From NCBI RefSeq assembly GCF_000143415.4, contig NW_003314364.1:124422-188421 (forward strand): a stretch of DNA of 64,000 nucleotides, in the 5' to 3' direction. Numbering within the stretch: the first letter of the stretch is position 1; each line of letters starts with the position of its first letter. A program made the position numbers and the translations under genes. The stretch is from Selaginella moellendorffii. Its lineage: Eukaryota > Plantae > Lycopodiophyta. Below the pieces are notes generated by a model. It did no database searches. It saw only the letters and a program-made list of their open reading frames with translations, and was not told the origin of the DNA. Below, piece by piece: positions 1 to 64,000 of the stretch.

Positions 1-2477
1 AACTTATATTTAAAGCGCGCTATAGATCACAGCTTAGGAACCTAATTCCTCCCCACTGCCAAGTCCTCTCACTTGACAAGCCTGTGATCATGCATGGACT
101 CCTCCATGCTTGGCCCCATGGCCCACCCTTTTTGAAGTTATCACCTTCAATTAGGGTATTTGTTCCCCTGACTTGCCAATCTCGCTTTGGCAAGTCCTCT
201 GACCACTGTAACATGGTTCCTGCACAAGCGTGAAAGCCCTTGATCACCGACTTTCGTTCAAAGCCCTCTCTTTGAACACTCGGGAACTTCTTCCCTAACC
301 TTGATAGCCTTGCCTCATGGCAAGCTTCAAGACCACGCTTCTGCTGCGCCACTCTGATTTCGCGCGTTCCTTGAACCATTTACGCTTGGCCTTTCTAGGT
401 ACTAAGCTACCTAGAATCATCTTTGGGAACCTTGAAGGAACTCTGTCCCTTAGCTTGCTAAAGCCTCCCTTTTTGCAAGCTTTCCAATTACTATATAGTC
501 TAACATGGACAATTCCATGTTTTAGACTCTCCATGGCATCACGGTTGCTAGCGGCAACACCCTCGAGCCCCCACTTCATTCTCCACTCCCAGTTGGCATA
601 ACCAACCTTGGTTATGCCCTTCGATTCCTATGGTTCGGTTCTATCCCCTTACTTCTTGCTTTTGGCTTCACATCTTTCCTTCAGTCATTCTCCTCTAGAC
701 TAGGAGGATAGCTTTGCACTTTCTATCATGCCTTAGCAAGTATTTTTAAGGATGAACCTACCCAATAGCCCAGGGACTGGTTCCTCAATCCGGGTATGCT
801 CACCTTATAATCCCACACACTGGGATTACATTGTTGCTTATGGGCCTTTACATGCCCATCACTAGCCTTGCCAAAATTCCATTTTTTGGCTTTGTCCAAC
901 TCGGGTAGACAGTCTTCTTCTGTCTCCGCAACCTTGGACATTTGGATAGCACCTTCTATCCATCATTTGTTAGGGACTTAGTCCCTTGGGCTTCATCCAT
1001 TGCCCTCGCGATATCAAACACCACCTTCTGGTGTTCTAGAGTGTTCGGGTGTCTCAATGATGGCTTTCTTGACAATGAGTATTTCCTTTTATGACATTGA
1101 CTTACTATATCGCAACATAAGCAACTTATCCCCCGTAAGGGTATATCCAACTTCCCTATGCTATTAAGAAGTCTTAGGTAGCTATCTTCTACCCGTTTAA
1201 CCAGTTATTTTGCACCTCTTGCTTAGTTGCGTTATAGTTGTCAAGTCCTACAACTCATTGCTTGGTGCTTCCACACCTCCATCATTATTTGGGTCACCAC
1301 ACTCCAATTGCATGCTCTGCAGCTTAGGCTATGCCATTCCCATTTCCATTGGGATTCCTTTGGCAAGGGGTTCTCATGAACCCACCAACATAGCCTCAAG
1401 GTATCACACCTTGGCACATTTGGTGTCTCCACACCATCGGCTCCACGAGCCTACCTCTATGACACTTCCCCTTTGTGTCTACGTCTTTGCCAAGACCAAC
1501 ACCGCTCTTTCTCATGCTAACCATCCGTTAGCACTGCACCATAGATGTCACACACAACTTTGTGTCAAAGTTGTTTTCTTCTGGGAACACCTTTCCCATA
1601 ACTTTGGTATGACACATTTTGCCATCGATGAGATACCCTCTATTCTCATCCTTGGATCCTATGATCCCCCCCCATCCTTCATGGGGTACAACACACCTCA
1701 GTCCAAATGCTTCCATCAGTCCTTTAGGACCATTCCTTGACTCTTCTTGAGTCATCCAGCAGTTTTGGACTTGGTTAATCCACAGACCCGTAAGGTCCTA
1801 CTTGTGAGGCACTAGCTCACTGGAATTCACTTCTTGCATTCATGTCCTACTCACAAGGACTATTTTCACAAGTGTTACTCTGACACTTGATTTTGTTCTC
1901 TGGGGGCAACCTCTGCCCCTTAGGACTACTTGTCCATGTAATGAGAATACCAACTCATCTTTAGGTACACCTCCCAACTCTTGGGTTGTTCCAGCATTTA
2001 TTAAAGGTAGCCCCGGCTACCATTTCAAGGACTTGAGTCCTCTTCCGTATTTGACCTCCCACGGTCATTACCTCTGGTCTCACATTCATGAGCACCAACC
2101 TCAACTATATGAGGATAATCTTGTGACTCCTTTATTTTTTTTGGAGTCTACATCTTTCCCGTGATCCCAACTATAGTTGTTTATCACAACTACGTTAGCC
2201 CGTTTGCTGCGTCAAACGTTCATTTGGATCACATCCTCAGCTCTCCTAGGAGACCTTATATTGTTCCCAAGATCCCAAAGTCGTTCCATTATTGGCCCTT
2301 TTCTATCCACCACATTGTGCCCAAGTTCACGCATGAACTTGAGTGGAGAGCCATGTCCTCTCGACATGCTGCTCCTCCAGGATAGGCCCACTCCTAGGAC
2401 CTTTCGATGCCAACATCAATGGTGATATACTTGAGCACCAATAAAAGTCGGACTAAGGAACAGCTCCAATACCAAAT
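1..2477 (-). mobile_element. Degenerate internal region of an LTR retrotransposon (family 'LTR-A'), running off the left edge
   Basis: Follows the LTR at 2478-4474 on the minus strand via a PBS; no intact ORF. Confidence 0.6.
2463..2474 (-). promoter_or_regulatory. Primer-binding site (tRNA-iMet-like), degenerate
   Basis: Minus strand TGGTATTGGAGC vs canonical TGGTATCAGAGC, 3 bp from the LTR end. Confidence 0.65.
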
Positions 2478-4474
2478 TGTGAGCGACTAATTTTTCCATT
2501 TTACTTTAGTCACTTAACCACACCTCCGACCACTTGGAGGAGTCTCATTCACAACCTCCACAAGTCCCAGTTAGGACTTGGGGCTTGCTAGCCCCGAGAA
2601 TGGCATCCATACCACTCAACCTTTGCACTTGGTCTAAGTGCTCCACGTGTCCGATCCCATGATCGACACCCGAAGGTATCACCGACATATCGGCCCGTTA
2701 CGCTGAGGCCATACCTATTCACCTTGGTCACGCTGGTGGTCCAACACCACCTACATTGCAATCCTGTCTCTCATAGACTAGGCCATCCATCCATGAGGGA
2801 TCATCCCAGATCCACTCCTTAGCATCCTTAGGATGCTCGCAGACTTAGGGAATAACCTTCCCCAATATCTCTTTTCCGGTCCCCACCAAGTCCCTCTTTG
2901 TCGATGGCCATGTTCACCAACACTGCCACTGGATCAAGGCCTGCAGGCCCGACCTCTAAGTCCAACTGTCCTCTGGGACTTCCTCACTGGGTGACCGTGT
3001 CCTTTGTCACCACACCAGAGGGCTACTCCTCTTCCTTTCCACAACCTGGGACTTTGGGACCACATTTCGGAACACCGTGGCCTTACGCGAGCCACCTGGG
3101 TACTCTCCCCACCTTTTGCCTTTAGGTGCTCTAGCCATGGGCTTAGAGCGAGGTTCCATTGAGCCACGCCTGGTATCCAAGTAGGTAGTGCCACCCACAC
3201 TTGGACTAGGAGCATCGGCCAGTCGATCTCCCAGGGGAACTAGAGCCGGCTCTTGAACACTTCACCAAGCTACCCCGCTTGTCGGTTCGTATTCACTCTA
3301 GTCTTGGACTTCCCAGTGGGCAGCTCATCACCCAACACTGGGTCTGGCCTTCCTGGGCCAAACTGGCCTTTCCTGGCCAAACTGGCTCCACTGCAGACCT
3401 CCCCCTACTATACTTTTGGAGCTCACCAAACCCCCCAGGGTCTGGGAGACGAACGCTTTGGGCTTTCACCCTCTCAGACTCGAACTCGGACTCGAACTCG
3501 GACTCGGACTCGGACTCGGCCTCTGCCTCGGCCTCGGTCTCGGTCTCGGTCCCGATCTCGATCTCGGTCTCGGTCTCAGTCCCGATCTCGGTCTCGGTCT
3601 CGACTTCGGACTCCATCTCGGGTCCATCTCGGAGTCCATCTCGGGTCCCATCTCGGACTCCATCTCGGACTCCATCTCGGGTCCATCTCGGACTCCATCT
3701 CGGACTCCATCTCGGGTCCATCTCGGACTCCATCTCGGACTCCATCTCGGGTCCATCTCGGACTCCATCTCGGGTCCCATCTCGGACTCCATCTCGGACT
3801 CCATCTCGAGTCCATCTCGGACTCCATCTCGGGTCCCATCTCGGACTCCATCTCGGACTCCATCTCAGGTCCATCTCGGACTCCATCTCGGGTCCATCTC
3901 GGACTCCATCTCAAACTCCATCTCGGGTCCATCTCGGACTCCATCTCGGACTCCACTTCGGACTCCAACTCGAGTCCATCTCGGACCCTTCATCGTGTCT
4001 TGTGTTGGCCCTTTTTGGAGCCTCGCTTATTGCTCGCTTCGTGCTCGTTCCTCGAGCACTTTGTTGGGAGTTCCACTCCTGCTCTTGACTTTTCAAATCG
4101 GAGCTTTTGGTCCAAACGTGTTACCACTCCTTTGGCTCTCGCTTCGGCCNNNNNNNNNNNNNNNNNNNNNNNNNNNNNNNNNNNNNNNNNNNNNNNNNNN
4201 NNNNNNNNNNNNNNNNNNNNNNNNNNNNNNNNNNNNNNNNNNNNNNNNNNNNNNNNNNNNACGTGTCATGTGTTGGCCCTTTTTGGAGCCTCGCTTATTG
4301 CTCGCTTCGTGCTCGTTCCTCGAGCACTTTGTTGGGAGTTCCACTCCTGCTCTTGACTTTTCAAATCGGAGCTTTTGGTCCAAACGTGTTACACTCCTTT
4401 GGCTCTCGCTTCGGCCACTACCACGTGGCGCCCTTCCGGCTCCACTTTGGGGCCTAGGGATTTTGTGTCTCACA
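2478..4474 (-). mobile_element. 5' LTR of the LTR-A element, with an internal CTCGGA/GGACTCCATCTC tandem array and an N gap
   Basis: TG...CA termini; same sequence family as the solo LTRs at 14388-16102 and 32747-34462; abuts LINE sequence at 4475. Confidence 0.85.
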
Positions 4475-4936
4475 CTCGATGGGCGATATGGCGAGCGACG
4501 GGAGTCCAAGCCCTTTGGGAAGCACGCAACCGGGCACATTTCGAAGGGACACAGGTCGGAGTATCACAGGTACTGGCAGAGTGGTGGAGACTTACACTGG
4601 CGGCAATACGGCTTCACCATGCTATCCTCCGGGACAGGGGGAAGCTCGAGAGGCTCGAGGAGTGGCAAAAAGCATGGCTGCCATGTTTTGGTAGAGGAGA
4701 TCACAAGGAGGTTCGTTGGAGATGGCGCCCCCCGGAGTCGATCTTGCGGTCAGCACGAAGGGGGGATATGGATCTGGACGTGATACGACGGAGACGACCG
4801 CAGCCGCTTCTACTGCAGGCCTAGTCTCACTTTAGATGAGGGAGATCACCACTAGGTAGCATGAGCTTTGGGCAGCATGCCCAGTTTTTGTATTAGTCCC
4901 TACGGGACATTGGGGAATGTACATACACGTTTCATC
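4475..4936 (+). mobile_element. LINE 3' fragment (end of ORF2 plus 3' UTR)
   Basis: Near-identical to ~29152-29613 and ~6692-7153 (ATGVQALWEARNR... peptide). Confidence 0.85.
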
Positions 4937-6049
4937 AAGGTGACCAAGTGGGAAAAGCACCTTAGGGAAATAAGCTATGTCATTGCAATGGCATAGTGTG
5001 TCCAAGGAAAGTAGTCTCTAAAGAGACCCATGAAAGGGTCACAAAGTTGGGCTGAGGATAGAGCCCACAGCAGAAGATGCTAAAGAGACTTACTAGGGGT
5101 GAACACCCTAGTATTGGCAAAGCAGAGCCTTTGCTATGGAATCAAAAGAATACCTCAAGGAGGGAGGTAGAGATTTGGTGTTGCTTGGTGCAACAATCAA
5201 CGGATAGGACCAAAAGATGAGTGGCCAAGATAGGGCCGTGGAATTCCTTGGAAGGAATCCAAGTGACAAAGTTAGGCGAGGAACACTAATGTGTTGGACG
5301 CTAACAAATTGTGGGAAAGGAAGTGTGTTTCCAAGGATGGATTCCGAATTGCTCCGATTTGGCGAAAGTGGAAGCTCCAAGGGAGGGAGCGGTAAGGTAG
5401 CCAAATGATAGGGCGATGGACAACCCTAGCACAAAGTGTGATAAATGGAACTTAATGCCCAAGGTGGCACGAAATAGAAGAGAGGATGATGGTGCCCTCA
5501 AGTAATGAACTTCCTAGGATAGGGAAGTGGAGTTGCACAATCTGTGCAATGCAAGGTGTTGGAGACACCTAGGAAATTGACTTCCAAAAGTCAAAAGAGT
5601 AAAAGTTCCAAGGTGCAAACATTCAATACATGGAAATTGAGACTACTCGAGAAGGAGCAGTGGGATTGACTTAGAGAAGGGTTTCTAAGAGGTTTAGCGA
5701 GAACTAAACCAATAAAAGGAGAGAACCACTACATGTGGTCCAAACAGCCTCTAAGTTGGAGAGACTACCCTCCTTAGAGGATGGGCAACGCATGGTGAGC
5801 CTTTGGTGTCAAACCATTGACGAATATGCAGAAGGCATGGTGAGCCTTCAATGTCAGACCATTGACAAATATTGGCTAGGTGCCAAGGATGGAAATGGTA
5901 ACACATGAGGGTGTTACTTTATAAAATGGTTTACCGTTTGATGAGGACATCGAACTTCGTCTATGGGTGGTGGAGTTGTGAGACACAAAATCCCTAGGCC
6001 CCAAAGTGAAGCCGGAAGGGTGCCACCTGGTAGTGGCCGAAGCGAAAGC
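4937..6049 (+). mobile_element. LTR-A 3' internal fragment, PPT and the first ~70 bp of an LTR
   Basis: CTATGGGTGGTGGAGT directly precedes TGTGAGACACAAAATCCC (LTR start 5977), then breaks into LINE sequence. Confidence 0.65.
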
Positions 6050-7178
6050 CAGACCTGCTGGAGGGCGATGGATCACTGATATGGTGGCGACAGCAGCTAC
6101 TAGAAGATCTAGACTGGGACCCTGCTGCATGGCGACGAGGGACAGGAAGCTTTTTCTCCTATGCAGTCAAGGAAGCGCGGAATGGACTGCTGACATCACG
6201 AGAGGAGGCGAGAGAGGAGATTCCAAAGCTGTGGCAGAAATGGATAGCACAGGGGGTCGGCGCGGAGCAAGTGGTGGACAACACGATTCACTTCTGGAAG
6301 TTGCCCGTGCAGGAAAAAGTGAAAGTCACCTCGTGGTTGGTAGCGAACAATGGACTTCCGGTTGGACAGCGATTCCAGGACGACGCGAGTCGCAGGTGCA
6401 GGGAGTGTGACAAAATCGAGACAGTCAAGCATGCACTGTGGGAGTGTGACCACTGCAAAGGAGGTGTGGCGCCAGATTATCAACGGCAGGGAAGGAGTTG
6501 GGCGTGACACAGGATTTCGAGGCCCGCAGTGGTGGATGTGCTTCACTGGTTTGAGGAAGCGAGGGGCCCAGCCCAGGGCCCAGCCCTACGACACATCAAG
6601 TGCAGAGGACGACACGGCTTGGGGATTCAGGTCCGGTGGGACACGACCGGGGCAGAGGTAGGAGTCCCAGTGTGGGAGGCGCTTGGACATGCTCGATGGG
6701 GGATATGGTGTGCGACGGGAGTCCAGGCCCTTTGGGAAGCACGTAACCGGGCGCACTTCAAAGGGACACAGGTCAGAGTATCACAGGTACTGGCAGAGTG
6801 GTGGAGACTTACACTGGTGGCAATACGGCTTCACCATGCTACCCTCTGGGACAGGGGGAAGCTCGAGAGGCTTGAGGAGTGGCAGAAAGCATGGCTGCCA
6901 TGTTTTGGTAGAGGAGATCACAAGGATGTTCGTTGGAGATGGTGCCCCCCGGAGTCGATCTTGTGGTCAGCACGAAGGGGGGACGTGGATCTGGATGTGA
7001 TATGACAGAGACGACTGCAGCTGCTTCTACTGTAGGCCTAGTCTCACTTTAGATGAGGGAGATCACCACTAGGTAGCATGAGCTTCGGGCAGCATGCCCA
7101 GTTTTTGTATTAGTCCCTACGGGACATTGGGGAATGTACATACACGTTTCATCGACCCAGGGACCTAATAAAAAAAAT
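6050..7178 (+). mobile_element. 5'-truncated LINE (C-terminal Zn-finger region, 3' UTR, AATAAAAAAAA tail)
   Basis: Matches ~28513-29615; CRECDKIETVKHALWEC motif; A-tract ending at 7178. Confidence 0.85.
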
Positions 7179-7498
7179 GATTGGCTTGTTAGGGCGTGGA
7201 GGAGCACAGCTTCTAGCACCATGGCTTCCGTGATCGGAGGCGCGGCCAGAGGAGGGAGAGCGCAAAGTGGAGAGCGCCCAATCTCCCCACACTTGCTACC
7301 GACAGCGGGGGCATCTGCTGTGAGATTCAGGTAAGAATCACTCCAGAATCTCTCTGTTTTTTCTTTTACACTGCTGTGTCCAGGATGGAACGTCATCCAG
7401 CACCCAGCAACAGTGGAGGACGAGCCAAGCCTCAGCCATTCACACTTGGAAAGGGCACTCGAGGCCGCGGCCTCAGTATTTGACTGCCCCAGGGAGGG

Positions 7499-10400
7499 AT
7501 GCTGAAGGGAAGAGCTGCCAACAGCAAAACCCCAATCACTGGCAAGAGGACATCGCTGGGCTCTCTAGGGGACAGTGAGAAGCTAGGTCCAAGTGGCACG
7601 GCAGGAAGCAGTGAGCACACAATCAGTGATCAAACAGGCTCGAGGCAGAAATCACACCACACGGACAGTGACTACCTTGCAGAGTGCGCAGCCATAGATC
7701 TTCATGAAGAAGTCGTGCAGGATACCAGGGAGATGATGATCAGGGCTCAGCACACTCATCAGCTTCTCAAAGAACTGGCAAACACACCAAAGAATACGCT
7801 GGAAAAGCTAGTCTCACTGGAACAGGACGGTGGTGCACACAGAAGTAGCTTGGCAACCAAGGAGGAGCCACCAGCACCAGATACAGTCCTTGAGCCCAGT
7901 TCAGGATGTCTTGGGAACCAACAGGAAGAAGATGAAGCAATGGACGAGGTGATCCTGCCTGGAAACACAGGGGTGGCGATGCACAAGTCACTAGAAGAGG
8001 AGCTGCGCAGGAGCAGTGACGGCGCAGGAGAGCAGAAGCCTTCAAGGGCACAAGGACCTGGGCCAAGGATGTCTCAACCAGCCTCACCACCCACGCAGCA
8101 TGGTTCCCCAGTACAACAAAGCTGTGCGCTGAACAGAGAAGTACAGGAAGTAAGTGGATTCCTAGGCTCGGGGGATCTAGCCAGTGGAAATGGACCACGG
8201 GAAGAGGTGGCCACAAGCAGAGCTCTAGACTTGAACTTCCTCACCCCCATCACTGAGTGCATGGGACGCAGAGTGGCTCTCAACGTGGGGAAGACTGCCT
8301 CTGGAAAAACCAAAGGTAGGACATGCCCTAATCCAAGTAAGAACAGGAGCGGCGTCACCACTAGGGCAGCGGCAGCAGCGATGAGGGCAGCCACGGTTGT
8401 GGAGATACCAATAGGTTGTCATGCACAAGAGTCAAGAGTGGATCCAGAAGAAGAGAAGGGCTTGGAGACGCCAAATGACCAAACGAGAGGGCACAAGGAA
8501 ACGCTAGAGGCACACAGGACCGAGGCAAAGGAGCCGGTCCAGGGGGAAGAGGTGAGCCACTGCCTCACCAAGGCGTCAAGTGAAAGCCAGGGCCAGTCCA
8601 AGAGAGGGCCACTCAGCCAGAAGTTTTCCCACAGGTGCCTCTCGGATCTGACCAACAAAGTGAAAACATCTCTACCGGGCTCTCCGGTGAAGTCGGTAGG
8701 ATCTCGACTTAAGAGCAGGACGTCTCCCAGTCATCAGCCTGACCGTGAGCCCCAGCTATCGGTGTTGCAACAATGTATGCCACACCAGACAGAAGAAGGA
8801 CTGCTGCAATGGGATCCCCGAACCTTTGCGAAGGCTTTGCGGGAGGCCACTCAGAACGAAGTTTACCTCCACCAAGACATACTCACCGCTGAAGTATGGC
8901 ACCAGGAGACTCACCCCAAGGGAGAAGACCGAAATCTTGGCCCCGCTCTCAGGGAAGCCCTCGATCTCGCGACTGAGGCACTAGTCACACCAAAAGAACA
9001 AGAGTACACAAACAGCCAGGAGGCCCAACAAACTAAAGTGCAAGAGGAAGTTACAAGCACGTGGAAGGAACAAGAGGAGCAGGAAGTGGAACAACAAAGA
9101 GACCAAGACAAGGAGATCCCGGAAGCTAGCAAAAAGGTGGAGATGCAAAAGGAGGAATCGATTCTGGGGAAAAGAGCGAAGCCTCTGGCGCTACTGCTGG
9201 AAGAACAGGAGGAGGAGATGAAGCGAATGGGACAGGAGAGGGAAAGAGAGGCCAAAAAGAACAGGATGGAGAAAAAGAAAGAACGCAAGGTGGCGCGTAG
9301 GAAGTTAAAGACCCAAAGTAGTTCAAAGGAGGCCCTCGCGTGGGAAAAAGAGGTGGAGGAGTTCCTCCACGAGGAGGAAACGTGTTCTGAGGAGGACCAA
9401 GAGCAGCAGAAGGGTAGCACAGCAAAAGAAAAAGCACAGGGAGCCTCGGCAGGACGTGGGTGGGAAAAGGTGGAGGACAAGTGTCGGACCACACCACACC
9501 AAGGCCCGGAGGACCCAGGGGAGCAAGGTGACTTGGGAGTTGAGCAAGAACAAGAAGGCTGCCCCGCACAAGGAAAGGTGGTAAAGGAAATCCCGCACAC
9601 AAAAGCCCCTAAGACGAAGCCTCACGCCGGAGAGTCAGGGAAACGTGCTGGAACAGCGCTAGATGCCAAGGGGATGGCAAAGGCAGTCAAGCTGGGCGAG
9701 GCTCTCAGCCAGGTGGTGGCGGCTAGGGAAGAAGAACTATGACATAGAGCAGTGATTGCAGTATTCAGGGGGAAGTTTCCCACTGGCCGCATGGCCATGG
9801 ACTGGCTGAATGCTACGTTGGAGCAGGGGATTACAATCAAGAACTTGCTCCCACATGGTCGTGGATGCTACACAGTGGTGTTTGAGATAGAGGAGGCGCA
9901 GGCTCGAGCAGAGGAGCTGCATGGACTCATCGATGATATCTGGGCGGTGTCCTTCCAAGGTTCACGGCAGATGACCAGGCACGGCTGAAGGGGGGAAGTG
10001 TCCCACTTAACGTGGCACTGTGGGACATCCCAATGGAGATGAGGATTAAAGAGGTGATATGAAAGCTCGTCGAGGGAAGCATCGGGCAGATCGCCTCGGG
10101 ACTAGACACCATGGATGCGGAGGGCATTTTGGGCCCTGTGAGACTTAAGGTCTTTGTCTCATCCCCAGCAGAACTCCCTACGGAGATAGCAGTCCTGGGA
10201 CAGTACGTTCGTATACAGGTGGAAAACGCAGCACCACGCTGTGGTTTGTGCCTACAGTCTGGGCACAGCGAGAATGCGTGCATGACCAAACGACCCAAGC
10301 TTGCTCCAGGACATCCCTTTGAACTCCCAGAGGCCATGGAGAAGCAATTGAAGCAGCGTCCTCCAGAGCAGGCTCCACACATCCGGTTTCCAAGTGCACC

Positions 10401-10788
10401 ACCTTTCTCGGGACCTGATTCACGGCCCAGAATGTTCGAGAGCCCGATTGCTGAAAAGGATGGAGAAGGCTTTCAGCAGGTTCTTCCTCGGACTGTGAAC
10501 ATGGCAATCAGATGGATCCCACCCAAGAGAGAATTAACAACCACAGAGGCGGGAGACTGGCTGATGTACCGAGGGCACACGGCCTTCCCAGAGGTCATCA
10601 CGCTCGGCGATTACCAGACCCGAATGGAACATGCCATCACCGAGTGGACGGGATTTTCAGAATATGCAGTGCGGGGCTTCTCCTGGACTAAGTACAGGGG
10701 GAGGCTCACTGCAGTATGGACCATCTCCTCGGAATGGAGGGCGAGGCCTAACAGCACGGTTTTCTCTTGGAAATACATTGCTCCATGA
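7499..10788 (+). pseudogene. LINE ORF1: long charged/low-complexity N-terminus, RRM-like region and zinc knuckle; internal stops
   Basis: ORFs 7499-9742, 9752-9988 and 10111-10788 are collinear; CGLCLQSGHSENAC = CX2CX4HX4C. Confidence 0.75.
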
Positions 10789-10895
10789 CTACGCTCACAG
10801 TGCTCACGTGGAACTGTCGGGGACTCAGCTCTGAGGACAGTAGACTCAACAAGAGAGTACAGCTCAAGTCCCACATCCGGGAGATTGGCTTAGAG
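10785..10895 (+). pseudogene. LINE ORF2 N-terminus (APE endonuclease start)
   Basis: ATG overlaps the ORF1 stop (ATGA); MTTLTVLTWNCRGL is the typical WNxRG APE motif. Confidence 0.85.
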
Positions 10896-10919
10896 ATGCT
10901 CTATTTCGTTAAAGTGGGA
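10896..10919 (+). repeat. TIR (transposase-3' end) of copy 1
   Basis: 23/24 inverted match to 25798-25821; same end at 51637-51660. Confidence 0.93.
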
Positions 10920-11555
10920 TTTATTCAGTAAAATGGGACTAGGTACAAATTTTCAAGTATTTGAAAATGACGTGAAATTATATGTTTTTTGTCCAGGGGC
11001 TAGACATATCTGGGGCATGGTGACTAGCGCGGTGACTTTATGTCCAGACTGAGTCCATCTGGTTGTATAATAAATCTCATTGTCAAGGTGAACAAGCCGA
11101 ATCTGAAGCTAAAGAAGAGCGATGGCATGCACGCACACACTATTTGTTTGTTCATTGAGCATGTGGTGAGCTTTCCAAGATGAACGTCATTCCTATTAGC
11201 CAGACATATAACTTAATGGTGAGAACATTTAGATATTATTCAATGTTATCTTTTTCTAACGAATCTAATTGTGAAGGTGTAGCAAGAGGCATTGCTAGTC
11301 TGGAGAAGTCATTTAACTCATTTGACCCTTAGTGTATTTTCATGAAACTAAATAACATTCATATTATTAAGGAATTTCTCTAGTACCTTTTTTTTACGAC
11401 ATAGAGGCTTGCATTTCTTTCAAAGGTGATTTAGTAAAAGGCCTAAGGGCACATGCCATTCTATTTCTCAGACCGGTATTAAGATATACTAGTGCAAAGG
11501 GAAAAAGGTATTTGGTGATCAAGTAAATGGCATGAGGGCACACGCCATTATAAGG

Positions 11556-11830
11556 CTAAGCGCTAGTGGACACCTCCTTTTTGGTACTCTCAGCGGTACT
11601 ATCATCCTTCTCCGGGTCAGTTGTTTTGCTTTGGATTGTTGTCTCTGACGTTACTGGGGCGTTCTCGATAGTTGTTAATGTTGCCGTTTGTCCAGAAAAA
11701 TGATCACCTGGAGTATAGTACGGGGAGTTTGGAAGATTTATATATTCTACATCTTCACCTATCTCCTTCTCCGTCTCCTTTTCTGCCTCACTTACAGATT
11801 TTGTGTTTGCCATGAGAACGCTCTTCACCC
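11556..11830 (-). CDS. Probable exon downstream of the transposase (Thr/Glu/Lys-rich); gene context uncertain
   Basis: Frame stays open in copy 2 (50641-51000), ending KKEVSTSA*. Confidence 0.35.
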
Positions 11831-12253
11831 TAAAATATGGAGTTCGTTGTGTTATAAAAGGAAACCAACACACACGCTTCAAGGGAATGATGGTACATAA
11901 AGCACGTAAGCCCACAATATGGGTTTATGTGCCATTAATATGGGCCACACGCCATATTATTAGATTTATGCACGTGTGATTGGTAAATGCATATGTCACA
12001 TCATCTTTGTTTTACCTCACACACTATATCAGGCCTAATGAACCATATCACATGTGCGCACATGCTATATATATGGAGAAGTATTATGCAAGGATAGAAA
12101 TTCAATGCATGATTGTGGAGAGCAATGGCATGAAGCCACATGCTAAATAACATTTTAGAGAAAGATCTTGTTATTTGTTATTTGTATTATCTCACTTAGG
12201 AATGGCGTAAGGCCACATGCCATCACGCCTCCTCTGATTCAGATTCGGATTGT

Positions 12254-15200
12254 TCACCTTGAAATAAAATACATTAGAAACTTAGTAAAGGAATATTCAT
12301 GAATCTCACCTTGAACCCGGGTTATGAATGCTCTTGCTGCATCTCTTGCATGGTCTGGCAAGGTGATGGTGGCACTCTGCTTCCGCATCCAACCATGCAC
12401 AACATTATCCACCGATATGCTCATGCTGGGATCCCTTGGATTCAGCACCCATCTCTTTTCTAGGCAATCGTTCGTATATCCGGAACTTGGCTTGAACCAC
12501 TCCACAGTTACATTGAAGGAGTTAGTTTCCGCGTCCTCCTCTGCATCAGTGATGCAGCGCCCCACCCATATCATTTGTTTTTTATTACTGGGTCTGACAA
12601 GCACGACCATTCCTTTGCAGACCTGTACTGGATTGAATGCTGAATCCGGCTTCTTGTTCCTCGGCCCACAATAGTGATCCTCAACATCGTTATCTGTCAC
12701 TGCATTTCCAGAGGACATTGTTCCGCTACTATCTAGTGCTCTGGGTTCTGGCCAAAAGGACTCTTCCAATTCTTCATATACAACCGGCCCATTTTGGATA
12801 GCAGATATAATCTTCTCCCAGTATTCGAGCAAAGGTTTGCACCTCTGAAAATAGGATTCTCCACCAAACACCAACCCCCTCTTCCAGAAGGCAATATGCT
12901 GTCTAATCCCGGCCACTATACTTTCCTGGTCTTTGAGTCCATCCGGGTGCATCGGCCGTGGGGAACCCTGAGGAATCATAGGTTCCCCAGTTATGGGATC
13001 TCTCTTGAAGAGTTCAATGCCGTCCACTGGCAGCCACACTGTGTCCCATTCTCTCATCTTGTACCTCATCATTGGAGCACCGTCACACATGCTGAAATGA
13101 AACTGAAGAGGCTTGGAGTGGCCAATCAGCGTTTCGGATCCGTCCCTGATGTAGCCTCTTACAAACCCCTTAAAGTCTGGAACCTCTGTCAAAAGTGCAG
13201 CTTCAACAGTGCCTTTGATGCAATTTTGGAATTGATCGTAGAGTTGTGGGAGGGTGAGGACATTGGATCGCCGGAGGGACTCTGCCAGGTGACTGAACAT
13301 GGCATCGACGTCTTCATGAGTGTGCCCAACCATGAGAAAGCCAAGTGTAACCGTTTCAAATATGCCTTTGGCAACAAGCATCGCCAAGTACGCGAAGACG
13401 TACATGTTTTTGTTCTCACTGCCAGCATTGTCTGTTTGGAGCAGAAGATGGGGTGGAAGGCCACATCGGCCGCAAGAACTTCCTTGAGATTCTGCTTCGT
13501 TTGGATGAGGCTGTGCATTCACCGGGCGACCAGCCTCGTCGGAATGGCATGAGGCCTCACGTGATAACCCTACAATCTGACGGCCAACATATTCACTGGG
13601 ATGGCATGGGGCCCCACGCGATACTGCAAGCCTTTGCTCCTCCTCCAGCTGAACCCTGTATGGGGTTCGATCGACAAGGGCCTTATGCAAGGGTTGGCCG
13701 TTCAGCTCAGTCTGCGCACTTTGCAGAGACCTTAAGTGTTTTGCTAGGGACGCAATCATCATGTTTGCACCCCCGCCACCCCATAGAGGTACAAAGAAGT
13801 TCCCATAGTTCTGGGCACCATGCCCATGAGCGATTATGCCAAATAGAGACAGAGGCAGCTGCATGGATGAAGAGATTGCCTTGGGGGCAGGATTGAGTCG
13901 AGGTAAGCACGTCTTTTTCTGGTCCATTTTGTCGTGGATGATGCAGAGGTAAGAGTCAGGTCTCTCCATGGAGAGAATCCTGTTATGATAATATGCAGTC
14001 CTGCAGCTTCTCTGCTCGATGTTGTGGTCGAGCTGCCTTCTAACCAACGTCTCTCGCTCTTGAGCGCTACAAGAATTCTTCGACAAAGCCATTTTGATAG
14101 CAGTGCACTCGTCACACTTTGAAAAGTTGGAGTACTTTCCTATACTCACATCCCTGAACCTGTTGCTCCACAATCTACTAAATCTAGATTGGCTCAGCTT
14201 CCTGTAGCCATTACTCTGGAGTTCCCGATTCACATCTTCCAATATGGCCCCCTTGGTATACATGGAAGGGAGAACTCATTGGGTGTCTCGTGTTCCATCT
14301 TCCAAGAGGCGGGTTTTATGTGGTTGCTGCTCGCTACATGTCTCAACAAACCTCTTGAAGATTGCCTCTCCATATACAACATGACCCTGTGAGACACAAA
14401 ATCCCTAGGCCCCAAAGTGGAGCCAGAAGGGCGCCACATGGTAGTGGCCGAAGCGAGAGCCAAACGAGCGTAACACGTTTGGACCAAAAGCTCCGACTTG
14501 AAAAGTCAAGAGCGGGAGTGGAACTCCCAACGAAGTGCTCGAGGAACGAGCACGAAGCGAGCAAAAGGCGAGGCTCCAAAAAGGGACCCAAAAGGACCAA
14601 CACATGACACGTGGGAGTGTCCGAGATGGACTCGAGTTGGAGTCCGAAGTGGAGTCCGAGATGGACCCGAGTTGGAGTCCGAAGTGGAGTCCGAGATGGA
14701 CCCGAGTTGGAGTCCGAAGTGGAGTCCGAGATGGACCCGAGTTGGAGTCCGAAGTGGAGTCCGAAGTGGAGTCCGAGATGGACCCGAGTTGGAGTCCGAA
14801 GTGGAGTCCGAGATGGACCCGAGATGGACCCGAGATGGAGTCCGAGATGGAGTCCGAGGTGGACCCGAGATGGACCCGAAATGGAGTCCGAGATGGAGTC
14901 CGAGATGGACCCGAGATGGAGTCCGAGATGGAGTCCGAAGTCGAGACCGAGACCGAGACTGGGACCGAGACCGAGACCGAGACCGAGATCGGGACCGAGA
15001 CCGAGGCCGAGGCTGAGACCGAGCCCGAGCCCGAGTCCGAGTCCGAATCCGAGTCCGAGTCCGAGTCCGAGTCCGAGTCCGAGTCCGAGTCCGAGTCCGG
15101 AGCCTGAGAGGGTGAAAGCCCAAAGCGTTCGTCTCCCAGACCCTGGGGGGTTTGGTGAGCTCCAAAAGTATAGTAGGGGGAGGACTGCAGTGGAGCCAGT

Positions 15201-17084
15201 TTGGCCAGGAAAGGCCAGTTTGGCCCAGGAAGGCCGGACCCAGTGTTGGGTGATGAGCTGCCCACTGGGAAGTCCAAGACTAGAGTGAACACAGACCGAC
15301 AAGCGGGGTAGCTTGGTGAAGTGTTCAAGAGCCGGCTCTAGTTCCCCCGGGAGATCGACTGGCCGATGCTCCCAGTCCAAGTGTGGGTGGCACTACCTAC
15401 TTGGATACCTGGTGTGGCTCAACGGAACCCGCTCTAAGCCCATGGCTAGAGCACCTAAAGGCGAAAGGCGAGGAGAGTACCCAGGTGGCTCGCGTAAGGC
15501 CACGGTGTTCTGAAATGTTGTCCCGAAGGCCCAGCCTGTGGAAAGGAAGAGGAACAGTCCTCTGGGGTAGTGACCAAGGACACAGTCGTGTGGTGAGGAA
15601 GTCCCAGAGGACCGTGGGACTTAGTGGTCGGGCCTGTGGGTCTCGATCCAGTGGCAGTGTTGGCAAACACGGCCAGGGGCAGAAAGGGACTTAGTGGGAA
15701 CTGACAGAGGGATATTGGGGAAGGTTATTCCCCTTGTCGGTGGGCATCCTAAGGATGCTAAGGAGTGGATCTGAGATGACCACTCACGGATGGTTTGCCT
15801 AGTCTTGGAGAGCCAAGACGGTGATGCAAGTGGTATTGGACTACCAGTGTGGCAAAGGTGATTGGGCATGGCCTTAGCGTAACGGGCTGCTATGTCGGTG
15901 GTACCTTTGAGTGTTGGTCATGGGATCGGACACGTGGAGCACTTGGACCAAGTGCAAATGTTGAGTGGCATGGATGCCATTCTCGGGGCTAGCAAGTCCC
16001 AAGTCCTGGATTGGACTTATGGAGGTTGTGAATGAGACTCCTCCAAGTGGTCAGAGGTGTGGTTAAGTGACTAAAGTAGAATGGAAAATTTAGTCCCTTA
16101 CAGACCCCTGGTTTTGTGTGTACCGTCGTTCCCATGGACTGCCTGTTGAACCCTTTGTTCCTCGAACTCAGTTTTGATTCTATAGAATGTGGTTCGAGGG
16201 ACTCCATAAATGATTCTCCATGCCTTCATGCAGACCAAACCCCTCTGGAAGACCATGCCCGCCACCTGATGTTCTGAAGCATGAACAGATGACCGTAATG
16301 CCTCATACACAAAATTGCGAGCTGCCTTCCAGGACAATGTCTTGTATCTTGCTCTCTCCTCTTCAATAGCATCCCAATCAGCATGTTGACAGCACCTCCT
16401 CTTGCAACAAGCAACTGTCGAGACCATTCGAACCTCCATCGCCATTTTCTGCCTTTTCGGTTCGTTGCTCAGATCCCTTTGGCTGCGCTTTAGGAAGGTG
16501 TACTTTCTTTTCCCATGAAGAGATGTTCTGTCATCAGTTGTAGTGGTGTTTGATTGTGAATCCTTCACATTCTCAAACACTAAGTGCCTCAATTTCCACT
16601 GCACAATGCTTCCAATAGTCAGACTGTTTTCTTCTGTGTCAACAACCTCTAAAGTCGCAACTCCAATATCATCCCAGCCCAATTCTTGATTAGCAACCGC
16701 ATCTCTTGGATCGACAACTGTGGCTAAGCCCTCAGCTACCACCTCCCCCTCGGGGTTGTTTAGAAACACCTTTGCCTGAATCCATGTAGCACGGTTCTTA
16801 AGATCCACGGAGGGAACATGCGTCGCACTTGCGCTGTCCCCAACATCTGCTTTCTTCTGAAAATTTTTCAAGGCAACAACAACATTTACCCCGACGACCA
16901 TCTCTCCTCGTTCAATAGCGACCACATTCCCATCGAAGACAGTCTCTACTGATACAGCAGCATTGCCTTCCCCAAGCCTTTGACAGTGTATAACAAAGTT
17001 CCGATCCATAGACACAAGGGTCCCTTTTGCAACTCTCTTCCCACCATTCAAAATGTAAACCTTTTCCCCAACCCTGAAGGCCAT
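12254..17084 (-). pseudogene. Sola-like DDD transposase (~1040 aa once the solo LTR is removed); one in-frame TGA near 14277
   Basis: Motifs CIIHDKMDQ, LLLQTDNAGSENKN, FLMVGHTHEDVDAMF; CCKRRCC and VCMKAWRIIYGV upstream; frame KTRG-HVVYGE joins across the LTR. Confidence 0.85.
14388..16102 (+). mobile_element. Solo LTR (LTR-A, 1715 bp) inserted in the transposase
   Basis: TG...CA; 5-bp TSD GACCC at 14383-14387 and 16103-16107. Confidence 0.95.
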
Positions 17085-18379
17085 TCTGAAAGTGCAGAAA
17101 AGAAGTTAAGACTATACAAAAAATGATTGGAGAATGGCCTAAATCATAACATACCAAACAACCTCAATAGCATGAGGCCACATGCCATTATTCAAACATG
17201 CTATTGACACCCACGTGAAATTTCGCATTCACAAAATTGGCATGAGCCCTCATGCCATCTTGATATACACACAGCTGCAGGCAAGCAAAAACATACATGA
17301 CAATACGCTAGCCATGAAATTGCAAGGGCCCAAGATGGCATGTGGCCTCATGCCATTTCTAAATGTGGTCCTAAGCCATTCCATGGTGAACATACCAGGA
17401 AGCACAAGTGCCGAATATCAAGAGGAAGCGGTAGCCACACCAAAGACAGTGCCGCTCGCAACACCGCAACTACTCGTAGCGCCGCTCGCAACACCGCAAC
17501 TGCTCGTAGCGCCGCTTGCACAAACTGCCACTCGCATAAACTGTCGCTCGCAATAGCGCTCGCAATGCCGCAACCGCTCGTAGACGCATAAACCACAGCT
17601 CACAACGCCGCTTACACAAGCAGCGCTCACTGCGCTCAGCGGAACCAAGAACACGGCGCACAAAAATGATAGACCTAGGAATGAGTTCGAGAATTCAAAA
17701 ATAACACACGCTTGAACGTCACATCAAATCCTCTGACAAACCAGATCTTATGATTCCTCTGACAAATTTCAAACTAAGTAGCTTCTAGACTTTGCTGTCG
17801 GAGGTTGAACTTTGTCACATCATGTCCTTGCCTTGATCCAGCTGTGCCATGTCAGTGATTCGAACTTTGCCATGCTATGTCAGCGATCCGCACCAAGATT
17901 ATTCGCCGTGTAAAGGAATAATTATGCTGTGTGTGTACGTCCATTTATGGCAATATAAGGCCACACGCCATTCAAAAAATAATGCTAGTCGAGCATTTTT
18001 TGGTGCATTTTTGGGTTCAAATTTGCATGAGCCCACACGCTATAAAGTTTACCTGTACCAAAAATAGAAACAGCTTTATTTACTTGGGAATTTAAGTGGT
18101 TGAGGCATTTTTAAACTTACAAACACATGCTCTACTTACATTCCTTTGGTTGTTTAAAATTCAAAAATATTATAAACCTTTCTTTTTGCATTTTCAATGT
18201 TTTCAATTATGGTTTTTGATTTTCGCAGGACCAGCCTAGTAATCTATTTGCATCCCGTCATGTTTATAGCTAGCTTTCGTTTGTCCCCTTCGCTAGCCTG
18301 AAATACATCTGCTCGGCATCTGCCTCTTACAGCATTTGCCCAGAAAGGGGATCTTTCTTCACGCAGCATTTGCCACATG

Positions 18380-18412
18380 TTTAGGGTTTAGGGTTTAGGG
18401 TTTAGGGTTTAG
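18380..18412 (+). repeat. (TTTAGGG)4 telomere-type repeat inside the transposon
   Basis: Direct read; about 2 units at the equivalent sites of copies 2 (~46338) and 3 (~63960). Confidence 0.85.
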
Positions 18413-20008
18413 CAATTCAGTAGCTTGATAAACATGCAAATATAGAACTTGATTCAAAATCCTTTGATATGTCACAATGCCCCTAGGACCATAAACACAT
18501 TTCAATAGAGAGGGTCCTTTCATTTCATAACTCCTTACGTAGATCTTGGTGAAACCAGAGTTAGTGAAGTTAGTTTCTTGTGATCCCGTATCTGATTGTG
18601 ATGTCCCTTTGCAATTTCGATGGAAAGGTCAATGCACACCAAATTGTAAAATCTTGGAGCAAAATAACGGTCGGATCTATGGCAAATGCCCCTGAAATAT
18701 TGTAAGGCTCGTGTGGTCTCATGTGGTGTCCGATCGAGATGCTTCTTTGCAGGGTCATCAAGAAAGACATTGTATACCATTCTGTAAAATCTAGTTGCGA
18801 TCTAACGGTTGGATCTCCAGAAAACTCAAAAAAATCTCGCGCGTGTCAGAATATCCTAGGAATATACTCCTATGTGCCCCTGAAAATGGCATGCGGCCCC
18901 ACGCCATTCAAGAGATAACGCCAGATGACGCCGAGAATTTTTTGGTGCATTTTTTGGGTTCAAAATTGCATGAGCCCACACGCTATAAAGTTTATCTTTG
19001 CCAAATAGAGAAAAATTTATCTGTGTCATGTGAGGTAGTTACAGTCCTTTGTGCTCGGCATGTGCCTCTTGCAGCATTTGCACTGAAAGGGAATTTTTCT
19101 CCATTCAGCATTGGCCCTGAAAATGGCATGCGCCCACACGCCATTCAAGGAATAACGCCTCAGGACGCCTGGATTTTTGGGTTTAAAATGTTTAGGGTTT
19201 TTTGGGTTTTTTCAAAATATTTTGGGTCCAACGTTTTTTGGGTTTCTTTGGTTCAAAATTGCATGAGCCCACACGCTATAATATTGATTTGAGAGAAAAA
19301 TAGAAACAGATAGAATTTCTTTATTTAGCTGAACATCTGCCATTTTTGGAAATACAAGATGCTTTGGAATATCCAATCATGCATGGTATAAATATAGCGA
19401 GGGTATTAAATGATATCCCAATCATGATCTTTCTTTTGGATTTCGCGTGTATGCAGTCCGAGGAATGATGATGTTGCGGATTTCTTTTGGATTTTGCGTG
19501 CTTGCATGCGCGCGGCAATCCAGAAATTAATGGTGGCGCCCAAGTCCGAGGAATGATGACGTGGCGGGATTACCAACCGTTGTGACATTTCGTGCGTGTG
19601 AGGTTAGGTTTTGCATTTTTCTTTGTACTCGCACTCGCACACTCGCGCTCGCGCTCGCATCACACTCGCGCTCCCGCTCGCATCGCGCTCCCACTCGCGA
19701 TCACGCTCACTTCTCTACAGGTTTCTCGTGTGCATCGGCGTCCACTCGCGCTTGCATCACACTCGCGCTCGCATCACGCTCGTGTGCATCGGCGTCCACT
19801 TCAAGACACACCCAGTTTGTAACTTCGCCGCCAACTCCGCCGCCCACTCCGCCACCCACACGCAGCCCACTTGGCATCCCGGGAGATTTCAGCACCACTC
19901 TCCAACTGTAAGTGGTAGAGTAGCCTTGCTGCTACGATCCGCTGCACACACAGTGCACATTCGCCAGCGAGTCCAGCCTCGATTGTCACGGCCTCCATTC
20001 GGCTTCAA

Positions 20009-23000
20009 ATGGTAAGTCTTTTAGGCCAAGTAGAAAATGGCATGAGGCCACATGCCATTCAGTAGCAACATTGGCATGCACCAATTGGGCTCTCGAGTGC
20101 AGTCCGGTTACAGATGGCGTGTAGCCTCACGCCATCTTAGGATGCAGCCTCAAGACATCTGATGCAGTGGTGAATGGCGTGTGGCCTCACGTTATTTCCA
20201 GCTGCTAGCTTTTCATCTGTCAGCTCTAATTGTTGTGCATTTCTGAACAGGCGAGGAATTGCGTTCTTCTTCCAGCCACTGTCAATGTGGATGCAGAGAA
20301 GGGGGAGGAGCTCACCAGTTGGACTTTCGGGATGGAAGGCGAGGATCTGATGCTGTACAACACAGATGGTGGGAGAAAAGAATGCATGGGGATCCTCATC
20401 CAAGTGACAGACACTCCATGCAGTTCCATGCAAGAATATGGACTGGCACTTGTGGTAGAGACAGCGTCCGCCTTCAAGATCCATCTTGCACATCCTAGCG
20501 GCTTCCCGGAGGGGGGCAGCGGCTATGAGGAATTCCTAGAGGGAGCTAGGGAAAGGTTGTCCAGGAGGCCCACAATTTCAAAGACGCTGCGGGTCTATGA
20601 AGATCACATGGAATCCACGGACCTCACCTACGGCGATGTTCAAAAACTATATTCCAACATTGAGCCGTTGAGAGTGCCTCCAGGTTGCGAAGCGAAGGGG
20701 AAGGGGGTCGATCTGGAAACTACCCCGAAGTAAAAAAGGGTGGTCAAGCTCAAGCCGACGTCCGACTCTGCTGCTCCAAAAAAGAAGCTACTCGGTGATG
20801 CCATTGCCTCGGGTTCGAACACTACACCCACCAAAAAGAAGAGCCGCAAAGAGCAGAAAGAGCAAGAAGAGGCAGCAAAAATCGTCGCAGATAATAGTAC
20901 TTGTTACTATTCCAACAAAGTATATACAATCGACGTGAGCCGTATCGAGATCCAAAGCAAATACAACCACAGGCTAGTATCTGATGAGTGGGTGGAGAAA
21001 CTGAAGCAGAAGATGCTGGCAAGTCCAGTAACACCCGACATCGCAGACGTGATCCCCTACTACCGAGGAGGTAAAGAAAGTCTTCAAGACAAGAGTTGTC
21101 CGCCTGATAAAAGGCAACTCGCCCCTCCAATCTATCATATACATCTCCCACGCGCAGAATGTCAAGCAAGAAACGTGCTACAAATCGGGTCTGCACGAGA
21201 CATTGGCACGAACACGAAAGCTCTGGGTTCAACTGAAGAAGCCACAAAAACCAGGACAAGGACGTGCACTAGCAACTAGCGCCTGGCAGGTAAGCCTCGT
21301 TGCATGTAGCATAGCATGTGGCCTCACGCCATTTCCATTGCAGGAATTCTCGAGTCTTCTCTCGAAAACACTGGGGGTCAATGACACACTCAGCATCCAT
21401 AACATTCTACTCGCGACAAAAGTTGTTATTGACAAATGGGTAGATGTGCTGAGGAGGTACCATGACGGGGAGTTGCTAAACTCAATGGGTGTGGAGGACG
21501 GCCGGAAGCCCAATGATTTGAAGCTCAACGCCTTGCGTTTCTCGCGGTCTCCAGACGACGACGACCTTCTGACAGTGGCTAATGCTCTTCTACGTGGTGA
21601 GGTAGTCTTCAACAAGACCAAAATGACTCCCGGCCATATTGTGACATACGAGGACTTGTGCACGACTCTGAGAGCTCGTGCGCTATTGAAGGATTGGATC
21701 TTCGAGCAAGTGGCCGTTGCGAGGGTGAGCATCGACATCACGCAAGAGATGATGGAAGAGCTGGAGTTGTCAAATGAAGACATCGACGAGTACGTGAAGG
21801 GGGCCCCCAAGTTCATCGATCTGCTGCGGGATGCCACGAAAAGTAAAGCTGAGAAGTTGGATCAGTATCCAAATTTCATTAAGAGGGATGTCGACCGCCA
21901 GCTTCAGAAACAGCTCGACCCCGCAGCAGAGGCCTATCGAGAACCTTACCGGGTATACGTGAATTCGGATGAGGATCAAAGGTGGAGGAGCATCGTTTCC
22001 CGCGGAGATGAGCAGGTCAAGAATATCTTTTGTGTGATGGACTTCACAAACGAGGAGATCACTCATGCAGACGAAGTCAGCTCCATCATTGACTTAATGG
22101 TGGGACTTGCGGAGGTGGAATCTTCAGTCCACTATATGATCTATGACTCCGAATCCTATCACAAGTTCTGGAAGGCCTTGAACGAGGTGAAGGCTCGGTT
22201 GAAAGGCAAGGAGATGCGGGAGATCCATGGGATAATGGCTAAGAAGAAGATACCGACGAATGTCCGCATCTTCACACTCGCCCTTGTTATTGGTCCTGCA
22301 GCAGAGTGGGACTGGAGTGACTTCCCAGCTTCGTTCAACAAAGCCGATCGAATTGATCTGAGGGAGGTCAATTTACCCATGCCTGAGGAACTGAAGACGG
22401 CTATGGAGCTTTCGAATCCAAAGAAAGCTCCAGGTGCAGCATGGGAAATGCTCAGCTGGGTCTTCAACGCAATAGCAGGTGACTCCAAGGGCAAATGCGT
22501 TGTCGAGTACAACTGCGGCGGACTATTCTTTCAAGCCGCACTACTCAAGGGTGTCCCGTGTGTTGCGGTGACAAACTCCATTGAAGAGGTGACTTCAATG
22601 GAGCATATAATTACAGTTGCCAAAGAAAAACAGTATCTTCTCTACGAACCTGGTGAGTACGCACTTTAAGTTTAAATGTTATCTCACAAGCTCTGTATGC
22701 AGGAGCGTGGCCACCCCCAGATGCTGAAACGGCGTTAACAGCTACTGATGTTAGGCCGAGCTCACAACCTGCACAAGGTAAGGTCACGTGAGGCCTCACG
22801 CCATTTTGATTATAGATCGTTGTGAATATTCAGACACGAGGACTGAAAAGCGCACTGGTGGCGCGTCGAAGAAGGACAAACAGACAAGCAATAGGAAAAA
22901 AGGAGGTACAAATTATATTTGCAATGGCGTGTGGTCTCATGCCATTCCTTGCAGGAGACACTTCTTCAAAGGCAAAACAGGCAAGCACCAGCCAAGCTCA

Positions 23001-25477
23001 AACTGACAGTGGTCATAAAAAGCGAAAGCACGTTGGACAGTCGTCGGGATCAGAGGCGTTTGATTCGAAAAGGAAGAAGGGCAACGAAAAGATGATAGGT
23101 AATGCCTCGCGGTTATGGCGTGTGTGCTCATGCCATTCATTGCAGATCAAGGGCTGAGTGAAAGGAGCCAGTCACCACCTTCTGACTCAGATTCCTATGG
23201 CGGACTCCCCTTCCCCAATCTCAATGGAGAGGTACAATGGATGAGGGATGCTTTTCAAGTCAGGGCCACGTTTTTCTCATCTCATCGTCTTCGAAGGGTG
23301 CAAGAACGTGCAGAAACCATATTAAGACAGTCGGGTGAGGATACGGTCCTAGGTCACGCACTAAAACAGGCTATGGATGTCTTGTATTTTGAGATGGAGA
23401 CTCGGCCAGATGATTTTCCCAAGATGGTCCTGGAAAAACAAGCCATCCAGCCTGAGCAGCCTATGGAAGAAATGTAGGAGGGGGATGAGGAGCCAGAGAA
23501 AGATAATGAGCAGGAAGAGCAGAAGGACGAAGAGGAGGACAAAGAAGAGGAGGACGAAGAAGAGGAGGATGAAGAAGAGGAGGACGAAGAGGACTTGGAT
23601 GGTCCTCACAATGGTGACGATCACAATAACGACGATGACGATGATGACGACGATGGCCAGCCTGAGGTGGCCAAAGAGCAGCGGAGGAAGGTCATACAAG
23701 ACAAACCATCAGGTAAATAATAGTACATCCATTCCTAACCTTTTACCATTTCTAACATTGTCCATGTAGGTCGCAGAAGAAATGGTAAGTAGAGATTATT
23801 CAGTTGAATTAAGATACAAACTCTAGCCTTTAGTGTCGAGGAAGGATAGTGCCAAGTAAGGGTCGAAACGTATGTCCAATCCTTCAGAATCAGCAGTGCG
23901 CCCAAGTGATATCGGTCCTAGTTCCTCAATAGCAGTTGATGGTAAATACAGTATAGTCGATTCAATGTGCTAATGAGTTTGTTTTTAGTAGCACGGGAGG
24001 ATACCATCTCAATCGAAGGGAGATATTTGGACATGCATATGGATCCGCCAGTGGACTCTACTTGCCTGCAAGAGTCATCAGAGCTGGTGGAGGCTACTAT
24101 CCATATCAACGCCAAGCAAGCTGACCATGCTCCACTTGATGCTGCCCATACCACTGAGTCAATCTTGTCCACGTATCCAACTGACGGTGACCAGGCGCTA
24201 TTGGACCCGCATGAGGCCGCCCCAGCCGCCGAGCCGGTCGTATCCTCATTTCCAACGTGTGCCCAATCGTCTGACTACGCGCCGTTGGAACCTCCCTACA
24301 CCGCCCCTGCTGCCTGTTTGGTCATGTCCACTTTGCCAACGGAGGCACCAGCTGAAATGGCGTGTGATCACACGCCATCGGAACCACCCCATGCCACTGT
24401 TGAGCCAGTTGTACCAGAGTCTACAGCTGAAATGATGCGTGCCCACACGCCATCGGATGCGTGCCCACACGCCATATTGCAGAGGAGAGTATTTCCGCCC
24501 TTCACGTTTCCTCGACCAAAACCCTCTGAACGACCATCGGGAGCACCATTCGCTAATATTGTAGATGGTAAAATTGACTTGTACCATTTTTTATGCTAAC
24601 GCATTTCATTTTAGAGTCACGGCGAAAGTACTGTATCGTTTTTGATCTGAATGGTGTCCTTTTCTCCCATGAGCATGGCTCGTCCTCGAATGTCACTGCA
24701 CCCTCCAAAGCCTGCGGTCGCAAGTTGGTCAAAAGAGACAGATTCACATTAATCACACGGGAGAAACTGCGGGATCTAATAATGACCATGCGACACTTAA
24801 AACAGAGGGCCGGGTTCAATTTGCAATTGGGAGTTTGGACATCCATGATGCGCCACAATGCATTAACGTTGCTACAGATGATGCACGATCAGACGCGAGT
24901 AATATTACCATTTGACTTTCTCCTAACGCAGGAGGATTGCTTGACTATGGTCCATGTGAGGGGTAGCAAGACCATCTTCATCAAGCCAGAGGCTGTAGTG
25001 ATGAACCGGACTGCTAGGTCAAGTGAAATCCTCATCATCGATGACTCGCCGATTAAAACTGCAGCGAACACGCACACATATGCAGTGCACCCCATCTCTT
25101 GCAGTATGGAAACTAGGGAGAAGAAACCGTATGTTCTTGGGGACCTTGCAAAACGGCTTGAAGCGATGGTGATAGAGAACCGGCCAGTCCAGGAGGTGGC
25201 TGCAGAAATCAACCAAATGGCAGATGGAACGGTATATCAGAAGCCATTTGATTGGACAGACACCAGTCATCATTTATGGCATGTATATTGTCTAGCCAAG
25301 CACTATCCGCATCTCCATAATCTGCTCAACCGGATGGGTTCTTCGACCACTGAACATGAGCGTGGACGTATTAGAGAAGAGATGGCATTACTATTGGGTT
25401 TAAATCCTGATAGTGTGGAGAGTGATGAAATTCCAAGATTATTGTATAGGCGTTGGAGGCAAAAAATAACAGTCTGA
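20009..25477 (+). pseudogene. Multi-exon cargo gene: ParB-like, MTase-fold-like, acidic/Pro-rich linker, FCP1/NIF-like HAD phosphatase (lesioned in this copy)
   Basis: GT-AG introns 20012-20250, 21290-21343, 22653-22702, 22778-22815, 22906-22954, 23099-23145, 23713-23769, 23785-23833, 23942-23988, 24568-24614 join the frames; stops at 20731, 23475 and ~23857; 140-bp deletion at ~21066. Confidence 0.7.
24615..25477 (+). CDS. FCP1/SCP (NIF)-like HAD phosphatase domain, last exon of the cargo gene
   Basis: IVFDLNGVL, GVWTS, TQEDC, FIK and LIIDDSPIK motifs in order. Confidence 0.8.
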
Positions 25478-25797
25478 GATGGCATGTATTTATTTAAAAA
25501 TGTAACTTATTATGGCATGGGGTTCCATGCCAAGGGGAAAGTAAAGATTGAATGGGGACTTGGGCTCCACCTAGACTCGGAGCAACTGAGCCAATATTAA
25601 AAGGATGGAAAGAAATTGGACGACGATGACAAGGAGAAGAGAGAGGTGAAGCAGTGGCAGGGGGAGGAGAAGTGATTAAGTAGACATTTCCTTGTTTAAA
25701 ATAAAATGGCATGTGCCTCAATGCAGTTGAATTTTGTTATATTTATATACTATATAAAGGTTTGGAAACCTTATTTTACAAGTGGGATAATGACAAT

Positions 25798-25821
25798 TCC
25801 CACTTTAACGAAATAGAGCTT
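25798..25821 (-). repeat. TIR (cargo-3' end) of copy 1
   Basis: Same end as 42476-42499 and 56566-56589. Confidence 0.93.
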
Positions 25822-25825
25822 AGAG

Positions 25826-28800
25826 GGGAGGATCGACATACTGTGCATCCAAGAGCACAAGATGGTGAAGGCTCCAGACTTCAATTTGGGCATGCACGGG
25901 AGAATTTGGTGGAATCCGGCCACGCAAGTGAGAACACGGTGTGGAGGAGGAACAGCGATCATCGTCTCTACCAAGTGGTCAGCGCAGGTACGCGACCACA
26001 GGGTGCTGGTCCCAGGGATAGCACAGTTGTTGGTCATACACCTACACTTTGGACGTGTTGGGATTGTCAACGTGTATGCACCCACTCGAAGAAGGGAGCG
26101 CGCACAAATGTGGACAGATATCCAGCAGAGCACTCAAGAAGTGGCAGACGAGTGGCTTGTGGTAGGAGACTTCAACATGGTGGAGGGTTTGAGTGACCGG
26201 CGAGTTTCACTGGAAACCATACAGGGGAGAGAGAGAAAGAGTTGGACAGTGCTAGTCGAAGCCTTGGGAGTCTTGGACCTCCAGCACGCAGAGGGGTTCG
26301 CTGCACACTCCCACCCATTCACGAGACGCCAATCGACAGGGTGCCAAGCTCGACTGGACAGGATTTACACTTCCACCAGGCTGCGACAAGACGGAGGGGG
26401 ACTCAAAACGTGGCCCACGTTTGCCACCTTTTCAGACCACGACCCACTCTGAGGCATTCTCAAGCTACAGGCGGTGAAAGGAACAGCGGTGCAGAGGAAG
26501 ATCACCAAAGCCACAATGGTTGACCCGGTAGCAGTGAAGCTCGTCCAGGAAACACTGGACAGCAGCAAAGGGGAACTTGTCTTGGCACTAGGCACTTGCT
26601 CCACTAAGCTCCGGGAAAGGCAAGCGGCTCTCAAAGGGGAAGTCTTGAAAGAGGTGAGACTGGCGAGACAAAAGGTGGCGGCAGCCCAGAGAATGGTCCT
26701 ACATGCAAACGACAAGGCCAGATGGACAGCAACACTGGATGAGAGGGAAGCAGAGCTGCGGGACAAAGAATATGCAGCGTGGAGTGGTGGACTCCGATCC
26801 CTGGAGGATAGCTGGGTGATGAATGAACGGCTTCTCAACAAAGCATTCTAAAAAGGGATCCGTCCAGTCACCGACTCCCCCCCGATCCTAGGACTGAGGA
26901 AGGACGATGGAGAAGTGGTCGAGGACCAATAGGGAATGCAGGGGCTGGCCCAGGAGTTCTACCAGAAGCTGTACACGGCCCAGCCCTGGTCCCCGGATAG
27001 GAGAGACGCCGCAGGCAGAGTGCTGTCTACTCTTCCACGCAGAGTTCCCGATGAGTACCTGGAGAAGTTGGTGGCCGACTTTTCATTGGAAGACCTCCAT
27101 CGAGCCCTGGAGCAGCGGAACGATGACAAGATGCCAGGTATGGACGGCCTCCATCCGGCATTCTATGAGGAGTATTGGGACGACGTTGGCCTGATGCTCC
27201 TGGAGACATGGCGAGACGCACAGAAAACAGGGGTGCTGCCAGGAGAGATACTAGAGGGGAAAGCCAGGCATCGAGACTTGGGGACAGGAGATAGGCTTTC
27301 AGTGGCTTCGCCCTGGCGAAGACACTCGGTACCTCGGCATCCAGGTTGGGACCCAGTACAATGCGGCTACACAGGATGACACGCTTCTCAGGAGGATCCA
27401 GACCGCAGTTCAGAAATGGACACCAAGGAAACTCAGACTCCCAGCCCGGATTGTAGTGGTCAAGAGTGTGATCCTCCCTAGCATCTGGTACCACCTCTCG
27501 ATTTGGCCAGTGCTGGAAACTACACTGCAGAAGGTGAGACAGATGGTGCGGACCTACGTATGGCGTGGAGCATTGGCTACAGGGTGAACCATGGCCAAGG
27601 TGGCATGGCAATCTACAGCGAGGCCGCACATTCTAGGGGGGCTGGGGATCATTGACCCCAGCAACATGGCAAAGGCGATGAGGTACAAGATTTTTCTCAT
27701 GGGCTTGCAACAGGGGAGACAGCCGTGGCGACTCATGTTCTGGCAGAGCCTCCTAGCGATACGCCCCAAACACAATGCAGCCAAACCGTGGGAGGAGGAC
27801 CCACGGTGGCTCTTCGCAGAAGGACCGACGCAGGTAGTGAGGGGGGGCAACTTCGTCCAGAGCCTTCATCGACTATAGAGAGCCTTTCCGCTGGAGCAAA
27901 CACCACCGACCAGGGCCGAGGAGTGGCTCAACCAGCCTTTGTTTTTCAACGCACTGTTCAAAGAGGGAGGTGTGACACTAGGACGAGAGACACACCACAC
28001 GATCTGGAGGAAAATGCATGCAAATGGATTCCGGACAATGAAGCAGCTGGCGGGAGTGATTGACAAGGATTGGTGGCGAACAGCGAGAAGGACTCAAGTG
28101 TTTGGACCTTGGAAGGGACGTAACATCCTGCTGGACGTTCTGCGACTCCTCCGAGTGGTGAACAACACGAAAGCAGGGACGAAGTGGCCGAGAAGATGCC
28201 TTCAAGCAGGAGACTTTGTGGCGATCCAGCGGCAAACAGAGTGGGAGGAACACGATGCTGTGCGACGTCCGCTAGGGATGTGGACTCGAGCATTCACCGC
28301 ACCTACACCAGCATGGGAAGAAGGGGACGTTGAGGTGTGGTTCGTTGCTGCACCAGAGCTCAACATAGGACTCCCGTTTCGCATCACGAGAGGAGACACG
28401 CTTCTCCCGACGGGTGAGAGACAAGAGATGCCAGACGTCACGGACGATGAGGTACGTGGGAGAATCCGTGTGCTTAGGCACTCACCCAAGAGGCTGGACG
28501 TGGTGGACTCAGAAGACCTGCTGGAGGGCGATGGATCACTGATATGGTGGCGACAGCAGCTACTAGAAGATCTGGACTGGGACCCTGCTACATGGCGACG
28601 AGGGACAGGAAGCTTTTTCTCCTACGCAGTCAAAGAAGCGCGGAATGGACTACTAACATCACGAGAGGAGGTGAGAGAGGAGATTCCGAAGCTGTGGCAG
28701 AAGTGGATAGCACAGGGGGTCGGCGCGGAGCAAGTGGTGGACAACACGATTCACTTCTGGAAGTTGCCCGTGCAGGAAAAAGTGAAAGTCACCTCGTGGT

Positions 28801-29501
28801 TGGTAGCAAACAATGGGCTTCCGGTTGGACAGCAATTCCAGGACGACGCGAGTCGCAAGTGCAGGGAGTGTGACGAAATCGAGACAGTCAAGCATGCACT
28901 GTTGGAGTGTGACACTGCAAAGGAGGTGTGGCGCCAGATTATTAAGGCAGGGAAGGAGTTGGGCGTGACACAGGATTTCGAGGCCCGCAGTGGGGATGTG
29001 CTTCACTGGTTTGAGGAAGCGAGAGGCCCTGCCCAGGGCCCAGCCCTACGACACATCAGGTGCAGAGGACGACATGGCTGGGGGATTCAGGTCCGGTGGG
29101 ACACGACCGGGGCGGAGGTAGGAGTCCCCGTGTGGGAGGCGCTTGGACATGCTCAATGGGCGATATGGCCTGCGACGGGAGTCCAGGCCCTTTGGGAAGC
29201 ACGTAACCGGGCGCACTTCGAAGGGACACAGGTCAGAGTATCACAGGTACTGGCAGAGTGGTGGAGACTTACACTGGCGGCAATACGGCTTCACCATGCT
29301 ATCCTCCGGGACAGAGGGAAGCTCGAGAGGCTCGAGGAGTGGCAGAAAGCATGGCTGCCATGTTTTGGTAGAGGAGATCACAAGGATGTTCGTTGGAGAT
29401 GGCACCCCCCGGAGTCGATCTTGCGGTCAGCACGAAGGAGGGACGTGGATCTGGACGTGATACGACGGAGACAACCGCAGCTGCTTCTACTGCAGGCCTA
29501 G
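25826..29501 (+). pseudogene. LINE ORF2 remainder: APE, RT flanks with the core deleted, C-terminal Zn finger
   Basis: NVYAP, GDFN, RLDRIY, SDH, KMPGMDG, RYLGI, GGLG, CRECDEIETVKHALLEC; stops and frameshifts. Confidence 0.85.
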
Positions 29502-29638
29502 TCTCACTTTAGATGAGGGAGATCACCACTAGGTAGCATGAGCTTCAGGCAGCATGCCCAGTTTTTGTATTAGTCTCTATGGGACATTGGGGAATGTACA
29601 TACACGTTTCATCGAACTTCTTCTATGGGTGGTGGAGT

Positions 29639-30798
29639 TGTAAGGAACCAATCGCCGAGGTGTCGTAGGCTAAAAGAGCCCCGAAAGCTTGACCAAAATG
29701 ATAAAGAGTTCATTGGAGGGGACCAAGTCTAAGATCGAGTCCAAGACCGACTCTAAGACCGAGTTCGAGATAGAGTCCGGAATCAAGTCCAAGACCGACT
29801 CGGAGACCGAGTTTGAGACCGAGTTCAAGACCAAGCTCAAGACGGAGTCCGAGATCTGAAATCGGGTCCGAGACTGAGTCCGAGGTCGAGTCCGAGGTCG
29901 GGTCTGAGATCGGGTCCGAGATCGAGTCCGAGATCGAGTCCGAGACCGAATCCGAAGTCGGATCCGAGATCGAGTCCGAGATCGAGCCAGAGACTAAGTC
30001 CGAGTACTAATACAGGTCAAGGGGTGAAAGCCCAAAGTGTGCGTCTCCCAGGGGGGGCGGGGGCTGCAAGGGGTTCCAAATGTATAGTAGGGATAGTGAG
30101 GTCCAGGAACCAGTCTTGAAGGAACTCTCTAGTGGTGCTTCCAAATTGACTTGAGGTTGAGACTGGGGCCGAGGGGCCTTGGGTGGGAGTGAGTATGGGC
30201 TTGGGTGGTGCCGGAGGGGCCACCCAGGGAAGTGTTCAAGAGCAGCTCCCACTCCCGAAAGGGAAACCGACTGCAGTGCTCCCGGCTCATGTGGAGTGGT
30301 GCCCCACTTGAGTACCTTGCGGCTCATTGGTCCTCGCCCTTCCTAGGGGCTTGGGCCTTCCCTTCGGGATGGAAGTGGGGGGGTAGAGGTACCCATACCG
30401 GGCCGTTAGGCCACGGTGTTTCGCCCCGATGTCCCGAAGCAAGTGCTGCACCCAAGGCTTGGGATTTAGAGGGTCCCATGATCAAGTCTTGTTGTACCAA
30501 GGGGTGTTAGGAACCTGGAGGCTTGGTGTGCTTGGCTGCTTGTACCTGCGGAGAGTGTAGCCGAACCTTAAGTCCAGTCTAACCCAGGGAGGGGGATTGG
30601 GAGAGATTTGGGAATCCGTAGATGGATGGTTAACACTCCGTTGCTCGTGCAGTGAGTAGATGAAACCAACTAGGACCAAGTAGGAGCTGGTACAATAGGC
30701 AAGAACCTTGGCAAGGGAACTTAGCACAAGCCAAGGTAGTGTTGGTCGGACAGACGAGGTAAGCTGGCAAATTGGAAAGGAAAAATTTGTGGCTTACA
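29639..30798 (+). mobile_element. 3' LTR (family 'LTR-B') preceded by a PPT
   Basis: TGTAAGG...GGCTTACA; PPT CTATGGGTGGTGGAGT; inverted homologue at 40096-41263. Confidence 0.85.
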
Positions 30799-30802
30799 GT
30801 CT

Positions 30803-31070
30803 GGCCCCAGACACGTCGGGCACCCGGACATGTCGAGCACTTGATATGTCGGGCCCCGATATGTCGGGCCCCGGACATTTCCGGCACCCGATATGTCCGG
30901 CCCCAGACATGTCGGGACATGTCAGGCACCCGATATATCCGGCCCCGGACATGTTGGGTCCCGGATATGTCGGGCACCCGATATGTCCGGCCCCAAATAT
31001 ATCGGGCCCCGGACATGTTGGGCACCCGATATGCCGGGCCCCGGATGTGTCTGGCCCTGGATATATCCGA
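30803..31070. repeat. ~32-bp GC-rich, internally palindromic tandem repeat (CCCCGGACATGTCGGGCACCCGATATGTCCGG)
   Basis: About 8 degenerate units. Confidence 0.8.
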
Positions 31071-31099
31071 GTTTTATTTTGACACGTGGCTTGGCCTTT

Positions 31100-31272
31100 G
31101 GTTTGATCTCATAGAGTTTTATGGTTTTCAATGTGTGCCACATTGACACATGGCATGCACTTTGGTTCGTGCTCAGAGTTTTATGGTTTTCAATGTGTGC
31201 CATATTGACACATGGCATGTGCTTTGGTGAGTTTTATGGTTTTCAATGTGTGTCACATTGACACATGGCATG
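31100..31272. repeat. ~55-63-bp tandem repeat (GAGTTTTATGGTTTTCAATGTGTGCCACATTGACACATGGCATG) x3
   Basis: Direct read. Confidence 0.75.
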
Positions 31273-31541
31273 CCCTTTGGCTTCTCATAGTTGGAGTTTA
31301 GTGTCCTTGTATTCCATGTGAAATACATATGTTTGGACTTGCTTGCCATTCCATGTGGTGACAATCACAACACATTCTTTGTGACTTATACCCTAGTTAA
31401 TAACTAGCTAATGGCACAATTTGGCAAATACACCTTACATTGACAATTGTAAGTAGTATTTAAGGACCATACACTTTCATGCTATGGAAAAATACTCAAA
31501 GTTTATATATTAAAACAGTGATCTTACAAAAATAAATGACT

Positions 31542-31691
31542 TGTAAGGAAAGAAAAAAAGAGGGGGTCATTTGGACTTCCCATGTGGTCACCCAGCCTAG
31601 TACTATTCAAGCCCAGAGACACTTAACTTTGGAGGTCTGATGGGATCCAGTGCCATAGTCACGGTTTGAACCCACTTTAAAATATTTCACA
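31542..31691 (-). mobile_element. Cassandra-like LTR carrying 5S rRNA-derived sequence (31573-31673)
   Basis: Minus strand GCACTGGATCCCATCAGACCTCCAAAGTTAAG...GTACTAGGCTGGGTGACC...GGGAAGTCC matches plant 5S rRNA; TG/CA ends and an adjacent purine tract. Confidence 0.6.
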
Positions 31692-31834
31692 CTCCCCCTA
31701 CTCTTATAGTGTGGGGCAGCTGATCCAAAGCTGCAGCGTACCTCCACAATCCCGTGTTCTTTTTGGGTGCCAAATTGACACGCTATTTGTCGTGCTTACA
31801 TCCAGCAAGTCACTATATTGCCCAACACATTATA

Positions 31835-32160
31835 GTGAGGGTGTTTGGCAAACACGGTAAGCTATCATTCAGTGATATTGAGGGACTAGTCTCAATATGC
31901 AAGGGTTCTTGCTAAGCTAGTGCAAGATAGAGCAAAAGAGAACTAAAAGGCTATGCCAAGTATGCTTGGCCAAATAGACACTTAGGAATTTTGTCCTTAT
32001 GCTCATCCAGCCAAGTATAGATGCTAAGTCCAATTTACTAACACTTGGAAAAAAGGGGCCAATAAAGGGAACCAGTAATACCGTCATGGTAGTAAGGGGA
32101 GAGTGTCCATAAGGACTGGCTGAAAAGTATCTTTCGATACCCGAAGTTATGTTTGTGACA
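31835..32160 (-). mobile_element. Degenerate LTR fragment (family 'LTR-C')
   Basis: Inverted similarity to 39778-40095 (GTGTTTGGCAAACACGGTAAG, TTTCGATACCCGAA). Confidence 0.5.
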
Positions 32161-32309
32161 TAAGGCCTTGAACCTCAGGTTCCACACCACTGTCTTATAG
32201 ACATGTGGCATGTGACACATGGCATATGGAGGGTTTAGGTTCCGCTTCGTGATGTTATCCTATGGTAAATCACCATATGATAAAGGGTAAAAACCACGTG
32301 TGCTACATT

Positions 32310-32320
32310 TGGTATCAGAG
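32310..32320 (+). promoter_or_regulatory. PBS (tRNA-iMet) of another LTR element whose LTR ends at 32307
   Basis: ...TGCTACA-TT-TGGTATCAGAG. Confidence 0.55.
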
Positions 32321-32746
32321 AATGAGTCTCGGCGATTACTATTCAATGAGATTGGGCAACTAGTCTCATTGCATACGCAGAGATGAAACGATGATTCGAA
32401 TGGGTACACGTTTGGGTGCAAAGGCTTCGCAATTGTTCCTTGGGTATGGATTTGGTTACCTTTTTGTACTGTATTATGTGAGCTTGCTCTTGGGCTCATA
32501 AGAGGGATTGAATTATTCCGGTTGCACGAGTTTGAGCTTGGGCTCATGAGTGAGGCACATTAACAACTCAAGGTTACACTTTGAGTTGGCAAGATTAATG
32601 TTAGCCTATCGGTGGTTCCATGAGTTGTTCCATGTACCGTGGGTGAAAGTAAACCTTCCTTGGGTTTGCTATGAGTGGCAAATAGGCTGGTTCATAGCTG
32701 TTTAGCACGGCACTAGTGCATCCTTCCTAGGCATGATTAAAGTGGA

Positions 32747-34462
32747 TGTAAGCGACTAATTTTTCCATTCTACTTTAGTCACTTAACCACACCTCCGACC
32801 ATTTGGAGGAGTCTCATTCACAACCTCCATAAGTCCAATTCAGGACTTGGGACTTGCTAGCCCCGAGAATGGCATCTATGCCACTCAACATTTGCACTTG
32901 GTCCAAGTGCTCCACGTGTCCAATCCCATGACCGACACTCAAAGGTACCACCGACATAGCAGCCTGTTACGCTAAGGCCATGCCCAATCACCTTTGCCAC
33001 ACTGGTAGTCCAATACCACTTGCATCATAGTCTTGGCTCTCCAAGACTAGGCAATCCATCCGTGAGTGGTCATATCAGATCCACTCCTTAGCATCCTTAG
33101 GATGCCCATCGACAAGGGGGATAGCCTTCCCCAATATCCGTATGTCAGTCTCCACTAAGTCCCTTTCTGCCCCTGGCCGTGTTTGCCAACACTGCCACTG
33201 GATCGAGGCCCACAGGCCCGACCACTAAGTCCCACGGTCCTCTGGGACTTCCTCACCACACGACTGTGTCCTTGGTCACTACCCCAGAGGACTGCTCCTC
33301 TTCCTTTCCACAGTCTGGGCCTTTGGGACAACATTTCGGAACACCGTGGCCTTACGCGAGCCACCTGGGTACTCTCCCTGCCTTCCGCCCTTGGGTGCTC
33401 TAGCCATGGGCTTAGAGCGAGGTTCTGTTGAGCCACGCCTGGTATCCAAGTAGGTAGTGCCACCCACACTTGGACTGGGAGCATCGGCCAGTCGATCTCC
33501 CGAGGGAACTAGAGCCGGCTCTTGAACACTTCACCAAGCTACCCCGCTTGTCGGTCCGTGTTCACTCTAGTCTTGGACTTCCCAGTGGTCAGCTCATCAC
33601 CCAACACTGGGTCTGGCCTTCCTGGGCCAAACTGGCTCCACTGGGCTCCAACCCCCACACTCTCCCCCTACTATACTTTTGGAACCCCCTGCAGCCCCCC
33701 CCCCCCCTGGGGGACGATCGCTTTGGGCTTTCACCCAACTGCCTGTATTAGTATTCGGATCGGACTCAGACTCGGACTCGAACTCAGTCTCGGTCCCGGA
33801 TTCGGACCGGACTCGGTCTCGGTCTCGGTCCCGGTCTCGGTTCCATCTCGGACTCCATCTCGGATTCCATCTCGGGTCCATCTCGGACTCCATCTCGGGT
33901 CCATCTTGGACTCCATCTCGGGTCCATCTCGGACTCCATCTCGGACTCCCTATCGGACTCCACTTCAGGTCCATGTCGGACTCCATCTCGGACTCCATAT
34001 CGGACTCCACTTTGGGTCCATCTCGGACTCCACTTTGGGTCCATCTCGGACTCCATCTCGGACTCCATATCGGACTCCACTTCGGGTCCATCTCGGACTC
34101 CATCTCAGACTCCATATCGGACTCCACTTCAGGTCCATCTCGGACTCCATATTGGACTCCATCTCGGACTCCACTTTGGACTCCATATCGGACTCCACTT
34201 CGGGTCCATCTCGGACTCCATCTCGGACTCCATATCGGACTCCACTTTGGGTCCATTTTGGGTCCCTTTTTGGAGCCTTGCTTATTGGTTGCCTCGTGCT
34301 TGCTCCTCGAGCACTTTGTTGGGAGTTCCACTCTCGCTCTCGACCTTCCAAGTCGGAGCTTTTAGTCCAAACGTGTTATGCTCGTTTGGCTTTCGCTTCG
34401 GCCACTACCACGTGGCACCCTTTCCGGCTCCACTTTGGGGCCTAGGGATTTTGTGTCTCACA
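32747..34462 (-). mobile_element. Solo LTR (LTR-A, 1716 bp)
   Basis: TG...CA; TSD GTGGA on both sides. Confidence 0.95.
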
Positions 34463-34775
34463 GTGGATCAATCAAAGACTGTAGGGATGAGTCTAATGAT
34501 TCAAGTATTCATTGCCGTGCTCTCTCATAAACTTTTCTTAGATTGGACTGAAGGCAATGTTAATACAAGTTTGAGGTTTAGTAAAAAATGAGACCAAAAA
34601 GAGAGTCATCAGGGACAAAGGATCAAACACGTAAATCGTCTTTTCTTCTTGGAAAAATGATTTGCAACGAGGTGTGACTCATTTCTCGTGTTCACATCAT
34701 GAAATCAAGAGTCTCTACCTTGATGCATATTGGAAATGATGGTTTTACAAATGGTGAGTCGTGGGATGGATAATG

Positions 34776-36265
34776 GTGAAGCGCTAAACCATTTTGTCTA
34801 AGCTTGCTATTGAAGACTTGGGTTGCAATGCTCAATTCTTTTCCGGGGAACCTTGTTATTGCTCCTTGAATAGCTTGGTGTTAGATTAGTGTTGAGTTTG
34901 GTTGGATAGAGAGTGGCATGAACTTTTCTGTGTTGTAAACAAAAGTTAATAGTGTTGGGTGTTGTAAATCTCTATCGGTGGAGTGTGGCATTTATGTTAC
35001 ATTTTGTCGAATTGAGTTGACACTTGATACTCACAAAACCTTTGAAGTAATGACATGGGTGTTGCTCATGATGTTGCTTGTTTGATGATCAAGACATTGT
35101 GATTTTTATATCATATCCAAGTGATGATGAGCAATGTGTTTACAAAGTTGCTTAGTTAAACGGTGATCAACCCCAAAGTGGTTGATGGTGAAGCTAGTCT
35201 ACTTACATATAGTAGCATTGTAGTAACTTTGACTCGATTCTCGATGGTGATCCATTGTGCTAAGCTTGAGTTGGTATGTTGTTTCCTTGAGGGTTTGCCC
35301 ATAAGGTGTTGGAAAAGGGTTATAGCATTCATTTGTTATAGCTTATCAGTTGATCCGTTAGCATTTGGAGTAGATTGTTGGATGGAGAAGGTGTGTAGTT
35401 GAGGCATTGACATCACTAGCACTTGTGTTAATGAAGATGACATTGTTATGTTGAGTGATAAGGAATTTTCCTTAGAGCTTGATTTTCCATGTCATTCTTT
35501 TTATTAGTTTTTGGCGGTGAATCTTATTAGTATTAGCAATGAAGCGCTAAACCATTTTATCTAAGCTTGCTATTGAAGACTTGGGTTGCAATGCTCAATT
35601 CTTTTCCGGGGAACCTTGCTATTGCTCCTTGAATAACTTGGTGTTAGATTAGTGTTGAGTTTGGTTGGATAAAGAGTGGTATGAGCTTGTCCGTGTTGTA
35701 AACAAAAGTTAGTGGTGTTAGGTATTGTAAATCTCTATTGGTGGAGTGTGGCATTTATATTACATTTTATCGAATCAAGTTGACACTTAATACTCACAAA
35801 ACCTTTGAAGTAATAACATTGGCATTGCTCGTGATGTTGCTCAATTGATGATCAAGTCATTGTGATATTTATATCATATCCATATGATAATGAAAAATGT
35901 GTTTATGAAGTTGCTTGGTTAAACAATGATCGACCCTAAAGTGGTTAATAGTGAAGCTAATTTACTTGCATGTAGTAGCATTGTAGTAGCTTTGACTAGA
36001 TTCTCAATGGTGGTCCATTATGCTAAGCTTGAGTTGGTATGTTGTTTCCTTGAGGATTTGCCTATTAAGGTGTTGGAAAAGGGTTGTAACACTCATTTGC
36101 TATAACTTATTAGTTATTCCGTTAACACTTGGAGTAGATTATTGGATGGAGAAGGTGTGCGGTTGAGGCATTGGCATCGCTAGCACTTGTGTTACTGGAA
36201 GTGGCATTGTTATTTCGAGTGATGAGAAATTTTCCTTAGACCTTGATTTTTCAAATCATTTTTCT
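34776..36265. repeat. Diverged ~760-bp tandem duplication in an old T/G-rich remnant
   Basis: GAAGCGCTAAACCATTTT at ~34778 and ~35541, collinear afterwards. Confidence 0.8.
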
Positions 36266-39200
36266 TGTTAGTGTTTTGGCTTCACATTAGATCTTGAAGG
36301 TGGTTGAAGAAGAGTGTTAGTGCAATATGGATATTCAAAGATGCAGTCTTCGTGATCAAGCTTTAGACGTTCATTTTGTATATTTTTTTTGCGGATATCG
36401 ATATTAGATATTAGATATATGGGCAGAGATATTCGACACTTAAGCATACTATGGGTCATAAGAATTGGTGCTGAAGTGAACTTATATGAAATTTAAAGTA
36501 GGAGGAACTTGGTTGAGTCTTGAAAGTTTGCATTACTAGACTGAGAGTCATTCTTTTTCTAGGATGGAAAATTTTCCATAAATTTTCTTAAACTTTTCTA
36601 ATGGCTGATTTGTTGATCACTTTGCCCGAAAACCATTCTATTTTCGTAAGCCAATACAAACTAGTGAAGGGGTTGGAGTTGACTTTGGTTAACTTAAACC
36701 TTAGTAGGTAGTTTGTATAATGCGACCCAAAAGGTATGCTAACTTTTAGGGTTAAGGCAATTGAGTTGGATAAAGTCTGGAGTTGGTGTAGAAAAGTGGC
36801 CGTTGCACTTTTCTAGAAAGGTGACCCTTGTGCCTTTCTTCTAGCATTGTGCTTGGTGACAGGTTGCACCTTTCATTTCATTAAGACTCTATGAGAGTAG
36901 TGAGCTCTCACTGATCTTGACTTAGTCTTGGTGGCCCTATGCCTTGGCTAAGAATGGTGATGTCCAACTTAGTTGTTTAAAGTTGAGATGTTAGTACCTG
37001 TACTATAACTTTGTCTATGAGGAGGTTGTGTACCAATATAAGTCCATCCATAGTCTTCACTTTAGTTTCAGCTGAGTGTTGATCTTGCATAGCTAGTCTC
37101 TTCAATGCATGCTTAGAGCTATTGGCTAAACGTGTCAGTGAGCTTATTGTGGTTGAGTTGGATTTAAATGGTCATTTAGTCTGTGCTTGTCTATGAACCT
37201 TTATCTCATACATGAGGTGTTATGTTCATGTTAGACAAGTGTATGACTTGATGACATGAGTTTAGTGTTTGGGTCTTGTGAAAGGCAGGTTGAAAAAGTG
37301 ATTGTTGGTTACTTTGCAACTAGTGATTGCTTGTAAATTTTGTCGAGGACTATTGACACTTGCTTCACTCGATGAAGATTTATTAGTGATGGGTTTGCTT
37401 TACTGAATGGTGTTGCGGAGGATCATGTTGTTAAACTTATATGGGTTTTCCATGTTGGTATATCGATTTTACCTTTGTCGATGTTATTTAGTTATGTTTA
37501 ATCTATAGTGTTGGATTTCATGGAGTTTTGGATGTGGTGAATCACTCATTGATGATGTGTTATCTGTAACTGAGTATTGTTGAAGGTTTTTTCTTGGATT
37601 CTAACTAAAGTATCTTTGACTTTGGTTAGCTTAATTGCTAAAGAGTTTGGGTAGTGATTCACTTTTGCCTTTTTTTAGCTTTGTTATGGTGTTGATGGCA
37701 TTGAAGTGATGCCTTGTTGTTGACATTGTTAATGTTGAGGCTCAAGTGAAACGAAAAGTCTCTCCTTATGATTGATATTGAGTTTCATTAGTCTTGATGA
37801 AGATAGTGTTGATGATTTCGCTATAACTTTGTGTTATTAACATTCGTGCATTTGCTAGTTACCAACTATGTTGGTGTTCAGACAAGATAAGTGGCAAGCT
37901 GAGTTAGTTGTGTTCTAGACGAGATTGTTTAGTCAAGGTTTAGCTTTGGTTTTTCCTTGAAAAGTGATTTAGTCGTAGCCTATGTTAACTCTACAAGCAA
38001 AAGAGTTAGTGATTGATATTGAAATGTTTAAATCCTTATTGGATTTGAGTTGGAATATATTGATCATTGATGATTTTTTTTGTACTTGTTATGAAGTGAG
38101 TTACGTCTTGCTATAAATGGATTCATGGAGGATCGTTTAATGATCACTTATTGAGCATAACTTTGTTATGCCTAGTTTTTATATTGATGTAGATATGCTC
38201 TTCATTAGCTTTGGCATTATGAAGTTTAGCTTATAGATATGTTGAGGAGGATATTATGGGTTATACCATGATTTCTTCTTTAGCATTGAAGCTAATTCAT
38301 GTGAGACTCGTGATCATTGTTAGGTAAGACTTGGCTATAAACTTCTTCAAGCTTTTTCTTCTTTGAGTTTTCATGCTCATTGTTCCATTTGTTAGGAGCT
38401 GTTGGGGAAGGCATTTTGGCTTATTAGCTTTGATGTTGAAGTTGATTTTTGCATTTAGCAATCATTGGTGATGATTGACTATCATCTAGAATAGTTGATT
38501 GTCCTTGTCAAAAGGTTTTATTTGATTGTTATTGATATAGAATGATTCGCTATTTTTTGGGATGGCGGATTCTTTCTTCAACGATGATTTTGTGTCTCTT
38601 CATTGATGGGATGATTGATGATCTTTCATGATAGTTAGTTGGTCTCTTTGATGGCTTATGGCTTTTTGCAATATCACATATTCTTTGTGGTTTGTTCTAG
38701 ATTGGTCTCTTGGGTTTAAGATATCAATAAGATGTTGCTAACACTTGCTTGAGCAACTCTGGTTGCTTAGTATTGTTGACGAGGATCTATTTAGATTGAC
38801 TAATACAATAGTTGGCATGAATGAGTGTTATTGGTCTTACTACATTCATTCTGTTCTATTGATTATTGCTTGAGTTAGTTCTGATAGATTAGGATGTTAT
38901 TTCCTTCATGTGATATATTCCTGAGCATTGTGCTTGCCAATCAATGATACTTTGTGTTTTTTTAGTTGTCTTTTGTGAGTTGTTTTGCATGCTATTTGCA
39001 ATCTTTGATAATTGTGTTTTGTCATTAAGTGTCCTTGATGATACACTACCTATTGAATTTTGTTGGATAGTGAATCTTATGTTTCCCACTGTTATGATTT
39101 TGGTGGTCCTATATACTAAAATTAGTTTATCGGATGATAACTTACTTGGAATACATTTATGTTTTAATCTAAGATTTATTTACTGATAATTAAGTCTCTA

Positions 39201-39777
39201 AGATATCATTGTCTTTGACTTTGATATTGTCTATCTATTGATCTTTGAATTTGGGCCAGTATAGGTAGATTGGCTTCGGCACTTCGTGTGCATGGTGAAA
39301 TCTTTAGTCATGGGGTAGCTACTATCGATTGGTCACATAACCCACCTTTCTGTCAATATTCCTTATTTTATTCAAAGGGCGTGACCGTGTAAACAACTCT
39401 AACTACCTGTTTACAATAGTTTATTTAAACCTTACCGATGGGTTTGGTTTCTTTGCTCAAGAGGGTTGGGGCCTCTAGCTTCTCTCTCTATGTCCCTGCA
39501 AGCAAGGGCATATCACACTTTTGTAAGCTGGGTGACAACTAGAGCAGCAAGGGTGGCTGACTCTATTAGTCATTTCCTTGTCGGCGACGGCCGGAAGGTG
39601 TTTGAGTTGGTAGCGCATCCACATTAGACCAAGAGGTTGCCTCCTAACTCATTTAAATCAGTGCATTTCTCATATAGTGTGATCACCGTGAACTTTTTCT
39701 AGAGTTGTTTCCTTAGTGGTGGTCTAGACAGGAGTATGCATCGACGAGGATGTCAATCTTCCCTAAGGGGGGGAGAG

Positions 39778-40095
39778 TGTCGTGAATGTGATTTCGGGTA
39801 TCGAAAGTTACCTATCGGATAGTCCTTACAGACACTCTTTCCTTACTACCACGATGGCAAGAAGTTGGTATTATTGGGCCTGTTATCAGTTCCCACTTGA
39901 GGTAATTGAGAAACTGATCAATAACTGTGCACTTAAATTGGATAAACATAAGGCCCTTTGTGTTTCTTGCCGAGCATACTCGGCCTGGTTTGAGAAACTC
40001 CTGTCATTGGCTTGCACTTGCTAGTATCAAGAACCCCCATGAGATTGGTCCCTCAATATTCGCAAGATGATAACTTACCGTGTTTGCCAAACACC
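39778..40095 (+). mobile_element. LTR-C 3' LTR fragment after PPT AAGGGGGGGAGAG, cut by LTR-B
   Basis: PPT followed by TGTCG; homology to 31835-32160. Confidence 0.55.
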
Positions 40096-41263
40096 TGTAA
40101 GCCACAAATTTTTTCCTTTCCAATTTGCTAGCTTACCTCGTCTATTCGTCCGACACTGCCTTGGCTTTTGCTAAGTTCTCTCACCAATGTTCTCGCCTAT
40201 GGTACCAACTCCTACTTGGTCCTACTTGGTTTCAGCTACTCACTACACGAGCAACGGAGCGTTAGCCATCCATCCACGGATTCCTAATCTCTCCCAATCC
40301 CCCTCCCCGGGTTAGACTGGACTTAAGGTTCGGCTACACTCCCCGCAAGCACAAGCAGCCAAGCACACCAAGCTTCCAGGTTTCTAACATCCCTTGGTAC
40401 CACAAGACTTGATCATAGGACCCTCTAAATCCCAAGTCTTGAGTGCAACACTTGCTTCGGGACGCCGGGGCAAAACACCGTGGCCTAGTGGCCCGGTATG
40501 GGTACCTCTACCCCCCCCCCCCCCCCCACTTCTATCCCGAAGGAAGGCCCAAACCCCTAGGAAGGGCGAGGACCAATGAGCCGCATGGTACTCAAGTGGG
40601 GCACCACTCCACATGAGCCGGGAGCACTGCAATCGGTTTCCCTTTCGGGAGTGGGAGCTGCTCTTGAGCACTTCCTTGGATGGCCCCTCCGGCACCAACC
40701 AAGTCCATGCTCACTCCCACCCAAGGCCCCTCGGTCCCAGTCCCAACCTCAAGTCAGTTTGGGAGCCCCACTGGAGAGTCCCTTCTAAACTGGTTCCTGG
40801 ACCTCACTATCCCTACTATACTTTTGGAACCCCCTGCAGCCCCCCCCCCCTGGGAGACGCACGCTTTGGGCTTTCACCCCTTGACCCGTATTAGTATTTG
40901 GACTTAGTCTCTAGCTCGATCTCAGACCCGATTTCGGATCCGACTTCGGATTCGGTTTCGAACTCGATCTCGGACTCGATCTCGGACCCGATCTCGGACC
41001 CGACCTCGGACTCGACCTCGGACTCGGTCTCGGACCCGATTTCGGATCTCGGACTCCGTCTCGAACTCAGTCTCGAACTCGGACTCGAACTCGGTCCCCG
41101 AGTCGGTCTCGGACTCGATTCCGGACTCTATCTCGAACTCGGTCTCCAAGTCAGTCTTGGACTCGATCTTCGACTTAGTCCCATCCGATGAACTCTTTAT
41201 CATTTTGGTCATGCTTTCGTGGTTCCTTTAGCCTACGACACCTCGGCGAGTTGGTTCCTTACA
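40096..41263 (-). mobile_element. 3' LTR (LTR-B) of the chromovirus
   Basis: TG...CA; PPT at 41264-41279. Confidence 0.9.
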
Positions 41264-41668
41264 ACTCCACCACCCATAGAAAAAGTTCGATGCCCACATT
41301 GAATGTCTCTTTTTTAATCCTACGACTTGTTGACCATGTCTCCGGGGGCATCCCCCCACTTAGCGGTGTGCCTAAGTTAGCCTCCTTGGCCAAGAGCCCA
41401 TAACAACGGAATATAGGTGTCCCTATACTCCTCACCTCACCATGCCCTAGTATAGGGTCGGGACTTGAACCCAGCCTTGCTTTACTAGGGGGTTGGGACT
41501 CGAACCCAACCTCCGTAGAATACGTCTACGGATTCGACATCCCCGCAGGGAGTTGGGCGTAGCTCCCTCCGCCTGGTCGACCTAGCTAACCCATGCTAAT
41601 TAGCTTACCTTCGGCGCGCCTTCGGGTCCCAACATATGCCACTTGCTCAACTTTGCAAATTGATATTT

Positions 41669-42471
41669 TTAATTGAACTTTGCATAAGTACATAGAATTC
41701 TGCCTTGCAGAAATTCCTCCACTAGATCTCGCGCGTTCGCTAGGTTCTCCTCCGGTTCCCATGTTGCTTCGCAGTGTGGAAATCCTTTCCACTTCACATG
41801 GAACTCTCTCACCTCGCGTCCTTGTCGCTTGCTTTTGCACGCATTGAGGATGGCCTCGACTTCGTATTCCTCTTCCCCTTGGATAACCTCAGGTAAAGGT
41901 CTTACTTGGTCCTTGCGAAGCGGATCCTCAAAGTACGGCTTGAGTAAGTTCACGTGGAACACTGGGTGCATCTTCCCCATCTCTCAAGGAAGTCGGAGTC
42001 GGTAAGCCACTTTACCGATTTGTGCCTCAATCTCGTAAGGCCCCGCGAACCTACTTAAGGAACTCAAGATCAATTCATTTACAGGAATACATGCATTTTT
42101 ACCTTTGGGTCAACTTTCGGCTGATCCCACTTGGTAGCCTGAGGTTCTTGGTGTTCAGACACACCTTCTCCCCAGCTTGGAACTCTACATCCCGGTGCTT
42201 TAGGTTCGCGTACTTGGTTTGCCATTGTTGAGCCTGTATCAAGGAATCCCTCACTAGATTCCAAATGTTGAATCTTTCCGCCGTGAATGCCTCCACTGCA
42301 GGTAGCTCTCCATGATACTCGGCCACGTCGAGCTCCACAGGACCTTCAATAGCTCGCCCATTGATGACTTCCCATGGACTCACCCGGATACTCGAATGTG
42401 GTGAGTTGTTATAACACATTTCCGCAAGTCCCAAATGACTTACCTAATCGGTCTGGTCTCCCGAGACATAG
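41669..42471 (-). pseudogene. Integrase C-terminus, GPY/F module and chromodomain
   Basis: YNNSPHSS, GPYEI, HPVFHVNLLKP, EYEVEAIL...VKWKGF...TWEPEENL. Confidence 0.9.
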
Positions 42472-42820
42472 CATCAAGCTCTATTTCGTTAAAGTGGGAA
42501 TTGTCATTATTCCACTTGTAAAAATAAGGTTTCCAAACCTTTATATAATATATAAATATAACAAAATTCAACTGCATTGAGGCACATGCCATTTTATTTT
42601 AAACAAGGAAATGCCTACTCAATCACTTCTCCTCCCCCTGCCACTGCTTCACCTCTCTCTTCTCCTTGTCATCGTCGTCCAATTTCTTTCCATCCTTTTA
42701 ATATTGGCTCAGTTGCTTCGAGTCTAGGTGGAGCCCAAGTCCCCATTCAATCTTTACTTTCCCCTTGGCATGGAACCCCATGCCATAATAAGTTACATTT
42801 TTAAATAAATACATGCCATC

Positions 42821-45800
42821 TCAGACTGTTATTTTTTGCCTCCAACGCCTATACAATAATCTTGGAATTTCATCACTCTCCACACTATCAGGATTTAAAC
42901 CCAATAGTAATGCCATCTCTTCTCTAATACGTCCACGCTTATGTTCAGTGGTCGAAGAGCCCATCCGGTTGAGCAGATTATGGAGATGCGGATAGTGCTT
43001 GGCTAGACAATATACATGCCATAAATGATGACTGGTGTCTGTCCGATCAAATGGCTTCTGATATACCGTTCCATCTGCCATTTGGTTGATTTCTGCAGCC
43101 ACCTCCTGGATTGGCCGGTTCTCTATCACCATCGCTTCAAGCCGTTTTGCAAGGTCCCCCAGAACATACGGTTTCTTCTCCCTAGTTTCCATACTGCAAG
43201 AGATGGGGTGCACTGCATATGTGTGCGTGTTCGCTGCAGTTTTAATCGGCGAGTCATCGATGATGAGGATTTCACTTGACCTAGCAGTCCGGTTCATCAC
43301 TACAGCCTCTGGCTTGACGAAGATAGGCTTGCTACCCCTCACATGGACCATAGTCAAGCAATCCTCCTGCGTTAGGAGAAAGTCAAATGGTAATATTACT
43401 CGCGTCTAATCGTGCATCATCTGTAGCAACGTTAATGCATTGTGGCGCATCATGGATGTCCAAACTCCCAATTGCAAATTGAACCCGGCCCTCTGTTTTA
43501 AGTGTCGCATGGTCATTATTAGATCCCGCAGTTTCTCCCGTGTGATTAATGTGAATCTGTCTCTTTTGACCAACTTGCGACCGCAGGCTTTGGAGGGTGC
43601 AGTGACATTCGAGGACGAGCCACACTCATGGGAGAAAAGGACACCGTTTAGATCAAAAACGATACAGTACTTTCGCCGTGACTCTGAAATGAAATGCGTC
43701 AGCATAAAAAATGGTACAAGTCAATTTTACCATCTACAATATTAGCGAATGGTGCTCCCAATGGTCGTTCAGAGGGTTTTGGTCGAGGAAACGTGAAGGG
43801 CGGAAATACTCTCCTCTGCAATGTGGGGTCAATCGCATCCGATGGCGTGTGGGCACATGCCATTTCAGCTGTAGACTCTGGTACAACTGGCTCAACAGTG
43901 GCATGGGGTGGTTCCGATGGCGTGTGATCACACGCCATTTCAGCTGGTGCCTCCGTTGGCAAAGTGGACATGACCGAACAGGCAGCAGGGGCGGTGTAGG
44001 GAGGTTCCAACGGCGCGTAGTCAGACGATTGGGCACACGTTGAGTCCGTTGGAAATGAGGATATGACCGGCTCGGCGGCTGGGGCGGCCTCATGCGGGTC
44101 CAATGGCGCCTGGTCACCGTCAGTTGGATACGTGGACAAGATTGACTCAGTGGTATGGGCAGCATCAAGTGGAGCGTGGTCAGCTTGCTTGGCGTTGATA
44201 TGGATAGTAGCCTCCACTAGCTCTGATGACTCTTGCAGGCAAGTAGAGTCCACTGGCGGATCCATATGCATGTCCAAATATCTCCCTTCGATTGAGATGG
44301 TATCCTCCCTACTGGCTACTGAAAACAAACTCATTAGCACATTGAATCGACTATACTGTATTTACCATCAACTGCTATTGAGCGCACTGCTGATTCTGAA
44401 GGATTGGACATACATTTCGACCCTTGCTTGGCACTATCCTTCCTCGACACTAAAGGCTAGAGTTTGTATCTTAATTCAACTGAATAATCTCTACTTACAG
44501 CATAATAATAGCATGAGGACATACGCGATGAGCACACAAATGCTTTTACCCTTCCTCCTCTGCCCTGGTCAGTTGTCCATCTCTTTGTCTACAGCGTCTG
44601 AAAGCTGTTTTGCAGGTAGCCTAATTCGAGGTTCACGACGTCTCCTTGGCACTTGAACTGTATATTATTGCATCAACACATGCAACATCCCATAATATTT
44701 TTAAGTTATCTTTCATAAAGTTTTCCATTGGTTCAACTCGTTTCCCTGAAATACAAACTTAGATAAGTGCATGGGGCCATATGTCATGATCGTACCTGTT
44801 TCAGAAATCTCCTTATCACTCTCCGAGGCCTCCCCCTCCTCCACTGGAGGCACAATGTTCCATTCGATTTCCTCGACGCGATCTGCAAGAACATTAGTTA
44901 ATTGCGTGGGGCCACACGCCATCAAACCTTCAGGTTCTTGTCGTGAGGTCTGCGCTGCTTGCCCTAGTCTCTTTGGAATTTGAGCTGCAAGAAGCAATGG
45001 CATGAGAATTCACGTATAACAAAAATGATTGGTACCTCTCGTCCGTTGTACTTGGCTGGTGCTTGCCTGTTTTGCATTTGAAGAAGTGTCTCCTGCAAGG
45101 AATGGCATGAGACCACACGCCATTGCAAATATAATTTGTACCTCCTTTTTTCCTATTGCTTGTCTGTTTGTCCTTCTTCGACACGCCACCAGTGCGCTTT
45201 TCAGTCCTCGTGTCTGAATATTCACAACGATCTATAATCAAAATGGCATGAGGCCTCACGTGACCTTACCTTGTGCAGGTTGTGAGCTCGGCCCAACATG
45301 GGTATCTTCAATAGTAGCTGTTAACGCCGTTTCAGCATCTGGGGGTGGCCACGCTCCTGCATACAGAGCTTGTGAGATAACATTTAAACTTAAAGTGCGT
45401 ACTCACCAGGTTCGCAGAGAAGATACTGTTTTTCTTTGGCAACTGTAATTATATGCTCCATTGAAGTCACCTCTTCAATGGAGTTTGTCACCGCAACACA
45501 CGGGACACCCTTGAGTAGTGCGGCTCGAAAGAATAGTCCGCCGCAGTTGTACTCGACAACGCATTTGCCCTTGGTGTCACCCGCTATTGCGTTGAAGACC
45601 CAGCTGAGCATTTCCCATGCTGCACCTGGAGCTTTCTTTGGATTCGAAAGCTCCATAGCCGTCTTCAGTTCCTTAGGCACGGGTAAATTGACCTCCCTCA
45701 GATCAATTCGATCGGCCTTGTCGAACGAAGCTGGGAAGTCACTCCAGTCCCACTCTGCTGCAGGACCAATAACAAGGGCGAGTGTGAAGATGCGGACATT

Positions 45801-46240
45801 CGTCGGTATCTTCTTCTTAGCCATTATCCCATGTATCTCCCGCATCTCCTTGCCTTTCAACCGAGCCTTCACCTCGTTCAAGGCCTTCCAGAACTTGTGA
45901 TAGGATTCGGAGTCGTAGATCATATAGTGGACTGAAGATTCCACCTCCGCAAGTCCCACCATTAAGTCAATGATGGAGCTGACTTCGTCTGCATGAGTGA
46001 TCTCCTCGTTTGTGAAGTCCATCACACAAAAGATGTTCTTGACCTGCTTTGACAAGGCGTTGAGCTTCAAATCATTGGGCTTCCGGCCGTCCTCCACACC
46101 CATTGAGTTTAGCAACTCCCCGTCATGGTACCTCCTCAGCACATCTACCCATTTGTCAAAAACAACTTTTGTCGTGAGTAGAATGTTATGGATGCTGAGT
46201 GTGTCATTGAACCCTAGTGTTTTCGAGAGAAGACTCGAGA
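42821..46240 (-). pseudogene. Cargo gene remnant (MTase-like, linker and HAD exons; ParB-like part deleted)
   Basis: Homology to copies 1 and 3; TAG in the HAD exon at 43406. Confidence 0.8.
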
Positions 46241-47857
46241 CTCGAGAAAATGTGTTTATGGTCCTAGGGGCATTGTGACATATCAAAGGATTTTGCATCA
46301 AGTTCTGTATTTGCATGTTTATCAAGCTACTGAATTGCTAAACCCTAAACCCTAAACATGTGGCAAATGCTGCGTGAAGAAAGATGCCCTTTCTGGGCAA
46401 ATGCTGTAAGAGGCAGATGCCGAGCAGATGTATCTCAGGCTAGCGAAGGGGACAAACGAAAGCTAGCTATAAACATGACGGGATGCAAATAGATTACTAG
46501 GCTGGTCCTGCGAAAATCAAAAACCATAATTGAAAACATTGAAAATGCAAAACGAAAGGTTTATAATATTTTTGAATTTTAAGCAACCAAAGGAATGTAA
46601 GTAGGGCATGTGTTTGTAAGTTTAAAAATGCCTCAACCACTTAAATTCCCAAGTAAATAAAGCTGTTTCTATTTTTGGTACAGGTAAACTTTATAGCGTG
46701 TGGGCTCATGCAATTTTGAACCCAAAAATGCACCAAAAAATGCTCGACTAGCATTATTCTTTGAATGGCGTGTGGCCTTATATTGCCATAAATGGACGTA
46801 CACACACAGCATAATTATTCCTTTACACAGCGAATAATCTTGGCGCGGATCGCTGACATGGCATGGCAAAGTTCGAATCACTGACATGGCACAGCTGGAT
46901 CGAGGCAAGGACATGATGTGACAAAGTTCAACCTCCGACAGCAAAGTCTAGAAGCTACTCAGTTTGAAATTTGTCAGAGGAGTCATAAGATTTGGTTTGT
47001 CAGAGGATTTGATGTGACATTCAAGCGTGTGTTATTTTTGAATTCTCGAACTCATTCCTAGGTCTATCATTTTTGTGTGCCGTGTTCTTGGTTCCGCTGA
47101 GCGCAGTGAGCGCTGCTTGTGTAAGCGGCGTTGTGGGCTGTGGTTTATGCGTCTACGAGCGGTTGTGGCATTGTGAGCGCCATTGCGGGCGGCAGTTTAT
47201 GCGAGTGGCAGTTTGTGCGAGCGGCACTACGAGCAGTTGCGGTGTTGCGAGCGGCGCTACGAGTAGTTGCGATGTTGCGAGCGGCACTGTCTTTGGTGTG
47301 GCTACCGCTTCCTCTTGATATTCGGCACTTGTGCTTCCTGGTATGTTCACCATGGAATGGCTTAGGACCACATTTAGAAATGGCATGAGGCCACATGCCA
47401 TCTTGGGCCCTTGCAATTTCATGGCTAGCGTATTGTCATGTATGTTTTTACTTGCCTGCAGCTGTGTGTATATCAAGATGGCATGAGGCCTCATACCATC
47501 TTTGGCCCCTGCTAGCCTATTGCCATATTCCTTTTGCCTTGCTGCAACTGTATATATTTCTGTATGGGTGACTAGTCACGCACACAAATATATATACAGT
47601 TGCAGCAAGGCAAAAGGAATATAGCAACAGGCTAGCAGGGGCCAAAGATAGCGTGAGGCCTCATGCCATTAGTGGTACCACTAATGGCATGAGGGCTCAT
47701 GCCAATTTTGTGAATGCGAAATTTCATGTGGGTGTCAATAGCATGTTTGAATAATGGCATGTGGCCTCATGCTATTGAGGTTGTTTGGTATGTTATGATT
47801 TAGGCCATTCTCCAATCATTTTTTGTATGGTCTTAACTTCTTTTCTGCACTTTCAGA

Positions 47858-50462
47858 ATGGCCTTCAGGGTTGGGGAAAAGGTTTACATTTTGAATGGTG
47901 GGAAGAGAGTTGCAAAAGGGACCCTTGTGTCTATGGATCGGAACTTTGTTATACACTGTCAAAGGCTTGGGGAAGGCAATGCTGCTGTATCAGTAGAGAC
48001 TGTCTTCGATGGGAATGTGGTCGCTATTGAACGAGGAGAGATGGTCGTCGGGGTAAATGTTGTTGCTGCCTTGAAAAATCTTCAGAAGAAAGCAGATGTG
48101 AGGGACAGCGCAAGTGCGACGCATGTTCCCTCCGTGGATCTTAAGAACCGTGCTACATGGATTCAGGCGAAGGTGTTTCTAAACAACCCCGAGGGGGAGG
48201 TGGTAGCTGAGGGCTTAGCCACAGTTGTCGATCCAAGAGATGCGGTTGCTAATCAAGAATTGGGCTGGGATGATATTGGAGTTGCGATTTTAGAGGTTGT
48301 TGACACAGAAGAAAACAGTCTGACTATTGGAAGCATTGTGCGGTGGAAATTGAGGCACTTAGTGTTTGAGAATGTGAAGGATTCACAATCAAACACCACT
48401 ACAACTGATGACAGAACATCTCTTCATGGGAAAAGAAAGTACACCTTCCTAAAGCGCAGCCAAAGGAATCTGAGCAACGAACCGAAAAGGCAGAAAATGG
48501 CGATGGAGGTTTGAATTGGAAGATGTGAATCGGGAACTCCAGAGTAATGGCTACAAGAAGCTGAGCCAATCTAGATTTAGTAGATTGTGGAGCAACAGGT
48601 TCAGGGATGTGAGTATAGGAAAGTACTCCAGCTTTTCAAAGTGTGACGAGTGCACTGCTATCAAAATGGCTTTGTCGAAGAATTCTTGCAGCGCTCAAGA
48701 GCGAGAGACGTTGGTTAGAAGGCGGCTCGACCACAACATCGAGCAGAGAAGCTGCAGGACTGCATATTATCATAACAGGATTCTCTCCATGGAGAGACCT
48801 GACTCTTACCTCTGCATCATCCACGACAAAATGGACCAGAAAAAGACGTGCTTACCTCGACTCAATCCTGCCCCCAAGGCAATCTCTTCATCCATGCAGC
48901 TGCCTGTGTCTCTGTTTGGCATAATCGCTCATGGGCATGGTGCCCAGAACTATGGGAACTTCTTTGTACCTCTATGGGGTGGCGGGGGTGCAAACATGAT
49001 GATTGCGTCCCTAGCAAAACACTTAAGGTCTCTGCAAAGTGCGCAAACTGAGCTGAACGGCCAACCCTTGCATAAGGCCCTTGTCGATCGAACCCCATAC
49101 AGGGTTCAGCTGGAGGAGGAGCAAAGGCTTGCAGTATCGCGTGGGGCCCCATGCCATCCCAGTGAATATGTTGGCCGTCAGATTGTAGGGTTATCACGTG
49201 AGGCCTCATGCCATTCCGACGAGGCTGGTCGCCCGGTGAATGCACAGCCTCATCCAAACGAAGCAGAATCTCAAGGAAGTTCTTGCGGCCGATGTGGCCT
49301 TCCACCCCATCTTCTGCTCCAAACAAACAATGCTGGCAGTGAGAACAAAAACATGTACGTCTTCGCGTACTTGGCGATGCTTGTTGCCAAAGGCATATTT
49401 GAAACGGTTACACTTGGCTTTCTCATGGTTGGGCACACTCATGAAGACGTCGATGCCATGTTCAGTCACCTGGCAGAGTCCCTCTGGCGATCCAATGTCC
49501 TCACCCTCCCACAACTCTACGATCAATTCCAAAATTGCATCAAAGGCACTGTTGAAGCTGCACTTCTGACAGAGGTTCCAGACTTTAAGGGGTTTGTAAG
49601 AGGCTACATCAGGGACAGATCCGAAACGCTGATTGGCCACTCCAAGCCTCTTCAGTTTCATTTCAGCATGTGTGACGGTGCTCCAGTGATGAGGTACAAG
49701 ATGAGAGAATGGGACACAGTGTGGCTGCCAGTGGACGGCATTGAACTCTTCAAGAGAGATCCCATAACTGGGGAATCTATGATTCCTCAGGGTTCCCCAC
49801 GGCCGATGCACCCGGATGGACTCAAAGACCAGGAAAGTATAGTGGCCGGGATTAGACAGCATATTGCCTTCTGGAAGAGGGGGTTGGTGTTTGGTGGAGA
49901 ATCCTATTTTCAGAGGTGCAAGCCTTTTCTCGAATACTGGGAGAAGATTATATCTGCTATCCAAAATGGGCCGGTTGTATATGAAGAATTGGAAGAGTCC
50001 TTTTGGCCAGAACCCAGAGCACCAGATAGTAGCGGAACAATGTCCTCTGGAAATGCAGTGACAGATAACGATGTTGAGGATCACTATTGTGGGCCAAGGA
50101 ACAAGAAGCCGGATTCAGCATTCAATCCAGTACAGGTCTGCAAAGGAATGGTCGTGCTTGTCAGACCAAGTAATAAAAAACAAATGATATGGGTGGGGCG
50201 CTGCATCACTGATGCAGAGGAGGACGCGGAAACTAAGTCCTTCAATGTAATTGTGGAGTGGTTCAAGCCAAGTTCCGGATATACGAAGGATTGCCTAGAA
50301 AAGAGATGGGTGCTGAATCCAAGGGATCCCAGCATGAGCATATCGGTGGATAATGTTGTGCATGGTTGGATGCAGAAGCAGAGTGCCACCATCACCTTGC
50401 CAGACCATGCAAGAGATGCAACAAGAGCATTCATAACCCGGGTTCAAGGTGAGATTCATTAA
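47858..50462 (+). pseudogene. Transposase of copy 2, with an internal deletion at ~48515 and a D-to-N change
   Basis: ORFs 47858-48514 and 48516-50462 match copy 1; QTNNAG replaces QTDNAG. Confidence 0.85.
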
Positions 50463-51664
50463 TATTCCTTTACTAAGTTTCTAATGTATTTTATTTCAAG
50501 GTGAACAATCCGAATCTGAATCAGAGGAGGCGTGATGGCATGTGGCCTGAGATGATGTGACATATGCATTTACCAATCACACGTGCATAAATCTAATAAT
50601 ATGGCGTGTGGCCTATATTAATGGCACATAAACCCATATTGTGGGCTTACGTGCTTTATGTACCATCATTCCCTTGCAGCGTGTGTGTTGGTTTCCTTTT
50701 ATAACACAACGAACTCCATATTTTAGGGTGAAGAGCATTCTCATAGCAAGCACAAAATCTGTAAGTGAGGCAGAAAAGGAGACGGAGAAGGAGATAGGTG
50801 AAGATGTAGAATATATAAGTCTTCCAAACTCCCCATACTATACTCCAGGTGATCATTTTTCTGAACAAACGGCAACATTAACAACTATCGAGAACGCCCC
50901 AGTAACGTCAGAGACAACAATCCAAAACAAAACAACTGACCCGGAGAAGGATGATAGTACCGCTGAGAGTACCAAAAAGGAGGTGTCCACTAGCGCTTAG
51001 GCTTATAATGGCGTGTGCCCTCATGCCATTTACTTGATCACCAAATACCTTTTTCCCTTTGCACTAGTATATCTTAATACCGGTCTGAGAAATAGAATGG
51101 CATGTGCCCTTAGGCCTTTTACTAAATCACCTTTGAAAGAAATGCAAGCCTCTATGTCGTAAAAAAAAGGTACTAGAGAAATTCCTTAATAATATGAATG
51201 TTATTTAGTTTCATGAAAATACACTAAGGGTCAAATGAGTTAAATGACTTCTCCAGACTAGCAATGCCTCTTGCTACACCTTCACAATTAGATTTGTTAG
51301 AAAAAGATAACATTGAATAATATCTAAATGTTCTCACCATTAAGTTATATGTCTGGCTAATAGGAATGACGTTCATCTTGGAAAGCTCACCACACGCTCA
51401 ATGAACAAACAAATAGTGTGTGCGCGCATGCTATCGCTCTTCTTTAGCTTCAGATTCAGCTTGTTCACCTTGACAATGAGATTTATTATAAAACCAGATG
51501 GACTCAGTCTGGACATAAAGTCACCGCGCTAGTCACCATGCCCCAGATATGTCTAGCCCCTGGACAAAAAATATATAATTTCACGTCATTTTCAAATACT
51601 TGAAAATTTGTACCTAGTCCCATTTTACTGAATAAATCCCACTTTAACGAAATAGAGCATCATC

Positions 51665-54600
51665 GCAAATAATCCTCCAGCTGCCTATTCACCCTTTCCG
51701 TTTGTCCGTCTGTCAAGAAGTGTTAGTGGCACCAAACTTGACTTAATACCCCATACCTGTCTGTGGGTGATAGGCGGTGCTGAATTTCAACTTGGTGCGA
51801 TACTGTTCCAGGAGAGTCCTCTAGAACCTACTAGTGAAGATCTTATCTCGATCTGAGATAATCTCTTCCGGCCTTCCCCGCACTCGAACCACTTGTTCGA
51901 AGAACAGCTTCGCCACACCTTCCGCATCCACTTTCGTTGTGGTGGGTATGAAATGTGCCATTTTCAAAAATCGGTCCACCACCACGAATATCGCATCAAA
52001 CCCCTCGCTTGGGGGAAGTCCCATGATGAAGTCCATTGTAAGACATTTCCACGGACGATCTGGAATTGGGATGCTTTGCAACAAGCCCCCACTAGCCTTA
52101 GTCACGGCTTTGACCTGCTGACATGTTGGACATGTCTTTACATAGTCTTGGACGTCCTTAGCCATATCTGGCCAATGGTACTTCCTTTTGAGTAAGCCCA
52201 TCGTCTTGGGCACTCCGCCGTGTCCCGCAAGAGGTCCGTCATAACACTCTTCTAAGGCTACCTTCCTTAATTCCCCTTCTGGAACATACACCCTTGTTTG
52301 CTTGTAATAGATGAGTCCGTTGCGTTCCGCATAGCCCATTTTCTCTTCCGTTGGCAGCTCACCTCTCTGGTGAGCTTCCTGCGCCTCTAGATTCCTTAGC
52401 AAAACTTCTTGTGCTAGACCATCGTTCTCATATGCTGTCCGCACATTGTCCCAAAAGGTTGATGTTGCGCTGAATATCGCCAACCTCAAGCTCGCTTTTC
52501 GACTTAGCGCATCTGCCACGATGTTGCTCTTCCCAGGCTTGTACAGAATCTCGCAATCAAACTCAGCCAAGGCATTGGCCCACCGACCTGTAAGCTCCTG
52601 AGTTTGGACTTTCCGGGAGGTCACCCAGCCCAATACTATTCAAACCCAAGGACGCTTAACTCCAACTATCCCAAGACCCTTAACCAATTGGAAAAGGGGG
52701 TGCACTCTTGTTCATGGGCCCTTTCCCTCTATATTTGAACCCCATGGATTGTCTCTCGAGTCGTTCCCTTTGGTCGCTCTCTTGACACCCTACCCCTCGG
52801 GTTGAGCCCAGCGGGAGCAAACTGGACCAGCCAGATGTCACATGTGGTGTGATTCTCTTAGCCAACCAAGAGAGTCGGACCCGAGACCTCTCTGATACCA
52901 AATATAAGCTCCTGAGTTTAGACTTTCCGGGAGGTCACCCAGCCCAGTACTATTCAAACCCAAGGACGCTTAACTCCAACTATCCCAAGACCCTTAACCA
53001 ATTGGAAAAGGGGGTGCACTCTTGTTCATGGGCCCTTTCCCTCTATATTTGAACCCCATGGATCGTCTCTCGAGTCATTCCCTTTGGTTTCTTACACGAC
53101 CTTGTTTCCCTCTCAGGTCGGGCTGTGACAAGAAGTGTTTCGTTGCCACATTGTCCGTGTAAACCTTGAAGTGTCTCCCAAGGTAGTGTCGCCACTCCTT
53201 GAGCACCTTGACCACCACAAACAATTCCTTCTCATGGGCAGGCCACTTCCGTTGAGCCTTGTCCAACTTCTTCGAGAAGAACGCTACTGGATGGTTGTCT
53301 TGCTTCAAAACTGCGCCCAACGCAAAGTCCGAAGCATCCGTGTCTACCTCAAAGACCTTACCAAAATCTGGTAATGCCAACACCGGAGCCTTCCTCAACT
53401 TCCCTTTGAGGTGGACGAATGCCGCCTCGCATTCTGCTGTCCATACCATTTTCCCTTTTCCTGTTTGGTCCGTTAAGGGTAGGGCTACTCTCGAATAATG
53501 TCTGATAAACTTTCGGTAGTAGTTGCATAGCCCCAAGAACGCCCTCAACTCATGTACATTCGATGGTCGCTCCCATTCCTGGATCGCTTGGACCTTCTCC
53601 AGGTCCACCTTGAGCCCGTCCCAGCCCACCACATGCCCGAGAAACTTTACCTCTTGTTGAGCAAAGTCACATTTGCTCTCTTTAGCATACAGTTGGTGTT
53701 CCCTTAGTTTCTCAAACACCTTCGCCAAATGTTCGGCATGCTCCTCTAGCGTCTCGCTATAGATCAGGATGTCATCAATATAGACGACCACGAAGTGATT
53801 CAGATAGGGTACAAAGATGTGGTTCATTAGCGCCGAAAACGTTGCCGGCGCATTGCATAGCCCGAAGGGCATCACCAGAAACTCAAAGCTCCCATACCTC
53901 GTTCGACAGGTTGTCTTCTCGACATCTTCCTCGGCTACCCTGATCTGGTAGTATCCTGACCTTAGGTCAATCCTTGAGAAGTATTTTGCCTTTCCCAACC
54001 TATCGAATAGGTCCACAATTCTTGGCAAAGGGTACTTGTTCTTCTTTGTATACTTGTTGAGCAACCGGTAGTCTATGCACATGCACATAGAACCATCTTT
54101 CTTTTTCACAAATAACACTGGCACCCCATACGGCGACTTGCTCAACCTAACATACCCTTTATCCACCAACTCCTATAGTTGGCACTTGAGCTCCTTGAGT
54201 TCTTTTTTGTTCAAACGATAGGGGGGACGAACCACCGCCTCAGCACCCTCGATCAGCTCAATCTTATGTTCTATCGGTCGTGCAGGGGGCAACCCCGCCG
54301 GTGGCTCCTCCGGCATGGTATCCTGGAATTGGTCCAACACACGCTGGATCACCAGTTCCGTTCCTGTCTTTTTGTCACTCTTCACCGAGAGTAAGCACAA
54401 AAAGGCTGCCTTAGTTCCTTTGGTGAGTTGTCCTCTCGTGAACACCAGATTTAAGCAGGAATCTTTGGCCTTGCTTTGCCCTACCTTTAGATCCTGGGCC
54501 TCCACCCTAGATCTTCTTCCTTGGGCATTTGCCAGTACCACAAGGTTCTTACCTTGTCTATGCAGGGCTACCACGAACCGATTAAACCAATCCATTCCAA

Positions 54601-55051
54601 AGATCACGTCAAATCCCGCCATGTCCAACACGGTGAAATCCATGTCTACTTTCCATGTCCCTACTTCGACTCTCGCTTGTCGAAGTACCTCATCGGTGCT
54701 TTGGCTACCTTGAACAAACTCTATAGTCCTTGGTTCGCCTAGCCGCTGCACCGTTAGTCCGGCTTGCCGAACTATGTCTGCAGCCACAAAATTATCCGAA
54801 GCACCCGTGTCAATAAGGATCTTAACAAAGCTACCTCCGAGATTCCCTCGGAGGGCTAGTAGATGTCGCGAACAATTCTCTACCAAAGTTGCTCGTGTAA
54901 TGAGTAACTTTGAGTTAGGGATTGGATCACATACCTCATTTTGGATTTCACCCGACTTGATGGCCATATTGGCTCTGGCCTTCTTCGGATAGGGACATTC
55001 CCTCGAAAAGTGTCCCGCTTCACCGCAGTTGTAGCATACGTTTTTTCCCAT
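51665..55051 (-). pseudogene. Gypsy gag knuckle, protease, RT, RNase H and integrase
   Basis: [36 protein letters not shown]...CPTC, MDFI. Confidence 0.92.
52589..53096 (-). mobile_element. Cassandra TRIM (508 bp; LTRs 52589-52787 and 52903-53096)
   Basis: TSD CGACC; PBS TGGTATCAGAG at 52890-52900; PPT; LTRs contain 5S A/C-box-like AGTTAAGCGT...GGGTGACCTCCCGGAAAGTCC. Confidence 0.92.
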
Positions 55052-55183
55052 GCTGCTATACGACTTGACCTTCTTATCCGTGGGTTTGTCTTATTTCGCT
55101 TGACTCCCCCACGTACTCGCGCGTTGGGCACCGGATTTGCCTTTTCGGAACCCCGAGGACTCATTCTTAGAGAACTCTAGAGA

Positions 55184-56565
55184 AACAACGTATGCTACAA
55201 CTGCGGTGAAGCGGGACACTTTTCGAGGGAATGTCCCTACCCGAAGAAGGCCAGAGCTAATATGGCCATTAAGTCGGGTGAAATCCAAAATGAGGTATGT
55301 GATCCAGTCCCTAACTCAAAGTTACTCATTACATGAGCAACTTTGGTAGAGAGTCATTCGCGACATCTACTAGCCCTCCGAGGGAAGCTCGGAGGTAGCT
55401 TTGTTAAGATCCTTATTGACACGGGTGCTTCGGATAATTTTGTGGCTGCAGACATAGTCCGGCAAGCCAGACTAATGGCACAGCGGCTAGGCGAACCAAG
55501 GACTATAGAGTTTGTTCAAGGTAGCCAAAGCACCGATGAGGTACTTTGACAAGTGAGAGTCGAAGTAGGGACATGGAAAGTAGACATGGATTTCATCGTG
55601 TTGGACATGGCGGGATTTGACGTGATCTTCAGAATGGATTGGTTTAATCGGTTCGTGGTAGCCTTGCATGGACAAGGTAAGAACCTTGTGGTACTGGCAA
55701 ATGCCCAAGGAAGAAGATCTAGGGTGGAGGCCCAGGATCTAAAGGTAGGGCAAAGCAAGGCCAAAGATTCCTGCTTAAACCTGGTGTCCACGAGAGGACA
55801 ACTCACCAAAGGAACTAAGGCAGCCTTTTTGTGCTTACTCTCGGTGAAGAGTGACAAAAAGACAGGAACGGAAGAAAAACCTTTAGTGATCCAGCGGGTG
55901 TTGGACCAATTCCAAGATACCATACCGGAGGAGCTACCGGCGGAATTGCCCCCTGCACGACCGATAGAACATAAGATTCTATAGCAAGCTGGTCGAGGGT
56001 GCTGAGGCGGTGGTTCGTCCCCCCTATCATTTGAACGAAAAAGAACTCAAGGAGCTCAAGTGCCAACTAGAGGAGTTGGTGGACAAAGGGTATGTTAGGT
56101 TGAGCAAGTCGCCGTATGGGGTGCCGGTATTATTTGTGAAAAAGAAAGATGGTTCTATGCGCATGTGCATAGACTACCGGTTGCTCAACAAGTATACAAA
56201 GAAGAACAAGTACCCTTTGCCAAGAATTGAGGACCTATTCGATAGGTTGGGAAGGCAAAATACTTCTCGAGGATTGACCTAAGGTCAGGATACTACCAGA
56301 TCAGGGTAGCCGAGGAAGATGTCGAGAAGACAACCTGTCAAACGAGGTATGGGAGGTTTGAGTTTCTGGTGATGCCCTTCGGGCTATGCAATGCGCCGGC
56401 AACGTTATCGGTGCTAATGAACCACATCTTTGTACCCTATCTGGATCACTTCGTGGTCGTCTATATCGACGACATCCTGATCTATAGCGAGACGCTAGAG
56501 GAGCATGCCGAACACTTGGCGAAGGTGTTTAAGAAACTAAGGGAACACCAACTGTATGCTAAAGA
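55184..56565 (+). pseudogene. Second gypsy fragment (knuckle-PR-RT), inverted relative to the first, interrupted by copy 3
   Basis: Reverse-complement homology to ~53680-55047. Confidence 0.9.
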
Positions 56566-59500
56566 AAGCTTTATTTCGTTAAAGTGGGAATTGTCATTAT
56601 CCCACTTGTAAAATAAGGTTTCCAAACCTTTATATAGTATATAAATATAACAAAATTCAACTGCATTGAGGCACATGCCATTTTATTTAAAGAAGGAAAT
56701 GTCTACTCAATCACTTCTCCTCCCCCTGCCACTGCTTCACCTCTCTCTTCTCCTTGTCATCGTCGTCCAATTTCTTTCCATCCTTTTAATATTGGCTCAG
56801 TTGCTCCGAGTCTAGGTGGAGCCCAAGTCCCCATTCAATCTTTACTTTCCCCTTATTAATAAAACAACTTCGTAGACTTCCAATAACATGCTGTAACACG
56901 CTGTAACACTTCTAGTATTATGCAAATCCTCTCAAAGAATTGTCTTTTAATATTAATACAATGGCATGGAACCCCATGCCATAATAAGTTACATTTTTAA
57001 ATAAATACATGCCATCTCAGACTGTTATTTTTTGCCTCCAACGCCTATACAATAATCTTGGAATTTCATCACTCTCCACACTATCAGGATTTAAACCCAA
57101 TAGTAATGCCATCTCTTCTCTAATACGTCCACGCTCATGTTCAGTGGTCGAAGAACCCATCCGGTTGAGCAGATTATGGAGATGCGGATAGTGCTTGGCT
57201 AGACAATATACATGCCATAAATGATGACTGGTGTCTGTCCAATCAAATGGCTTCTGATATACCGTTCCATCTGCCATTTGGTTGATTTCTGCAGCCACCT
57301 CCTGGACTGGCCGGTTCTCTATCACCATCGCTCCAAGCCGTTTTGCAAGGTCCCCTAGAACATACGGTTTCTTCTCCCTAGTTTCCATACTGCAAGAGAT
57401 GGGGTGCACTGCATATGTGTGCGTGTTCGCTGCAGTTTTAATCGGCGAGTCATCGATGATGAGGATTTCACTTGACCTAGCAATCTAGTTCATCACTACA
57501 GCCTCTGGCTTGACGAAGATGGGCTTGCTACCCCTCACATGGACCATAGTCAAGCAATCCTCCTGCGTTAGGAGAAAGTCAAATGGTAATATTACTCGCG
57601 TCTAATCGTGCATCATCTGTAGCAACGTTAATGCATTGTGGCGCATCATGGATGTCCAAACTCCCAATTGCAAATTGAACCCGGCCCTCTGTTTTAAGTG
57701 TCGCATGGTCATTATTAGATCCCACAGTTTCTCCCGTGTGATTAATGTGAATCTGTCTCTTTTGACCAACTTGCGACTGCAGGCTTTGGAGGGTGCAATG
57801 ACATTCGAGGACGAGCCACGCTCATGGGAGAAAAGGACACCGTTCAGATCAAAAACGATACAGTACCTTCGCCGTGACTCTGAAATGAAATGCGTCAGCA
57901 TAAAAAATGGTACAAGTCAATTTTACCATCTACAATATTAGCGAATGGTGCTCCCAATGGTCGTTCAGAGGGTTTTGGTCGAGGAAACGTGAAGGGCGGA
58001 AATACTCTCCTCTGCAATGTGGGGTCAATCGCATCCGATGGCGTGTGGGCACATGCCATTTCAGCTGTAGACTCTGGTACAACTGGCTCAACAGTGGCAT
58101 GGGGTGGTTCCGATGGCGTGTGATCACACGCCATTTCAGCTGGTGCCTCCGTTGGCAAAGTGGACATGACCGAACAGGCAGCAGGGGCGGTGTAGGGAGG
58201 TTCCAACGGCGCGTAGTCAGACGATTGGGCACACGTTGAGTCTGTTGGAAATGAGGATATGACCGGCTCGGCGGCTGGGGCGGCCTCATGCGGGTCCAAT
58301 GGCGCCTGGTCACCGTCAGTTGGATACGTGGACAAGATTGACTCAGTGGTATGGGCAGCATCAAGTGGAGCGTGGTCAGCTTGCTTGGCGTTGATATGGA
58401 TAGTAGCCTCCACCAGCTCTGATGACTCTTGCAGGCAAGTAGAGTCCACTGGCGGATCCATATGCATGTCCAAATATCTCCCTTCGATTGAGATGGTATC
58501 CTCCCTACTGGCTACTAAAAACAAACTCATTAGCACATTGAATCGACTATACTGTATTTACCATCAACTGCTATTGAGGAACTAGGACCAATATCACTTG
58601 GGCGCACTGCTGATTCTGAAGGATTGGACATACGTTTCGACCCTTGCTTGGCACTATCCTTCCTCGACACTAAAGGCTAGAGTTTGTATCTTAATTCAAC
58701 TGAATAATCTCTACTTACCATTTGCTCTGCGACCTACATGGACAATGTTAGAAATGGTAAAAGGTTAGGAATGGATGTACTATTATTTACCTGATGGTTT
58801 GTCTTGTATGACCTTCCTCTGCTGCTCTTTGGCCACCTCAGGCTGGCCATCGTCGTCATCATCGTCATCGTCGTTATTGTGATCGTCACCATTGTGAGGA
58901 CCATCCAAGTCCTCTTCGTCCTCCTCTTCTTCGTCCTCCTCTTCTTTGTCCTCCTCTTCGTCCTTCTGCTCTTCCTGCTCATTATCTTTCTCTGGCTCCT
59001 CATCCCCCTCCTGCATTTCTTCCATAGGCTGCTCAGGCTGGATGGCTTGTTCTTCCAGGACCATCTTGGGAAAATCATCTAGCCGAGTCTCCATCTCAAA
59101 ATACAAGACATCCATAGCCTGTTTTAGTGCGTGACCTAGGACCGTATCCTCACCCGACTGTCTTAACATGGTTTCTGCATGTTCTTGCACCCTTCGAAGA
59201 CGACGAGATGAGAAAAATGTGGCCCTGACTTGAAAAGCATCCCTCATCCATTGTACCTCTCCATTGAGATTGGGGAAGGGGAGTCCGCCATAGGAATCTG
59301 AGTCAGGAGGTGGTGACTGGCTGCTTTCACTCAGCCCTTGATCTGCAATGAATGGCATGAGCACACACGCCATAACTGCGAGGCATTACCTATCATCTTT
59401 TCGTTGCCCTTCTTCCTTTTCGAATCAAACGCCTCTGATCCCGACGACTGTCCAACGTGCTTTCGCTTTTTATGACCACTGTCAGTTTGAGCTTGATCTG

Positions 59501-62500
59501 CAAGAAATGGCATGAGGACCCACGCAATAACCATGACGCTTTACTTCCCGTCCTTGGAGGCTCTGTCGTGCCTTCCGCATCCTCAGGTGCCTGCTCCTCA
59601 ATTCCCTTTCGCTTTCGTGTCTTATGCGCCCATTCTACAGAAATAGCATGAGGACATACGCGATGAGCACACAAATGCTTTTACCCTTCCTCCTCTGCCC
59701 TGGTCGGTTGTCCATCTCTTTGTCTACAGCGTCTGAAAGCTGTTTTGCAGGTAGCCTAATTCGAGGTTCACGACGTCTCCTTGGCACTTGAACTGTATAT
59801 TATTGCATCAACACATGCAACATCCCATAATATTTTTAAGTTACCTTTCATAAAGTTTTCCATTGGTTCAACTCGTTTCCCTGAAATACAAACTTAGATA
59901 AGTGCATGGGGCCATATGTCATGATCGTACCTGTTTCAGAAATCTCCTTATCACTCTCCGAGGCCTCCCCCTCCTCCACTGGAGGCACAATGTTCCATTC
60001 GATTTCCTCGACGCGGTCTGCAAGAACATTAGTTAATTGCGTGGGGCCACACGCCATCAAACCTTCAGGTTCTTGTCGTGAGGTCTGCGCTGCTTGCCCT
60101 AGTCTCTTTGGAATTTGAGCTGCAAGAAGCAATGGCATGAGAATTCACGTATAACAAAAATGATTGGTACCTCTCGTCCGTTGTACTTGGCTGGTGCTTG
60201 CCTGTTTTGCATTTGAAGAAGTGTCTCCTGCAAGGAATGGCATAAGACCACACGCCATTGCAAATATAATTTGTACCTCCTTTTTTCCTATTGCTTGTCT
60301 GTTTGTCCTTCTTCGACACGCCACCAGTGCGCTTTTCAGTCCTCGTGTCTGAATATTCACAACGATCTATAATCAAAATGGCGTGAGGCCTCACGTGACC
60401 TTACCTTGTGCAGGTTGTGAGCTCGGCCCAACATGGGTATCTTCAATAGTAGTTGTTAACGCCGTTTCAGCATCTGGGGGTGGCCACGCTCCTGCATACA
60501 GAGCTNNNNNNNNNNNNNNNNNNNNNNNNNNNNNNNNNNNNNNNNNNNNNNNNNNNNNNNNNNNNNNNNNNNNNNNNNNNNNNNNNNNNNNNNNNNNNNN
60601 NNNNNTACTCACCAGGTTCGCAGAGAAGATACTGTTTTTCTTTGGCAACTGTAATTATATGCTCCATTGAAGTCACCTCTTCAATGGAGTTTGTCACCGC
60701 AACACACGGGACACCCTTGAGTAGTGCGGCTCGAAAGAATAGTCCGCCGCAGTTGTACTCGACAACGCATTTGCCCTTGGTGTCACCCGCTATTGCGTTG
60801 AAGACCCAGCTGAGCATTTCCCATGCTGCACCTGGAGCTTTCTTTGGATTCGAAAGCTCCATAGCCGTCTTCAGTTCCTTAGGCACGGGTAAATTGACCT
60901 CCCTCAGATCAATTCGATCGGCCTTGTCGAACGAAGCTGGGAAGTCACTCCAGTCCCACTCTGCTGCAGGACCAATAACAAGGGCGAGTGTGAAGATGCG
61001 GACATTCGTCGGTATCTTCTTCTTAGCCATTATCCCATGTATCTCCCGCATCTCCTTGCCTTTCAACCGAGCCTTCACCTCGTTCAAGGCCTTCCAGAAC
61101 TTGTGATAGGATTTGGAGTCGTAGATCATATAGTGGACTGAAGATTCCACCTCCGCAAGTCCCACCATTAAGTCAATGATGGAGCTGACTTCGTCTGCAT
61201 GAGTGATCTCCTCGTTTGTGAAGTCCATCACACAAAAGATGTTCTTGACCTGCTTTGACAAGGCGTTGAGCTTCAAATCATTGGGCTTCCGGCCGTCCTC
61301 CACACCCATTGAGTTTAGCAACTCCCCGTCATGGTACCTCCTCAGCACATCTACCCATTTGTCAAAAACAACTTTTGTCGTGAGTAGAATGTTATGGATG
61401 CTGAGTGTGTCATTGACCCCCAGTGTTTTCGAGAGAAGACTCGAGAATTCCTACAATGGAAATGGCGTGAGGCCACATGCTATGCCACATGCAACGAGGC
61501 TTACCTACCAGGCGCTAGTTGCTAGTGCACGTCCTTGTCCTGGTTTTTGTGGCTTCTTCAGTTGAACCCAGAGCTTCCGTGTTCGTCCCAATGTCTCGTG
61601 CAGACCTGATTTGTACCACGTTTCTTGCTTGACATTCTGTGCGTGGGAGATGTATATGATAGATCGGAGGGGCGAGTTGCCTTTTATCAGGCGGACAACT
61701 CTTGTCTTGAAGACTTTCTTCACCTCCTCGCCCACCATAATATCCACAACTATCTCTTGCATCACCAAGCTAGAATGCTGCCCAGAGACGGCATAGAACC
61801 GGATGTTCTGATCGTCCAACACCTTCCTATTGATCAAGTCTGGAAACCTCGTCTCGCCCTTCATTGTTCGGTAGTAGGGGATCACGTCTGCGATGTCGGG
61901 TGTTACTGGACTTGCCAGCATCTTCTGCTTCAGTTTCTCCACCCACTCATCAGATACTAGCCTGTGGTTGTATTTGCTTTGGATGTCAATGTGGCTCACA
62001 TCGATTGTATATACTTTGTTGGAATAGTAACAAGTACTATTATCTGCGACGATTTTTGCTGCCTCTTCTTGCTCTTTCTGCTCTTTGCAGCTCTTCTTTT
62101 TGGTGGGTGTAGTGTTCGAACCTGAGGCAATGGCATCACCCAGTAGCTTCTTTTTTGGAGCAGGAGAGTCGGACGTCGGCTTGAGCTTGACCACCCTTTT
62201 CTGCTTCGGGGTAGTTTCCAGATCGACCCCCTTCCCCTTCGCTTCGCAAACTGGAGTCACTCTCAACGGCTCAATGTTGGAATATAGTTTTTGAACATCG
62301 CCGTAGGTGAGGTGGATTCCATGTGATCTTCATAGACCTGCAGCGTCTTTGAAATTGTGGGCCTCCTGGACAACCTCTCCCTAGTTCCCTCTAGGAATTC
62401 CTCATAGCCGCTGCCCCCCTCCGGGAAGCCGCTAGGATGTGCAAGGTGGATCTTGAAGGCGGACGCTGTCTCTACCACAAGTGCCAGTCCATATTCTTGC

Positions 62501-64000
62501 ATGGAACTACATGGAGTGTCTGTCACTTGGATGAGGATCCCCATGCATTCTTTTCTCCCACCATCTGTGTTGTACAGCCTCAGATCCTCGCCTTCCATCC
62601 CGAAAGTTCAACTGGTGAGCTCCTCCCCCTTCTCTACATCCACATTGACAGTGGCTGGAAGAAGAACGCAATTCCTCGCCTGTTTAGAAATGCACAACAA
62701 TTAGAGCTGACAGATGAAAAGCTAGCAGCTGGAAATAACGTGAGGCCACATGCCATTCACCACTGCATCAGATGTCTTGAGGCTGCATCCTAAGATGGCA
62801 TGAGGCTATATGCCATCTGTAACTGGACTGCACTCGAGAGCCCAATCGGTGCATGCCAATGTTGCTACTGAATGGCATGTGGCCTCATGCCATTTTCTAC
62901 TTGGCCTAAAAGACTTACCATTTGAAGCCGAATGGAGGCGTGACAATCGAGGCCGGACTCGCTGGCGAATGTGCACTGTGTGTGCAGCGGATCGTAGCAG
63001 CAAGGCTACTCTGCCACTTACAGTTGGAGAGTGGCGCTGAAATCTCCCGGGACGCCAAGTGGGCTGCGTGTGGGTGGCGGAGTGGGTGGCAGAGTTGGCG
63101 GCGAAGTTACAAACTGGGTGTGTCTTGAAGTGGACGCCGATGCACACGAGCGCGATGCGAGCGCGACTGTGATGCAAGCGCGAGTGGACGCTGATGCACA
63201 CGAGAAACCTGTAAAGAAGGTAGATGAGCGCAAATGTGAGCGTGATCGCGAGTGGGAGCGCGATGCGAGCGCGAGTGTGCGAGCGCAAGTACGAAGCAAA
63301 ATGCAAAACCTAACCTCACACACGCGAAATGTCACGACGGTTGGTAATCCCGCAACGTCATCATTCCTCGGACTTGGGCGCCACCATTAATTTCTGGATC
63401 GCCGCACGCATGCATGACGTGAAATCCAAAAGAAATCCGCAACGTCATCATTCCTCGGACTGCATGCACGCGAAATCCAAAAGAAAGATCATGATTGGGA
63501 TATCATTTAATACCCTCGCTATATTTATACCATGCATGATTGGATATTCTAAAGCATCTTGTATTTCCAAAAATGCCAGATGTTCAGCTAAATAAAGAAT
63601 GGTATACAATGTCCTTCTTGATGACCCTGCAAAGAAGCATCTCGATTGGACACCACATGAGACCACACGAGCCTTACAATGTTTCAGGGGCATTTGCCAT
63701 AGATCCGACTGTTATTTTGCTCCAAGATTTTACAGTTTGGTGTGCATTGACCTTTCCATCGACACTGCAAAGGGACATCACAATCAGATGCGGGATCACA
63801 AGAAACTAACTTCACTAACTCTGGTTTCACCAAGATCTACGTTATGAAATGAAAGGACCCTCTCTATTGAAATGTGTTTATGGTCCTAGGGGCATTGTGA
63901 CATATCAAAGGATTTTGCATCAAGTTCTGTATTTGCATGTTTATCAAGCTACTGAATTGCTAAACCCTAAACCCTCCCTAAATATGTGGCAAATGCTGCA
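56566..64000. mobile_element. DNA transposon copy 3 (runs off the right edge)
   Basis: TIR AAGCTTTATTTCGTTAAAGTGGGA at 56566; interrupts RT at YAKE; predicted TSD AAGA. Confidence 0.92.
57017..62921 (-). pseudogene. Cargo gene of copy 3; retains the ParB-like motif and the extra linker exons
   Basis: FYAVSGQHS at ~61771-61798; frameshift ~62313, stops at 61505 and 57602, central deletion at ~61258. Confidence 0.78.

Follow-up and report, generated by a model that had tools for sequence, protein, structure and literature searches.

Accessory genes that combine a ParB-like domain with a methylase have already been described for eukaryotic transposons, in the Sola1 element of Ectocarpus (PMC12477816, available portion), and the association of a ParB-like protein with inverted repeats is known from red-algal Plavaka elements (bioRxiv 10.1101/2025.02.11.637652, available portion). 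The accessory gene of Ectocarpus Sola1-1_Ec32 shares several traits with the cargo gene described here: a giant element, 4-bp TSDs, a location on the strand opposite the transposase, and a protein with ParB-like and N4C/N6A methyltransferase domains. Self-binding is a proposal in that source, and ParB-bearing accessory genes in algal transposons have been noted only recently. By its description, the algal protein has 1,104 aa and is a DNA-modifying methylase, whereas the present one has 1,760 aa and has lost the corresponding motifs. In addition, the TIR is 282 bp long in the brown alga and 22 bp in the present element from a likely plant, and the available text on the Ectocarpus protein does not mention a HAD domain (PMC12477816).

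In the red alga Bostrychia, Plavaka PAG2/PAG3 likewise involve a ParB-like accessory protein, inverted repeats of the element, and an N6_N4 methylase gene. The transposase there is of the EnSpm/Plavaka type, the ParB-2OG oxygenase and methylase-SET fusions are separate genes, and the repeats form tandem arrays, whereas those of the present element are dispersed in introns; the word "phosphatase" occurs 0 times in the accessible part of that report (bioRxiv 10.1101/2025.02.11.637652). A looser analogy is provided by VANC of Arabidopsis VANDAL, an accessory protein that also has an element-specific motif in introns, intergenic DNA, and terminal non-coding DNA. However, the VANC motif is a non-palindromic 9-bp sequence in same-orientation arrays, the element belongs to the MULE superfamily, and no homology to the cargo protein was seen; the function of VANC was demonstrated, whereas that of the cargo is a proposal (PMC5735166, available portion).

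In phages, ParB-plus-beta-class methyltransferases (BFVD A0A6J5MMM5; ParB-terminase loci, PMC4738411, accessible part) have the same order, ParB followed by a permuted amino-methyltransferase fold. Their identity to the cargo protein is ~10%, and they lack the linker and the HAD domain, whereas the cargo has lost the catalytic motifs. DUF3723 of fungal Starships, likewise found repeatedly as an accessory gene in giant elements, is an embedding neighbour of the ParB-like part. As far as the consulted portion of that source goes, Starships are tyrosine-recombinase elements, unlike the present TIR element (bioRxiv 2021.12.13.472469), for which the Starship label was rejected.

The window, that is, the whole stretch of 64,000 nt analysed, contains three copies of the element:

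10896..25821, unstranded: whole DNA transposon, copy 1 (self-BLAST, ends, TIRs, TSDs)
10898..10919, plus strand: left TIR core, 22 bp, with a 4-bp TSD at 10892-10895
25798..25819, minus strand: right TIR core, 22 bp, with a 4-bp TSD at 25822-25825
12254..17084, minus strand: transposase gene, DUF7869, likely Sola1-type DDE/D (Pfam PF25273, E 4e-42)
14388..16102, unstranded: nested solo LTR (TG...CA, 5-bp TSD) inside the transposase, foreign to the element
42476..51657, minus strand: copy 2, internally deleted, within a Gypsy integrase
56566..64000, minus strand: copy 3, continuing past the window end

Copy 1 is ~13.2 kb long without the nested solo LTR and ~14 kb once deleted stretches are restored. 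The 22-bp TIR core is perfect, 4-bp TSDs were found at two independent insertions, and an empty-site joint of copy 2 with 4 shared letters occurs in public runs X7 and X2. The element is young, its copies being ~97% identical. The transposase comprises ~1,040 codons with one internal stop; it is interrupted by the solo LTR, and its frame is continuous after the LTR is skipped. The TIRs and 4-bp TSD agree with Sola1, and the transposase matched DUF7869 only, a family presumably connected to Sola transposases; the element is likely a cut-and-paste transposon of the Sola1 group. The cargo gene lies on the strand opposite the DUF7869 transposase in a divergent layout, and its predicted carriage by a transposon was borne out. 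An Rfam search of 19300-20300 gave nothing real. In copy 2, a 190-bp hairpin is located between two copies of the palindrome treated below (47478-47710).

The original prediction held that merging copies 1 and 3 yields a single spliced frame from 20009 to 25477. A splice search on copy 1 plus the stretches present only in copy 3 recovered such a composite, with 17 exons, 1,760 aa, and GT-AG introns:

20009..20011, plus strand: exon 1, ATG alone, followed by a 239-nt intron
20251..21289, plus strand: exon 2, N-terminal domain, basic spacer, and ParB/DUF3723-like domain
61731..61870, minus strand: 140 bp of exon 2 present in copy 3 only, core of the ParB-like domain, matched by the loose end of an X1 contig
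21344..21937, plus strand: first part of exon 3, helical (BLASTP to homologues P0002 and P0008; predicted helices)
21938..22652, plus strand: second part of exon 3, predicted beta-class N6A/N4C methyltransferase fold, motifs IV and I degenerate
22703..24567, plus strand: exons 4-16, linker (splice model, controls)
59487..60180, minus strand: 694 bp of linker in copy 3 (exons 6-12, introns 6-11; copy comparison)
24615..25477, plus strand: exon 17, NIF-family HAD and ~120-aa helical tail (Pfam PF03031)

Three penalty settings gave 1,547, 1,775, and 1,745 aa, the stricter two starting at M-ARNC (20009) and stopping at 25477. The adopted model is the 1,775-aa path with one optional 45-nt intron; the loosest setting (23 introns, 1,547 aa) was discarded because it cut introns from conserved domains. 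GT-AG borders are present at every one of the 16 introns, and 14 introns are 45-57 nt long; introns 3-16 form a run of 14 consecutive phase-1 introns, far above controls. Across the linker (3,018 nt), the path scored 58.1, with 13/13 introns in phase 1 and 12/13 of ≤60 nt. Its reverse complement gave zero splice paths, shuffles gave any path in 22 of 100 cases (top score 15.7), and other stretches of the window gave a path in 10 of 36, with at most three short introns each. Among the distinct small exonic indels between copies, six of seven keep the frame. Two S. moellendorffii gene models differ from each other at WQ|EF, and intron 2 lies at this same place. Retention of intron 3 would introduce a stop 6 codons on, and an in-frame ATG is present within intron 16, directly ahead of the HAD domain.

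An intact copy had been called for, and the three in the window are all damaged, so that the intact frame exists in the composite only. Copy 1 carries two stops of its own (aa 162 and 1175, written as X in the model), located at 20731 in exon 2 and 23475 in the linker, and lacks 140 bp at 21063/21064 in exon 2 and 694 bp at 23001/23002 in the linker. In copy 3, deletions of 4 bp and 471 bp are accompanied by stops in the HAD, and copy 2 is without exons 1-2 and further parts. Contigs from public runs X1 and X7 show the unbroken state at several damaged places, none spanning the whole gene. Among 23 public runs, no RNA run was listed as a carrier of the sequence. Reads or contigs of 7 of the 23 were compared, which neither supported nor refuted splicing: contigs of X1 and X2 are unspliced across introns and DNA-like, X3 comprises two short pieces, and raw RNA runs X10, X11, and X12 (~12% of each) neither covered any exon in full nor contained joints that skip an intron. 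Between copies 1 and 3, pN/pS was uninformative, at 0.021/0.047 for exon 2, 0.028/0.014 for the linker, and 0.015/0.006 for the HAD domain; the differences among the three copies gave no sign that the linker or the HAD is under purifying selection.

With regard to the N-terminal half, the ParB/DUF3723-like domain (~aa 216-395, from ~20893) follows an N-terminal domain (aa 2-150) and the basic spacer. ESM Atlas features, which are uncalibrated for protein parts, placed the ParB-like part near unnamed animal clusters (0.96/0.95), DUF3723 (0.95), and ParB_N (0.92). The ParB-like call in the original prediction is thereby backed by embeddings and not by profiles: Pfam, PHROGs, and NCBIfam returned zero ParB or methylase matches on the cargo protein, and Pfam PF12520 (DUF3723) did not match the ParB-like part. 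ParB CTPases carry a G-x-x-R / GxxRxxA CTP-binding motif; the corresponding site reads VSGQHSSL in copy 3, in which GxxRxxA is absent. A ParB-like fold is predicted as probable. The helical region of exon 3 matched P0002 (E 1e-17) and P0008 (E 3e-12) in BLASTP, HTH_17 reached only E 0.14-0.17 in two homologues, and the region is a candidate DNA-reading part.

The second part of exon 3 provided a fold match outside the HAD domain, since both Foldseek (47 matches at E≤0.001) and VIA-align pointed to beta-class amino-methyltransferases. In VIA-align, CcrM (Z 15.0, rmsd 3.7 A, 205 residues), M.BceJIV (Z 14.5), and M.MboIIA (Z 14.4) were matched; the best 20 rows were all permuted amino-methyltransferases, and the first unrelated row had Z 6.9. 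The best viral structure match was the phage ParB-plus-methylase protein BFVD A0A6J5MMM5. The model behind these matches is of low confidence (mean pLDDT 47.8, built from 6 sequences) and has the permuted Rossmann order, motif IV ahead of motif I; a single-sequence fold (pLDDT 34, best Z 4.5) was discarded. ESM Atlas gave, as a lead only, a best score of 0.84 on this segment, with 10 of 10 top families being PF01555. An hhalign comparison to 28 beta-class enzymes (28 of 29 viral-contig methylases picked from 75 loci, one broken row dropped) gave a probability of 0.8% and E 0.07, under the best of 20 shuffles and short of significance. A beta-class N6A/N4C methyltransferase fold is predicted as highly probable.

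Whether the fold would be catalytic depends on its motifs. Motif IV, [DNS]PP[YFW], occurs in 0/3 family members, the cargo protein and two homologues, versus 21/28 references (24/28 with a looser pattern), PPY being replaced by FTN, LRR, or SAN. The strict SAM-binding motif I, D/E-x-F-x-G-x-G, was found in 0/3 members and 9/28 references, with a looser pattern, applied to references only, in 17/28; the family reads EYNCGG, EYGCGG, or DINTGG, with the FxGxG loop altered in 3/3. As the catalytic and SAM-binding motifs are missing, the domain is probably non-enzymatic, and the label of active methylase was rejected. An enzyme that still works despite its divergence, placing N4C or N6A marks on the element that encodes it in the way suggested for the algal proteins, would be in keeping with the match to active enzymes, the family-wide retention of the motif IV Asp and the motif I Gly-Gly, and the functioning of beta-class 4mC enzymes in Marchantia (bioRxiv 2021.02.12.428880). 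However, the substituted motifs argue against it, dead methylases on transposons have a precedent in DIRS1 (PMC4738411, available portion), and such activity is very improbable. The fold is likely catalytically dead and used as a DNA-binding or dimerising module.

Protein searches were sparse in yield: two had no matches, one gave P0004 only, and one gave four matches, two of which (P0001 and P0003) were repeat artefacts and were set aside. The S. moellendorffii SELMODRAFT_409495 / LOC9650508 family and the metagenome protein P0008 are 24-27% identical over the helical region and carry the same degenerate methylase motifs, and the Selaginella family also shares the apparent intron-2 position. 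None of the homologues (P0002, P0005-P0007, P0008) has the ParB N-terminus or the HAD, and four Selaginella models, annotated as uncharacterised, stop immediately after the methylase fold. No fused ParB-methylase-HAD homologue was retrieved in these weak searches. A metagenome locus scan confirmed 0/596 candidates; L001, the sole confirmed one of 30 metagenome loci, was excluded because it proved to be a glycosyltransferase region from bacteria. PDB sequence searches gave no significant match, and tblastn against phage and plasmid sequences gave nothing under E 3.

The linker (~640 aa) is of low complexity, with symmetric phase-1 exons, basic NLS-like clusters, a small helical block, and an acidic tract. 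The HAD domain that follows, open in copy 1 only and with stops in copies 2 and 3, belongs to Pfam NIF PF03031 (28.6 bits versus a cut-off of 21.8, E 1.3e-6), the family of the FCP1/SCP CTD phosphatases. Its motifs are DLNGV (3/3 copies), WTS, K, and DDS. We take the nucleophile Asp, the motif II Thr/Ser, the candidate motif III Lys, and DDS to be as in FCP1/SCP, and the domain presumably resembles the DLNG-type NIF proteins of plants and fungi, which are uncharacterised. FCP1/SCP phosphatases require DxDx(T/V), and no Pfam family, BRCT included, was found on the 108-aa tail after the HAD. The earlier label of FCP1-like phosphatase is therefore retained as to the NIF family and not as to motif I (DLNGV, not DxDx(T/V)) or BRCT; for the same reasons an FCP1 orthologue was rejected and the proposed FCP1/Pol II CTD link was not supported. 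The Pol II CTD is an improbable option as HAD substrate.

It could also be asked whether the locus specifies two products, a ParB-methylase protein whose end lies close to exon 3 or within the linker, alongside a NIF gene captured from the host and expressed on its own. The intron 3 stop and the intron 16 ATG would permit this, the Selaginella homologue models and the failure of weak searches to return a fused homologue point the same way, and ParB and methylase are the only domains mentioned for the Ectocarpus protein (PMC12477816, available portion). However, 14 unbroken phase-1 introns and frame-keeping indels join exon 3 to exon 17, and a hexamer scan of copy 1 over this interval found one weak poly(A)-like hexamer, in intron 13, with AATAAA past the HAD stop. 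Two products are an improbable outcome; the exon chain suggests that one transcript likely reaches the HAD exon.

The best clue to function is an element-wide palindrome that was absent from the original prediction:

11122..25727, unstranded: 27 dispersed copies of the 22-bp palindrome ATGGCRTG-N6-CAYGCCAT (motif scan)

Copy 1 contains 27 (12,743 nt; the matrix was trained on this copy, which makes the count partly circular), copy 2 contains 21, and copy 3 contains 15, versus 0 in the 32,453 nt of the window outside the copies and 0 in 30 shuffles. Palindromes occur in 9/16 cargo introns, and 23/27 lie outside coding sequence (4/27 inside, with coding at 59% of the element; P 2.5e-6). The outermost ones are ~100-230 bp from the element ends, and the sequence is unrelated to the TIR. 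They might be transposase sites or footprints of small hairpin elements, with the cargo an unlinked passenger; the hairpin bounded by two palindromes in copy 2 and the fact that transposases may regulate their own element would fit. However, the dissimilarity to the TIR, the absence from 32 kb of other repeats, and the company of ParB-like genes and inverted repeats in red-algal elements (bioRxiv 10.1101/2025.02.11.637652, available portion) render this quite unlikely. The cargo protein probably binds the palindrome, as a candidate site.

Briefly, the preferred explanation, to which we give slightly less than an even chance, is by analogy that of a self-binding, VANC-like regulator with a ParB/parS-like pair as its basis. 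In this view, a 14-kb transposon, likely from a seed-free plant, would encode through its second gene one 1,760-residue protein acting as a sequence-specific regulator of its own element. Loading of the predicted ParB-like half onto the 22-bp palindromes in introns and spacers would maintain the element in an open state in the face of host silencing. The HAD would serve as an effector on a long flexible tether, either a weak phosphatase or a phospho-protein trap acting on a chromatin or transcription factor. The odds are even that the protein, like VANC, serves anti-silencing or self-activation and not transposition chemistry.

ParB proteins spread along and bridge DNA. The palindrome-bound protein may accordingly be a transposition cofactor that spreads over or bridges the 14-kb element and so presents paired TIRs to the transposase, or that holds the element in place during segregation, in a TnpA/Spm-like manner; 22-bp TIRs are short for 14 kb, palindromes lie ~100-230 bp from both ends, and TnpA is needed for Spm transposition (bioRxiv 10.64898/2026.08.24.746577, available portion). 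However, the palindromes are scattered over introns and the promoter region and not concentrated at the ends, and a methylase fold with a phosphatase domain fits chromatin or transcription better than synapsis, which leaves the cofactor role unlikely.

The plant host, the degenerate methylase, and the added HAD are new; the literature searched, with most subscription papers outside its scope, yielded no description of a fusion to the HAD or of the plant family with degenerate motifs. Together with the algal cases, the locus suggests that the ParB module exchanges its effector from case to case: a methylase, an oxygenase, or, in the present element, a dead methylase together with a phosphatase. 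The escape of plant transposons from silencing is understood for very few proteins (VANC, TnpA), and this young element in a likely plant offers a sharply defined candidate site, the 22-bp palindrome, which makes the ParB/parS-like idea directly testable. In its most far-reaching form, a speculative and rather unlikely one, a land-plant transposon would have rebuilt bacterial ParB/parS as an anti-silencing machine that loads at about two dozen private palindromes, spreads, uses a phage-type methylase fold that has lost its activity to read or mask DNA, and brings its tethered NIF phosphatase to the CTDs of Pol II or Pol IV/V or to chromatin kinase targets. If true, this machine would parallel VANC independently and with a transparent mechanism, and would provide an epigenome tool that can be retargeted.

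The window consists of eukaryotic DNA rich in repeats, in which self-comparison reveals one element three times, at about 97% identity to copy 1:

10896-25821, copy 1
51657-42476, copy 2
from past the window end to 56566, copy 3

The element ends have a perfect 22-bp inverted core in common. The 4-bp duplication around copy 1 sits in LINE sequence, whereas copy 2 lies in a Gypsy integrase between 4-bp repeats of another sequence. Contigs of two public sequencing runs contain this Gypsy site without the insertion, with 4 letters shared at the joint, which confirms the ends. A duplication of this length fits the Sola elements, as given in the available parts of PMC3627910 and in a row of the Ectocarpus supplement (PMC12477816). 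One 471-bp deletion and one HAD stop are common to copies 2 and 3, and defective copies thus appear to have been mobilized in trans, as would follow if proteins of the element worked on cis sites that the copies have in common.

The DUF7869 transposase (E 4e-42) runs leftward from about 17084 and, apart from a solo LTR that interrupts it in copy 1, comprises about 1,040 codons, broken by a single stop. This solo-LTR family occurs three times in the window (14388-16102, 2478-4474, and 32747-34463) with GC-rich tandem repeats inside, and the interrupting copy has a 5-bp target-site duplication. The transposase N-terminus (16103-17084, minus strand) contains two similar beta-rich blocks that weakly match PF03017 Transposase_23 (E 0.02, below the cut-off). 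In addition, two palindromes lie within the transposase frame at 13544-13622, apparently where the catalytic domain has an insert that varies; this segment is possibly an in-frame intron.

The second gene, the cargo, starts at 20009 and is read rightward. Applied to copy 1 together with stretches exclusive to copy 3, a generic splice search gave 1,745 and 1,775 aa under its two stricter settings. The model adopted encodes 1,760 aa in 17 exons; its introns are GT-AG, and 14 of the 16 measure 45-57 nt. Introns 3-16 are phase 1 throughout, so that exons 4-16, which encode the linker, are all divisible by three. The linker splice path scored 58.1; a path was found in 22 of 100 shuffled controls (best score 15.7), in none for the reverse complement, and in 10 of 36 other window stretches, with at most three short introns each. 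The original prediction of one continuous frame from 20009 to 25477 is thereby borne out for a composite of copies 1 and 3, as far as sequence can indicate. Six of the seven distinct small exonic indels between copies preserve the frame, and between two S. moellendorffii homologue models there is a two-residue difference precisely at WQ|EF, the position of cargo intron 2, which suggests that this intron is conserved. None of the three copies in the window holds an intact cargo. Contigs of public run X1 have sense codons at both copy-1 stops and contain the 140-bp and 471-bp segments, and those of run X7 contain stretches and a sense codon absent from copy 2, indicating that an intact form existed in the recent past or exists elsewhere. 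Two separate products, instead of a single fused protein, would accord with the stop reached within six codons when intron 3 is retained, with an in-frame ATG upstream of HAD, and with the lack of HAD in every homologue found; beside a continuous frame whose splice path lies far above its controls, this outcome is considered quite unlikely.

With regard to the cargo domains, residues ~216-395 appear ParB-like by language-model search only. In the ESM Atlas embeddings, whose scores are uncalibrated for protein parts, two unnamed clusters in which sponges and molluscs are the most frequent phyla score 0.96 and 0.95, a DUF3723 cluster likewise scores 0.95, and a ParB_N cluster scores 0.92. ParB CTPases carry a G-x-x-R motif, in place of which the cargo reads G-Q-H-S. 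The proposed ParB-like identity is favored by the embedding scores (0.92-0.96), but not by this motif or by Pfam, PHROGs, and NCBIfam, none of which gave a match. The unnamed sponge and mollusc clusters and fungal DUF3723, as nearest neighbors, hint that ParB-like accessory domains may be common across eukaryotic mobile DNA and that DUF3723 is perhaps ParB-like.

Exon 3 has four matches in 1.84 billion representatives, with two real homologue clusters; the named cargo homologues are from Selaginella moellendorffii, which, together with intron lengths near 50 nt, points to a seed-free plant as the likely host. In a fold predicted from a 6-row alignment (pLDDT 47.8), residues 199-436 clearly resemble permuted amino-methyltransferases: CcrM superposes at Z 15.0 with an rmsd of 3.7 A across 205 residues, all of the first 20 rows belong to these enzymes or their MT-A70 branch, and the first unrelated row has Z 6.9. 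Foldseek is in agreement. The best viral structure match is a phage ParB-plus-methylase protein, via its methylase part only (rmsd 20 A). An alignment-free model gave zero fold matches and a sequence-profile comparison with reference enzymes was not significant, so that the putative permuted amino-methyltransferase fold, which would provide the anticipated fold match outside the HAD segment, depends on the predicted structure and a weak embedding lead. When methylase motifs were mapped by strand order and by eye, only the Asp of the catalytic DPPY position was kept in 3/3 family members and motif I was altered in 3/3; strict motif IV is present in 21/28 reference enzymes. The methyltransferase-like claim thus holds for predicted structure, whereas motifs IV and I are degenerate in all three members, and the domain is read as a probably dead enzyme. 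DIRS1 methylase copies are likewise all termed inactive in the accessible part of PMC4738411. Given such motifs, an active methylase that marks its own element, though compatible with the fold, seems very unlikely. At least two annotated S. moellendorffii loci encode a 379-451-aa protein (P0002, P0005, P0006, P0007) with the helical region and degenerate methylase fold; the models could be shortened versions of genes in related elements, or the genes could have been domesticated.

The methylase fold is followed by a linker of ~640 aa with few hydrophobic residues, basic clusters, and an acidic tract. Exon 17 matches Pfam NIF above the cut-off, HAD motif I reads DLNGV in 3/3 copies, and BRCT is absent from the cargo C-terminus. 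The FCP1 label was rejected on account of this motif and the missing BRCT, and in place of the predicted FCP1-like phosphatase, exon 17 is, judged by its sequence, a NIF-family HAD. Enzymes of this kind are generally less active when the second Asp is missing. A ParB/parS anti-silencing system with a working phosphatase arm is regarded as unlikely. Pfam gave zero matches for globular-looking residues 2-150 (20251-20700) and ~1085-1165 (23200-23450). A stretch of about 40 nt (19905-19944) ahead of the cargo ATG is matched by 167 and 110 raw RNA reads from runs X10 and X11, with flanks foreign to the element that look like the 3′ end of large-subunit rRNA; the promoter or 5′ UTR may thus have captured a piece of rRNA, an identity that an Rfam search left unconfirmed.

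A 22-bp palindrome, ATGGCRTG-N6-CAYGCCAT, occurs at 27 sites in copy 1, on which its matrix was trained, and at 21 and 15 sites in copies 2 and 3, respectively; none lies in the 32,453 nt outside the copies, the nested insert, or 30 shuffles. It is found in 9 of 16 cargo introns, and coding sequence, 59% of the element, holds only 4 of the 27 sites (P 2.5e-6); its sequence is unrelated to the terminal inverted repeat. Since ParB proteins bind palindromic parS sites (available text of bioRxiv 2025.02.11.637652), the cargo becomes a natural candidate binder. In copy 2, a 190-bp hairpin (47478-47710) has a palindrome at each boundary; copy 1 lacks 206 bp there, probably through deletion between palindromes.

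The likeliest reading, held at somewhat below even confidence, is that the cargo serves as the element's own regulator. Briefly, palindrome binding would fall to the ParB-like and helical regions, with DNA contact or dimerization supplied by the dead methylase fold; HAD, at the end of the long tether, would be carried to a target in chromatin or transcription, so that the family would stay expressed in the face of silencing. Such a cargo/palindrome pair would parallel VANC, whose motif is situated in introns as well as in the intergenic and terminal DNA of the element that encodes it (PMC5735166). A mechanical transposition cofactor is a doubtful alternative beside the regulator, and an unrelated passenger, set against palindromes confined to the copies, is highly improbable.

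Related arrangements are described in recent reports. Ectocarpus Sola1-1_Ec32 (21.5 kb, 4-bp duplication, best match Sola1-1_PPa transposase) carries, on the strand opposite its transposase, a 1,104-aa ParB-plus-N4C/N6A-methylase gene, for which binding and modification of the element itself have been proposed (PMC12477816), and red-algal Plavaka has a ParB-oxygenase gene adjoining its inverted repeats, plus a methylase-SET gene (bioRxiv 2025.02.11.637652). Neighboring literature concerns Marchantia 4mC, Starship DUF3723, a plant TIR survey, GingerRoot, fungal DNA transposons, and Spm TnpA. The literature search returned no plant member, no degenerate methylase in such a setting, and no HAD fusion. 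Overall, the one-frame observation was confirmed and its interpretation supported in part, for the predicted methylase fold and, by embedding scores, the ParB-like call, but not for FCP1. The cargo is a variant within a class of transposon accessory genes that was described only recently, and its clear candidate binding site, the palindrome, makes the idea of self-binding testable.
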